64,000 nt of DNA, from the NCBI RefSeq assembly GCF_963676685.1, contig NC_092356.1, positions 36,270,001-36,334,000 on the forward strand, in the 5' to 3' direction. The notes beneath the pieces are model-generated. The model ran no database searches. It was given only the letters and a program-made list of their open reading frames with translations, and was not told where the DNA came from. Made by a program: the position numbers and the translations under genes. This DNA is from Mytilus edulis. Lineage: Eukaryota. This document shows positions 1 to 64,000 of this stretch, one piece after another (position 1 is the first letter of the stretch; every line of letters starts with the position of its first letter).

Positions 1-1189
1 CATGGAGGAACTTTCACCATTACAAACCATGTCTACGCTGTACAGTGTAGCGCGATCGGAAGTATTTTATCCCTCCATACAAGGAATGGTGTACATGCTA
101 TTTCATTGCTTATTTAAATATTTATTTGAATTTTCATTATAGAATTAGAAGTATCAACATTTTCATTTATTGCCGTTTTTAACCATTCAAATGCCAAGTC
201 TTCATGGTCCCCCCTTAGTCGAGAATGACCAAAAGCTGTCATGAAGGTCCTCATGCAGATTTCTTTTATTTTTGGTAATTGTTATGGGGGTTAAAAATCA
301 TCTGTGGACACTGTCAAATTCAGAGCCCATTACCGGTATGGCTGATTTGCAGCAACAACAAAACAATTCGTACGGGTTATGTAAAAGGTTAAAGAGATTT
401 GTAAAGCAAACGTTGACAAATGAAAAGGTTTTTAATGACTTTATCTTGCAAATTGATGATGTGCAACATGCATCTTTCGAGTCTGAATAGAAACCGGATA
501 CGCGGATGTATCAATTTGATTGTAATATACGAAATGAATTCGGAATTTAGATACGATATTTCTTTACAGGAAATATTTAAGTTTTTACTTTTAAACTTTT
601 AAAGTAATTCTAAATTATCGTTACAGCAGTACTCGAGTTATTTGCGATGAAATAATATTTACTGTTTTGCGTCTTATTTTGTACTTCTTAAAAAAAGGGG
701 GATGCTGATTGCGTAAGTCAAAATAAAGCACGTGTTCGACTTGTTAAACTGTTTTCTTTGTAACTGGATTAATTTATTAATTTATTTATTTAATCTAAAT
801 GATCATAATCATTTGCTGAAACTAAGTTGATTACTTCGACAAATGGATCGTCTATCCTCAGATAGTATTCTCCTGTCTGGTTTGTTGATCTACCTGTACA
901 AGCTCAGGTACAAGTAATTAGCGATCTTAATCCGGATATCCCTCAGGCGTTATAACTGTATTGGATTATAACATATAAAGCCTTAGGGTTATGCAATTAC
1001 ATGCATTTGATTATAAATGATAAAAAAATGGCGTCGGGCTACAAAAAACGATGAAGTTTTGAACGATGGCGGAAGACAATTTAACGATGGCGCAAGACAA
1101 TTTAACGATGGCGCGAGTCATTTGACGATGGCGCAAGACATTTGAACGATGGCGGGGCTCCATCGTTAAACAGGCCATGGAGATCCCTG
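1..1189. mobile_element. Right part of a hAT-like non-autonomous element with 21-bp subterminal repeats (left end outside window or unclear)
   Basis: About 5 copies of AACGATGGCG spaced 21 bp apart at ~1060-1155, ending in GATCCCTG (reverse complement of the CAGGG terminus seen in other elements here). Confidence 0.45.
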
Positions 1190-1327
1190 CAGCATATAAA
1201 AAAATATCCAAAGATACTAGACTTATAATTTAGACCCACAGACCCTGGTTTTGTCTACAGCAAGTTTCAGCTTAAATAAAAACAGAACAAGGCCAAATCA
1301 GTAAAAAGGTTAAAGAGCATTGAAAGT

Positions 1328-2036
1328 CAGTGTTTTCCTTTTTTCACTAAGGGAAGGTGGGTGTTTTAAAAAAAAAATCACTTGCAACCGGGTGGTTTTT
1401 TTTAAATGTCCACCCGTTTTTTTTTTTAATTTACTGTGGGTGCACGTGGGGGTCACAAAAATAAAGATTAGTATAATATTCACATTTAATGGAGTTGAAC
1501 AAACATAAATAGACGTAGTCATATTCTTTGATTTGATTTTTTTCAACAATTTATCTCTTTTCTCTCTTCTTTCATTTTATGTCCTGTTTCTTGCTTTTGT
1601 GCCGTATTTTTGGCACATAGAACAGTAGTATCCTTCCTCTGTGACTATAAGCCATTTGAAGTCTTGCTCATATTTGTCTTCACTTGCGTGTCTTTTCCGT
1701 TGTTTGGTTGATTTTTATTCAATTTCCACAACTTCAACATTACTATCAATTTTATTTAACTTATTTGGTCTAGTATTTTCTTTATCATCATCGTCATCTG
1801 CCTTTCTTGTACCCCGATTGATAAATGAAAATATTGAAATTTGACGATTGGACGCCATCTTTGTCAATGAAAACAAATCAGCGAGGCGCGATTAGTTTTC
1901 AAATTTTAACGGTACGGAACCGAAAAAAATCCGAAATTTGAAAAAAAAGCCGACCACCTCCTAAAATCGAAAGGTGGTCGGCTTTAAAAAGAAGGTGGTT
2001 GGCACACCCGGCTTAAATGCCGAATGGAAAACACTG
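1328..2036 (-). mobile_element. Internally deleted hAT-type element
   Basis: TIR CAGTGTTTTCC/GGAAAACACTG; 5-bp direct repeat AAAGT on both flanks; carries a transposase N-terminal remnant. Confidence 0.75.
1577..1858 (-). pseudogene. hAT transposase N-terminal remnant (TTF-type zinc finger, ZNF862/ZMYM1-like)
   Basis: Manual translation MASNRQISIFSF...EIE*KSTKQRKRHASEDKYEQDFKWLIVTEEGYYCSMCQKY; FxWL...YCxxC motif; in-frame stop. Confidence 0.6.
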
Positions 2037-2190
2037 AAAGTTCAAAAAGTTCAATGAAATTCCATGTCAATACCATCTTGGAGGAAACAGTCACCAGCAG
2101 TGCATTTACAAAGTGGTAAAAATAAATGTACGTCAGATTATATTGATTCATGAGCTTATAGATAATAATAATAATAAAATATCAATGTAC

Positions 2191-2366
2191 CATTATCCCT
2201 TTGTTGACAAATTTGTTTCAAATCAGAAAACATTAACATCATTTCTTCTTTTATCTTTTTATTTCTTTCTTCTACAAACTGATGGACATTTGTCACTTCT
2301 GTCTTCTGTTCTTGTATCTTCTTTCTTATCAGTGGCAGCTGCTTGTCAAATATTACATTTCTTGAT
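2191..2366 (-). CDS. LEKR1: LEKR1-like coding exon 3 (coiled coil); gene continues leftward
   Basis: AG acceptor and GT donor; phase 2 entry matches the previous exon; SRNVIFDKQLPLIRKKIQEQKTEV... Confidence 0.7.
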
Positions 2367-2912
2367 CTGAAATACACACATCATGAATATTAAACATTAA
2401 ACTACAATAATCTGATCATTCATAAACATGTAAATTTCATTTAACACTTAAGATGTACAGTCATTGTGACAGTATCATATTATATGAAAGAGTATGTTTT
2501 AAAAAAACTTATACCAATAAATTTTATTCCCTGATAAATAGAAATAAACTAGGTGGGGTTTTTTTTACAAAAGAAAGACTGTAAGTGCAAACAATTAAAG
2601 ATTAAAAAAGTTTAAGTCTCTCCTGGAAATCTGGCTTCCTTAATCACTGAAAACTGATCGCCAAAATATAGCCAATTATACTGAAAGTAGTGTTGCAATC
2701 AATCAATCAATCATCAAATCTTTTATTGGACACTTTGGTTAGAACTTGTACCTAGTCAGAATCAGGACTTGTATTTTCCTTTTTGACTTTCAGCTAATAC
2801 ACATATAGTAAACTCTTCTCCTAGCATTCTTTGCATTTGTTGTTTCTGTTTTTATGCTAGCCTAAGTTGTTGTTCTATGTATTTGTTGTTTGAACTTGTT
2901 TCAAAGTCTTAC

Positions 2913-3044
2913 TTGAGTTTCTGTTGTAAATCATCTTTGACTTTTGTTGTGTTCTCTAGATTCTTCACTAATTCATGGTTATGATTCTGTAACTTAATTG
3001 TCATATTTGATTCATTCTCTAAACTCTCTTGTAATGTTGTTACC
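2913..3044 (-). CDS. LEKR1: LEKR1-like coding exon 2
   Basis: ttttgtag acceptor and gtaag donor; 132 nt, phase 2/2; VTTLQESLENESNMTIKLQNHNHELVKNLE... Confidence 0.7.
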
Positions 3045-3697
3045 CTACAAAAAAGTACAAAGTAGATGTTTAGGCCAGGGTTTAAGCTAGGATTTTGAGG
3101 GCTTTAGTCACTTTTGCGCGCTATTAAAATCAACCTTATTTTGTGTAAAAGCAAGGGACCAATGATGTATATTACTAGCTTCATCTTTTGACTTTGTCAG
3201 ATTTTTAGGGATTGAGGCACCAGCATGATTGGCAGTTATTGTATGATTTGACTGTATTGGCCATTATTATGAAAGATTCTGACATGGAATCCAGAAATTT
3301 AGTTCACAATTTCTCTTCAGTTTATTCCAGGGGTCATTCCTGATCAACAAAAGTTGGATTCTATTTTTTTAAAACAAGGAATCACAGCAGAAATTAACTT
3401 GCAAAGATTATTTCACTGCATAATCATTATCCATATAAAAGGTCTAAATCGATATTTGGAAATCATTTCTTTCAAGTTGGAAATGTGTAAAATCCTTTTT
3501 GGAACTATAAAAATGACTGAAAGTAGGTTGTAAACAAATCAACAATAGATCACATTTACTTCTTTTGGTTTTAAAATGAAACGAAAACCGGAAGTGGCAC
3601 GTGGATAATAAATTCAAAACGAGTCCGGATTCATCAGGAAATTATCATTTTTTTATTTAAATTCCTTTAGTAAGAGATGTTTGTCTCTCTCGTTTAA

Positions 3698-4462
3698 GGT
3701 AGCACAATACAAAGATTTTATAACTCCAACTCCCAAGTTTTAAAATGCTGTAACTTTCTTAATAATGCTTGAAAATTTATAAAAGTGGTAGTTTTGGATA
3801 GCTAACAGATTACTCTTTCAAATAAACGCAATGTTAGTATTATGCAACAATAATGTAACCAGAGACATATAATACAATGTATTATATGTCTCTGATGTAA
3901 CCAATTATAATGTTAACTGTGTCTAAAATATTTTTCACCAAATTTCCACTTTCAAATAAAATTAGCTTCTGCATAGGTATCCCTAGAGGGTTGATTTTGT
4001 TTTATGTTGTTCCTATGGCCATTATCTACAAAAGGGTGTCTCAGATTTCAGATAGAATGTATAGAACAAATTTTACACCTAATTAAACATTATCTTCTTT
4101 TATGTGGTTAGGATGTTTACACAAATTAGAGATTTATGAGAGAATGGAATACAATAGAGACGATCTGAGACACCCTTTTAAAGCCCATGATGTGTTGATT
4201 AAGATTTTGTTAAAATTTTCTGTATAGTTAAAGAGATGATAGAGCTAAATTCATTCAAGTGAACTTACCCAGATTTTGTCACTAATTACATAATAATTGA
4301 TTACATAATGATTGTATAATAAAAATATTGCATTCATTTAAATGATTAATCTTTTATCTATCTATATATACCTCTTTTATTATTTTCTATGCATTCATAA
4401 GAAAGTTACAGCATTTCAAAGGTTAGTGATTGGAAGTAAAAAAATCTTTGTATTGTGCTACC
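3698..4462. mobile_element. TTAA-specific (Kolobok-like) MITE nested in the hAT MITE
   Basis: TIR GGTAGCACAATACAAAGATTT; TTAA on both sides. Confidence 0.8.
3860..3894. mobile_element. 35-bp hairpin micro-element
   Basis: CAGAGACATATAATACA-A-TGTATTATATGTCTCTG palindrome; 7-bp TSD ATGTAAC; sister copy at 62419. Confidence 0.7.
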
Positions 4463-5555
4463 TTAATTAAATGATTTCGTATTTTACGTTTTTTTAAAGT
4501 CTATAAATAGTCAAAGGAATACTTTCACGCATGCGTAGAACACAATACAGGAAGCACCTGTTTAACTCGTGAAAGTTTTGAATAAACACATTAAAGTTCT
4601 TTATTTTAAATGGAAATTGTTGAAAGTTTTTTGATGAAAATTTAAATCAAATATGACGAAAATGCCTTCGAATGACGAATCTACGACAAATGAACTTCAG
4701 ATCGTTAGAAAAATATTGAAATTCAAATGCGAACTGACCGGGTTGTTACATTTTTGATTAATTGACGAAACTAAACTCCTGGTTGTTGAAATGACTTGCC
4801 GACTGACTGATTTTCCAGGGGAAATAATTATGATGGTCATTCAATTATGGGGTTTAATAATAATTAACGGATTAGTGACCCATCCGATGGCGATAAGCGG
4901 ATTAGTTGTAATCACAACTTGTAACACCTGTTAAAAATGTTAATTACCTGGAGGTCATAAACTTGTCAAAAACATGAAGATTTATAGTTTTTATTGCGAA
5001 TTTTTTTTTACACTTTCAAAATTAAAGTGACGAAATTGATTTGAAATATTTTCGTCAATGAGAAAACCCTTTCGTAAAATACGAAAGTGACGAGCGCTAG
5101 CAAAATCACTGGTTTAGGCTGTTGTTAATTTCTATATCAACATGAACTGTAGCAGATTATTTTTTTTGGCATGTGTAAAAAATGTTTGCTACAGTTGAAA
5201 AAAGAATATAAAATTAAATTTAAACAAATACAAAAATGAAAAAATAAAATTCAGTGCCTTCATGGCCTTAGAAAACAATTGGAATAACAGTTTCAATCTT
5301 TTCAAAAAGTATGTAACTTGGTTTTTTTCTGAGCCTTCTAAAAAAGTGTCTGCAAGGACTCAAAAAGGTTTTTCAATTTCTTAATGGTGATATCTTTCTC
5401 TAATTTAAAACATGTTTATCTACATTTACATCAATATCAAGTTGAAATTTAATTTGTCAATTAAAATCAAACAAAATATAATCTCAAAAGGCATGTCCAT
5501 CAAATTACCAGCAATATCAATTGCAGAAAAAAATGAAAAAATTATTAAAACTTAC

Positions 5556-5869
5556 ATTAAACTTTTATCACTAATAATATTTTGTAGATCTGCAATCTCT
5601 GACTTTAATTGAGTAACTTGTTCTTTTAGTTGAATTTCCCTGACTTCACATCCCCTCAAATGTTCCAGTTCCTTTTCTGTAGCTTTCAGTTTCTCCTCTA
5701 ACTTTTTAATCTCATTATGTATGAGGTAACTGACACCACAGTATTTACACACTGTCTCGTCTCTCTCCATTTTGTTGATCTCTTCGGGAAGAGGATACTG
5801 TGGGTTATAGTGTTCAAACATCTCCTGGTTGTTGGTTTCTTTCTCTGACATATTCACATCTGTTTTCAT
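5556..5869 (-). CDS. LEKR1: LEKR1-like first coding exon (leucine-, glutamate- and lysine-rich protein 1)
   Basis: PLPEEINKMERDETVCKYCGVSYLIHNEIKKLEEKLK matches the LEKR1 N-terminal motif; exon begins 5876 after an AG acceptor; ATG at 5869; gtaag donor. Confidence 0.85.
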
Positions 5870-7565
5870 TCCGTTTCTGTTAAATATAATACATATCATA
5901 TGTCTTATTATTTTTTTATATTATGTTTGTTTTATGATAAACCCGGAAGGTTATTATCCTCTTAGACTAATGATTTATTATTAAAATATATTTTTTAATC
6001 ATACTTTGAAATCAACATATCTATTATTTTTTCAATTTGTATACCGTAATCAAAAATAAATATTCTTTATATTGTTCTTGTATGAGCCTCCTTAAGGGCC
6101 ATAGCGCCAAATGTGGAGGAGGATCTGCTTACCACTCCCAAGCACCTGATATCACTCCTAGTTTTGGTTTAAGGGTTTTTTGTTGTTCTTTGTGCTTTTT
6201 TTCTTCAATCCCTGTGTTGTTAATATGGCTAAAAGTCTTTTCTATACCTACAACTAGGTCCCTGTTATGAAAAATGTGTTTCTATTTCAAATCTTTAGTC
6301 TGTAAAGTTTCAGTGTGAGAACATTAATTACTCACCTGATGGTTAATTATTAATTTGGTAAGGATGGATAAAAGTCTAGTACAAATCTGCTGATGTGTGA
6401 TGCTTTATCACTACATAATTCATCAATGTATCTTATATTATCATGATTATGATATAGTCCCCTATCATCTATGCTACCTTTCCAAAGTACCAGAGAGTTA
6501 GTAAAAGTTTGAAGTTGTAAAAATTGGGTTGACTTGATAGTTAAGACATAACAATGATAAGACTTTACATAGTTGATGAGTTAATTGGTTATTTTATCAT
6601 TTCATTGAGTAATATTACTGTACTTAAGTTTTCATGATACAAGGGGTTGGTGGTCATTCTAGGTACAAGTCAAATCGGCACCTGGTTAAATCGGCATCTA
6701 GTCAAATCGGCACCTATTTTACATAATCACTGAACATTTTAATAATTATTTTACAAATTCCCTAATATGATTTCAGGGATTATGAACAATTTAATAATCC
6801 TTTGTTGTTTGTTCATGTTGTTTGATAAAAAAAATTAATATAGACAAATTATATTTTTTTCTTTCATATTCCTTGCCAGATGAAATAATTTTGCCTTTAT
6901 ACACAGAGGATGATCTAAAAGATATAACCAACACAGGGTTTCGAGATAAAGTTGAAGACTTCAAAATTAATAATATCAACATTCCCTTTATAGCGATAGT
7001 TTAACATGTATTGTTTGTTTATTAAAAGCCAGCGTCAAAAGGATATCCATGCTCTATTTGTAAATCCACAAAGCATGTTATTTGTGATACATGTAAGGCA
7101 AATGGTGAAGAAGATTATGGAACATCTGTTTTGTGTTGGGTTTTTTTCTCAAATGAACAAGAAATACAAACTGTTAATAGAACTTAGGCATCTTAGACTT
7201 TTCTTAGTGTATAGAAAAAGAGGCAGATTGACAAATAGAACAAAGTTTTAGAGGAAGCTTGCATTTGGTGTAATATTCTTATAGTAATTCCATGTAGGGT
7301 AAAAAAAGAACGGGAAATCCAAAAAACCTAATAGCAATTGTTCAAAAAAAGTCTGAAAAAGGATATTGCCTGGCCACAAAACATGGTATCATTCTTGCTC
7401 GAACCAGTTTAAGGTTGCAAAATCCTTCTTTTTTTTTTGGTAAGGGAGGGGGGGGGGGGTTCCTTCAGATGTTTTTACTGAACATTTTATTTCTCTTAGG
7501 CGTATTGTTAAAATATGATTCCATATGTGCAGGAAAAGGTTTTTTAAATGTCGATATTGTGGTAA

Positions 7566-8944
7566 AACAAGAGGCTCTCAAGAGCCTGAATCGCTCACCT
7601 TAATTCTTTTGGTTAAATCTCTCATCAATGATTATTTTGGCTTTTCAATTTATTTAAATGTTTTTTTGGATCGTCCTATTTTCTTCAAAAGCCAAAAAAA
7701 ATAATCATTTTCTCCTATGTTCTATGTTAGCCATAGGAGCTATGTTTCTTGACATACAAGGAAATAAAATATAAAATTTATACTAGATACTCTGAAACTC
7801 ATTTAGCCTAAGTTTGGCTGAAATTGATACAGCAGTTTCAAAGGAGAAGATTTTTTAAAGTAAGTCAACATGATGAACAAATTGTGAAAAAAGTTTTAAT
7901 AACTCCTTAAGGGGTCAATTGACAATTTTGGTCAAATTGACTTAATTGAAGATCTTACTTTGCTGAACATTATTGCTGTTTACAGTTTATTTCTATCTAT
8001 AATTATATTCAAGATAATAAACAAAAACAGCAAAATTTCCTTAAAATTATCAATTCAGGGGCAGCAACCCAACAACAGGTTGTCTGATTCATCTGAAAAT
8101 TTCAGGGCAGATAGATCTTGAACTGATAAACAATTTTACCCATGTCAGATTTGCTCTAAATGCTTTGGTTTTTGAGTTATAAGCCAAAAACTGCATTTGA
8201 CCCCTATGTTCTATTTTTAGCAATGGCGACCATGTTTGTTGATAGATCATAACTTCGGATACAATTTACAAACTAGATACCCTAAGGAACATTCAATTAA
8301 AGTTTGGAAGTATTTGGCCCAGTAGTTTCAGAGGAGAAGATTTTTGTAAAAGATTACTAAGATTTACGAAAAATGGTTAAAAATTGACTATAAAGGGCAA
8401 TAACTCCTAAAGGGGTCAACTGACCATTTCCGTCAAGTTGACTTATTTGTAAATCTTACTTTGCTGAACATTATTCCTGTTTACAGTTTATCTCTATCTA
8501 TAATAATATTCAAGATAATAACCAAAAACAGCAAAATTTCCTTAAAATTACCAATTCAGGGGCAGCAACCCAACAACGGGTTGTCTGATTCATCTGAAAA
8601 TTTCAGGGCAGATAGATCTTGACCTGATAAACAATATTACCCCTGTCAGATTTGCTCTAAATGCTTTGGTTTTTGAGTTATAAGCCAAAAACTGCATTTG
8701 ACCCCTATGTTCTATTTTTAGCAATGGCGACCATGTTTTTTAATAGATCAAAACTTCGGATACAATTTATAAATTAGTTACCCTAAGGAACATTCAGTTA
8801 AAGTTTGAAAGTATTTGGCCCAGTAGTTTCAGAGGAGAAGATTCTTGAAATAGTTTACGACGACAGACGACGGACGACAGACGACGACGGACGCCAAGTG
8901 ATGGCATAAGCTCACTTGTCCCTTCGGGACAGGTGAGCTAAAAA
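7566..8944. mobile_element. Helentron-associated (HINE-like) element with ~500-bp internal tandem duplication
   Basis: 5' hairpin AGGCTCTCAAGAGCCT and GCTCACCT; GACG microsatellite; 3' hairpin GCTCACTTGTCCCTTCGGGACAGGTGAGC; near-identical family member at 58157. Confidence 0.75.
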
Positions 8945-9373
8945 GATGTCAAGCATATTATTTTAACACATTGTGTTTCACATTTTAATATAGTGTGCCT
9001 AACATTTAAAAAAATTGGGGTTATCATTTTGATATATTGTGCTTAACATTTTACAATGTATGTTACTTTATAATGATGTTTTATAAATGTTTATAAATAA
9101 AACTATTTCTTCATTTCAGTTATTATGTAGAATCCCTGACGTTTTTTTTAGTGATTATACATAATCCCTGAAACTTTTAGTGATTATATATAATCCCTAA
9201 ACTAGCCAGTGATTCTACATAATCCCTGAAAATTTCAGGGATTCTACATAATCACTGATTATACAAATTCACTGTAACATATACACAATATAAGACAGAC
9301 AATATTCAAATATAAAATACATGTACCATTCTATTTAGAATTATGGGAGACTGTAAAATAATGTCTATATATA

Positions 9374-9864
9374 TAATAAAATTGAGAATGGAAATGGGGA
9401 ATGTGCCAAAGAGACAACAACCCGACCATAGAAAAAAAAAAACAGCAGAAGGTCACCAACAGGTCTTCAATGTAGCGAGAAATTCCCGCACCAGGAGGCG
9501 TCCTTCAACTGGCCCCTAAACAAATATATACTAGTTCAGTGATAATGAACGCCATACGAATTTCCAAATTGTACACAAGAAACTAAAATTAAAATAATAC
9601 AAGACTAACAAAGGCCAGAGGCTCCTGACTTGGGACAGGCGCAAAAATGCGGCGGGGTTAAACATGTTTGTGAGATCTCAACCCTCCCCCTATACCTCTA
9701 GCGAATGTAGAAAAGTAAAAGCATAACAATACCGCATGCACATTAAAATTCAGTTCAAGAGAAGTCCGAGTCTGATGTCAGAAGATGTAACCAAAGAGAA
9801 TAAACAAAATTACAATAATACATAAATAACAACAGACTACTAGCAGTTAACTGACATGCCAGCT
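9374..9864 (+). repeat. Interspersed repeat family (also 20500-21340; inverted fragments at 43605-43712 and 59803-59943)
   Basis: Shared AAAATTGAGAATGGAAATGGGGAATGTGTCAAAGAGACAACAACCCGACC sequence. Confidence 0.8.
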
Positions 9865-10139
9865 AAAACTAGTACTATTCATGCTAATACAAAAGTTAAT
9901 TATTTAAAGTTTTTCCAACATTATAGGACTGAGTTGTGATAAGTTTTCTTTCCAATTAATTAATAACTTTAATCAAGTACATGTACATAGTTAATATGTT
10001 TGTTGTTTTAACTCAACAGTATTACAGGTAGATCGAGTTATTGATGTTTTATTCTTCAAAAACTTCACAAGAAACAACAAAGCCCTTCGATCCCCAAGGT
10101 GTTAATTGTTTAATTAACAATGAGACAATTAGAAGCAAT

Positions 10140-10850
10140 AAAACGGATAACTATGAGTCCCTTACACTAATTCAAACTATCACTTCAGGTACAAAGGCAT
10201 AGCAGATATACCACGGCCAAAAACAACAAGGTATGGTAAGAAAAGCTTTAGTTATGAGGCAGCAAAACTCTGGAACTCCTTGCCAAATGAGGCAAGGAGC
10301 TTATCAACTTTTGGCCAGTTCAAAAATTTTATCTCCACCTGGTGTTTTTCAGAAAAATGTACATGCAGTTCTTGTAAATAATGTACTTACTTGCTGCCCC
10401 ATAACTTGATCTCGAAGCCTGCTGTTTGTTTGCTTTTTTTTATGGTTTTATCTTTTTGCAGTTATTTTTATTTTTTATTTAGCCATTTATTTCTTTTGCT
10501 TATGCATTACCTTTGCTATAGCTGCATGCAGTCTTTTGTTTGTGCTTAAAGTGTTTAAGTTTGCATGTGCTACTCTTATATAAATACTATGTGCTACTAT
10601 ATATGTGCTGATATTAGACATTTGTTTTAATATATCTTGCTTAGCTTTTATTCTGCATGTGCTATCTATGTATTAATATATATGTGTGATGTCTGTATGT
10701 TTGTGTTGTATGTGTATCTAATGTTATTACATGTATGTTTTGTTTATTAATATCAGTCGGTTAAAGAGCTCTTAAGAACTCATGTTCTTTGTTATTATGT
10801 ATATATGAAACCCCGACTTTAAATAAAGATTACTTTACTTTACTTTACTT
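10140..10850 (+). mobile_element. CR1/L2-clade LINE 3' end
   Basis: PRPKTTRYGKKSFSYEAAKLWNSLPNEARSLSTFGQFKNFISTW...CSSCK* at 10211-10381; long 3' UTR; AATAAA followed by (TACTT)n tail. Confidence 0.75.
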
Positions 10851-11310
10851 TATCATGCAAAATAATTAGTGTTTTCCAGGAAAGTTTAAACAGCATAAAA
10901 TATTAAACCAACAATCCTGCAAAATGCTCAACTGGTTAAAAATGCATAAAAAATATCCATTACCTTATATATATAAAAAAAAAAATACACATTTAGTTGA
11001 GAGAAAAAAATATATACATCAACCCCAAAAAATGTGAAGATTTCTGGACAACCCCTTCCTTATTTTACTCCTCTTGCATAATTACTGAAAAATTCTGGAC
11101 AGCCCATTCCTTTTTTTTTTTACTGTTTTTGCATAAAATACTGTTAAAAGTATATATTAAACAAATCTAACATGGGTGCCGAATTCGAATTGACTATATC
11201 ATGCGCTGATTTAACCAGGTGCCAATTTGACTAGAATTTTTCATTCTTAGGCTGTCGGTGATAAAGTTTTAGTCATATAATAACTGAATCTGAAAACGCA
11301 CAAGTATTGA

Positions 11311-11441
11311 CAGTGGCGGATCCAGAACTTTTCCTAAGGGGGGGGGGCCGCTCCAGTCATGCTTCCATGATTCCCTATATAATCAACCAAATTTTTCCCA
11401 CGAAAGGGCCCCCCCCCCCCCCCCCCCTGGATCCGCCTATG
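11311..11441. mobile_element. Small CAG-ended MITE
   Basis: CAGTGGCGGATCCAG...CTGGATCCGCCTATG; 5-bp TSD ATTGA. Confidence 0.75.
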
Positions 11442-12231
11442 ATTGAGTTCTCATTATTGAGTTTAACTACTATATCTAAGAAGAAGGAGATGTCTGCCAT
11501 CAGTATTGAACTATGATACTTTCGAGATAGGGATTCATCATTTCATGAGGCAGGGTCTGTACAAACTAAAATTTGTGTTAATTTTATGCAGATTAGCATT
11601 TTAAAGTGGCAACAATTTAGAGTTTATTGTTTGGTTCACCTACTCTTGTGTAACTTGGTGAACTGGAACTTGTTTTATAATGTATCAACAAGTTATTTGC
11701 ATATTTCAATAGTAAATGTGGTTTTAGCATCTACATTTCATGCATTTTCTTGTTATGACTCCATTTTGAAACCAATGAAAACATTTACATCCGGGGAACT
11801 TGGCCACTGTAAAATGAAGTCGATTTCGGAATTAGAATGAAATATTCCGGAAAAATCAATTATATCAATTATTTCTAAAAAAAAAAAGGGTATGTCAGAT
11901 ATTAGTATAAGATGAGAATGGAATTATAGATAATTATATTTACATACATCAGAAGTGACCAAACCGCAAAAGGAAACTTTAACCTTTCCAGTAAATTAAA
12001 AAGCCTGTCAGTCCCTTCTTTTTTCTAAATATTTTTATTGTTCAGTAACCGGCGGCCTATATATTAGAGTCCTATTTATAGGACATAATTTAAGATTATA
12101 CTATACCGGTAACTATTAAATGAAAACATCATGGGACAGGGCAAACTGTCTAAAACTTCATATTGAAATTATGGACATGGCTTTCATAACACTAAGCAGA
12201 ATCGGTAATCTATTCTAACATCGCTACAACG

Positions 12232-12440
12232 CACTACTTACTTTACTTATTGCCCTTATACGCCATTGGCGTGTAGGGCAGTAACGAAGATTTTCCACTT
12301 TTGTCTGTCGTTGGCAGTTTTCTGTAGTGTGCCCCATGTCTGTTGGTATTTACTAGCCTCTGCCTCTACAGTTCTTCTCCGTGTCATTTTGGGTCTTCCT
12401 CTCTTTCTTTTACCTTCTGGGCTACAACGCACGGCGGTAT
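12232..12440 (-). mobile_element. RTE-clade LINE 3' end
   Basis: PEGKRKRGRPKMTRRRTVEAE...TWGTLQKTANDRQKWKIFVTAL, typical RTE C-terminus; short (AAGTA)n tail. Confidence 0.8.
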
Positions 12441-13481
12441 ATATATAGATATTCGAATTACCAAGGATTTGTATATCTATACAAATCCTTGGAATTACTA
12501 ATTGCATCATCATTTTTATTTACAACTGACATATTTTTTTATTTGAAAAATCATTTTATTTTAAAAAAAATATGTTATTTAAAAAATCATCACCAATTAA
12601 CCACAATGGAATGCATTTTAATGAATAGTATCCAACATTTACTAATGCATCAAAAATAAAACAGGAAAGCGGCGTTTCGGGAAACTCCCCTTCCATATGG
12701 CTTCAGTAAAAATCTTAGACAAAAAAAAATGTACGTATTTACATGAAATACCGCTACTGGTCAGTTTAATTTACCTAGATGTAAACATGCTTATACATAT
12801 ATAATGTACGAATAGATAACGACTCGGAGATATGTACAGCTGTCAGGTCAAGATTTGGATCATGGCGAAACTAACAAACAACAAAAATATACCAAGTATG
12901 TCAATATTGATTAGAATTGTTCGGTTTTAATTCATGATCTATTATGAGTCTATTATATTTCTGCATTTTTTCATTCATTTTTAATTTTCAACTTTTTTAC
13001 ACAGTGAACTTGTCTTAATTTCTGTGTCATTTTGGTCCCTTGTGGAGAGTTGTCTCATTGGCAATCATACCACATCTTCTTCTTCTATATTGTCTTCAAA
13101 TTATCGTATTTATTCTATGTATATCAATTTTACTTGAAGACACACTTTTAAACTGTTTATGGTAAAAGGTATGAATGATAAAACAAAATGTTATACAACA
13201 AAATAAAATTGATGAGATAAAGCGTTGATAACGAATTAACGCAATGGACAATGTTTCGCTTTTTTTTTTGTGCTTTTTTTTATATCTAAAAGCAGATTCC
13301 TTATATATTTTGTCAAATTAGAAACCTTTTGCTTTGTCTTCTGCATTTACCTAAATATAAGTACAAATTATTTTTTTACATCGTGACATCAAAATTCAAA
13401 TAGTATGAGGAGAACAAACTGCAAAACAACTACTGCTTGATTCTTGATTTAAAACAGTATTTTTTACGGGAAAAGTAACCA

Positions 13482-13873
13482 TACTAAATTATAATCCTGG
13501 TACCTTTGATAACTATTTACACCACTGGGTCGATGCCACTGCTGGTGGACGTTTCGTCCCCGAGGGTATCACCAGCCCAGTAGTCAACACTTCGGTGTTG
13601 ACATGAATATCAATAATGTGGTCATTCTAATAAATTTCCTGTTACAAAACTTTGAATAATCGAAAAACTAAGGATTTTCTTATCCCAGGCATAGATTACC
13701 TTAGCCGTATTTGGCACAACTTTTTTAATTTTTGGATCCTCAATGCTCTTCAACTTTGTACTTGTTTGGCTTTATGAATATTTTGATATGAGCGTCACTG
13801 ATGAGTCTTATGTAGACGAAACGCGCGTCTGGCGTACTAAATTATAATCCTGGTACCTTTGATAACTATTTAC
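13482..13873 (+). mobile_element. Retrozyme / Penelope pseudo-LTR unit (353-nt monomer plus 39-nt terminal direct repeat)
   Basis: Identical 39-bp repeat at 13482-13520 and 13835-13873; hammerhead core; UUCG hairpin at 13583-13602. Confidence 0.85.
13792..13835 (+). ncRNA. Type I hammerhead ribozyme
   Basis: GCGTCA-CTGATGA-GTCT tatgt AGAC-GAAA-C GCGC GTC^TGGCGT: both core boxes, stem II, minimal stem III with palindromic loop, stem I; predicted cleavage after C13829. Confidence 0.9.
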
Positions 13874-14520
13874 GTTTGAAAGACGTGTTTTTTCTAACAG
13901 ACAATCGATTCTCCTATGGGAACCAATTGTGCCCCTCTTCTTACCGACTTGTTTTAATTATTTTATATTATAAAATACACACAGGATTTTCACGAGACAG
14001 ACGAAAATCAGCTATCAGCAACCTTTAAATTTACGTTCCACTATATATATAGATATTTTCTAATTTGGTTAGTGTTTGAAGAGTATCGTCATTGCATATA
14101 TCCAATTTGACGTACGTTTAATAAAAAAAAATATAAAGTCTGCTTAACATCAAGACTTACCTCTAGACTACTAGTAACTATCTTAGAACTAAATTGTACA
14201 ACACATATAAGATTTCAATTTTCCTATTGTCAACTTTCATGTTTTCTGTGCATTATTTCTGCATATATGCAGTAAATAGCTCCCATTTGAAAAGAGAGGA
14301 TGAGAGGATCGAAAGATAACAGCGGGACTTTCAAACTCAAAGATCTAAAATATAAGATATGGTGTGATAAGCTATACTAATGCTTGCGTTTCCTATCATA
14401 ATTTCTTTTATATAGGTTGATATAGGTCGTTGCTCATCAGGAAGCCGCGTTAAACCAAGTGTTCCTATAAGAAAAGTTGAAATCATCCCTTCAACAGTTG
14501 TATAGACGCCATCACATGAT
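13874..14520 (+). pseudogene. Degenerate Penelope-like reverse transcriptase fragment
   Basis: CCTATGGGAACCAATTGTGCCCCTCTTCTTACCGACTTGTTT = PMGTNCAPLLTDLF (RT motif); frameshifts; related inverted remnants at ~29650-30330 and ~32560-33200. Confidence 0.7.
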
Positions 14521-14711
14521 TGTCTAATACAACACTAGAGAGGACTCAACTTTATTATATGCATGTCCTCAATGTTCATGTAGTATTTGTGACTATAAAA
14601 ACGTTTAACAGTTATATATCACTGCGTGATATATATATATTCAAAATCTTATCTGGTATTAGTAGCTAGCAGTTACCTAGCTAGACATAAATTGAAAGCT
14701 GGATATGAGAA

Positions 14712-15101
14712 ATGAACCACGTAACTGAATTTAGTCTTGGTGCACTGGCAGCAGTGTGTGCAGCTTGTTTCACAAACCCTTTAGAAGTAGTGAAAACACG
14801 AATGCAGTTACAAGGCGAACTTAAAGCTAGAGGTCAATATACAATCTTCTATCGGAATACTTTCCATGCGTTATATACAGTGGCTAAATACGATGGATTA
14901 CGAGGAATACAGAGTGGTCTTGCCCCAGCATTGGGGTACCAGATATCTATGAATGGAACCAGACTTGGTTCTTTTCAAATTATGGTTGACATGGGACTAA
15001 CAGACAGTGTTGACTGCACTTTCTGTGGGTTTCTTAGAACTCTGCTGGCAGCGGGACTCTCAGGGGCAGTTAGTAATGCCGTCGGCAGCCCATTTTTCAT
15101 G
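14712..15101 (+). CDS. SLC25A35: Mitochondrial carrier SLC25A35/34-like, copy A, exon 1
   Basis: [44 protein letters not shown]; 130 codons; GT donor at 15102. Confidence 0.9.
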
Positions 15102-15789
15102 GTAGGTAAATATTTGTTTCTTTGGAATTTCATGTACGTACGTATTGCATTTTATAAAAGTGGTACAGTTTAGATGTTGCAAACTGTTATCAATTGTCAT
15201 TGAAAGTTTTGCAACTTATATCTTTTCTATTATGTTTGTCATGGATTGCTGCCTTTCGTATATTTAAGGATCCACATCATGAGACATGCTTTGACAGTTG
15301 TTTTATTTCGACATCGCTTTTCTCTTGAATATTCATTTTTTTTTAATGCATGAATTACATGAGCTTATATGATTTACATTCCGACAACGATAATAACTTT
15401 GTCCTTTTTCACTTTGATATAAGAATTTCACAAATAGGTCTTCTTGCAAGGTAAGATACATCTTTCCTGTTGTAACGTCGATTTTATTTTACTCAATAAC
15501 TGCATGTGCAAAATTAAGATTCTTATATATATAGGTTATTTTTTTATTTCTCATGGGGTTAAAGGAGCTCATGAATTTCACCCAAGATTAAGAACAAATA
15601 TTAGCTTTTGATTATCAGGTTTATACCAATGAATTTTTCTAGCATAAGCGGTTTTCTCAAAAAAATGTCAAAATTCTACCGCAGATGATTAATCAAAATT
15701 AAGAGAGAGTCTCAGAATAAAAACAAATGTTTGAGAGTCAATTTAAATGCTGGTGTCTGGCGTACCAAATCATAAGCCTGGTATTTTGT

Positions 15790-16140
15790 TTTTATGCCCC
15801 ACCTACGATAGTAGAGGGGCATTATGTTTTCTGGTCTGTGCGTCCGTCCGTCCTTCCTTCCGTCCGTCCGTCCGTCCGTCCGTCCGTCCGTCCGTCCGTC
15901 CTTCCTTCCGTCCGTCCTTCCGTCTGTCCGTCCGTTCGTTCAGGTTAAAGTTTTTGGTCAAGGTAGTTTTTGATGAAGTTGAAGTCCAATCAACTTCAAA
16001 CTTAGTACACATGTTCCCTATGATATGATCTTTCTAATTTAATTGCCAAATTAGAGTTTTGACCCCAATTTCACGGTCTACTGAACATAGAAAATGATAA
16101 TGCGAGTGGGGCATCCGTGTACTATGGACCCATTCTTGTT
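15790..16140. mobile_element. Short HINE-like element with (CCGT)n microsatellite (other copies 54653-54959, degenerate ~46614-46920)
   Basis: Terminal hairpin ATGCCCC...GGGGCAT; CCGT array; shared internal sequence. Confidence 0.75.
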
Positions 16141-16205
16141 TTTCTTAATTTACTACCCATATGGGTCGTTGTATATTTTTATCTCAATATTTTATCCATT
16201 CACAG

Positions 16206-16424
16206 ATCAAAACTCATATCCAGTGTAAAACCGATTCAAAGATAGCAGTAGGCTTTCAACATACTCATAAAACAATGTATCATGCAGTCAAAGAAATTGT
16301 GCGACAAGATGGCGTGAAGGGGCTCTGGAGAGGAGCACATGCTGGAACATTGCGAGGATTCATCGGCTCAGCGGCACAACTCGGAGCTTTCACTTCAACA
16401 AAAAAATATTTAATTTCTAAACAG
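16206..16424 (+). CDS. SLC25A35: SLC25A35/34-like copy A, exon 2 (GC donor)
   Basis: IKTHIQ...IAVGFQH...GLWRG...GSAAQL; 219 nt, same length as paralogue exon 2; CAG|GCAAGA donor. Confidence 0.85.
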
Positions 16425-16584
16425 GCAAGAAATAAGTCGAATATTTATAAATAAATAGATTTTTAAAAATATGATGATGTGTAGATTCAACAGTATAGCT
16501 AGGATAAAACATGAAACATCAGAGCAATATACGTGGACTTTAAATACATGGGCATAACAAAAAGAAACATACTTAAAACTTCTT

Positions 16585-16800
16585 AAAAGAGGGGTGAAAG
16601 ATACCATTCGAACTCATACATTAAAAATAAACTGACAACGCCATTGCTAAAAAGGAAAAAGACAAACAGACAAACATTAGTACACAAGACACAACATGGA
16701 AACTAAAAATAATAAGCCACACGAACCTCACCAAAAACTTATCTCAGGTACTCCGGAAGGGTAAGCAGATTCTGCTAAACATGTGGTACCCGTCGTGTTG
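16585..16800 (-). repeat. Penelope-associated 3' tail repeat (also 24505-24710 +, 29650-29880 -, ~32040-32200 -, ~6115-6200 +)
   Basis: Shared AAGAGGGGCGAAAGATACC...CTGACAACGCCATG...CCGGAAGGGTAAGCAGATCCTG-like sequence. Confidence 0.65.
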
Positions 16801-17043
16801 TCTCAGTGGTATGATATTTTACCTCAAGCTCAGGGGTCAGTGTCAGTTAAGTGGTCAATGTAAAGATAAGGAAACATATTGATGAAGACCCTGCAAGAAA
16901 GTTATGATCATTTCAACTTGGTTAAAGTAAAATCTAATGAACATTTGTTTTAAATTTCTGCCAAATAATAGCTCAAATAACGATGTTGCAGTAACTTATT
17001 TACAATTTGCCACCATTCGAATCTCGAGCTTTACTCTTTTCAG

Positions 17044-17361
17044 ATATTTGATGAGGACAGTATAATGATATCAATATTAGCAAGTATGGTTGGCGGAATT
17101 AGTTTGGCATTTTTCATGACCCCATTTGATGTCGTTTGCATTAGACTGTACAACCAAAGAACAACTGAAGCTGGAAAAGGAATGTATTATAAAGGCATTT
17201 CTGATTGTTTTAGAAAAACATATAGAAGTGAAGGAATAGCAGGACTTTATAAAGGTTGGGAACCATCATTGATACGAATATGGCCACACACGGTTTTGTG
17301 CTTAGTATTTTGGGATTGTTTTCGAGACACATATTACAAATGGAATAAATCAAGATCATAG
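17044..17361 (+). CDS. SLC25A35: SLC25A35/34-like copy A, exon 3 (308 aa total)
   Basis: ttttcag acceptor; MTPFDVVCIRLYNQ...GLYKGW...RIWPHTVL; TAG stop. Confidence 0.9.
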   Translation: MFDEDSIMISILASMVGGISLAFFMTPFDVVCIRLYNQRTTEAGKGMYYKGISDCFRKTYRSEGIAGLYKGWEPSLIRIWPHTVLCLVFWDCFRDTYYKWNKSRS

Positions 17362-17972
17362 AAAACTGTAAGAGTCAACCATTTGTAAGTCACTTTTAAT
17401 TAAACGATTATGAAAAAGAACACTGTTATGACATGTTTCTGAATGTTTAATGCTTACAGAACTGGAACGAATCATCAGTTATGCAATCGTGTTGGATAGT
17501 CTCTTGTAAGTGTTAGATAATGTTTGAACTGTCTGTTTCATTAAAATGCTACTTCCAAGTGGCATTTGTTAGATATAAAGCACGTGTACGTCATTAACGG
17601 ATAAACTTACGCATTTAATGCACTAAAATTGCTACATGTGTAACTTATATATGTAACCTTTTACCTATTTGTTATTTTCGACCTTTCTATGTGACACTCC
17701 TGGGGACAATAATGAAATGATTTTAAGAATAACTATCTTTATGTCGAACTGTAGAGCAATACTTAAATGATCTTATCATAAAAATATAAACAATTCTGTG
17801 CATCTTCGATTATAGATTGTTCCTCGGTTTTTTAGCTTCCCCTCGAATTATATAATGTTTTTTTTCATTACTTGTGTTCGTCTTTATTTTGCCTACATCA
17901 CACGGACATCGGTCCTTAATATTATGCATTTTGTTTAATCATTAATTTTCATTTCTTACATGTCCGAGGTAC

Positions 17973-19243
17973 GGGGCGCCGAATGGGACTCTTGTGGTTT
18001 TGTACAAAATTCAATTCTGTCATAACAAAATCATTTTAAATTTTTGTCTTACAAAACTATGTGCTACAGACTTGTTTTGTGAGAACTTCAATTTTGTGAT
18101 GACAAAATTCATTTGTGTAGACAAAATTCATTTTTGTCATGACAAAATTCATTTTTGTAGACAAAATTCATATTTGTCATGACAAAAGTCAATTTTGTCT
18201 AAAAGGTATGCAAATATAAACATATTTGCATACAAAATTGACTTGTGTTACCTGATATGGAAATTAAATCACAAAAGTCAATTGTGTGAGGTAAGATTCA
18301 ATTTTGTGAGGCAAAATTGACTTTTGTGAGACAAAATTGACTTTTGTGAGACAAAATTCAATTTTGTCAATTTTGTTGAGACAAAAGTCAATTTTGTTAA
18401 TTTTGTTGAGACAAAAATCAATTTTGTTGAGACAAAAGTCAATTTTGTTAATTTTGTTGAGACAAAAGTCAATTTTGTTAATTTTGTTGAGACAAAAGTC
18501 AATTTTGTCAATTTTGTTGAGACAAAAGTCAATTTTGTGACGACAAAATTCATTTTTGTGACGACAAAATTCATTTTTGTGACGACAAAATTGACTTTTA
18601 TGAGACAAAATTGACTTTCGTGAGACAAAAACAATTTTGTTGAGACAAAATTCAATTTTGTCAATTTTGTTGAGACAAAAGTCAATTTTGTCAATTTTGT
18701 TGAGACAAAAGGCAATTTTGTTAATTTTGTTGAGACAAAAGTCAATTTTGTCTCACAAAAGTCAATTTTGTCAATTTTGTTGAGACAAAAGTCAATTTTG
18801 TCAATTTTGTTGAGACAAAAGTCAATTTTGTCAATTTTGTTGAGACAAAATTCAATTTTGTCAATTTTGTTGAGACAAAAGTCAATTTTGTCAATTTTGT
18901 TGAGACAAAATTCATTTTTGTCAATTTTGTGTAACAAAAGTCGATTTTGTATGCAAATTAGTTCACAGAAACCAAACTAAACTAATTTGAATACAAAATT
19001 GACTTTTGTCGCCCAATTTTCAAATTAGGTAACAAAATTCAAGTCTGTGTAACAAAAATGAATTTTGTCATGACAAAAGTGACTTTTGTCCGCTGATAGA
19101 TAATTTTGTATGACAAAATTTTAAATTTGTAGTATGATACAAATTTTGTTAAACTGAACTTATTTTTGTTGAACAAAAGACACTTTTGTCCGTACAAAAT
19201 TGAATTTTGAGTACAAAACCACAAGAGTCCCATTCGGCGCCCC
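17973..19243. mobile_element. Foldback-like element with long TIRs and internal tandem array
   Basis: TIR GGGGCGCCGAATGGGACTCTTGTGGTTTTGTAC; internal array of GACAAAA/TCAATTTTG modules of 11, 21 and 32 bp. Confidence 0.8.
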
Positions 19244-21723
19244 GAATGAGGTACGGACCGAGACCGAACAATAGCAACTTCCGAGATTAAATTTAATTCA
19301 CTGGTCTAAGGTATTCTTTAAATTCCTATCCCTGTGACAAATGAACAACCAAGGGTAATCACAATTCAATAAAAAGTGTTAATGCACACTTATTTGTATA
19401 ACAGATGTTAGATCTTTCAAGGATCCAAAGTAAGAAACAAAAACAATATTTTGAAACCCTTTCTTAATTTTTTCAAAAGTTAAACCATTTTGTTAATCAG
19501 TACAAATTTGTTTCTATTCATGCTTTCCAAATAAATAAGTGCCATTCTTTATTTAAAAAGTATTTGACGACATTTTGTTTGTCCATCGTGATATGTTGCT
19601 AATAAACAGAGTAAATATTTTGACAACGACCATAAGACAGACCTTTTAATGTTACAATATGTTAAAACACCTGACCAAAAAATTAAACCTGAAAAAAATT
19701 TCATGTATTGCTTATATCGAGCTATACAATTGAATTATCTTATAAAGTTACATTAAATCTTATGGCTGATAAAAAAAAAAGAGGTTTTCAATTACAAGAA
19801 GGTTGAAAATATGTTTGATTATGTTAATTGTCGTATATGTATTTAAAAAAAATCAAAACATACATTTTTAATTATTTTTTTGTGAAAGTTGCAACGTTTA
19901 ACACGCCATAAATACATGTACGCATGAACAAGAATTTGTACTATTCGTTTCATTTCAAACATATTCAATCATCAATTGACATTGATGCAATTTTCTAAGA
20001 ACAGATGTATCATTCTCTTTTTCCTAGTTTTTTCAAACAATCTGATTTGCCTTTGGTCTCTGTACTTGTATTGCTCTGAATGATCGCTTATTGCTGCTTA
20101 AATTTGCCTAAAATTTATGCCAGCGATTAGGAATATGCAAGTTGAATAGAACCTGTGTGGGCAAAAATCTGATTATTTTTCCTGACATTTTTTCCCAAAG
20201 ATATCAGAAAAAAAGTGAAAAAACAAACTTTAATATTTATCTCCAGGGATTTTAATTGTTCGACTTATTTGAAGATCCAGTGTTTCTGTTCAAAATGTCA
20301 GTCTATCTATCAAATGATTCGAGGAATGAGATAAAACCAACGAAATGAGTACAACGGAAATCAGCATGTAAGGGTAATTACTCCTATAAGGACTCGAATT
20401 ACGATTTCGATCTTATGACTTTAAGTTATTTGTGAATCTCAAGCTGCTGATTCTTTTTGTTGTGTACAGTTTCTCTAAACATGATAAATTATCTCTTATC
20501 ATAAAATTGGGAAAGGAAATGGGGAATGTGTCAAAGTGACAACAACCCGACAATAGTACAGACAACAGCCGAAGGCCACTAATGGGTCTTCAATGTAGCG
20601 AGAAACTCTCGCACCCGGAGGGGTTCTTCACCTGGCCCCTTGAAAATATGTATACTAGTTCAGTGATAATGGACGTCATACTAAACTCCGAATTATACAC
20701 AAGGAACTAAAATTAAAAATCATATAACAAAGACTAACAAAAGCCAGAGGCTCCTAACTTGGGACAGGCGCAAAATTGCGGCGAGGTAAAACATGTTTAT
20801 GAGATCTCAACCCTCCCCCTATACCTCTAGCTAATGCAAAAAAGTAAACGCATAACAATACGCACATTAAAATTCAGTTCAAGAGAAGTCCGAGTCTGAT
20901 GTCAGAAGATGTAACAAAAGAAAAAAAACAAAATGACAATAATACATAAATAACAACAGACAACTAGCAGTTAACTGACATGCCAGCTCCAGACCTCAAT
21001 TCAACTGATTGAAAGATTATGTCTTCATCATATGAATATCAGGCACAATCCCTCCCGTTAGGGGTTTAGTATCATACTATCATAAAATATATGAGAAGAA
21101 CATAACTCGTGTCATGTCAACAACTGTATTTTAATAAATAAATGTGTTTTGTTCCGATGCAAAGACCCTATAAGTGAATCAATATTAAAGCCAAAATATG
21201 CAATCTTAAATGACCTGACAACAGTATCGTTACTATAAGTCTGTTTAAAGGTTTTGTAAGTTTTTGAGGTTAATACTGACATTTTTGTGCTTTGAAAAGA
21301 ATATTACCATAAAAGATTGGATGTGAAATGCCTGAACGTATATATAAGATGTTTTCAAGATGAAAGTCAAGAAGGTTACAAGAAATTATAACGGTATTTT
21401 ATTAGTGAACATTTCAAAAGATTAAATCAACATTTGAACTTATTCCTTGTGTTAATTAAGCATTATAAATAAATAAAACTTTTTGATATTTCAAAAGAGA
21501 AAGATTGTTTTTTTTCATTTTTTTTTAGATATAAGGTGTTTTTTTTTGGTGGTTTATCACAATAACTAATCTTTGACAAATATTAAGGCTTGAATGAGAC
21601 CAAACTATTCCTTTCCTTCTCCTTTTAACATATTCATTTTATGTCTCTTCATAATTTATTTATGACGTTCGCTTACTCTATAATTGATATTAGCTTCATA
21701 TCACAATTGTACTGTAGATTTGA

Positions 21724-22956
21724 TCAGTTTACCCCAGCAACGATGTCCATAAAGAAACTGAGGTTAGCAAGGAATAAAACGACACTGAATATTACAATAA
21801 AACATTTGTCCAAAAATCTACTGACATCTTTCCAAGAAACGTCATCCTTATCATCATTAGGAATACCGAGTTTTTCTGTTTCCTTGACGCCTTCGGCATG
21901 TCCGACTTGAATCCCATTGTTTTGACGCTTTTTACAGGGCCGACATTTCTTTGATGTGTTAACAAGACGTCGCCACATCGATGTGACTGGCTTTGCGTCA
22001 TCTCTATGGTGAATGACAAGACCTAAAATCGTGCAAACAACAATCAGCGAACTTATGGTCAAATCGGCGACGAGTTTTATTCCTACTGACGATAATCGTG
22101 GTGATGATGTCGATGGTAACGAATCAGAAACGATCGTCATAAAAACGGCAATAGACAATAAAAGAGTTATACTAAAACCAACACGCTCCCCTGAATCGGC
22201 CGGCAGAGCAAACACAAAAATGTTCAAAATTCCAAGTAGAATGATTGGAAATATTACATTGATCATGAAAAATGTTGGTTTTCTTTTGAAAGTCATCGAA
22301 ATATACAAGGCATTGACACTGCTTCCATTATATAACGTAGAGGAAACATAATCCCATTGTGGGTTCTCACTGTAGAAGGTTGTGTCAACTGTGTAAGATT
22401 GTATAAGTATACGAATTTCATTTGCGTCATATTGCCACGGTAGCACCATCATTTGACATGTCTGAGAATCAAAGGGAAAATAAGACACGTCGGCGTCACA
22501 TGCCATCTGAAAACTGTCTGCTGGACTCCAGGTAGCATCGCCATTTTCATAAAGTGATACCGTTGAACCTTCCAAAGTAATAACAACTCCTTCTTTGTAC
22601 GGATTTCCTAAAATAATATGTGGGGTCCATATGTGTTTTGTGGGCATATGCATATGTATATCACCACCCCCGTACGAATTCCGATCCCAAACAAGATTAT
22701 TATCTCTCCAGTTGATATTAAAAAATCCTGCGACAGAAAATAGTCCTGTATTTTCATCTAAATCTTGAAGGTTTGTGAGATAGAATTTGAATCCAACAGA
22801 TGTTGCCGTATTAAGGTCTGTTTCTGGACGAATATATTTGTAACTTCTGCTTACAAGATCATCGTACAGTGAAGACACATTTGCAAACGAAGCCGTATAT
22901 ACAGGATTAATCGTTCCAAAAATTACCAATGAGAAAATCAGTGTATAATACTTCAT
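21724..22956 (-). CDS. Intronless nicotinic acetylcholine receptor-like Cys-loop channel subunit (non-alpha, 410 aa)
   Basis: Signal peptide; IRP; Cys loop CDADVSYFPFDSQTC; M1 FFMINVIFPIILL; DSGERVGFSITLLLS M2; M4 LDKCF; no vicinal CC. Confidence 0.93.
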   Translation of the reverse strand: MKYYTLIFSLVIFGTINPVYTASFANVSSLYDDLVSRSYKYIRPETDLNTATSVGFKFYLTNLQDLDENTGLFSVAGFFNINWRDNNLVWDRNSYGGGDIHMHMPTKHIWTPHIILGNPYKEGVVITLEGSTVSLYENGDATWSPADSFQMACDADVSYFPFDSQTCQMMVLPWQYDANEIRILIQSYTVDTTFYSENPQWDYVSSTLYNGSSVNALYISMTFKRKPTFFMINVIFPIILLGILNIFVFALPADSGERVGFSITLLLSIAVFMTIVSDSLPSTSSPRLSSVGIKLVADLTISSLIVVCTILGLVIHHRDDAKPVTSMWRRLVNTSKKCRPCKKRQNNGIQVGHAEGVKETEKLGIPNDDKDDVSWKDVSRFLDKCFIVIFSVVLFLANLSFFMDIVAGVN

Positions 22957-23854
22957 TTTTTATTGTGGAAAATAGATATGAAAACGTTTACTTTTACACT
23001 GAACATTTAAATATTTTAAATAAAAATTTTAAATACCACCTGATTTGAGTTCTTTGTTATAAATGTATTCTATTTCTTATTCAACTGTTTTGAACCGTAC
23101 TAATATTGACTATTCCCAAATAAATTATTCAATTAAATGCACTCATATATCATAATTTAAAACCAAACAAAAAAAAAATTTGCCCTTCAAGTGTATTTTG
23201 TTTTTATATTATATATAAAATTATTAAAAACAGGCTTGTTAGAGTTGACATTGTTACCGGTATTCTTTATTTTTAAAGATATAAATGCTTATGTAAAAAT
23301 TAAATGTTAAAAACTAGTATCAATGCACATATAACTGAACTCGGTTTATTATTATCACTCAATGATCGGATGACCAAACCTACCAATTTTAATTTTTTTA
23401 GGGGGGGGGGAGGGGGCTAAAAAAATTAAATTCAAAGTATATCATAAATTTAAGTGAATTAAAATGATGAGATGAATCAGTATGTCTGAAACGCTTTTGT
23501 ACAGTAACCAACACCGTAAAAAATATTTAATCGAAGGGCGGAATTAATACGATATTTCAGAGCTTTCATTTCCTATCATGATTTCCTTGAAAGATGGTTT
23601 TAGATTACAAAACAGCTATTGAAATATAAGTTGTTGAGCCTGGTAATTGGACCAGCATATATTCTATACAGTGTATACTATCGTCCAAAATACAGAGAAG
23701 ATATTGTACAAGGTACATACAATACGATCCTTAAAGAACAAGCCACACGATCGTGTGATTAAAATGTTTTTTTTCTCGAGATGCTGTCAAACATCAACAC
23801 GTTATGGTAGGATGATACCAAGAGGTAATAAGAACAGTCAAACAACAAAAACAG

Positions 23855-24368
23855 GACAAAGACATTACAAACGAAAGACGACCAATAATCGACAAAGGCA
23901 TTTCAAACGAAAGACGAACAATAATCGACAAAGGCATTTCAAACGAAAGACGAACAATAATCGACAAAGGCATTTCAAACGAAAGACGAACAATAATCGA
24001 CAAAGACATTACAAACGAAAGACGAACAATAATCGACAAAGGCATTACAAACGAAAGACGAACAATAATCGACAAAGGCTCTTCAAACGAAAGACGAACA
24101 ATAATCGACAAAGACATTACAAACGAAAGACGAACAATAATCGACAAAGACATTACAAACGAAAGACGAACAATAATCGACAAAGACATTACAAACGAAA
24201 GACGAACAATAATCGACAAAGACATTACAAACGAAAGACGAACAATAATCGACAAAGGCATTACAAACGAAAGACGAACAATAATCGACAAAGGCATTAC
24301 AAACGAAAGACGAACAATAATCGACAAAGACATTACAAACGAAAGACGAACAATAATCGACAAAGACC
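23855..24368. repeat. 36-bp tandem repeat, ~14 copies
   Basis: Unit GACAAAGACATTACAAACGAAAGACGAACAATAATC. Confidence 0.95.
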
Positions 24369-25221
24369 TTTTTAATCACCTAAAATTGTTGCTTGTTCTT
24401 TAACTATTTTATTGTATATAGTACTACTAGTATGCGCAATGTATTTTCTGTGTTCTTTTTTTATGTTTGCGGTATCAATTGCATAAAGCCATTCTTTCTT
24501 ACAGCTGCGTACCCTTCCGGAGCACCTAAGATCACCCCCAGTTTTTGGTGGGGTTCGTGTTGCTCAGTCTTTAGTTTTCTATGTTGTTTTTTGTGTACTA
24601 TTATTTGTCTGTTTGTCTTTTGTCTTTTGCGCTTTTAGCCATGGCGTTGTCAGTTTATTTTCGATTTATGAGTTTGACTGTTCCTCTGGTATCTTTCGCC
24701 CCTCTTTTTGTATCAATATCAGCCTGATATTATACATTATTCAAGAATCTATTCTGAATCAATTGTGTTGTTTGCCTGTTTTTAATCACCCTCTGTATCC
24801 TCTTAAATACGTTACGGCATCGAACAATACGAGCGGGAAGTGATGTTTTACAGTATATATACGTGAGTGTGTACATATGATAAAGACTAAGCTTGATGTT
24901 TGCAGAGTAAACCACGAAGTCAGTGTTACTTTGGTAGCTAACTTTAGAAAAAATAACAATAGTTATTGTTAGTGGATTTTATAATGGGACAAGAAACAAA
25001 ATTATATGAATGTAAAACTAAATGTGACCAGTTTGTAACAAAATTACGTCTCAAGCTGATAAAGAAATAATCGTTCATAGTGAAAAGGGGAGATTTGTGT
25101 GCACAATAAAGTGGTATAGTTTGTGAGAACATTATTAATACATAAAATCATATTATGGCTTTAAACAAGCATGTCAGTCAGTTATTTGTGTATACCAAAA
25201 CCTCTTAATTTTTGTAAACCA

Positions 25222-25350
25222 TGCGGTATGGGCTTTGCTCATTGTTGAAGGCCGTACGGTGACCTATAGTTGTTAATGTATGTGTCATTTTGGTCTCTTG
25301 TGGACAGTTGTCTCGTTGGCAATCATACCACATCTTCTGTTTTATATTCA
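25222..25350. repeat. Short interspersed repeat (also ~13005-13090)
   Basis: Shared TGTGTCATTTTGGTC...GTTGTCTC.TTGGCAATCATACCACATCTTC. Confidence 0.7.
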
Positions 25351-25504
25351 CCACCTAATGACTGTAAACAGTCAGACTATCTTTGTTTTAATTGCTTGTA
25401 TGTTGTTAGTATTTCTTCGTAGGAATCGCTGTTGTTGTCTGATATGTACCATAGAATTTAAATGATGCATAGCAATATTATACACCCATTCTGTACTGTA
25501 AAAT

Positions 25505-25750
25505 TAAAAGTAAAATAACAAAAATACTGAACTCCAAGGAAAATTCAAAACGGAAAGTTCCTAATCAAATGGCATAATCAAATGATAAAACACATTAAAC
25601 GAATGGACAACAACTGTCATATTCTTGACTTGGTACAGGCATTTTCAAATGTAGAAAATGGTGGATTCAACCTGGTTTTATAGCGCTAAACCTCTCACTT
25701 GTACGACAGTCGCATCAAATTCCATTATATTGACAAAGATGCTTGAACAA
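25505..25750. repeat. Interspersed repeat (also 30530-30950)
   Basis: Shared AAAATACTGAACTCC.AGGAAAATTCAAAAC.GAAAG..CCTAATCAAA. Confidence 0.7.
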
Positions 25751-26235
25751 AGTTTTGAATTCCTATCATTCCTTTTTATGAATTATTTATGCATTACATT
25801 TAAAAATTACTTACAAAAGTACTGACCTCCAAGATACATCCTATTATGGGGAAGTAAAATAAAACAAGTTCCGACTATATCAACCAACTGGAATATGAAA
25901 GTTGTTTTCCAGACTATCCGTCTGTAAAACAATTATTATATTCCAAACTTGGTACAATCATTTACCGAAGAAAAGAATGCATGGGTCGAAAATGGTTTTA
26001 TAGCTAGCTAAAACTCCCACTTGTATGACAGTTGTTAATAGTTCAGTTTTATTTAAACTAAATCATTTCTCTTATGAACTCGTCCCTCGTGAGAATTGGT
26101 GTGTTTGTAAAAGTCTAATTAACAAATCACCAACACATTTTAGACAGCTACAACAATAGTGTAACATTGCATATTTAGTACAAACAAAAGTAAAATACAT
26201 ATTTTATTAACTTAGTAATAACGAAAGCAAGGAAC

Positions 26236-27498
26236 CTAATTGATACCAGCAACGATATCCATAAAGAATCCAATATTAGCTATTATCAAAATACTGCTGA
26301 ATAAGACAATCAAACATTTATCTAAGAATCCTCTTATGTCTTTCCATGTGACGTCATCTTGTTTTTCATCTTTACCATATGTATTCTCGTTAGTTTTATT
26401 TGCAAAATCTGTAAGTGCTATTCCATTGGGGATTTTGTTTTTTTCGGCATGTACAGCATTCGTTTTAGACTTTCTACAATCCAAGAAACATTGCCGAAAC
26501 CTCACAAAACACTTCCAGAATCCTGTTGCAGGAACATTATCAGTTCGATGATGAAGAATTAGTCCCAAGATAGTGCAAACCATCATTAATGCACTGATTA
26601 TTAGGTCAACACTCAATTTAACGACCACTGATGATAGTCTTGGAGAAGACGTATTAGGCAGTGAATCTGCTATGATTGTCATAAAAACGGCAATTGACAG
26701 CAAGAGTGTTATACTGAATCCGACACGTTCTCCAGAGTCAGCAGGTAACACGAACACAAACATATTCAACACTCCAAGTAGTATAATCGGAAATATAATG
26801 TTAATCATAAAAAATGTAGGTCTTCTTTTGAATTTCATGGTAAAATGGACACCGTTTGTACTACTTTGTGTATACACGTTTGATGAAACGTAATCCCACG
26901 TTGGATTTTGATTGTAAGAAGACAAGTCTACTGTGGTTTGTTTCAAGGTCACATTTATTTCACTTGCATCGTGCTCCCATGGTAGCAGCCAGATCTCACA
27001 TGTCTGAGAATCAAATGGAAAATAAGACACATCAGCATCACAAGACATCTGGTAACTATCGGCAGGGTACCAGTACGCTGAACCGTCAGAGTAAACACGG
27101 ATTGTAGATTGCTGTAAGGATATCACAATAGCATCTGCATAGGGGTTTCCAATAAGCAGATGAGGTTTCCACATGTATCCCGACGGAATACGGATTGAAT
27201 CTGTGTTATCATAATATGTTGGATCCCATGTTAAATTATTGTCCTTCCAATTTATTTCAAAAAACCCTGTTACAGAAAATTTGCTGTTGTTGTCATCTAG
27301 ATCTTGAAGGTTCACAAGAAAGAACTTGAACCCAACTGTTGTTGCTGTATTAAGATCTGATTCTGGTCTGATATAACTGTAATTGTATGTAGTCAATCGG
27401 TCGTACAGCAAGGTTACGGACGAATGTGAGGCAGTGAGGCTGAATTGTATATTACTGATAAACGTTATATAAATTACTGCTAGTTCACAAAACCTCAT
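26236..27498 (-). CDS. Intronless nAChR-like Cys-loop channel subunit, tandem paralogue (420 aa from ATG 27498)
   Basis: Signal peptide MRFCELAVIYITF; identical Cys loop and M2; no vicinal CC; clear paralogue of 21724-22956. Confidence 0.93.
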   Translation of the reverse strand: MRFCELAVIYITFISNIQFSLTASHSSVTLLYDRLTTYNYSYIRPESDLNTATTVGFKFFLVNLQDLDDNNSKFSVTGFFEINWKDNNLTWDPTYYDNTDSIRIPSGYMWKPHLLIGNPYADAIVISLQQSTIRVYSDGSAYWYPADSYQMSCDADVSYFPFDSQTCEIWLLPWEHDASEINVTLKQTTVDLSSYNQNPTWDYVSSNVYTQSSTNGVHFTMKFKRRPTFFMINIIFPIILLGVLNMFVFVLPADSGERVGFSITLLLSIAVFMTIIADSLPNTSSPRLSSVVVKLSVDLIISALMMVCTILGLILHHRTDNVPATGFWKCFVRFRQCFLDCRKSKTNAVHAEKNKIPNGIALTDFANKTNENTYGKDEKQDDVTWKDIRGFLDKCLIVLFSSILIIANIGFFMDIVAGIN

Positions 27499-27934
27499 GA
27501 TTGAAAGGTTCACTCACTACGATAAACAAGAATCCGAAGATAATTTGTTTGAATTTATTAAAATAGATTGCTAATAGTTTGGTTGCAATTTACTTTTTAA
27601 CTTACCTATTATGAAGGTTTTTAAACCATGAAATACACAAACGATCATTTAAATATACTTGACCTCTATTGAAATTTATTGTTCCGATTCAAAAACATAA
27701 ACATTATAGGTATAAAACGTAAAAGATATTCGTGTATGACGTACGTTACCTTAAATTCAACCCAACTTGAGGTAATTTCACCTGTAACGATCTTCTTTTT
27801 TATTTCATTGACTTTTTTGTTTTTCTTTGAATAAAAAAGAATTGTCTTGTCGATATATAGATAGAACTGCACAATAAGCTATATTGAATCGTTTCATAAT
27901 TTTCTTCTGCTCTGGTCATCTCATTATATGCAGT

Positions 27935-29322
27935 CAGGGCCGTAACTGCCTATGAGGCAGGGGAGGCAACTCAGGGGAGGGAGTTTGCCTCCCCTGAATT
28001 TTCTACACCAATTTTTTTTTTTTGAAGTAATAAAATAAAATATTGACAATATTTACACGAATAAGTTGAATTTATATTATAAACAACACAAGTTTACAGT
28101 TTTAACACTGTTATCTTGATACGTGATAGCCTATGTCTGTCATTTTTCGGATTTTCGATCGAAAGTAAACCGTTTCAGTACTTGTTTTTTTTTCGTGTGG
28201 CCGTCCGTCTGTTATTCAGTATTGAGGCCCTCAGGGGGTCAGTATTCGTATGAGAACAAATATGAAACTTTTCATCGGCTTTCGAAAATTTTGAATAAAA
28301 ACTTAACTATTCACATTTGTGCTGGGGCTCATTTATTTAAGCAGAGGAAGTTCCTTTTGTATTGTGAATCTTTTAAGATATCGGAAATTCGTTACCGGCT
28401 GAATCAGCTGTTGGATCGTTTTTTAAGTCTCCCAATCGTACGAGAACAATATGGTCAATGCCTTAGAAGTCAAACACTCCCATTCGTTGTAGCAGGGGGT
28501 TTCTATACTAAGTTTATACTAGAGTAGTATATAAATGTCGAAGAATATAACTTAAACACGATAATTAATACATTAAAAGTTCGGTTAGATTTTAAATAGA
28601 AATACGCAATATTTCGCTAAACAAATTAACTTTATCAGGCGTGTGCATCTCTCAAGGTGAAATCGGATGCATGACAAAAAAATATTTATGTAGCTTAATC
28701 TATACAAGAGTTGAGGAAAAGTGTATATATATATATATAGAAAGTCTCTGGTTGTAGTCATATGATTATATACATGTCTTTTCAGCTTTCAACAATATTG
28801 AAAGATCCTCAATAAAATAAATATCTTGCGTTCTATAATCTTGCTTTATCCATATTATATGTCTTTTAAACTTACCAGTTTCTAAAAAAAAATTCTTTAA
28901 ATACTGAAAATACAGATAATAATTGTTTGCATAAAAATTGCTCCAAGGATCAAGCAAAACTGACCTTTCTTAAAGTAAGAAAATTGAAAGAAAACGTGTA
29001 GTTTTAGCAATATCTTTTGAAAAAAAAATCCGCGATCACAATGTATTTTATGTTAAGAATTATAGGTCAAAGTACAGCATTCAAGACAGAGCCTTGGCTC
29101 ACTCTGAACAGCAATCTCAACTTGTTTTTGCATAAAAGTTGCGGAGCAATACTGATGTTTCTTAAAGTAAGGAAATCGAAGGGAAACGGGTAATTTTTAG
29201 CCAATGACTGGGAGAAAAAAATCGGCGGGGGGCTACGCCCCCCAACCCCCTATCAAGGGGGCCTCATTCGGCGGCCCCCAAACCCCTGCCTCCCCTGAAT
29301 TCGAACCCTAGTTACGGCCCTG
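27935..29322. mobile_element. CAG-ended hAT-like MITE
   Basis: TIR CAGGGCCGTAACT; 5-bp TSD GCAGT. Confidence 0.8.
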
Positions 29323-29649
29323 GCAGTGTGTCGATTAAACTGATTCTAAAGGGTTCTACTGGAATTTGAATATTGAATATCAAATGGTCTATAACATATA
29401 CTGAAAAAAATTAAGCAATTGTAAATAATTTTGATAAAATCAAAATGATTTATACAACACTACATGTTGCTGTTATAAAGCTGTTTGAAACACAATTTCA
29501 CGACGTGTTTTTGTAAAATTTTGCATCTAAGGATGTCGACATCAATTAATCAACTTGAAAATGAACTTACGTGTGTCAGAAAGTAAAAAAATTAAAAGCT
29601 TAACTTCCGAAAAGGTTTTTTTAATTGAGTATGTCCTCCTTATATACTT

Positions 29650-30330
29650 AAAAGAGGGGCGAAAGATAATAGAGGGACATTCAAACTCATAGATCAATTA
29701 AACTGACAACGCAATGGTAACAAAAGAAAAAGACAAACAGAAAACAGTAGTTCACAAGACACAACATAGGAAACTAAAGAATAAGCAACACGAACCCCAC
29801 AAAAAACTGGGGTTGAACTCAGGTGATTCGGTAGGGTAAGCACATCCTGCAGGTCATGTGGAACGTATCCGTCGTGTTGCTCATGTTATTATAAATATTC
29901 TAATTCGGTAGCTGGTCACATTCATGGAAAGGGAACGGGATTGTAGTTACAACATTCGGAATATATATATCCGATATCATCTATACGTGAAACGCGGATT
30001 TTCCGTAACGGTCACCCAACTCGTGTTGGCGTCCTTAAAATTTAGGGAGGGATGATTTCAACTTCACCATTTGGAACTCTTGGTTTAATAGTTTCTATGT
30101 GAGCAGCAATCCTCTTTCAATGAAATCATGATTGGAAATAAGCCCGGGAATATCGTATCAAAAGGGAGATATACACCGTTTGCAGGCGCTGCTAAAATGC
30201 TGCTACACAGAAATGAACAATTCACCATTTGGGAAGCTGAAACATCTCTTTTGTCGTTGAGATTTGGTTTCAACCTATACCCTCATTGTCAATTTATAGA
30301 TGTAAGTGAAGATATAAGGTAGACTTAACT
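29650..30330 (-). pseudogene. Penelope-like RT C-terminal remnant with 3' tail
   Basis: KPNLNDKRDVS...FLCSSILAAPANGVY, homologous to the other remnants. Confidence 0.6.
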
Positions 30331-31295
30331 ATATCTGTTTTATTCTTTTTCTCTAGTTCGATTGGATAGATGAGTTCAACATATAGGCACCAAATTTTGA
30401 ATTTTTTAGTGAGAAAAAAACATCTAAATAGCTGAAAGTATAGTTAAAGGAGATTGCTACCGTCTTTTCTATCTTACTATTTAATTTTTTTTTTTATCAT
30501 TTTCCAAATGTTAGAAATTTTAGAAAAAACTAAAATCACAAAAATACTGAACTCCGAGGAAAATTCAAAACAGAAAGTCCCTAATCAAAGGCAATATCAA
30601 ATGATAAAACACATCAAACGAACGGAAACAATTGTAATATTTCTGACTGGGTGCAGGCATTTTCAAATGTAGAAAATAGAAGATTGAACCTGGTTTTATA
30701 GCGCTGAACCTCTTACTTGTATGAGAGTCGCATCAGATTTCATTAAATTTACAACGATGCGTGAACAAAACAGACATAATATGCAAGATTGTCAATAAAG
30801 GGGTAAAGTAGTCATCTCCGTGTCACAATCTCAATTAGAACAAAAACAAACAAATATTTAACAAAGAAGCACAAAAAAGCATCTATCAAATTTTACAACC
30901 ACATCCATTGCTTACTTATACATGTATATGTATTTTAAATCAACCCATAAAAGATTGAAATATTTGAAGTCCTGTGACTGAATGGCAAGGTTCACATCAA
31001 CTCTAGTGAAGAGTAGCGTGTTTGACGTCAGAATGTAAATGCACATTACTGTCTTTGTAAGTAGCCTATGCAGTCTCTGTTGTAAATACCTAACCTACGC
31101 CATTTTTGAAATTTAAAATTGTACAAGAGTTGGTGGGTTCGGCTAAATTGTATCAACTTTTAGGATTGTTATAGTAAATTCAGAATATATCATATATTTC
31201 ATTTTATATCAAAATCATACTGATTAAGGATATCTGTTATCCGAAATATTTATACAAATTATATTTAATGTTTCTTTTTAAGGTCTTTAGCTTAA

Positions 31296-31887
31296 GGTGG
31301 TATGGATGTCTTCCTCCATCTTGGATTGTAAAAAACAGAGAACCAAAGGTCCAGATTTTCCATCAAGTTAGCAAAATTTGATGCAGGAATGCAGATATTT
31401 AATGTGAATTTTCATTTATAAGAACCAATTTATAAGAATTTAACTTATAAATATTAATATTTTTGCAAATGTTAATTATTTTTGGTTGTTTTTAATTTGT
31501 TTTAAATAAGCATTTCCAGGGGAGGTAACTCTAAAACAGTGCATTTTCTGTAGGATTCTACATGGAATTTTCCTTTTATGTATTTTAGCCGAGAAAAACG
31601 TACGGTGACCCTATCTTTTCTTTTGATATTCTCACAGCAGTGTCTGAAAGCTATCTTTTCCTGAAGTATTTAACAATTCTATCTTTTTGTTTAGTTTCTA
31701 ATCACAAAATGGTTTTTTTTCCTGTATAATCCATACAAAATGTGTCATTTTATCTGGTCCTGTAGCTTGAGAAAATGCGCGGTGACCTATCATTTTTATT
31801 ATATTTTCCAACATGTATCAATAGATACTACGTTTTGGCAAAGTATGAACAAATTCTATCATTTTTATTTTAGACTCCCATACCACC
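31296..31887. mobile_element. TTAA-flanked Kolobok-like MITE
   Basis: TTAA-GGTGGTATGG...CCATACCACC-TTAA. Confidence 0.75.
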
Positions 31888-32559
31888 TTAAAAGCGTAAA
31901 ATTAATGGTTTTGGGGTATCTTTAAATTCAAAAATTTACTCTTTGGTCAATTTCAAACAAAACATATGGGAGTGTACGTGATTCTGTTAATGCAAGTTCA
32001 CAAGAGACCATAGCTACCAAATTTAAATTCAAACCCATAAGTCGAAAATAATTGACAACGTCATAACACTGAATAAAAGAAAAGACCAAATGACAAACAA
32101 CATCATATAAACAAAGCATATAAAACTAAAGACTAAGCAACACGAACCCAACCAAAAAACTGCTGAGGTTCTCAGGTGCCCGGGACGGGTATGCAGATCC
32201 TGTTGTAACTTTTTTATAATTTCTGTACATGTATTCTTGTCTTTCATTTTTATGCAAATGCCTAGCTGTATGCCTTTTTGTGTTTCTTTCTTTCATATGA
32301 AGTGGCTCGAAAGGAATCTGTGACGTACCCATCCATATTACAGAAGTGGGAAATACAGATACAGATAAATCCCGTCGTTGTATTATTTTTCCATTGTTAA
32401 TGATTGTTAATATATTTGTTTGTTTTTACAGTGAATAAGATGATAACACAATGTTGACTGCTGTATCCCTATTATAATGATTATTGACATTTTAACCTAT
32501 TATGTCTGTTTGTTTTGTTCACACATCGTTGTCAATATAATGGAATTTTATGCAACTCG

Positions 32560-33200
32560 GGGGAGGTGGAATCGTTGTTTCGACAAAGGGAACATGTCCA
32601 TTGGCATCTATGAAACAGAATATTATTCCATAATGGTCAACCGACTAGTAAAAACATCCGTAAAAATTACGAAGGGATGATTTCAATTTCAAATCTTAAA
32701 AAAAAGCTTCCGTGTGAGCAGCAACCCTGTAACAAGGAAATCGTACAATAGGACATACAAACCCTGGAATATCGTACGAACTAGGAGATACATGAACACT
32801 CTTTGCAGGCGCTGCTGGAATGCTGTTACATAGAAATGGAAAGTTCACAATGTGGCAACTAAAATCAACTCTTTTTGTCGTTAAGTTTTGTTTTCAACCC
32901 ACCCTTATTTTCAATTTTAAATGTATCTTTTATCTTACGTTCTTTAGGATAGATGCGTTCAACATAGTCACCGTGACACTTCGAATTATTTAGTAAAGGC
33001 AGCATCGATATATAGTGGTAAGTCAAGTTAGAGGATAATGCCAACTTCTCTTCTTTCTTTCTTGGAAACTCTTGTATAAAGTCAGCTTCATATGAACATA
33101 GGAACAAGTCGATAAGAAAATGAGCACTGTTTGTTGCATTAGGAATGCCAATTCTTTTTTTTAAACACGTCTTCCAAATGTAACAAATATGTTGTCAATC
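32560..33200 (-). pseudogene. Penelope-like RT remnant
   Basis: LFLCSYEADFIQE...KLALSSNLTYHYI...GDYVERIYP...LKTKLNDK. Confidence 0.7.
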
Positions 33201-33853
33201 AAGTAATGATGCTTTTTTGTAAATGAAAATTTAAGATGCAATTGATTTGGTATAGGTACACTACAATAAAAAAAGTGATGTACAGAGTACACTTTTACAA
33301 AGGGAGCTATTTTCTATTGAACTGACTAATGATGAAGGATATTGCCCAACTTGATGACTTCGAACCTTTGTTGGCAAACAAATTTTAGAAAGCCGGATAT
33401 TTTCTCCTTTTCTTCTTTTCCAATGCTTATATATAGGTTTGAAAAGTCAGTGACTGGCAATATCCGAGTGTTTTTGTTTGGATAAATGGGTGAGAATGAA
33501 GTATTTAAAGGGTTCATAAAAAAAAGGTTCGTGCAAATTATGAAGAACAGCCAACTGCTGTTGTTTAAATGGCAGAAAACCATCATGAAGACTTAATGGT
33601 GTATAATGACGATTATCCGTGACGACTTCATCTACGTCGAAGAGTAGACTAGTTGAAAATGTGCATAACATTCACCGAGCTGCAGGAAGGACTAGATCTA
33701 ATAATTTTATCATAAACTTTATCATTGCAACCATACTTGTGGCGTCGAAGGTTCCCAATTCTTCGATGGTCTTCCTGTTGTCTACGGAGATGTGTTGCAA
33801 GATGAGAGATGTTAGTCCTATGGTATATATTTTCAATGATTTGAATTTGCATA

Positions 33854-34542
33854 ACGTAACGGTACCCAAATTGCACAGAGTACCCAAATTGTACCTATTT
33901 AGCAAAAGTAGCAGCGAAAATCTTACAAGATTTCATAGAGACTAAACAATTTGTATTTTTATGATTTGATACTAAGCACATCTTTTAACATAGGTAAAAC
34001 TATTTAAATATGCACAAAACGTTCACAGTATTTATCAACAGATGAAGTATTTACTGAAAAGCAAAATGTACTGAAACGTCGCCATGCGACGTCATCAAAA
34101 CGTCATCTTTTTAAAATGAGCAAATACAATATTTTACCGTGAAGTATCCATTTAAAAAATAATGAAGAGTAAGCATGGACTAATATCCAATTGTTCAAAA
34201 TATTTGAAGAAATTAAACAAAAGCTCTGTTATTAAACTTTTGACGATGTGAATTTAGGCATGGATGCAATTTGGGTACTCCTCATTTCAGAACAAGGACG
34301 TATAACTAACATATATAATAGTCTAATATACGTCCTTGTTTCAGAATCATTGATGGTTTGGAGGTCAGTTTAGACCAATTTTTCTATGATTCCATATGGA
34401 ATAAAAATCAAATTGGTTTACCTTTATAATAAAGAAGGATACGGCTACAAAATAAACACAGAATGGACATTTTTGTCTTTATCATAAAAAAAATGTAGAT
34501 GAAAAAACTGTCAAAATAGGTGCAATTTGGGTACCGTCACGT
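33854..34542. mobile_element. TA-flanked (Tc1/pogo-like) MITE
   Basis: TIR ACGTAACGGTACCCAAATTGCAC / GTGCAATTTGGGTACCGTCACGT; TA TSD. Confidence 0.8.
34293..34338. mobile_element. 46-bp hairpin micro-element
   Basis: TIR CAAGGACGTATA/TATACGTCCTTG; 8-bp TSD TTTCAGAA. Confidence 0.7.
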
Positions 34543-35370
34543 TAGACATAATTGAAAGATCAAGCTGATTAAAATGCAGGTGAGGCAATTTAGCTTGAAA
34601 TTTTGTTGATTTCTGGTCTATGGCCGCACATACGTTTTATTAAGCCTTCTTTTCGTTTCAACGACATGTACCAATGATCCGCAAAGACACATAAAAAGTC
34701 AGTATATCTATTAATCTAACGTCTCAATAAGCATGATCCAGTATAAGCATTCGCCGTTTTTTTTAAGTTGATCATACCATAGACTCACTGGTATCATTGT
34801 TTTATTTTTCAAAAGAATTTTTTCAAGACTTTATCTTCTAATAAAAATCAAACTTTCAAGTTGGGAATAAGACAAAATTCACAGTCTATTTCAGTAAAAA
34901 TCACCTATTTTTTTTTTTTGCAAAACTGGTAGCTTGAAGAGATTTTTTACTTTTTATATCATTTTGGTAAATTATATGAAAACATGTCAGTTTAGCAACA
35001 AGCTGAGCTGGTTACCGCAACAAAAAAAATATAAAAAAATCCGTTTTTCATAATCCCTATCGCGTACCGTATGGGTTTTGTCAGTTATAGACAACAATCA
35101 CATTGACGCTTTGATAAAAAGTTGCTTTGCATTAAAACACGCATAAGAGGTAGAATTCCCGGCATGGACAACCATCGATTTCGCCGGTAGTAATTCTATT
35201 GCGCTTTCATACATTGTGTGGTAAATATTATATGTCATTAATTCTCTTCTAAACACGAAGGTCTTTAAGGATCCGGGTCGTATCGCCAAGATTTTCGAGC
35301 TGACCCATAGTCGTGACGTCCCTATGAAAAAGCCATCCCAAGATCAACATCTCAACTTTCAAAAGCTTAA

Positions 35371-35959
35371 GGTTCATCATAACAAATGGACAAATATGGC
35401 CGTATTTTTACCTCAAAAACTACTCTGTGTGCAGACTTACCTGTGCTGTTTGGAAAGTTTTAATGCCTAGCATCCACTAGATATATAAAAGTTAAATGCA
35501 TTTTGTGTTTAAGAAAGATAAAATCTTTGTTGGTTTTTGATGGGCATTTTTTTTCCTTTCTGAAGAAGGTTTAAAAATAAACAAACACCTGAATTACTTT
35601 GATACTGTCCACTCACTGACTTAGATAAACTCTTTAACTCACCTATAGTTGTGAAGATACCTGTTGTCCATATCAATTAAGGACAATCAAAACAATACAA
35701 ACCGGTTTTTTACCTAAGGGAGCATCTCATAGTTGTACCACAACTTAGTTAATTTTCACACCTTTTGCATGAAGGAAAAAAAATGCCCATCAAAATCCAA
35801 AAGAGATTTTATCTGTCTGAAACACAAAATGCTTTTAACTTTATTATATCTAGTGGATGCCAGGCATTAAAACTTTTCCAACTTCACAGGTAAGTCTGTA
35901 CTCTGAGTAATTTTTGGCATGTCAATACAGCCATATTTGTCCGTTTGTTATGATGAACC
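35371..35959. mobile_element. Foldback MITE with ~200-bp inverted arms
   Basis: GGTTCATCATAACAAATGGACAAATATGGC...GCCATATTTGTCCGTTTGTTATGATGAACC; TTAA/TTAT flanks. Confidence 0.75.
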
Positions 35960-36110
35960 TTATTTATATAACTTATAAGACTATAATTTGTATACAGACA
36001 ACGTAAGATCCATTGAGCTTTTAAATCTTCTTCTTCTTCTGCGTCTTACATTAACATGCATTCCACCTCTGCGCACTCTTGTGAATTGTCACATTTTCAT
36101 GATTTTACTA

Positions 36111-37459
36111 GGAAGCAGGACAAATCGCCCCACACCAAATTGCCCCACTTTTAAAAAAATCGCCCCAAACTGGTTTACCAACTCGCCCCACATTTAAAAA
36201 AATCGCCTCACTTGTGAAAAGGGTTAAATCCCGTTAATGTTTCACCTGTCAACTCGCCCCACTTATTGAATAAAGGTAAAATCTACTTCAATATATAATT
36301 TCCAGGCCTACCAACTAGTCCCACTTTAAATGAAAACTAGTCTACACTGAACAGAATACGCAAAAAAAACTGAAATTTATTGAACCATTTTTTTTTTTTT
36401 AAATTAAATGATGTTTTACATTCTTAGAATATAAATGCAAATACATTTTCGTATCATTGTTGGAGAATAACTTTATACTTGTAAAGCTTAGTTATTTGTA
36501 TAACAATTGAAAATAAACCTGTTAATTGAATCATAATCGTACAATTAAAGGATTACAATTAACAGCAATTTGATTTAAAGTACCTCAGGCCAAAAAAAAA
36601 AATAGGTGTGTTTCCGGTCGCCCGACCGACCCTAATTTTTTGGCGCCGACCCTAACTTTTTTTTCCCAGAAAAAAAAAAACAAAAAAAATCTGGATTTTT
36701 TTCGTTTTTTTCCGGAAACGGTTTTTGTTTAATATAGCCTTTGAATGGCATCTTTTAAACGTTTGATTTCAAATAAAATTTTAATACAGTAAGCATTTGT
36801 GTGATACAGATTGAAGTCAAACAACGGCATGGCTTCTGCTATGGCCATCAGTCAAAGTGTGTTATCAATAACAATCGATGTTTATAATTTGTTCAGAATT
36901 TTATAGGAATAAAATTGACAGTATAACAAGTTTACAATGTTTTGGCATTTACTTCTGACAGTCTTTTCTAATATAAGAGGGAAGCCAAACGTTCAATTTA
37001 GGATTAAATTTAATTTTAATATCTGATATTTGCTCAACCATAGCCCCAAAACTCAATTTGTAATTGATTTTCTTTTAAACAGCTAGTATATAATCAAAAT
37101 TTCAAAGATTTTCACCCATCCCTCTATCATGTTATTAATATTTGGTATTTGTAGAAAAGCTGGCATCAGTTCTGTGAACTAAATTGTCTGAAAGAAACTG
37201 ATTATAAAACAGGTCTTTGCTGAGACAGACTTTGATGGGCTTTCTGTGTAAGACTATAGCCTGACCCGTACAGATGGCATATCAGTTCTGAAAAGTTTGA
37301 AAATTTTATAAGCTGGAAGTCCTGGCCATGCAAGTCTTCTGCAACTTTTGAACATGGACTATTCATATCTTGTATACTTTATACAATGAACTGATGAAAA
37401 TAACCTGAAAGAATAACAAACTGATTATAAAAATACACAAAAAACAACCGAAGCAGGCC

Positions 37460-37494
<35 letters not shown>

Positions 37495-37911
37495 CTACCT
37501 ACCGACCCTAATTTTTTGGGGCATGCAACAGGAAACACACCTATTTTTTTTTTTTGGCCTCACTAAGGTTTTCATGGGTATTGAGGTGGGGCAGGGACAT
37601 AGATTTACTATGGGATTGCATCTTTTTTCCTAAGCGGGTCGAGTATCCACTTAAAAAATCATCGTGATTTTATCTCTTTGTCAAGAGTGGGGCGAGTTGA
37701 CAGACCTTATCATGTCAGCAGGATTTTAAGCCTTTTCATAAGTGGGGCATGTTATCCAACCTATTTGCAAAGGGATTTTAGCCTTTTTCATAAGTGGGGC
37801 GAGTTGGTAAACAAGAGTGGGGCGATTTTTTAAAAAGTGGGGCAAGTTTGTGAAAAAGTGGGGCGATTAGGTGTGGGGCGATTTGCCAGTGGGGCGATTT
37901 GTCATGGATTC
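36111..37911. mobile_element. MULE-like MITE
   Basis: TCGCCCCAC subterminal repeats, inverted at the right end; 9-bp TSD ATTTTACTA. Confidence 0.8.
36588..37559. mobile_element. PIF/Harbinger-like MITE nested in the MULE MITE
   Basis: TIR GGCC(A)nTAGGTGTGTTTCC; 3-bp TSD TCA. Confidence 0.75.
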
Positions 37912-40677
37912 ATTTTACTACTCATGCCAGCTAGTGACCCTTTAAAGCACATTAAGCTGAAAAACATTATAGTTCAAAGCATTAATTTTTTTTTAGGCAT
38001 TTCGTGATGATAAGAATAGGGTACCCCACATGACCAATGAGGGTGAAACATTTAAATGTTAATGTATAATGTTAGCAATACACATTTTACTCTTTTTGAT
38101 GTGGTTACAAAGTGAGATTTGACGAATAATGATAAAAAGTTAAGGCTCATTTGACGCTAGTGAAAAACAGACTTTTGACATTTGACAATAAAGGGCATTC
38201 ATACATTTTCCCTCTTTCATCAGCATGTACTATCATTTTAGGTGACAATAAGTATAAAAAAAATAGGTTAAAATCGTTGTTTTCTCTAAAACTCTTGCCT
38301 TGCGGTCATAAAACTTTTGAGCACGATTTATGTACTCAGACTCAAGAATCAACCAATCAAAATACTGGATTTTGTGTTTCGAGCATGATTTTTTTGCTTT
38401 GAGCACTGAGCAAAGTTTTATGACTTCAACCCCTGGGTTAATTCCAAATCTTTGCATCGGTGCAGAGTTCTTGATATTTTTGTTCCTTGTGGTCCAGACT
38501 TGTGATGTAAGATTTAGCAATGAATCACATAATCATTAATACTAGTTATGTATAAATAATTTCCTGATTCATTGTTAAATCTTAATATGGAGACGAAGTC
38601 CCCAATAACAGTAGAAAAATCAATAAAAAAAAATTTAAAAAAATCGGGAAAATTTTCCCGAAATTTTCATTGTACTATTAAACTCAAAATCAGGAAATTT
38701 TTTTGGATGTCATGATTTAAATTTCCGCATCTGCGCAGAAATCTATAATGTACTTCCTTTTTCCGGTCTCGTATGTATGAAACTTTGAGTAAAATATATA
38801 TTTATCAGTCTAGTATAAAATAGCAAGGAACGCAATACCAATTTCATTTTTAATTATTTCTTGATATGAAAAAACATTACCTGATGATAGCATTTCTTTG
38901 TTTACATTGCATATGACGTCATAACTAAAATCCCTAACAACAGAACCAAAATCGGAAACGTTATGGTATTTCCGTTTCTTTTTTTTAACAAATATTTAAG
39001 TTACAAAAAAATAATTCATACAGACTTCGTCCCCATTTACAGGTAATGCCTGCCTCATATTAAATCTCATATTTGTTATAAATCAAAAACAACAACAACA
39101 ATATTTTATTTTAAGAGGGTTACACAGTAAGTTATATACCTAATCTTCCCTGAGGCCCTCATCATAAAAAATCATAAACAAAATGCAAAACTATACATTG
39201 CATACATCATATATCATTAGTATAAAAGTCAAGTATGTTAACAATTTATGCTCTATACAACTTGATAAAATGTTAGGAAAAAAATAATTATGATGACATA
39301 ATCAGTTTTCAATATTTTTTCAACATTTATTTAGGCCTACAGTATAAAAATAGTAATATGTAGTAATGATTGCAATTAGGAACCTATTCATCAAGACCAT
39401 ACAACAAAAATGTGTACACTTGCAGAATTCTGTACAACCTTCATCAATGATCAAAACTCATACTTTTTGTTCTTATTTGTACATATGTACATAAGCAGTA
39501 AACTATAACATGCACAAGAAATGAATGTACTAAGTAACAAAAAAATTGAATTGTTTTTTTATGTTTTAAAATCACTTACCATCACTACAAATTTGTTAAT
39601 TTGACTTCACTTTAGCGCAAGGCCAACTTTTAAAAAATATGCATAAGATGTCCGTAACTTATAAGTAAAAAATAATCAGACTGTCCGTAACTTTATTTTC
39701 GGATGTGGGTAACTTTTTTTTTTAAATTGTAAGATTAGCAATTTCAACACTTAAAGGACAATAAACACTAGCAAACCCCTTAATTATTACACAGATTTAT
39801 ACAATAACGATATGCTTCAAACTAAACAAGAGAAAAAAGCAAACCAGAGTGTCACAGATTTTCCATTAAATTAAAAAAAATTATTCCCAGGATAAAACGG
39901 GATCTGACGATAGCAACATGTATCTAACATTCTTCTAGCTTTTTAGATTGTTCACTGATGAGTGCTTGGCCTGTGTAGCCGCGGAAAAAATTGATATCCT
40001 TTCCTTTAAATGATTTCTGAATTGTTAGCCAAAACAATATGGTCTCTTCACTATATCTAGTGTGATGTTTTGTTGATTGTGAGAAAAAAAATCCCAATAT
40101 CTAGGAGTAGATGGAAGGCTATATTGTTGAACAGGTGTCAGTTTATTATAGCAATAAAGGTAGATTTAAAATCTTCTAAAAGTTTCATTGACCCCAGTGA
40201 TTCAATAAGATCGGGTATCTAATCATACATATCTTCTTTAGAGGTTTGGATTGATTCATTTATGTTTTTCTGCTAAGGATTGACCTCCGAACTTGTTCTC
40301 CTAAGGTGATTTACATATGTTTACTATAATGTAATTTCTACAGTTGGAAATGGTGAGATTTATAACCTGCATGTCATGATTTATCATCTAAAACTTAAGC
40401 AGTTAACAATCTATAAAGCCAGTAGAATGTAAGATGCATTAATTTTGCCGTACAATTTTCTACATAAGAAAATGGCAGTTGTTATCCATTCGGTTGAGCT
40501 TTGGACTTTTCCATTTGATAAGAGACTTAAGTTACCCACGGCCGTTTAAGCACAGTGACTTGTAGACTAACTGTAATATATCATGTATATATTCCATTAC
40601 ATTACAATGTATGTTTGAAACTTTACAGGTTCAAAATGACAAAGTGATTGTTACAGAACATCCAGTGCCCATACAAC

Positions 40678-41070
40678 ATGCCTGGAAGGCCCCATGAAGA
40701 AATGCTGCTTGGCGGGCTTGCAGCTGTCGGAGCAGGGTTTTTCACCAATCCCCTTGAAGTTGTAAAAACACGTATGCAACTGCAAGGTGAACTTAAAGCA
40801 AGAGGACACTATGCTGTTCATTATCGCAACTCTCTTCATGCCATTTACACAATATTCAAAAGTGATGGAATCATTCGACTACAGAGTGGACTGGTTCCTG
40901 CCCTGTGGTACCAGTTGTTTATGAATGGGATGAGGTTAGGATCATACCAGATCATGACTAATTTAGGACTATTAAATGGAAGTGATGGTAAAGTCAGTTT
41001 TTTAAAGAGTATATTAGGTGGAGCTTCCGCTGGCTGTGTTGGGGCAATAGTTGGAAGTCCATTTTATATG
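40678..41070 (+). CDS. SLC25A35: SLC25A35/34-like copy B, coding exon 1
   Basis: [40 protein letters not shown]...GSPFYM|gt; upstream acceptor ttacag ending 40628 implies a 5' UTR intron. Confidence 0.9.
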
Positions 41071-41161
41071 GTAAAATATACAAATTAAATATCTCAAAAT
41101 AACTGGCCCCTGCCATGCCTGCTGAAGTTAAATGAATTTAAGAATTATGAAATAACATTAA

Positions 41162-41741
41162 AGGAGTAGGTCCAGTAAGACCCCTTTTTGGCCCCAAAAT
41201 ATAGCAGTTTTACAAAATTGTTAAAATGTTAACTTTTAGTTATTTATTGGATAGTAGAATGGTTCTGCTACATAAATATGGACTGTTTTTGACAATAAAA
41301 GGCACATTTATTGGGTACTAGCACCATTAAGTCATGCTAAATTACTGAAATCTTCACAATTCCAGCATTTTAGTTAAATTTTAGATGGTTTCCGTGTAAA
41401 ACGAAAGTGGCCGCATTCGTGTTCATCCAAAATATTGAAATGGAAGTTGTATTTGATGATAATACATAACATATATAAAGATCGAGGATGAACACGGATG
41501 CGGCCACTTTCGTTTTTGACAAAAACCATCTGAAAAGTGACATTTTTTCGCATATTTGGTAGATTTATCATGTTTGAGCTTGTATCGGATCGTTTTTAAG
41601 GACTAAATAAGTTAAAATCTATCACATAATTTAATTGAATCATATGAAATAGACACTTAAGTGTTAAAAAAGTGGTCAAAATCTTTCGTCAGATGAAACT
41701 GAAATTTGAGGCCAAAATCGGTCCTTACCGGACCTACTCCT
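41162..41741. mobile_element. Kolobok-like MITE
   Basis: TIR AGGAGTAGGTCC; TTAA/TTGA flanks; internal inverted repeat. Confidence 0.75.
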
Positions 41742-42117
41742 TTGATTATACTTCACGTTAAAATGCCATATTTTGATAGGCTTATACGAGGGTGTTAATT
41801 TACCCTATCACATGGCTGAGCGGGTGACAATTTTTTTGAATATCACCCTCTCGTCCAGACCAATTAAAAATCGTAATTTAAAAGACAAAGAATTGAATTT
41901 ACATCAATTTATTAAAGGCAATGATGAGGTTCTACTTTTTTGCTCAGATTTCTATTATTTGACTGTCAAAATAAAAAAAAGTAAAATATCTGGTTCCACT
42001 TCTGTTTAGTATTTTTCTAAACCAATAACGTTGCTGTGTATGTGACGTCATAGAAATTACTTTTAAATAAAATTCATCTGTAAAAGACAATAATGATAGG
42101 ACATTCAGTGTAATAAA

Positions 42118-42259
42118 TTAAATGACACATAGCTGAGAGGGTGATAGAGGAGATTGTTACCCCTCAAAAAAGCATTGTCAACCTTGGCTTCGCCGCAGTT
42201 GACAATGTTTTTTCGGGGTAACAATCTCCTCTATCACCCTCTCAGCTATGTGTTATTTA
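42118..42259. repeat. ~140-bp near-perfect palindrome (probably part of a hairpin-type element)
   Basis: ACACATAGCTGAGAGGGTGATAGAGGAGATTGTTACCCC...GGGGTAACAATCTCCTCTATCACCCTCTCAGCTATGTGT. Confidence 0.85.
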
Positions 42260-42419
42260 TATAATATTCCTTTATGCCCTTGTCACTCCTTCAATTGTGT
42301 AGGAAATAGATCCACAATAATTTTTAACAGCTGCTTTAGCTAATTTATTATTGATAGGTTGAAGATTTTGTTCAAACAAAACAAATCTTCTAATGTTGTC
42401 TTTTCCCCATCTTTTTCAG

Positions 42420-42638
42420 GTTAAAACACAACTTCAGAGTAGATCCGCTAGTTCTATTGCTGTAGGATACCAGCACGGACATGGAAGCATGATAGAAGGA
42501 TTTTCTGGTATCCTTAAGGAGCATGGTATAGGAGGCTTATGGAGAGGAGTAACTGGTGCCATGTTCAGGGTAATGATTGGATCTGCTGCTCAACTCACAA
42601 CTTTTTCTACTGCCAAAGAATATATACTTAGTTTGAAG
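42420..42638 (+). CDS. SLC25A35: SLC25A35/34-like copy B, exon 2
   Basis: ttttcag/gtaagt; VKTQLQS...IAVGYQH...GLWRGV...RVMIGSAAQL. Confidence 0.92.
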
Positions 42639-43263
42639 GTAAGTAAAAGATAAGTTTGAAGGGTACTTTGGTTTGCTAATGATTTAAGATAAGTTACCAC
42701 ACAAAAATATTCTTAATACCATATACTGTTAAGTTAACCATTCCAAAATATAACAGACTGCTGACAAAGATATCCAGTTTGCTGTCTTTTGAATGTTTGT
42801 ACACATCTTAACATGAAAAATTGACATCATTGTTATACACAAATATATATCATGTATATCATGTATATAGAAATCATTAATTTATGTTAATTGGAACAAA
42901 AACACATTTTCAAAAGACACCTAGTAGGCAATATAGTCATTCCGTCAATTTAAACATAAAGGCATGACTTTCACATAACTTTTCTTTACATCAGCATTCA
43001 CAGTGACAAAATCCTTTGACAGGGAAGCCTGAAACTGCAAATATTAATGTTAAAATTTCTAAAGAAAATGTAAAACTTTTTTTTTAAAATCAGATCAGTT
43101 ATTGGTTATTCTTGTTCTATATGTATTATTATTATGTACATGGGGGAACATATACTTGCCTCTGCATATCACTAAAGTTATACATGTATTGCTATAGAGC
43201 AACAAAAACATCTATTACCATGGCACGTTTATTCCAAAGAGACAGAATACATCACTTTACAAA

Positions 43264-43998
43264 TACTGTATAAACATTAATTTTCGTGGGGTTAAAATTT
43301 CGTGGTTTTGTATTCAAAAATAAGTTCGTGGGGATTAATTTTCGTGGTTTTTAAGTTTAGAAAAAAATTATATAAATGTCACTTTATAATTGTCAATACT
43401 AAATAAAACTGATCTGAACTTTCGCCGATGGGAAAAATCAATAATTGCATCTCATAGTAACAGTAATCAAGGGTTGTAACCTGCACACACTAATTGACTT
43501 TTTCACACCTTTGATGTTTTATCCAAGGACAATGATTGTGTAATAAATGTATTACGACTTGAGGGCATTACAGACGCATTATTAGACTATTAAAGGACAT
43601 AAAGGGAATTTCTCGCTACATTGAAGACCTGTTGGTGACCCTCTGCTGTTGTTTTTTATTTGGTCGGGTTGTTGTCTCTTTGACACATTCCCCATTTCCA
43701 TTCTCAATTTTATTGATTGACAGTTCTTCATGATTATTAATTACTGTACAAACAAAGGATTAGAATTATCATCTGACTTTAAGAAAACCTTTGAATATCG
43801 GTGTCTAATCAATTAACCTATTTATTTCATTGTCTGCATTTTTGTTCATCAACTATATAATGTCAATAGGATTTAGTCTCATCATAAAATAATGTAAATC
43901 TACAGTTAAATTTTCGTTGGGGTTTTAATTTCGTGGATAGTTCTTATCCACGAAATAAACAAAATTAAATCCCCCACGAAAATTTCTGCTTTTACAGT
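43264..43998. mobile_element. TA-flanked MITE with TTCGTGG subterminal repeats
   Basis: TACTGTA...TACAGTA ends; related element at 50218-54040. Confidence 0.6.
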
Positions 43999-44067
43999 AT
44001 GCATCGCTATACAAAGGGACACAACTCTCATGACTTACTGTAAAACACATACCATGTATATACATTA

Positions 44068-44676
44068 GGGCTATTTCAGAAAAAAATGTATGGGGGTGTT
44101 GGAAGGCAGTTTTTGTCAGCACCTGCCACCCAGACAATTGTATTTGAGAATTATAGTGCATTATAGTGTGAAAAGTTGCTCTGATACCAATCACCCATGT
44201 ATTATTAAACAAGCAATCAATACCATACTAATTTTAATCAAAACAACAAGGTTCAATGGACACCCAAGCTGTCAACACATGGCCATTGTTGACAAAAACA
44301 TCAAACGAAACTGGCATAATTAAAACAATGAGAAAAGTATAATTATTTTATTAAGATTTTTTATTTTAATATGACACAAATAAATACATTCAAAAATACT
44401 CTCAACTTTCTCACCAATCTGAAAATAGAAATGAAACAAATTACGGTGTGAGTTACAAAAGGAGAAAATATTCATGACACTATCAGGTCAGTAGAATAAA
44501 TATACGTTTTCTTCAGTGTGCGCTTAATATTCAGGTGCGTTTTATGTAAGGACAAAAACAATCTTCCCCCCTAAAAACGGCCGTGCGGCTTATAAAACGA
44601 TGCGCTTTAAATTCGAAAATATACGGTAATATAATGTGCCTTCCAACCCCCCATTCATTTTTTTCTGGAATAGCCC
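44068..44676. mobile_element. PIF/Harbinger-like MITE
   Basis: TTA-GGGCTATTTCAGAAAAAA...TTTTCTGGAATAGCCC-TTA. Confidence 0.75.
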
Positions 44677-44706
44677 TTACATTAATCACCACTCATTCTT
44701 AGCTTA

Positions 44707-46092
44707 GGCCACACCAATTTAATTTCTTGTTCTGTCCAATAATTGGGGCGAGTGAGCGATTTGAAAATTTTAATGAAAAATATTTAATTTGCAAATTTTT
44801 GAGGCGAAGCTTGAAAAGTAAAGGTGAGCGATTATAATAATTTTTTGTAAAAATAAAATAGTAGGACTTGACAATATCAAAACTTGATTTATCACTTGTA
44901 CTTTGACATTTCTTTAATTTATGAAGTATTTTTTCCCCTGTTTACCAAGAAATAATTGAATAATTAAATCTGGTCTTTGTATGTGTGACTGACAATGAGA
45001 CAATTCCCCATCCAAGTCATAATCAAGTTGGGAACAACCCCTTAATGTTATAAATATCCCTTTTAATGAGGGGTCAATATAACTTTATAATATATTTTTT
45101 TGTAAAAAACACTTTTTAGTACAAAATTAAGGGCTCATATTTTCCCAAAGAACTATATATGTATCTGGTATTAAATGGTCAAAGAATTTTGTAATATTTC
45201 TGGACTTTAACCATGTTAACACATTTACTTTAACAGTTTAATATTATTCAAAATAAGGCCCCTCTTTTAGAAAAGTTGTTAAAAATATGTTGTATTTAAC
45301 CTCTTTTTGAGTAAAAAATTCTAAGTTATCAAAGGTTTTGTATAGTAGCACTTTACAAATCCTTGGTATTTCTATTTTCTTTTCTACAACAGTAAAATGA
45401 CTCCTTGTCTAAAAAGGGGGGGGAGGTATTGTTCCCAACCTGATAATAACAAACCCAGGTCAAAGTACGACCTTTTACACAGGGCTTTGATCAATACCAA
45501 ACAGCAAGCTATTAGGGACCCCAAAATCATTAGTGTACACAATTCGAACAGGAAAACCAATGATATAATTTATATATCCAAACAGGAAAATACCCATACA
45601 CCACATCAACAAATGACAACTGCTGAACGACATGTCCCTGGATCAATCAGGACAGGTGCATAAACATACAGCGGCTATGGGTAGTTTTGTTTCGCCAGCA
45701 TACAATATAATTGTCATTGAAGGCAACTCTTTAAGAAGTTCCTTGTATTTTATTCTAACAACGAACATTTTGTGATAGGGAATATAGGTCAGGGGGAAAG
45801 AAACCTATGTTTTGTTCTGTATAGGTATTTCCGCTGTTATATTTCGGAGCACTCCAACTTGGGATTAATTGGTTTCACAGATATGTACAGTGTGGTGGGG
45901 TGCTAATAGGTTTAAAATCATTATATTTATACAGGTCTAAAAGACTTTGATGTAAAGACAAACGTTTATATCTTTTGGACATGATTACATTTACGGATGC
46001 AGGAAGCGGGAATATAAAAAAATTTAAAAATCTGTTTTGAAAAAAATAGGTGCGGGCGGGTCAGTCTAACAAGGAATTAAATTGGTGTGGCC
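44707..46092. mobile_element. PIF/Harbinger-like MITE
   Basis: TTA-GGCCACACCAATTTAATT...AATTAAATTGGTGTGGCC-TTA. Confidence 0.78.
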
Positions 46093-46161
46093 TTAAATAC
46101 TTATGATTTTGCCAATTATGATTGTGAACTATACTATACCTACATACTTCTTACCTTTCAG

Positions 46162-46515
46162 GTATTCAATGACACATCGATACTCATTCCATTCTGTTCT
46201 AGTATAGTTAGTGGTATCGTATTGACAGTGTTTATGACTCCGCCTGATGTAATGTGTACTCGTTTATATAACCAAGGAGTGGACGCTAATGGAAAAGGAC
46301 TGTATTATAAAAACCTTCTAGACTGTGGCATCAAAATCATGAAAAAGGAAGGACCATGGGGGTTTTATAAAGGCTGGGGACCATCCTTTTTAAGGATTGC
46401 TCCTCATTCTGTTCTTAGTTTGATGTTTTGGGACCAGTTGCGAAAAACATATGAAAAATGTTATCATAAACATATAGAAATTGATATTCCAGATTCTGTT
46501 AAATCATCTGAATAG
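46162..46515 (+). CDS. SLC25A35: SLC25A35/34-like copy B, exon 3 (321 aa total)
   Basis: ctttcag acceptor; MTPPDVMCTRLYNQ...GFYKGWGPSFLRIAPHSVL; TAG stop. Confidence 0.92.
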   Translation, partial: VFNDTSILIPFCSSIVSGIVLTVFMTPPDVMCTRLYNQGVDANGKGLYYKNLLDCGIKIMKKEGPWGFYKGWGPSFLRIAPHSVLSLMFWDQLRKTYEKCYHKHIEIDIPDSVKSSE

Positions 46516-47653
46516 ATGTACTGAAACTGGTGGCACTTTGAAGATGTATAATTAATCAGATATTTACACACGGGTGATCTTTATTTTCTTAATTGTTGGT
46601 TTTATATGTTTATTATGCCCTGCCTACAAAAGAGGGGAGGTATTGTGTTGTCTAATCTGTGCAATTGTCTATTATTGTCTATCAGGTATTGCAGCATAAA
46701 GCAATCACCAACCAATCAATCATCTAGCCAGTATTGAGTTTCAGGTTAGAATTTTTGGTCAAGGTACTTGACTATTTACTTGTGGTCACATCAACTTGAA
46801 ACTTAGTCCACATGTTAATAATGATAGATGATATATATTGAAGTTTTTACCTACATTTTGCAGTCTACTCAACTTTGAAATGCAAGTGTGAGCAGGGCAT
46901 GGTGTCCCATGAAAACATATATTTTTACTATATTTATACCTTTATCTTCCATTGGATAAAGTGGCCTCTGTGACTGAATATTCTAAGTACCGTAAATTCA
47001 GAAATTATTGCTATGTTTTTGCTATGTTTTTATTATTGTGACCGAGTTATAAAAGCAATTATTTAAACTCGCATTTTGAAATTATTTAAATGAATTATAA
47101 CAGTATTTTTATCCATATCGCAAAAATTAAAATTGCATTTTAGTCTAAAATGACAAAATGGCAATAATAAATGCATGCAATAATTTTTGAATTTAGAGTA
47201 GTCAAACAACTACACTGTCAACACTGAGGTTGTGAGTTTGAATCCCCAACATGGCAGTTGTATTCATCTCCAATCTTAATTGGCCTAATTATTTATAATT
47301 CATCTTGTGAAAGTATATTTGACTATTTGTTCTTCCCAAATGGAATCAGTAGACTTTAGGTATTTTTAGAAGTTGTTTTGTTCAGTATAATACATGTATA
47401 ATATTTTAATAATGACTGGTTATGAGGGTAATAGAAAGATTGGTAACAACTATCACACTCTGCTCTGCCCTGCCTCAAACAATAGTTGCTATCTCAGGGA
47501 CAACAAACTTTATATTTCCCTCATAACTAGTCAATAAGTGTATACCGGTACTGTTATATTTGTTATATCTGCAATCAATGTTAAAATACTTCAATTTTAC
47601 ATATAGATTATCATTGATCATCTCAATGAGATTGATTTTCTTGCTTGAGCCGG

Positions 47654-48911
47654 CAGTGGAGTAGCTGGGTCATTTTTACGTGTACGCCCGAACCTTGGCG
47701 AGGGATATGAGGGGTTCCAACCGCTCAATGTTAAAGCATCTGCTGGTAGTGGGTTCGAAAGGGAAAGCTATCGAGAATGTACTATAATGATTCCTGTCAG
47801 TAAAAAATCATTGATAGCAACATACTTTTGATTCTAAATGGTTTATTTGTTTTGGTTAAATTTTGTAATATCTTAATGTATTCAACTGTTAAACTGGTAG
47901 CTAGCCTAATGGGCATTGGTTTTAGAGAAAACGTCCAAACCAATATTACTTTTAAATAAGTTTAAAGGGTGCCGTGAGTGAGCATACAATCGAGAAAAGC
48001 ACAAAAAAAAAATATTTCTAAGAGGAGCAATATAAAAAAATTCTTGAACACCTAGGATTTCTTCCCACAAAAAGTGAATCAATTTTTCATTCCTTCAAAG
48101 GGATTTAAAAATAATCTAAAATTTTCTTTTGATATTTTTTTCTTGATCTGGAATATTTCACAATCTATGAAGGTTTTATAAATTGAGCATGTAAAACAAT
48201 TAATTGCGTAAAAAAGAGTCCGGCTATCTGTCTATCAGAAAAGAACAGAAAAATGAACGAAAACAAATGCTTTCAAAATTTTAGCTGTAGACATTAGTCA
48301 TAGAAAAAGTTTTTTCAGCATTTTCATAAAATTCGAGGAAGGTTCGACAATTGTTAATGTAATTGAGAAATAACAAAGTGTAAGCCCAAACTGCGAACAC
48401 TTATTAAATGCAGAATACATTTTGTCCTTAAAATGCGGGAAAGTAAAAGATAAGTACATTATTATATTGCTCTGAATACTCTTTTGATCATAAACAGTTT
48501 CTGTTCAACTTTCGTAAAATTTCACGGAGAGTCATTCAAAAGACTTTATCCACATTCGGAACCAAAATATTGACGCCGCTTTGTCTCGCTTTTGGGACAT
48601 AAATCACAGGCTCGACAAAAATACAAACAGCATATTGAATCTGAGCAGATAGTGAATTGCTTTAAATATAAGAAAAGTACGTAGAATTCATAGTAGATTC
48701 AGACTTTTACAAAAGATTCGAATAAATATATTAAATGATCTATTTGAGTAAATTTAGTCCCTTTTTATTCAAAATTACAATCCATTGAAAAAAGAAGCAC
48801 AAGGCTGATGTGCTTTTGACCAGTTTTTCTTATTCTATGTCGATTATTTGTTTTTTTTCAAAATTCAAGTGTACGCCCGGGCGTTTTGACGTAAACGTAG
48901 CTACGCGCATG
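47654..48911. mobile_element. CAG-ended hAT-like element inserted into the loop of a palindromic element
   Basis: CAGTGGAGTAGCT...AGCTACGCGCATG; 5-bp TSD GCCGG; flanks ~47607-47640 and ~48930-48966 are inverted arms. Confidence 0.65.
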
Positions 48912-50882
48912 GCCGGTACGGTGAACGTGAGAAAAGCAATCAAGTTGAGATGACCAATGATAATCTGTTTATCGCTATTTTACTTATGACGATGTTGTTG
49001 TTTATTTCATTACATAGGGCATGTGCACAGTTAGTTTCTAGCGACAATTTTTCATATCACTCTACTGTTCTGAGACAGGAAACTATTAGTCAGTAAGATC
49101 AAAGGAAAATTTCGTAAAATAGCGATAATTTTTGTTATTTGTATCTGATGTTTATGGATTGTATCAAGTAATGAAATTATGTTAAACAGAAATGCATATA
49201 CATGTACTGATGATTCGTTAATATTTGTTAGGTACCAATTGTTGTTTATTTTGTGGGTATAGATTAACCTTGAATTATGTGTTCAATAATGTACAATTTC
49301 TCTTAAGATTTGTATGCAGACTTTAGACAAATATGTAATCAAATTAAGAAATATCCAAGAAAGTACTGTTAACAATTTCCCTATAACCCGCAAATATTAG
49401 AACTGACAAAAAATAAATAAGTACACAGTCATGACTTTATTTGTTAAAATTATGGAAACAATCAAAGTAGTACCTTGGTAAGGTTGTTTGTATTTATAAT
49501 TTCAGGGACTGTTGTTAGAACAGAATCTTTCTTTCTATCAAACTGTTATATTTGTTGTGGTCAAATATCTTTCAAAGAATATTTAATACAAGAATTTTAT
49601 AATTGTCCTATTAAAATGATGAATAATAATACATATAATATTTTTGTATATTGGTGTTGAAACATACATTCAAAATGTATGAGAGTGTTTAAACTTTAAT
49701 GCTATTAAAATGTCTGAAGATTGTCTGTAGGTAGAACTTCCGTCTTTATCTGGTGACTTATACTGTAGAAATAAAACAATTTATCATCCAAGATATTGAA
49801 AACTCAGTTACTTGTATAAAGGTATGAACCAAAATTCAAGTAAAGCCTGAAAATGGTAATATTTTTTGTGCAAATTTTTTTAGTCAAAATATTAAAGGAA
49901 TGTGGATTTCTCAGTCTGAGAAACTAAATTATCTTTTATTTTGTTACGGTAGTCCTCTATCATATCTATGAATTAAAATTATATGCTTTAAATTATACCG
50001 AATCTAATGCCAAATATGATTGTTGTATTTTGTATATGATCTGAGTGTACCAATATTAATTCCATGTGTGGTAAACCGTAAACAGCCTCATTATAATCTC
50101 TATTTTTTAATCACAGAGATCTGTTGATGAATTATTTGTTAAATGTTATTTAGAGTTGTTACTTTATCTTGTATTGTATAATAAAATTATGAATCAGCTT
50201 GTACTTTTATTACTTAATACTATGGATTCAGTTATTTTCGTGGTTATTAATTTTCGTGGATTGTTGAAAACTTGCATTTTCATGGATATTTGATTTTGTG
50301 GTTTTGTCACTTTCTGTATACAGTCTATTGAAAATATGTTATTCGGTTGAACATTTGAATTTGTGCTTCACCTGAAACCCACAACACCTACGAAAATTGG
50401 GTGTCTTCCCGATTGTCCCACTTTTTGAAATTACAGGTAAAAAGGTAGTGAATTTTTGTGGGACAATCGGGAAGATGTTTGTGGGACAGTTGGGAAGTTT
50501 AATTGTGGGACAATCGGGAATTGTTTTGATTGTGATTAATCTGTTTTATAGTGTGAAGTAGGTAATTACAGGTAACTAATAATTTAACTTGTAAAATATG
50601 AAAAAAAAGAAGATAAAATGATTATCAAATATTTTATTTTGCACATATTAATATGAAATAGCAGTAAACATAGAAAATAATGCAAAGTCATAAAATATAA
50701 TACATCAAGCACTACTCATTTCTTCATTAATGTATGATAATGGATTTCAATCAAGCATTTTGGAACACAATTGATAATATAAAGCACACACATTGTAGAA
50801 GGTTCAACAATAAAGCATACACAATACATAAGAATACCATTAAAGCTTAATCATACATAGCACAAAATATCATTAAACAAAT

Positions 50883-53600
50883 CTAGTTCAAATGTAACAA
50901 ATAGGAGGCAGTGTCTGCAAACTGAAATACAGTAATATCATCATTCTGTAGTTGATCTTTCAGTTGTTGAAGGCGCTGGTTCAGTTGGGTATATTTCCTT
51001 CTTTTTGTAGGTCTTACTCCTCCGGCATGGTACTGGATAAGAGTTATCTCGTTAAATGCCTGTTCTTCTTTGAGGTAATTTAGTAGTGTATATATTTTTG
51101 GGTGTGGCACTTGGATCACTTTCTTCAAGCCGCTGTGCCAACCTTCTAGGTGGTTTGTTGTTCTTGGTCCTTCTGTTTGGTAGTGATTCCACAGCTGTCT
51201 GTTTGCTTCAACCCAGTAAGTACACTGTAAATAAAAGTGTTAAGAATCTGAACACTTTTTGAACGCCCTTTTGTAACACTTCTGGAACGCGTAACGGTGT
51301 TCTCAATATTAACATTGGTGTTCCAGTTTTTAACATTATGTGTGCATCTTTCGAACGCTATGTGTGTTATTTTTGAACGGATAGTGTGTACTCCTTGAAC
51401 ACCAAGTGTTAGAATCTGGAACACGTAACAGTGTTCTAGATATTAACTTTCGTGTTCCAGTTTTTAACATCATGTGTGCATCTTTCGAACGCTATGTGTT
51501 ATTCTTGAACGGATAGCGTGTACTTCTTGAACGCCTAGTGTTTGAATCTGGAACATGTCCTTGTGAGCAAAATTGTATGCCGTTACGCGTTCTAAGCCTT
51601 GTAACACTTCTGGAACGCTCGGACTGTGTTCCAGAAATATGTGTTAATATCCAGAACACATAGTGTATATTACTGGAACACAATTTTACATGTTCCAGAA
51701 AAAGTGTTATATTCTCTGAAACATTATTGTGGTCTTGTAAAACAAATATTTTAATTGATTAAAAACGTCTTTAATTGATTAAAAAAGGCAACATTTAAAA
51801 AAAAAGTACAATAAAATGTGAAATATTGAAGCAACTTTAAAATGACAAGTTAGACAAGTTAGAAATATAACATTTGTAATTTGCAAAATGTGTCCAAATA
51901 TTTACTCATAAACAAAATGTTCGTCATATATTTAAAATTATTATGTTACAACAAGGTCAAGTGTCTTATGTTTAACTCATCGTTTGCAACTTCCTAAGTC
52001 AAGAACTGTTCTGAATTTCTTTACAAAATACTGATGCCACTGACTCTTTTATCACCAAAATGTTCCATAATCCACTGGCTGCATAGCACTCAGATAGTCA
52101 ATATCAAACATAAAATACCCTGTGTATATGATGCTAGTAGTCGAGTCGGTGTTCATGTAACACTGCTTCCTTGGACACTTTTAAACATGATTTGAGTCGT
52201 TTACAACTGATTTTGAGCTTCCATTTCTAGAGGATTCGTCTCCTTGGGTTATAATTATTCTTTAACCTTGTTATCCATCAACCGTAAGTTCTAAAATGTG
52301 AAATATGAAGTGTATGAGTAAACAAATTATTCATCATGTCGACATTCCTTAAGAATATTAGAAAATCTTATTTCGTTTTTGTAATTCCATTATACTTGTC
52401 ACCATTATAAGATAAGATGCATTTGCCAATGAGTGGTAATTGAGTGGTCAAATGTGCTCTCGTGTTCTATATCTTTTTAAAAAAATGATAGAAAGTGTCC
52501 AGCAAGTGCTATTATGTTTTTTAGGCAAAACTTTATCGTCAACTTAGAACTGTCACTAAATTAACTGCTAACATTTCAAGAAACTAATTACCATTTGCCT
52601 TTATTTTGAAAGATATTTAGTAATTTTTTCACTTATGATCTGTATACGGATAATTGACGGATGATGTAATTGCATCAAATTTAGCTCAAATAGCTTTCTG
52701 ATTAATGTAAACAAGTGAATGGTGCACATTTTATTGATAAATCTGCAATAACAACACTTGTAAGAAGTCAATGGACATGCACTCCTATTCAAAATTCTTA
52801 AACTTACATATAGTACTTTTATGGTGCAGGATAAGTAGTCATCTCTTGAACTGCAACATGTTCTCTTTATTCTCGAGGTATGCACGAACAATTACCCTTA
52901 AGTACAGTATAGTTGGGTTTGTACCCTATAAAAGTAACATAGGAATACATTACAATACATGAATGCAGTGCACAAGGGTGGACATTTGCTAAAATGAATT
53001 ACTAATTACAAAGCCGATACAGCTAAAATACATTTATCGTCAAATCATAGTACGAATCACCCTTATTCATCGTCTGTTTGACTCTGAAATGATGAATTTT
53101 TTTTTCACTCCCCATTACAATATAAGAACATTTTTAGTGTTCAATTTAGAACACTTGTCTTGAATATGTGCGTTAAAAGACTGAACACAATGTGTTATAT
53201 TCTTTAACGCTGGCGTTCAATGTGGAACACTAATGTTAATAACTGAACATATTGTGTTTAAAATTGGAACGCGTCCAGACGCGTCAGGCGTCTGCAATAT
53301 TTGCAGTGTAGTGACGTAATCTGTAAAAGGGGTAATATTTGCAGTTGAGTCTGAGTTTTCCAACTCTTCTAGTGCATGAAACCAGACGTCTTTTACTTCT
53401 GCTGTTGGTACGAGTGGAAGAACTGCTGCTCTGAGTATCAGTTGGTGGATTTCTGGTTCCCCTTTGTAGTTTGTGACGAGCCCTGTAATGATTGCACTTT
53501 ACGCCAAATGCATTATGTAAAGTGGAAAAAACAGCCTTTAATAGTAATTCCCGGAAAAGATGATCTGGCAGAATTCTGTACAGCAGATACGTAATCTATG
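50883..53600 (-). pseudogene. MULE transposase C-terminal half, disrupted and split by an insertion
   Basis: KGCF-HFT*CIWRKVQ...AVLPLVP..EVKDVWF...FTDYVT|TYWVEANRQLWNHYQTEGPRTTNHLEGWHSGLKK. Confidence 0.85.
51223..53308. mobile_element. CACTG-ended (EnSpm/CACTA-like) element
   Basis: CACTGTAAATA...TATTTGCAGTG; 2-bp TA TSD; removal restores the transposase frame; GAACAC/GTGTTC subterminal repeats. Confidence 0.75.
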
Positions 53601-56242
53601 AAGAAAGTATGTTAAATGTATGCATTATATTGATATTTATTTAGAATCTTAACAAAACAAAAATTATAAATGATGTTATTTGTATATGTTTTATAATTAA
53701 AAGTAACATTTTAGATATGTTTTTAGATACGACATGTTATATTATTTAATGAAAAGTGCATTAATTTCATAATTTAAAAAAAAATCATATCTTATACTTA
53801 ATAAAATGGATATAATCCAAAAATAATACTATATATAAAAGTTAATAATTAATTCTTGTTATTTTAACAAAATCAACACAAAGTCATCTGTTTATTTAAG
53901 AACATTTCACATAAAAAAAATAATGTGGGACAATCAGAACTTTTCATGTGGGACAATCAGAACTCTAAAATTTTAAAAAGTGGGACAATCGGGAATAAAC
54001 CGAAAATTGGTATCCAACGAATTATAATGAATCCACAGTATTGAATCTATATGATGCAACTCTCAAAATGAATGTTCAAGTTTCCTCCCAGGATCCAGGA
54101 GTGTTTATCAAATATACCCTGAAATTGGAACAAGATTGCATTGCATGTTGGTTATCTTAAATTATGGCTGTTGACCATATGCCAGAAGTACTAACAAAGG
54201 AAAAAGTGGATAAAATTCCACTTTAACAAACCAGAAATTTTAAACCGATTTTTTTGGCTTAGATAATGAATTATTTCTGATTGTCAAGATATTCAAATTT
54301 GGTTTCTGGTCGAAATCTTTCACACCTTACTAAATATCTTGACCCAACTTGGTTTGAAAATGGATTTTGGAAAGAGAAAGACCACTTGACTCAAGTTGAA
54401 GTAGCTGATGGACTGAATTTTTGAAATTTTAAGTATCCAGAGAAGGCATCTTGCAAACCTTATGTCCATCTTCTCTGTTCTTAGCTTCAGAATGCTCCTT
54501 AATAAAAATTAAGACTTTTGGTTTTCACTTGGAAGGTCATTTTTGTGGATATTCTAGAATCTGCCATCTCTGTGGGCCCCGCTGTGAATAATATGTGGTA
54601 AAAAAATTGTATATTTACCATAGGACATGGGGTTCTCAACTAACACCAAAGTTTTTATGCCCCATTTATGGGCATTATGTTTTCTGGTCTGTGCCTCCGT
54701 TCGTCTGTTCGTTTGTCTGTCCTTCCGTTTTTTCTTTCGTTCTGCTTCAGGATAAAGTTTTGGTTAAAGGTTTTGGTCTAGGTAGTTTTTGATAAAGTTG
54801 AAATCCAATCAACTTGAAACTTAGTAAACATATACCCTATGAAATGATGTTTTTAATTTTAATGCCAAATTAGAGATTTTACCCCATTTTAACGGTCCAC
54901 TGATCATAGAAAATGACAGTGCGGATAGGGCATCCGTTTACTTGGGACACATTCTTGTTGACCTTGATATTTGACCTAGGAAGTTGTACATACATTATGA
55001 CACACCCTTTGGTGTTGATAAATATACATGTCAAGTATAAACTTTGAAATCATAACTGTTCTCAAGATATAGAGTGGACACAATCTTTACCATAAGACAT
55101 GGGGGTTGTCAACTGCAACCAAAGTTTTTGACCTTGACCTTTAACATAGGAAGTTGTACAAACATTATTACACACCATCTGGTGTTGGTTAATATACATG
55201 TCAAATTTAAAGTATGAAACTATAACAGTTCTCAAGATATAGAGTGGACATAATTTGTTATAAAAGGACAGACAGGTAGAATAAGATGGACAGATACTTT
55301 AAATAGCAAAAATCATCAGCAGCACTAGATATACAATTGAGATAATATAACTGACATCATCAGTTGACAATTGAATTTATTGACTTTGAAAGACTATTTT
55401 TACTAATTTTTGTGAGTTTTTTTTTTGCAGAAACTATATTAGATAGAAATTGCTCATAGTAAAATGATCTATATGGCAAGCTTACATATACAGTCAACAT
55501 GTATCATATTGAAAGTCAGCTCCTCTTTTAAAAGTCATTGGAATTGAATGATGATTTTTTTTTTACCAATTTGTGTGTTTTGTAGAAACTAAGAGTAGCT
55601 AGAGAGAAAGTGTTATCAGCAAATTGATACACAACATCTCTTCTTGTTCATACTTAAAAATTGCTAATAAAGGCAAACAAAGTACGTTAGTTGACAATAG
55701 ACCTGAAGAGATAGCAAATGTTGACATTAGCCTTTTAGCTTTTCACACTTATAATGGTTAAAATAGAAACAAATATACAGGTTATTGGAAGAATATTTTA
55801 TTATAAATATAAACATTAAAATTATCTCTTTCATTAAATTACATGGGTATATCAAACTTCTGTTATATTATGAAAAATAATTGTACAATTAACAAAAGCA
55901 CACCTATAACTTAGCCTATATCAGCAATAGTTGTATAAATTTACAGCACTATAAACATGTATAAAATGTACCATATACCACCTCTCCATTTAGATAAAGA
56001 AATGTTTCATTCATGTGATAAATGTCATAATTTATAATCAACAAAGAAGATGAAACTGCATTTATTTCTAACACAGCTCTGATTTACAAAATTTATATAA
56101 AAAAAAACTCTCCTTCTATTACTTTGAAATATACTGAAATCCAGCAACAGAAAATATTCATTACAAGTGCTATACTATGATCAAATATTTCATTATCTTT
56201 TTCAAACAATATATTAACATATTTGAAATAAGATAAAAGTTA

Positions 56243-56650
56243 ACACTGGTAATAAATTTGAATATAAAGGCTGAAGGTTCACAGTCACTGGTAATAAATT
56301 TGAATATAAAGGCTGAAGGTTCAGTCACTGGTAATAAATTTTAATATAAAGGGTGAAGGTTCACAGTCACTGGTAATAAATTTGAATATAAAGGCTGAAG
56401 GTTCACAGTCACTGGTAATAAATTTGAATATAAAGGCTGAAGGTTCACAGTCACTGGTAATAAATTTGAATATAAAGGCTGAAGGTTCAGTCACTGGTAA
56501 TAAATTTGAATATAAAGGCTGAAGGTTCACAGTCACTGGTAATAAATTTGAATATAAAGGCTGAAGGTTCACAGTCACTGGTAATAAATTTGAATATAAA
56601 GGCTGAAGGTTCACAGTCACTGGTAATAAATTTGAATATAAAGGCTGAAG
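56243..56650. repeat. 42-bp tandem repeat, ~10 copies (two 39-bp variants)
   Basis: Unit CACTGGTAATAAATTTGAATATAAAGGCTGAAGGTTCACAGT. Confidence 0.95.
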
Positions 56651-57808
56651 GCAATGTGAACATTTCAAACAGATCAATGTCTTGCATGAATTATTTCTTA
56701 AATCAATTATCATGTATAAAATCTTTCTTAAATCAATTATCATGTATACAATCTTATTTAAATCAATTCATACATTGAGTTGTACAGAGAGTTTGGTAAA
56801 GTACAGTTATTCATCAACTTATGACATAAAACCTATGGCTGTATAATTTACTTGATGTAAACTAAGGAATTTTATAAGCAATTCTTGGATAGAAACTTTT
56901 GATAAATTTAGAGTTATCCCCCCATTATGATGAAGAGTTGTCTCCCATACATTTTTTCATCTTTGAATTGTTATATTGATTCAAAAAAATATTGAAAGAC
57001 AAATTAAAATTGATTTAAAAGGAATTTGAATTTCTGTATGATCAAAAAGATTGTAATGTACTTCTTTCTATACACGATTGTTGATTAATACATAATGGAA
57101 TTTGCCATAAATTAACTTGGCTGCTTAATTTCTAAAAGTTTACATGATTAGGCATTTTATCTTTATAACTCAGGCATATTTACCATTTTAGTAGTTTGAG
57201 GGATTATTGTTTTGTTAGTGGGGAGTAAAAAATCTTAAAACAGTCAATATGGATCAATTTTGTACTTATTGTCAATGAAGAATATTAAACTCTGACAGTA
57301 GTCAAGAGGAAACATGTACATAATAAACATACAAAGTAAAATAAGACTAGAAAAGGAGTGAACATTCATACACACTGAAATAAAGGTTAAAATTTGACCT
57401 GGCAGTAGATAAAATTAATCCACAGTCACTGATTTTTGTTATCTAATTATAACTCTCTGGTGACTAAAAAAATGAACATGTCATGAATATTTATCAATGT
57501 ATATACTAAATGGGATCATTTGGCAGTTTTTGGACCCTTTAAGAAAACAGTAGATCACGTACACAATATGACATTATTTGATATGCATTTAAACAAACTT
57601 ACAAAAAATCTTGAAACCAAAAAACAATCAGTAATTTATTCTTAAACAAATAAAACATAAGTGATTGTCTTTCTCTTTAAAACTTTCAAACATCTAAATT
57701 ATATCATAGCTCACAGAAAATTCCATATTACAAATTTCTTGACCACACAATATCTTTTTCCATTGACTGAATAATACAAAGCAACACTTATATAGTTGTC
57801 AACAATGA

Positions 57809-57965
57809 TCACAGCCTTGATTTAAATCCTACATGTTTTAAAGCTTCCGATAATGCTCGGAGAACACGATTAACATTGTCAGGTGTAGCGTTGTATCCCA
57901 TAATTCCTATTCTCCAAATCTTTCCCGCCTGAGCTCCTAGACCTCCTGATATCTCAACCTTATAT
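57809..57965 (-). CDS. AGXT: Alanine--glyoxylate / serine--pyruvate aminotransferase, last exon
   Basis: YKVEISGGLGAQAGKIWRIGIMGYNATPDNVNRVLRALSEALKHVGFKSRL*. Confidence 0.92.
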
Positions 57966-58156
57966 CTACAAAAAATAATTAACATAAGATATATGAATGC
58001 TATGTCAAAAGTATTAAATCAATTGTTCATTATATTATAATGCTTAAGATTGATATACTCAAGTTTTACTTAAAATGTAGGTTCTGAACCTTTTTTTAAC
58101 AACCCAACCTTAAGAACCATTTTCTCTTCACTAGTTAGTAAAGATATGAAAATTGT

Positions 58157-59484
58157 AACTAGAGGCTCTAAAGAGCCTGTGTCGCTCACCTTGGTCTATG
58201 TGAATATTAAACAAAGGAAGAAGATGGATTCATGACAAAATTGTGTTTTGGTGATGATAATGTGTTTGTACATCTTACTTTACTGAACATTCTTGCTGCT
58301 TACAATTATCTCTATCTATAATGAACTTGGCCCAGTAGTTTCAGTTAAAAATGTTTGTAAAAATTTACAAATTTTATGAAAATTGTTAAGAATTGACTAT
58401 AAAGGACAATAACTCCTTAGGGGGTCAATTGACCATTTCAGTCATGTTGACTTATTTGTAAATCTTACTTTGCTGTACATTATTGCTGTTTAAAGTTTAT
58501 CTCTATCTATAATAATATTCAAGATAATAACCCAAAACAGTAAAATTTCCTTAAAATTACCAATTTAGGGGCAGCAACCCAACAACGGGTTGTCCGATTC
58601 ATCCGAAATTTCAGGGCAGATAAATTTTGACCTGATAAACAATTCAACCCAATGTCAGATTTGCTCTAAATGCTTTGGTTTTTGAGTTATAAGCCAAAAA
58701 CTGCATTTTACCCCAATGTTCTATTTTTAGCCATGGCGGCCATCTTGGTTGGTTGGCCGGGTCACGCCACACATTTTTTAAACTAGATATCCCAAAGATG
58801 ATTATGGCCAAGTTTGGATTAATTTGGCCCAGTAGTTTCAGAGAAGAAGATTTTTGTAAAATATTACTAAGATTTACGAAAAATGGTTAAAAATTGACTA
58901 TAAAGGTCAATAACTCCTAAAGGGGTCAATTGACCATTTTGGTCATGTTGACTTATTTGTAAATCTTATTTTGCTGAACATTATTGCTGTTTACAGTTTA
59001 TCTCTATCTATAATAATATTCAAGATAATAGCCAAAAACAGCAAAAATTCCCAAAAATTACCAGTTCAGGGGCAGCAACCCAATAACGGGTTGTCGCATT
59101 CATTTGAAAGTTTGAGGGCAGATAGATCTTGACCTGATAAACAATTATACCCCATGTCAGATTTGCTCTAAATGCTTTGGTTTTTGAGTTATAAGCCAAA
59201 AACTGCATTTTACCCCTATGTTCTATTTTTAGCCATGGCGGCCATCTTGGTTGGTTGGCCGGGTCACGCCACACATTTTTTAAACTAGATACCCCAATGA
59301 TGATTGTAACCAAGTTTGGTTTAATTTGGCCCAGTAGTTTCAGAGGAGAAGATTTTTGTAAAAGTTAACGACGACGGACGACGGACGACGACGGACGACA
59401 GACGACGGACGACGACAACGACGGACGCCGGACGCCAAGTGATTGGAAAAGCTCACTTGGCCCTTCGGGCCAGGTGAGCTAAAA
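58157..59484. mobile_element. HINE-like element (same family as 7566-8944) in AGXT intron
   Basis: Same termini, GACG microsatellite, 3' hairpin and ~500-bp internal duplication. Confidence 0.78.
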
Positions 59485-60034
59485 AGGTGATAGCTTGGCC
59501 ATACTTCCGCTATATATTAAAAGTTTTCTCTTACTTTAGCAATATATTAAAGGGGCATTAGTAACGAGATATATCAAAATTTAAAATATGTTATTGTTTT
59601 GCTCAATTATTAAAGAAATTGAAAAAGGTTTAGCAGCCAGTTTAGTTCAATTTTGTCAAAATAAGATAAGAAAAATAACTGATGAATTATTCACTTGCAA
59701 GTGAATAATTCGACCTCATTGAATCTATATTAATTTCTTCAATTTAACCCCTTAGCTCAAGATTGGTTATGCATGAATTAACCATGTTCATTATATTTGT
59801 TTAGGGGCAGGCTGAAGGACGCCTCCGGGTGCGGGAATTTCTCGCTACATTGAAGACCTGTTGGTGACCTTCTGCTGTAGTTTTTTTCTACGGTCGGGTT
59901 GTTGTCTCTTTGACACATTCCCCATTTCCATTCTCAATTTTATCAGATATAAAAAAGGAAAAGAATGTCAATATTGAAAGTGAAACTAGGGTAAACCATT
60001 TAATTGACTGATTCGATCCACATAAAAATCTTAC

Positions 60035-60117
60035 TGATTCATGGCATAATCTGCTACTTCTTTCCAATTAACACCTGCTGGTACTTTAACACCAGTGACA
60101 CATGGAAGACGGACAGA
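60035..60117 (-). CDS. AGXT: AGXT exon (83 nt)
   Basis: SVRLPCVTGVKVPAGVNWKEVADYAMN; canonical splice sites. Confidence 0.9.
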
Positions 60118-60392
60118 CTGAAATTGAAAAATACTATAATCATACTATACTTTATAAAATGTAGGATATACAGTAAAGAATAAATGTTTTGTTTCCCAGA
60201 TATTTCCCACATTTAATTGGCATACATCAAATGACCAGTCCTACAGGAGGAATGGAAAACCAGTGGGCATTGTATGCATTCTAATTTATGAAGTTTTTAC
60301 ATATTATGTAGTTTTCTATTTGATAACTGATAAAATTGTTGGGAAGTTATTTGAAATTGAAAAATTTGAAGTTATATGAAGTAAAATGTTAC

Positions 60393-60488
60393 CTTATCTT
60401 GTACAAAAAGTTCCAACCCCATTCTCTGTACTCCTTCATGTAACATCTCAGCACATTTCTTGTGTGTAGCCCAGCTATTTTCTAAACC
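60393..60488 (-). CDS. AGXT: AGXT exon (96 nt)
   Basis: GLENSWATHKKCAEMLHEGVQRMGLELFVQDK. Confidence 0.9.
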
Positions 60489-61211
60489 CTAAAAAAAAGA
60501 AGATGAACAAGTATGAATGCCTTCCTTGAATAAAAACATATGCTTGGGTTTATCATACAATTAAAGAATGAAACTGACTCTCAAAATTGCACAATTAAGT
60601 ACTTAAATATATAAACATTGCATAACTTGTAATAAATCTTCAAGTTAAGATTACCTTGATTTCATTCAATTTTAGGATAAATAAATAAATAAATTTGTTC
60701 AAAAACATCAGCTGGAGATAGCCATCTACATTTGTATCATATATTGTGTATATTATATCAATATATGATTATTTTTGCAAAAGAATGAGTTTTTTTGGTC
60801 CGTGTTAAAGGCCCAACTATGACTTTGAGATTAAGAACAGCAAAACGCACTGTTCCTTTGCGTTATTTTTTGCTGTGCATGTACTGATTGTGTTTCATGA
60901 ATGAATACCCCATATCCATTTATTTTTATTTTTAAATAAATGTTTAAGACAACTGTACTTTGAAAATCTGAACTTGAAAGATATTTTTTATTCACATGAA
61001 TTTGTTATATTTTGTATCAATAATCTACATGTACCAAAATTAAAAACAGCAAAACATTCCTAATAACTTCATTAACCCAACACACCATAAGAAAGCTAAA
61101 TATCTTCAATTCCTTTTCATGTCTAAGATTCTTTTTTAAATGAAGCTCCAACCATACAACACTCAAACATTGTTTTCATTTGTTTAATTTCTCTGTATAA
61201 GTTATAATTAC

Positions 61212-61281
61212 CTCTTCTACTAGTCTGGAAAATCCCTCTCTCAATGCATAAACACTCATTATCGGGCCTGTATGGTGATAT
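61212..61281 (-). CDS. AGXT: AGXT exon (70 nt)
   Basis: YHHTGPIMSVYALREGFSRLVEE. Confidence 0.92.
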
Positions 61282-61849
61282 CTAAAATAGAAACGACATG
61301 TATGTTCCTGATATTATAACTGTTTAAATACATAAAAAAAGACTGGCTGAACCAAAGACTCCTTAATTCCATGTTGGTAGATTTCCCTTCAGTGGTACTG
61401 ATGGTATGCAGGGTTGTCAAATAAAAATAATTAATACAGCTAAATAGAAAACAATGCTTATGTCATCTACATCTTTTATTTTTTGTCCACAAGTTAAGCC
61501 GATTCAATCTGCATCTTCAGAACTATCATATTTTATTCTTGATAAATATGCAGTTTAAATATTCTTGTTACTTGAGGGCAAAAAAGTCACTTGTAATATC
61601 ATTAACACATACCAATATTACAAACAAGTGAACAAGTACAGTTTACTCTACATCTTTGCTTTTGTATTGAAATGGATGCAAATGAAGAAATTTAAATAGG
61701 CTTAACATACCCTACACCAGTCATATATGCCTATTGATTCAGATGAATTGACTAAAAAGTGAAAAGCTACCAGATGATGGAAAATTGATGACTGAGGAGA
61801 TCACAATAGCTATCACTGAATCTCCGAGCCCAGTGAATTAACTCATATC

Positions 61850-63118
61850 CAGGGTTTCCGCTGGCGGTCGCCATTTTCGCAATTTGCGAAAAAATAATAA
61901 TTGTGGCGATAAAAAATCGTCATTTGCGAAAGAATTTGGCGAAAGAAATATATATAGAACGATTTATTTTCGACCATCTTGTTTATTTACTTTTTTCGAG
62001 TTTCTCGGACTTTACCCGTTCAGACAATACTCGGAATTCACCTTGACCTCATTAAGGTTTGGACAGAAAATCAATAATCAGCTGATTGCATTTTATCGAC
62101 AACAAAGGACTATTAATAAAGGTGTTGATTGAATATTGTTTGACAAAATGATATGGTTAAATGGCTTCCGCTAAATGTCACATACAGAATTTATTTACCA
62201 CTTTACGACGCACGTGTTTGAAGCAAACTTTTGACGTCTCCTCTCCTTTTAAAGATAGTTTAGAAAAGAAAGCTGTTGTTGTGACGAAAAATGTTCAAAA
62301 GCAAGAAAAATATCCGATTTAAAACTTTAATTATCCTTTGACTTTAATATCGGTAATTGATTAGGGAGACTACTTTAAAGTCGTTTGAGTGACACACATG
62401 TTTCAAGCATAGTTTTACCAGAGACATATAATACAATATTATTGTATTATATGTCTCTGGTTTTACGTCTCAACTTTTTCATTTACGATGGTCAAGAAAA
62501 GAAAACTGTCATTATGAAGAAATCTATTCAAAAGGTTGGGAACAAGCCCTTGAATGAGAGTAGCCCTTTAATGTAATGCCTACACATGAAACGAGGGATC
62601 AATTTCATGTGATAAAAGCTTTTGTTTTGTTGTAAAAACCACTTCTTAGTACACAAGGGAACATCAGTATTTTTCTTTTCAAGAAACTTTCCCTACGAAC
62701 TATACTGGTAATATATAATCAAAATATGTCCATTAATTTTGGTTATATTCCAGGACTTATATCTTCTTTATTATATAAAGTATAGTGGCCCAATCATTAA
62801 GAAAAGTTGTTTAAAATACAATCCCTTTTAAGTTAAAAATAAAATATGTTGTTTTAAAGTAAGTGTTTAGTGTTTATTCATTAAAATGTTAACTCTAAAA
62901 TAAGTTTGAGAGCATAATCATAGACACAATGGGGCAAAATCATCTTATTTAAGGGAAAGGGGGGGGGGGGGGGGGGGGGGGGGTAGAAAAAAAGGTATAT
63001 TTTAAACGAAAAATATAGTAGTTATGTTACTTGGCGAAAAAAATAATAAAGTGGCGAAAAATATATTGTTTTGGCGAAAGAGGTGGCGAAAAAAATAATT
63101 GACCCAGGGGAAACCCTG
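61850..63118. mobile_element. hAT-type MITE in AGXT intron
   Basis: TIR CAGGGTTTCC; 8-bp TSD CTCATATC; TGGCGAAA subterminal repeats. Confidence 0.85.
62419..62459. mobile_element. 41-bp hairpin micro-element
   Basis: CAGAGACATATAATACAATA-T-TATTGTATTATATGTCTCTG; 7-bp TSD GTTTTAC. Confidence 0.72.
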
Positions 63119-63222
63119 CTCATATCCCTCAAGAGAACCCAATTATTATTTAGACTACTGTTTTTTTCTGATGGCTATAGCATTGACAGGTTTAAATAAC
63201 ATCTTTATACACCAGTACACAC

Positions 63223-63318
63223 CTTCTAGGGTTCTCCTCACATCCCCAATAGTTAGATAGATGATTCATATCGAAGTAGAAGGATCTTACTGGTGTCTTT
63301 CTCTTCAATACCTTCTCT
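63223..63318 (-). CDS. AGXT: AGXT exon (96 nt)
   Basis: EKVLKRKTPVRSFYFDMNHLSNYWGCEENPR. Confidence 0.92.
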
Positions 63319-63742
63319 CTGCAAGAAAATTGTTATTTGTAAAACCATATTGATTAACATTCTATTTGACTCATCATTATGTCTAATCAGAAATTATGAA
63401 ATGTCTTTTCGGGACAATGTTTATTTGAACTTGCTTTGAGAAATAATGTTATAGTGTAGGCATTGAATTTTCATTTTTCCAATTCATTTTTTTTCTCCTA
63501 TTTTAAATATTTTTAATAATTTATTTTAAATAAACAGCGATTACTCAGTCATAGCAGATGGAAAGACTGCTAGGCTTGATTTCAAAATAATGTGTCCATA
63601 TAAGGTGACATAGTGTTGCTTTATGACATAGCAAAGTAAAAATCTGATTCTAAATGTTCCTCTTCTACAAAGTATTGGTGTCATACTTTCTTTGATGCAA
63701 TCATCATTCTAACTAAACAAGCTAATCAGATGCACAACTTAC

Positions 63743-63827
63743 TTCCCTTTTTCTGAAAATGATATTGGACTGGCTCCTGGTGGTGCACTTAAAACTTTCT
63801 GGGAACCAGTGTATATACAGTCAATTT
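63743..63827 (-). CDS. AGXT: AGXT exon (85 nt) with PLP-binding lysine; upstream exons lie beyond the window
   Basis: [27 protein letters not shown] (SQK motif). Confidence 0.93.
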
Positions 63828-64000
63828 CTACAGAAGAAATAAAATGTATTAGTAAAGTGATTTATATCTGGTGGATAACTGATGTCAAAGCAATCACAAA
63901 GGTTGAAAATACATATCTTAATAATTTAACATATTTTTTGTGTCAGGAATCACAATGGTTTTTTTATAATTCAATAGGACATTAATATTTTGTAATGTAA

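Follow-up and report, generated by a model that had tools for sequence, protein, structure and literature searches.

Two neighbouring intronless nAChR-like genes of Mytilus edulis without a canonical acetylcholine site, in an expanded bivalve receptor family

The window, a 64-kb stretch of the Mytilus edulis genome, holds two intronless genes for nAChR-like Cys-loop subunits, both on the reverse strand and 57% identical: gene A (21724..22956, 410 aa) and gene B (26236..27498, 420 aa). As the preliminary description had reported, both open reading frames are intact; neither translation has an internal stop, and the motifs quoted there are present. Each protein contains full Neur_chan_LBD and Neur_chan_memb domains according to Pfam (PF02931 and PF02932 in gene A), and gene A is laid out as a signal-peptide-like N-terminus, the LBD and then M1-M4. 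Together with a structural model of gene A (pLDDT 81), whose top fold matches are nAChRs (Foldseek, VIA), these domains identify both products as nAChR-like Cys-loop (pLGIC) subunits, with a 13-residue Cys-loop in the LBD and four TM helices. ESM Atlas returned generic Cys-loop clusters and nothing more specific, and a search of representative proteins gave 4681 proteins at E<=1e-30. Between the genes lies a 36-bp tandem array of 14.2 copies (23855..24367, no strand assigned), which is no part of the receptors and which generates the repetitive, spurious open reading frames at 23764-24375 and 23794-24333. No third family gene was found in the 64-kb window, and Rfam gave zero matches within it. 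At 24673-24840 and 11311-11382 there are weak matches to two queries, confined to stretches of these that do not belong to the family; both sites lie within repeats or resemble them.

Transcript-like cover was found for gene B. Contigs from three runs that are probably RNA (their RNA status is a guess, and the contigs show neither true ends nor strand) leave a footprint at 25965..27580, assigned here to the reverse strand, and they cross the open reading frame and 56-82 nt of its 5′ flank unbroken, with no joint inside. The single-exon structure that had been claimed for both genes is thus supported for gene B and, in gene A, for the uninterrupted coding sequence only. An intron in the 5′ UTR of gene B (about 27517-27606) is unsupported, as the contigs are continuous to 27554 and 27580. 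The uniform length (~1.86 kb) of short contigs encoding gene A orthologues was also rejected as transcript evidence because flanking repeats could trim DNA contigs to similar lengths.

Orthologues of genes A and B, one-to-one in each case, occur in five Mytilus species; they are intact and full-length and have adjacent accession numbers. The pair is old and has stayed stable and one-to-one, in contrast to the young arrays of its family. In M1-M2, pN between them is 0.06 vs a pS of 0.84, and purifying selection on both is supported. An intronless structure is also what decaying, functionless retrocopies would show; silent genes are more frequent among intron-poor members (PMC6896357), and 7 of 102 family matches have a stop inside the match. 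Nevertheless, such decay is highly improbable for genes A and B: it is largely refuted by their conservation, and the low pN and the transcript-like cover of gene B also argue against it.

The residues of the acetylcholine site were located by alignment to human alpha6 and to canonical subunits of the same Mytilus genome, using the classical nAChR residue numbers as we take them to apply here. Four of the five canonical site elements are gone from both genes. Gly117 stands at the position of Tyr93, Phe78 at that of Trp55 (loop D) and Val or Thr at that of Tyr198, and the vicinal Cys-Cys is missing from loop C; Trp149 of loop B is retained as Trp174. In addition, the Asp89 position is occupied by His113, a change that the preliminary description had not mentioned, although its account of the loops is otherwise borne out: the loop A Tyr is replaced, the loop D Trp has become Phe, the loop B Trp is kept and loop C is truncated. 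Between the beta9 Trp and the pre-M1 Arg, the span is 24 residues, whereas 11 of the 14 canonical alpha exons have 32, and loop C is eight residues shorter than in canonical subunits. Neither gene, then, carries the features that define an nAChR alpha subunit (Cys-Cys, Tyr190/Tyr198 and Tyr93). Names in databases such as 'alpha-5-like' were assigned automatically from the best hit.

The two binding sites also differ from each other. Loop C of gene A (residues 204-218; 22303..22347, reverse strand) carries an N-glycosylation sequon at Asn210 and is invariant across all five Mytilus orthologues compared, while that of gene B (residues 204-218; 26845..26889, reverse strand) is of the same length and has no sequon. 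The predicted complementary face consists of Tyr59/Phe78/Asn80/Thr142/Ser144 in gene A and of Phe/Phe/Glu/Tyr/Tyr in gene B, and on the reading favoured below the two would therefore differ in their preferred ligand. Among close species, the predicted pocket varies at positions 59, 80 and 142 in gene A and at 78 and 175-177 in gene B.

The Cys-loop of gene A (Cys153-Cys167; 22456..22500, reverse strand) is the same in gene B at 15/15 residues. The pore segment of gene A (22123..22188, reverse strand) runs from Glu -1′ to Asp 20′ through Thr 6′, Leu 9′ and Val 13′, in what we take to be the usual prime numbering. Both genes have Glu at -1′ and no Pro at -2′, the signature of cation-selective pLGICs, and their pore is accordingly predicted to be of the cation type. 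The pore had been described as identical in the two genes; this is so at all pore-facing positions, and M2 as a whole is identical at 20 of 22 positions. Identity is about 57-58% in the LBD and 88% in the TM part; by loop, it amounts to 60-78% for A, B and D, 50% for E, 47% for C and 38% for F. The suggestion that the differences concentrate in the binding loops does not hold as a whole: the least conserved part is the M3-M4 loop (27%). A similar asymmetry between LBD and TM is observed in the canonical alpha paralogues L123/L125 (58%/93%, against 58%/88% for genes A and B).

These features are family-wide and not particular to the pair. Among 121 similar intronless genes examined in the Mytilus genome, which holds at least that number, none has the Cys-Cys and one has Tyr93, while the loop B Trp is present in 100, Glu -1′ in 111 and Leu 9′ in 120. 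Genes A and B are additional members of a published expansion of intronless nAChR genes, 99-217 per bivalve and most of them non-alpha, for which a shift in ligand specificity was suggested earlier (Jiao et al. 2019, PMC6896357). Gene structure and trees agree with this membership, which the preliminary description had suggested. The intronless coding sequence, the tandem arrangement and the architecture of LBD plus TM are shared, with no categorical difference; within the expansion, the pair belongs to a subfamily of its own, in which every named member is from Mytilus and loop C lies at the short end of the range, and its nearest paralogues in the same genome are ~35% identical. No relevant functional study of these mussel genes was found in the literature covered, in which subscription papers are mostly absent.

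A phylogeny with mollusc nAChRs, proposed earlier as a check, sets the family apart from canonical alpha and beta subunits and nests genes A and B among scallop, oyster and clam members (FastTree and quick IQ-TREE trees, in which the deep branching order is not settled). This bears on whether the two might be non-binding accessory subunits, which would join canonical alphas in acetylcholine-gated heteromers and tune their kinetics or calcium permeability. The absence of Cys-Cys defines non-alpha subunits, and at least 14 canonical alpha-type exons in the genome encode possible partners. The true beta-type subunit of the mussel, L103, is indeed like genes A and B in having no vicinal Cys-Cys, a loop B Trp, a cation pore and no introns. 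In contrast to them, it retains Trp55, where they have Phe78, together with Asp89, an SWTY motif and a full-length loop C (32-residue span), and it groups with the alphas. An AU test rejects grouping the pair with L103 (p=0.006), which indicates that genes A and B are not orthologues of the classical beta subunit. The ratio of at least 121 divergent genes to 14 alpha exons found is also poor for accessory subunits, and the invariant loop C of gene A is a further point against them.

Site-wise dN/dS, another check proposed earlier, was estimated family-wide over 32 close paralogue pairs, so that the figures come from other family members and not from orthologues of genes A and B. It is 0.18 in M1-M3, 0.30 in the non-loop LBD and 0.54 (95% bootstrap 0.39-0.72) at 18 predicted pocket positions, which were picked by homology after the alignment was seen. 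In a scan independent of this list, many of the sites that change fastest lie within loops B, C, D, E and F or next to them. The predicted pocket is thus the fastest-changing part across the family, the opposite of what is observed in canonical subunits: between genes A and B, pN is 0.39 in the pocket vs 0.26 in the LBD, while in four of four canonical alpha pairs the pocket value is equal to or below that of the LBD. Exposed loops, for their part, evolve fast anyway. Positive selection was not detected: family-wide codon site models yielded no class whose dN/dS exceeds 1 (M2a vs M1a LRT about 0), and the extra class of M8 sits at 1.007, in our own implementation on pairs only and with a shared-site model of the whole family, which dilutes subfamily-specific signal. 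Consequently, the fast pocket may reflect lost constraint. A relaxed pocket beside a conserved pore, with no positive selection, is what would be expected of a non-binding subunit, yet with the evidence from L103 an accessory role seems rather unlikely.

Relaxed constraint would also suit a vestigial orthosteric pocket, in channels whose gating depends on ions or physical state (protons, Zn2+, Ca2+, salinity), or in constitutive or background channels. Cys-loop precedents exist among the fold matches, namely ZAC, GLIC and the pH-sensitive SsCl, and expression of the family changes with salinity, with temperature and on exposure to air (PMC6896357). Nevertheless, nAChR and 5-HT3 are nearer matches to the model and the sequence than ZAC or GLIC is, the gate residue Leu 9′ is preserved and most of the family keeps the loop B Trp, and gating of this kind appears improbable.

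Some relatives of nAChRs have changed their ligand in other animals. The cephalopod chemotactile receptors (CRs) CRT1 and CRB1 are, like genes A and B, intronless, derived from nAChRs and altered at the acetylcholine site (PMC13174522), and both groups have a fast-evolving pocket. The CRs stand apart by their measured ligands, their expression in suckers and their positively selected pocket sites (10.1101/2025.03.03.641191). CR chains are not among the best 60 PDB matches to gene A or to the family profile, and in structural alignment to the gene A model a CR shows 23% identity vs 27% for alpha7; neither ranks nor scores, which long branches can distort, place the pair close to the CRs. A preprint reports a CR-like clade that takes in bivalve sequences, so the resemblance may come from shared ancestry and not from the convergence that the preliminary description suggested. 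Alpo4, an orphan nAChR-like homopentamer of Alvinella, is likewise a lophotrochozoan orphan without Cys-Cys; it gave no response to acetylcholine and no current with any compound tried (PMC10338036). Unlike genes A and B, it retains the loop D Trp and two loop C Tyr, and it is 22% identical to the gene A model.

Chemoreceptor families typically look like this one, with more than 100 intronless genes in tandem. The reading that we favour, tentatively, is that genes A and B encode subunits of cation channels whose agonist is a small molecule, not acetylcholine but most probably a cue carried by water or present on a surface and reaching an exposed epithelium; a role in chemosensing is plausible. 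Subunits would assemble alone or with other family members, and ligand binding would take place at the interface between subunits, as is usual, with Trp174 kept in loop B and loop C as a short, open lid. The conserved Cys-loop and M2 would then couple binding to the opening of a Na+/K+/Ca2+ pore, which would depolarise the cell. The bivalve gill has the highest nAChR expression, and ChAT is not expressed there (PMC6896357). Expression in embryos, in gonad and after infection (PMC6896357) points to non-sensory roles, and the age and stability of the pair and the silence of Alpo4 likewise weigh against the chemosensory reading.

The same structural evidence would fit gating by an internal signal other than acetylcholine, such as a paracrine metabolite, amine, lipid, steroid or immune cue, in gill, gonad, haemocytes or embryos. 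One-to-one conservation of the pair and the invariant loop C of gene A suit a fixed ligand, and expression of the family has been reported from stages that precede the nervous system and following infection (PMC6896357). Molluscs also have a nAChR-derived, dopamine-gated clade of cation channels, DopC, in which the ligand has changed. In contrast to genes A and B, these channels retain YXCC in loop C and an SWTY-type loop B (10.1101/2025.10.31.685654). Moreover, the pocket positions noted above vary among close species, and more than 100 genes would outnumber any known transmitter set. An internal ligand is therefore somewhat unlikely, though it is the most serious of the alternatives.

If the favoured environmental reading is extended to the family, the mussel may perhaps possess ionotropic chemoreceptors in numbers well above 120, which would have arisen from a retroposed nAChR independently of the CRs: loop C would have been shortened and the pocket freed, with the cation pore retained. 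Genes A and B would be an ancient and conserved pair, each member tuned to its own cue from the water or from a surface (e.g., biofilm, algal or conspecific metabolites). We hold this extension less firmly than the reading of the pair itself.

The purpose of the 100-200 nAChR-like genes in bivalves is a standing question, which the locus of genes A and B alone does not settle. The census, with its complete loss of Cys-Cys and its least constrained pocket, sharpens the published hypothesis of altered ligands without proving it. Being intact, single-copy and conserved in five species, with the same pore and different predicted pockets, genes A and B are good candidates for a test. Should the family prove to be a set of chemoreceptors, it would provide a second major example of a neurotransmitter receptor recruited for environmental sensing, and settlement, the choice of food and the closing of the valves would become accessible to molecular study.

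In this window, two intronless genes for nAChR-like Cys-loop subunits are found on the minus strand, as claimed in a preliminary description that regarded them as candidate chemosensory receptors: gene A (21724-22956; 410 aa) and gene B (26236-27498; 420 aa), both by ORF reading. The motifs quoted for them were also right. The genes are 57% identical (231/403) and 3.3 kb apart, part of this gap being a 36-bp tandem array, and in both the ligand-binding domain (LBD) and the transmembrane (TM) domain are complete (Pfam). For A, the AlphaFold2 model (mean pLDDT 81) has nAChRs as its best structural matches (Foldseek; VIA Z 29.5 to alpha7). On the opposite strand, the pair is flanked by mitochondrial-carrier genes (Pfam Mito_carr) at 14709-17361 and 40648-46515, and is thus nested within a carrier-gene tandem; these two genes are paralogues, presumably SLC25A34/35-like by motif, with matching exons 54-60% identical. 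The window also contains satellite-like arrays (units of 20-30, 36 and 42 bp; 18087-19200, 23855-24367 and 56244-56651) and two copies of a 1.1-kb dispersed repeat, 85% identical (7714-8948 and 58321-59489).

When aligned to human alpha6 and to canonical subunits of the same genome, A and B retain the Cys-loop and the loop B Trp174, while Tyr93 is replaced by Gly, Asp89 by His, Trp55 by Phe and Tyr198 by Val or Thr (conventional nAChR numbering), and Cys-Cys is lacking. Loop C spans 24 residues against 32 in canonical subunits. In all, one of five canonical site elements is left, under a short lid. The pores are alike (Glu -1', Thr 6', Leu 9', Val 13', Asp 20'), although their reported identity holds for the pore-facing residues and overall only for 20 of 22. 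Similarly, the proposed concentration of differences in the binding loops applies to loops F, C and E (38%, 47% and 50% identity; 57% for the LBD as a whole), but not to the other loops, and canonical alpha paralogues may show the same LBD-versus-TM contrast. Most likely, the subunits would form cation-selective pentamers whose interface pocket would bind something other than acetylcholine. In B, the aromatic complementary face (Phe59, Phe78, Tyr142, Tyr144) suggests a hydrophobic ligand.

These features are not particular to A and B. A search of the 1.37-Gb M. edulis genome with A gave 359 candidates, 102 of them scored (95 without a stop inside the match), and a Pfam-model search gave 494, with 150 scored. 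The 142 loci retrieved, 102 from the first search and 40 further from the second, comprise 127 divergent loci, 14 exon-sized matches and a single canonical subunit without introns (L103); the family counts are lower bounds. Many matches lie in arrays, for instance six within 82.45-82.52 Mb of C2 and five within 68.60-68.68 Mb of C13, and a single frame runs from the N-terminal LBD through M4 in 114 of the 127 divergent loci. After removal of six with broken or partial frames, Cys-Cys is present in none of 121, and in 14/14 exon-sized matches, which were chosen by match pattern before sequence reading. Tyr93 is found in 1/121, Trp55 in 11, Tyr198 in 34, the loop B Trp in 100, Glu -1' in 111 and Leu 9' in 120; loop C spans 26 residues in 66 loci and 24 in 8. 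Thus, every feature of the preliminary description is a family-wide property. Separately, three canonical Cys-Cys exons (L130, L131, L132) bear a PAK motif before M2, an anion-channel signature, and are candidate acetylcholine-gated chloride channels.

The family is the bivalve expansion described in PMC6896357, which gives 99-217 intronless, tandem nAChR genes per bivalve, a complete principal site in only 13 of 132 oyster genes and highest expression in gill, and proposes that LBD diversity widens the ligand range. A preprint (PMC13174522) goes beyond this: it proposes that divergent clades shifted independently to other ligands and serve in ionotropic chemosensing, and it reports a clade with bivalve members that resembles the cephalopod chemotactile receptors (CRs). 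The original observation is real and correctly described, but A and B are unexceptional members of a family already in print, and its non-acetylcholine and sensory role had been proposed before. A literature search, with most subscription papers outside its scope, found no functional work on these mussel genes.

Two trees were built, one by FastTree (172 rows) and one by quick IQ-TREE (32 rows). In both, A and B join unnamed relatives in a subfamily with full support, nested in a clade that also holds scallop, oyster and clam proteins, with the canonical alpha subunits and L103 outside; the controls are partial exons, this outgroup is the sole basis of the root, and many of the deep nodes lack firm support. 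L103 (G000:C7:23934500-23936900), with Trp55, Asp89 and a loop C of full length, is the genuine beta-type subunit. Grouping of the subfamily with L103 was rejected (AU p=0.006). L103, too, lacks introns (545-residue open frame), so the divergent family cannot be recognised by intron absence alone. Unnamed subfamily members include the P0007 cluster (48 members), P0004 and P0006, which have no counterpart among the own-genome scored matches; loop C is even shorter, 22 residues, in the last two. Two basal intronless groups (L104/L106/L108/L109/L114 and L111/L112/L117/L140) have loop C spans of 30-34 without Cys-Cys, and may represent an intermediate state linking canonical subunits with the short-loop family, at a point where long branches meet. 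CRs did not appear in the top 60 PDB matches, whether the query was A, its M1-M3 segment or the family profile. The A model gives Z 22.3 with CRB1 and 21.2 with CRT1, at 23% identity, and GABA-A chains reach 24-25 in the same comparison, so Z does not measure kinship.

Named homologues are Mytilus proteins (88-97% identity to A). A and B have one orthologue each in M. edulis, galloprovincialis, trossulus, coruscus and californianus. Their accession numbers are adjacent or nearly so, and the orthologues form two clades, that of A tracking the species grouping. Across the five A orthologues, loop C is unchanged, with a sequon at Asn210, and complementary-face positions 59, 80 and 142 vary (Thr, Phe or Lys at 142); B orthologues vary at 78 and 175-177. 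The sequon (22327-22329), a potential N-glycosylation site in loop C, also occurs in P0004 and P0006 and is absent from B; 26 of 127 family loci have some sequon in loop C. A glycan there could shield the pocket, as in toxin-resistant muscle receptors.

Between A and B, silent sites are saturated (pS 0.68-0.88) and M1-M2 is strongly conserved (pN 0.06). In 32 close, non-overlapping paralogue pairs picked from the tree, dN/dS rises from 0.18 (0.14-0.23) in M1-M3 through 0.30 (0.26-0.35) for the LBD outside the loops and 0.43 for loops A-F to 0.54 (0.39-0.72) for 18 predicted pocket positions, a set of our own defined by homology after viewing the alignments. The pocket is at least as conserved as the LBD in four canonical alpha pairs, whereas it is less so in A and B. 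Codon site models, in an implementation written for this analysis, gave no class above 1: M2a brought no gain over M1a, and M8 was better than M7 (p=0.024) only via an extra class at 1.007. Among the fastest sites are 177-179, 80, 170, 211, 212, 216, 193, 142 and 59, many of them in or beside binding loops. This pattern is consistent with tuning at sites specific to subfamilies and also with relaxed constraint.

Reads were placed on 24400-36100, a stretch that excludes gene A, from three runs guessed to be RNA (three studies) and a larger run behaving as DNA. Gene B lies under unbroken contigs in two of the former (25965-27554, depth 18; 26124-27401, depth 37) and under two pieces in the third (26287-27580, depth 6-9), with no splice joint seen within these contigs; in unique intergenic bins these runs show a depth of 0-4, and the larger one 10-28. 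This coverage of B is a transcript-like footprint.

Precedents exist among related channels. The orphan Alvinella channel Alpo4 is still without a ligand after screening (PMC10338036). Dopamine-gated DopC channels retain YXCC (10.1101/2025.10.31.685654). In CRT1, aromatic pocket residues are under positive selection (10.1101/2025.03.03.641191; 10.1101/2025.10.28.685082). That A and B serve external chemosensing is plausible at somewhat below even chances; an internal non-acetylcholine ligand is an unlikely, if appreciable, alternative, a role as accessory subunits is rather improbable, gating by ions or physical state quite improbable, and absence of any function very improbable. More tentatively, the family as a whole might constitute an independent chemoreceptor repertoire.
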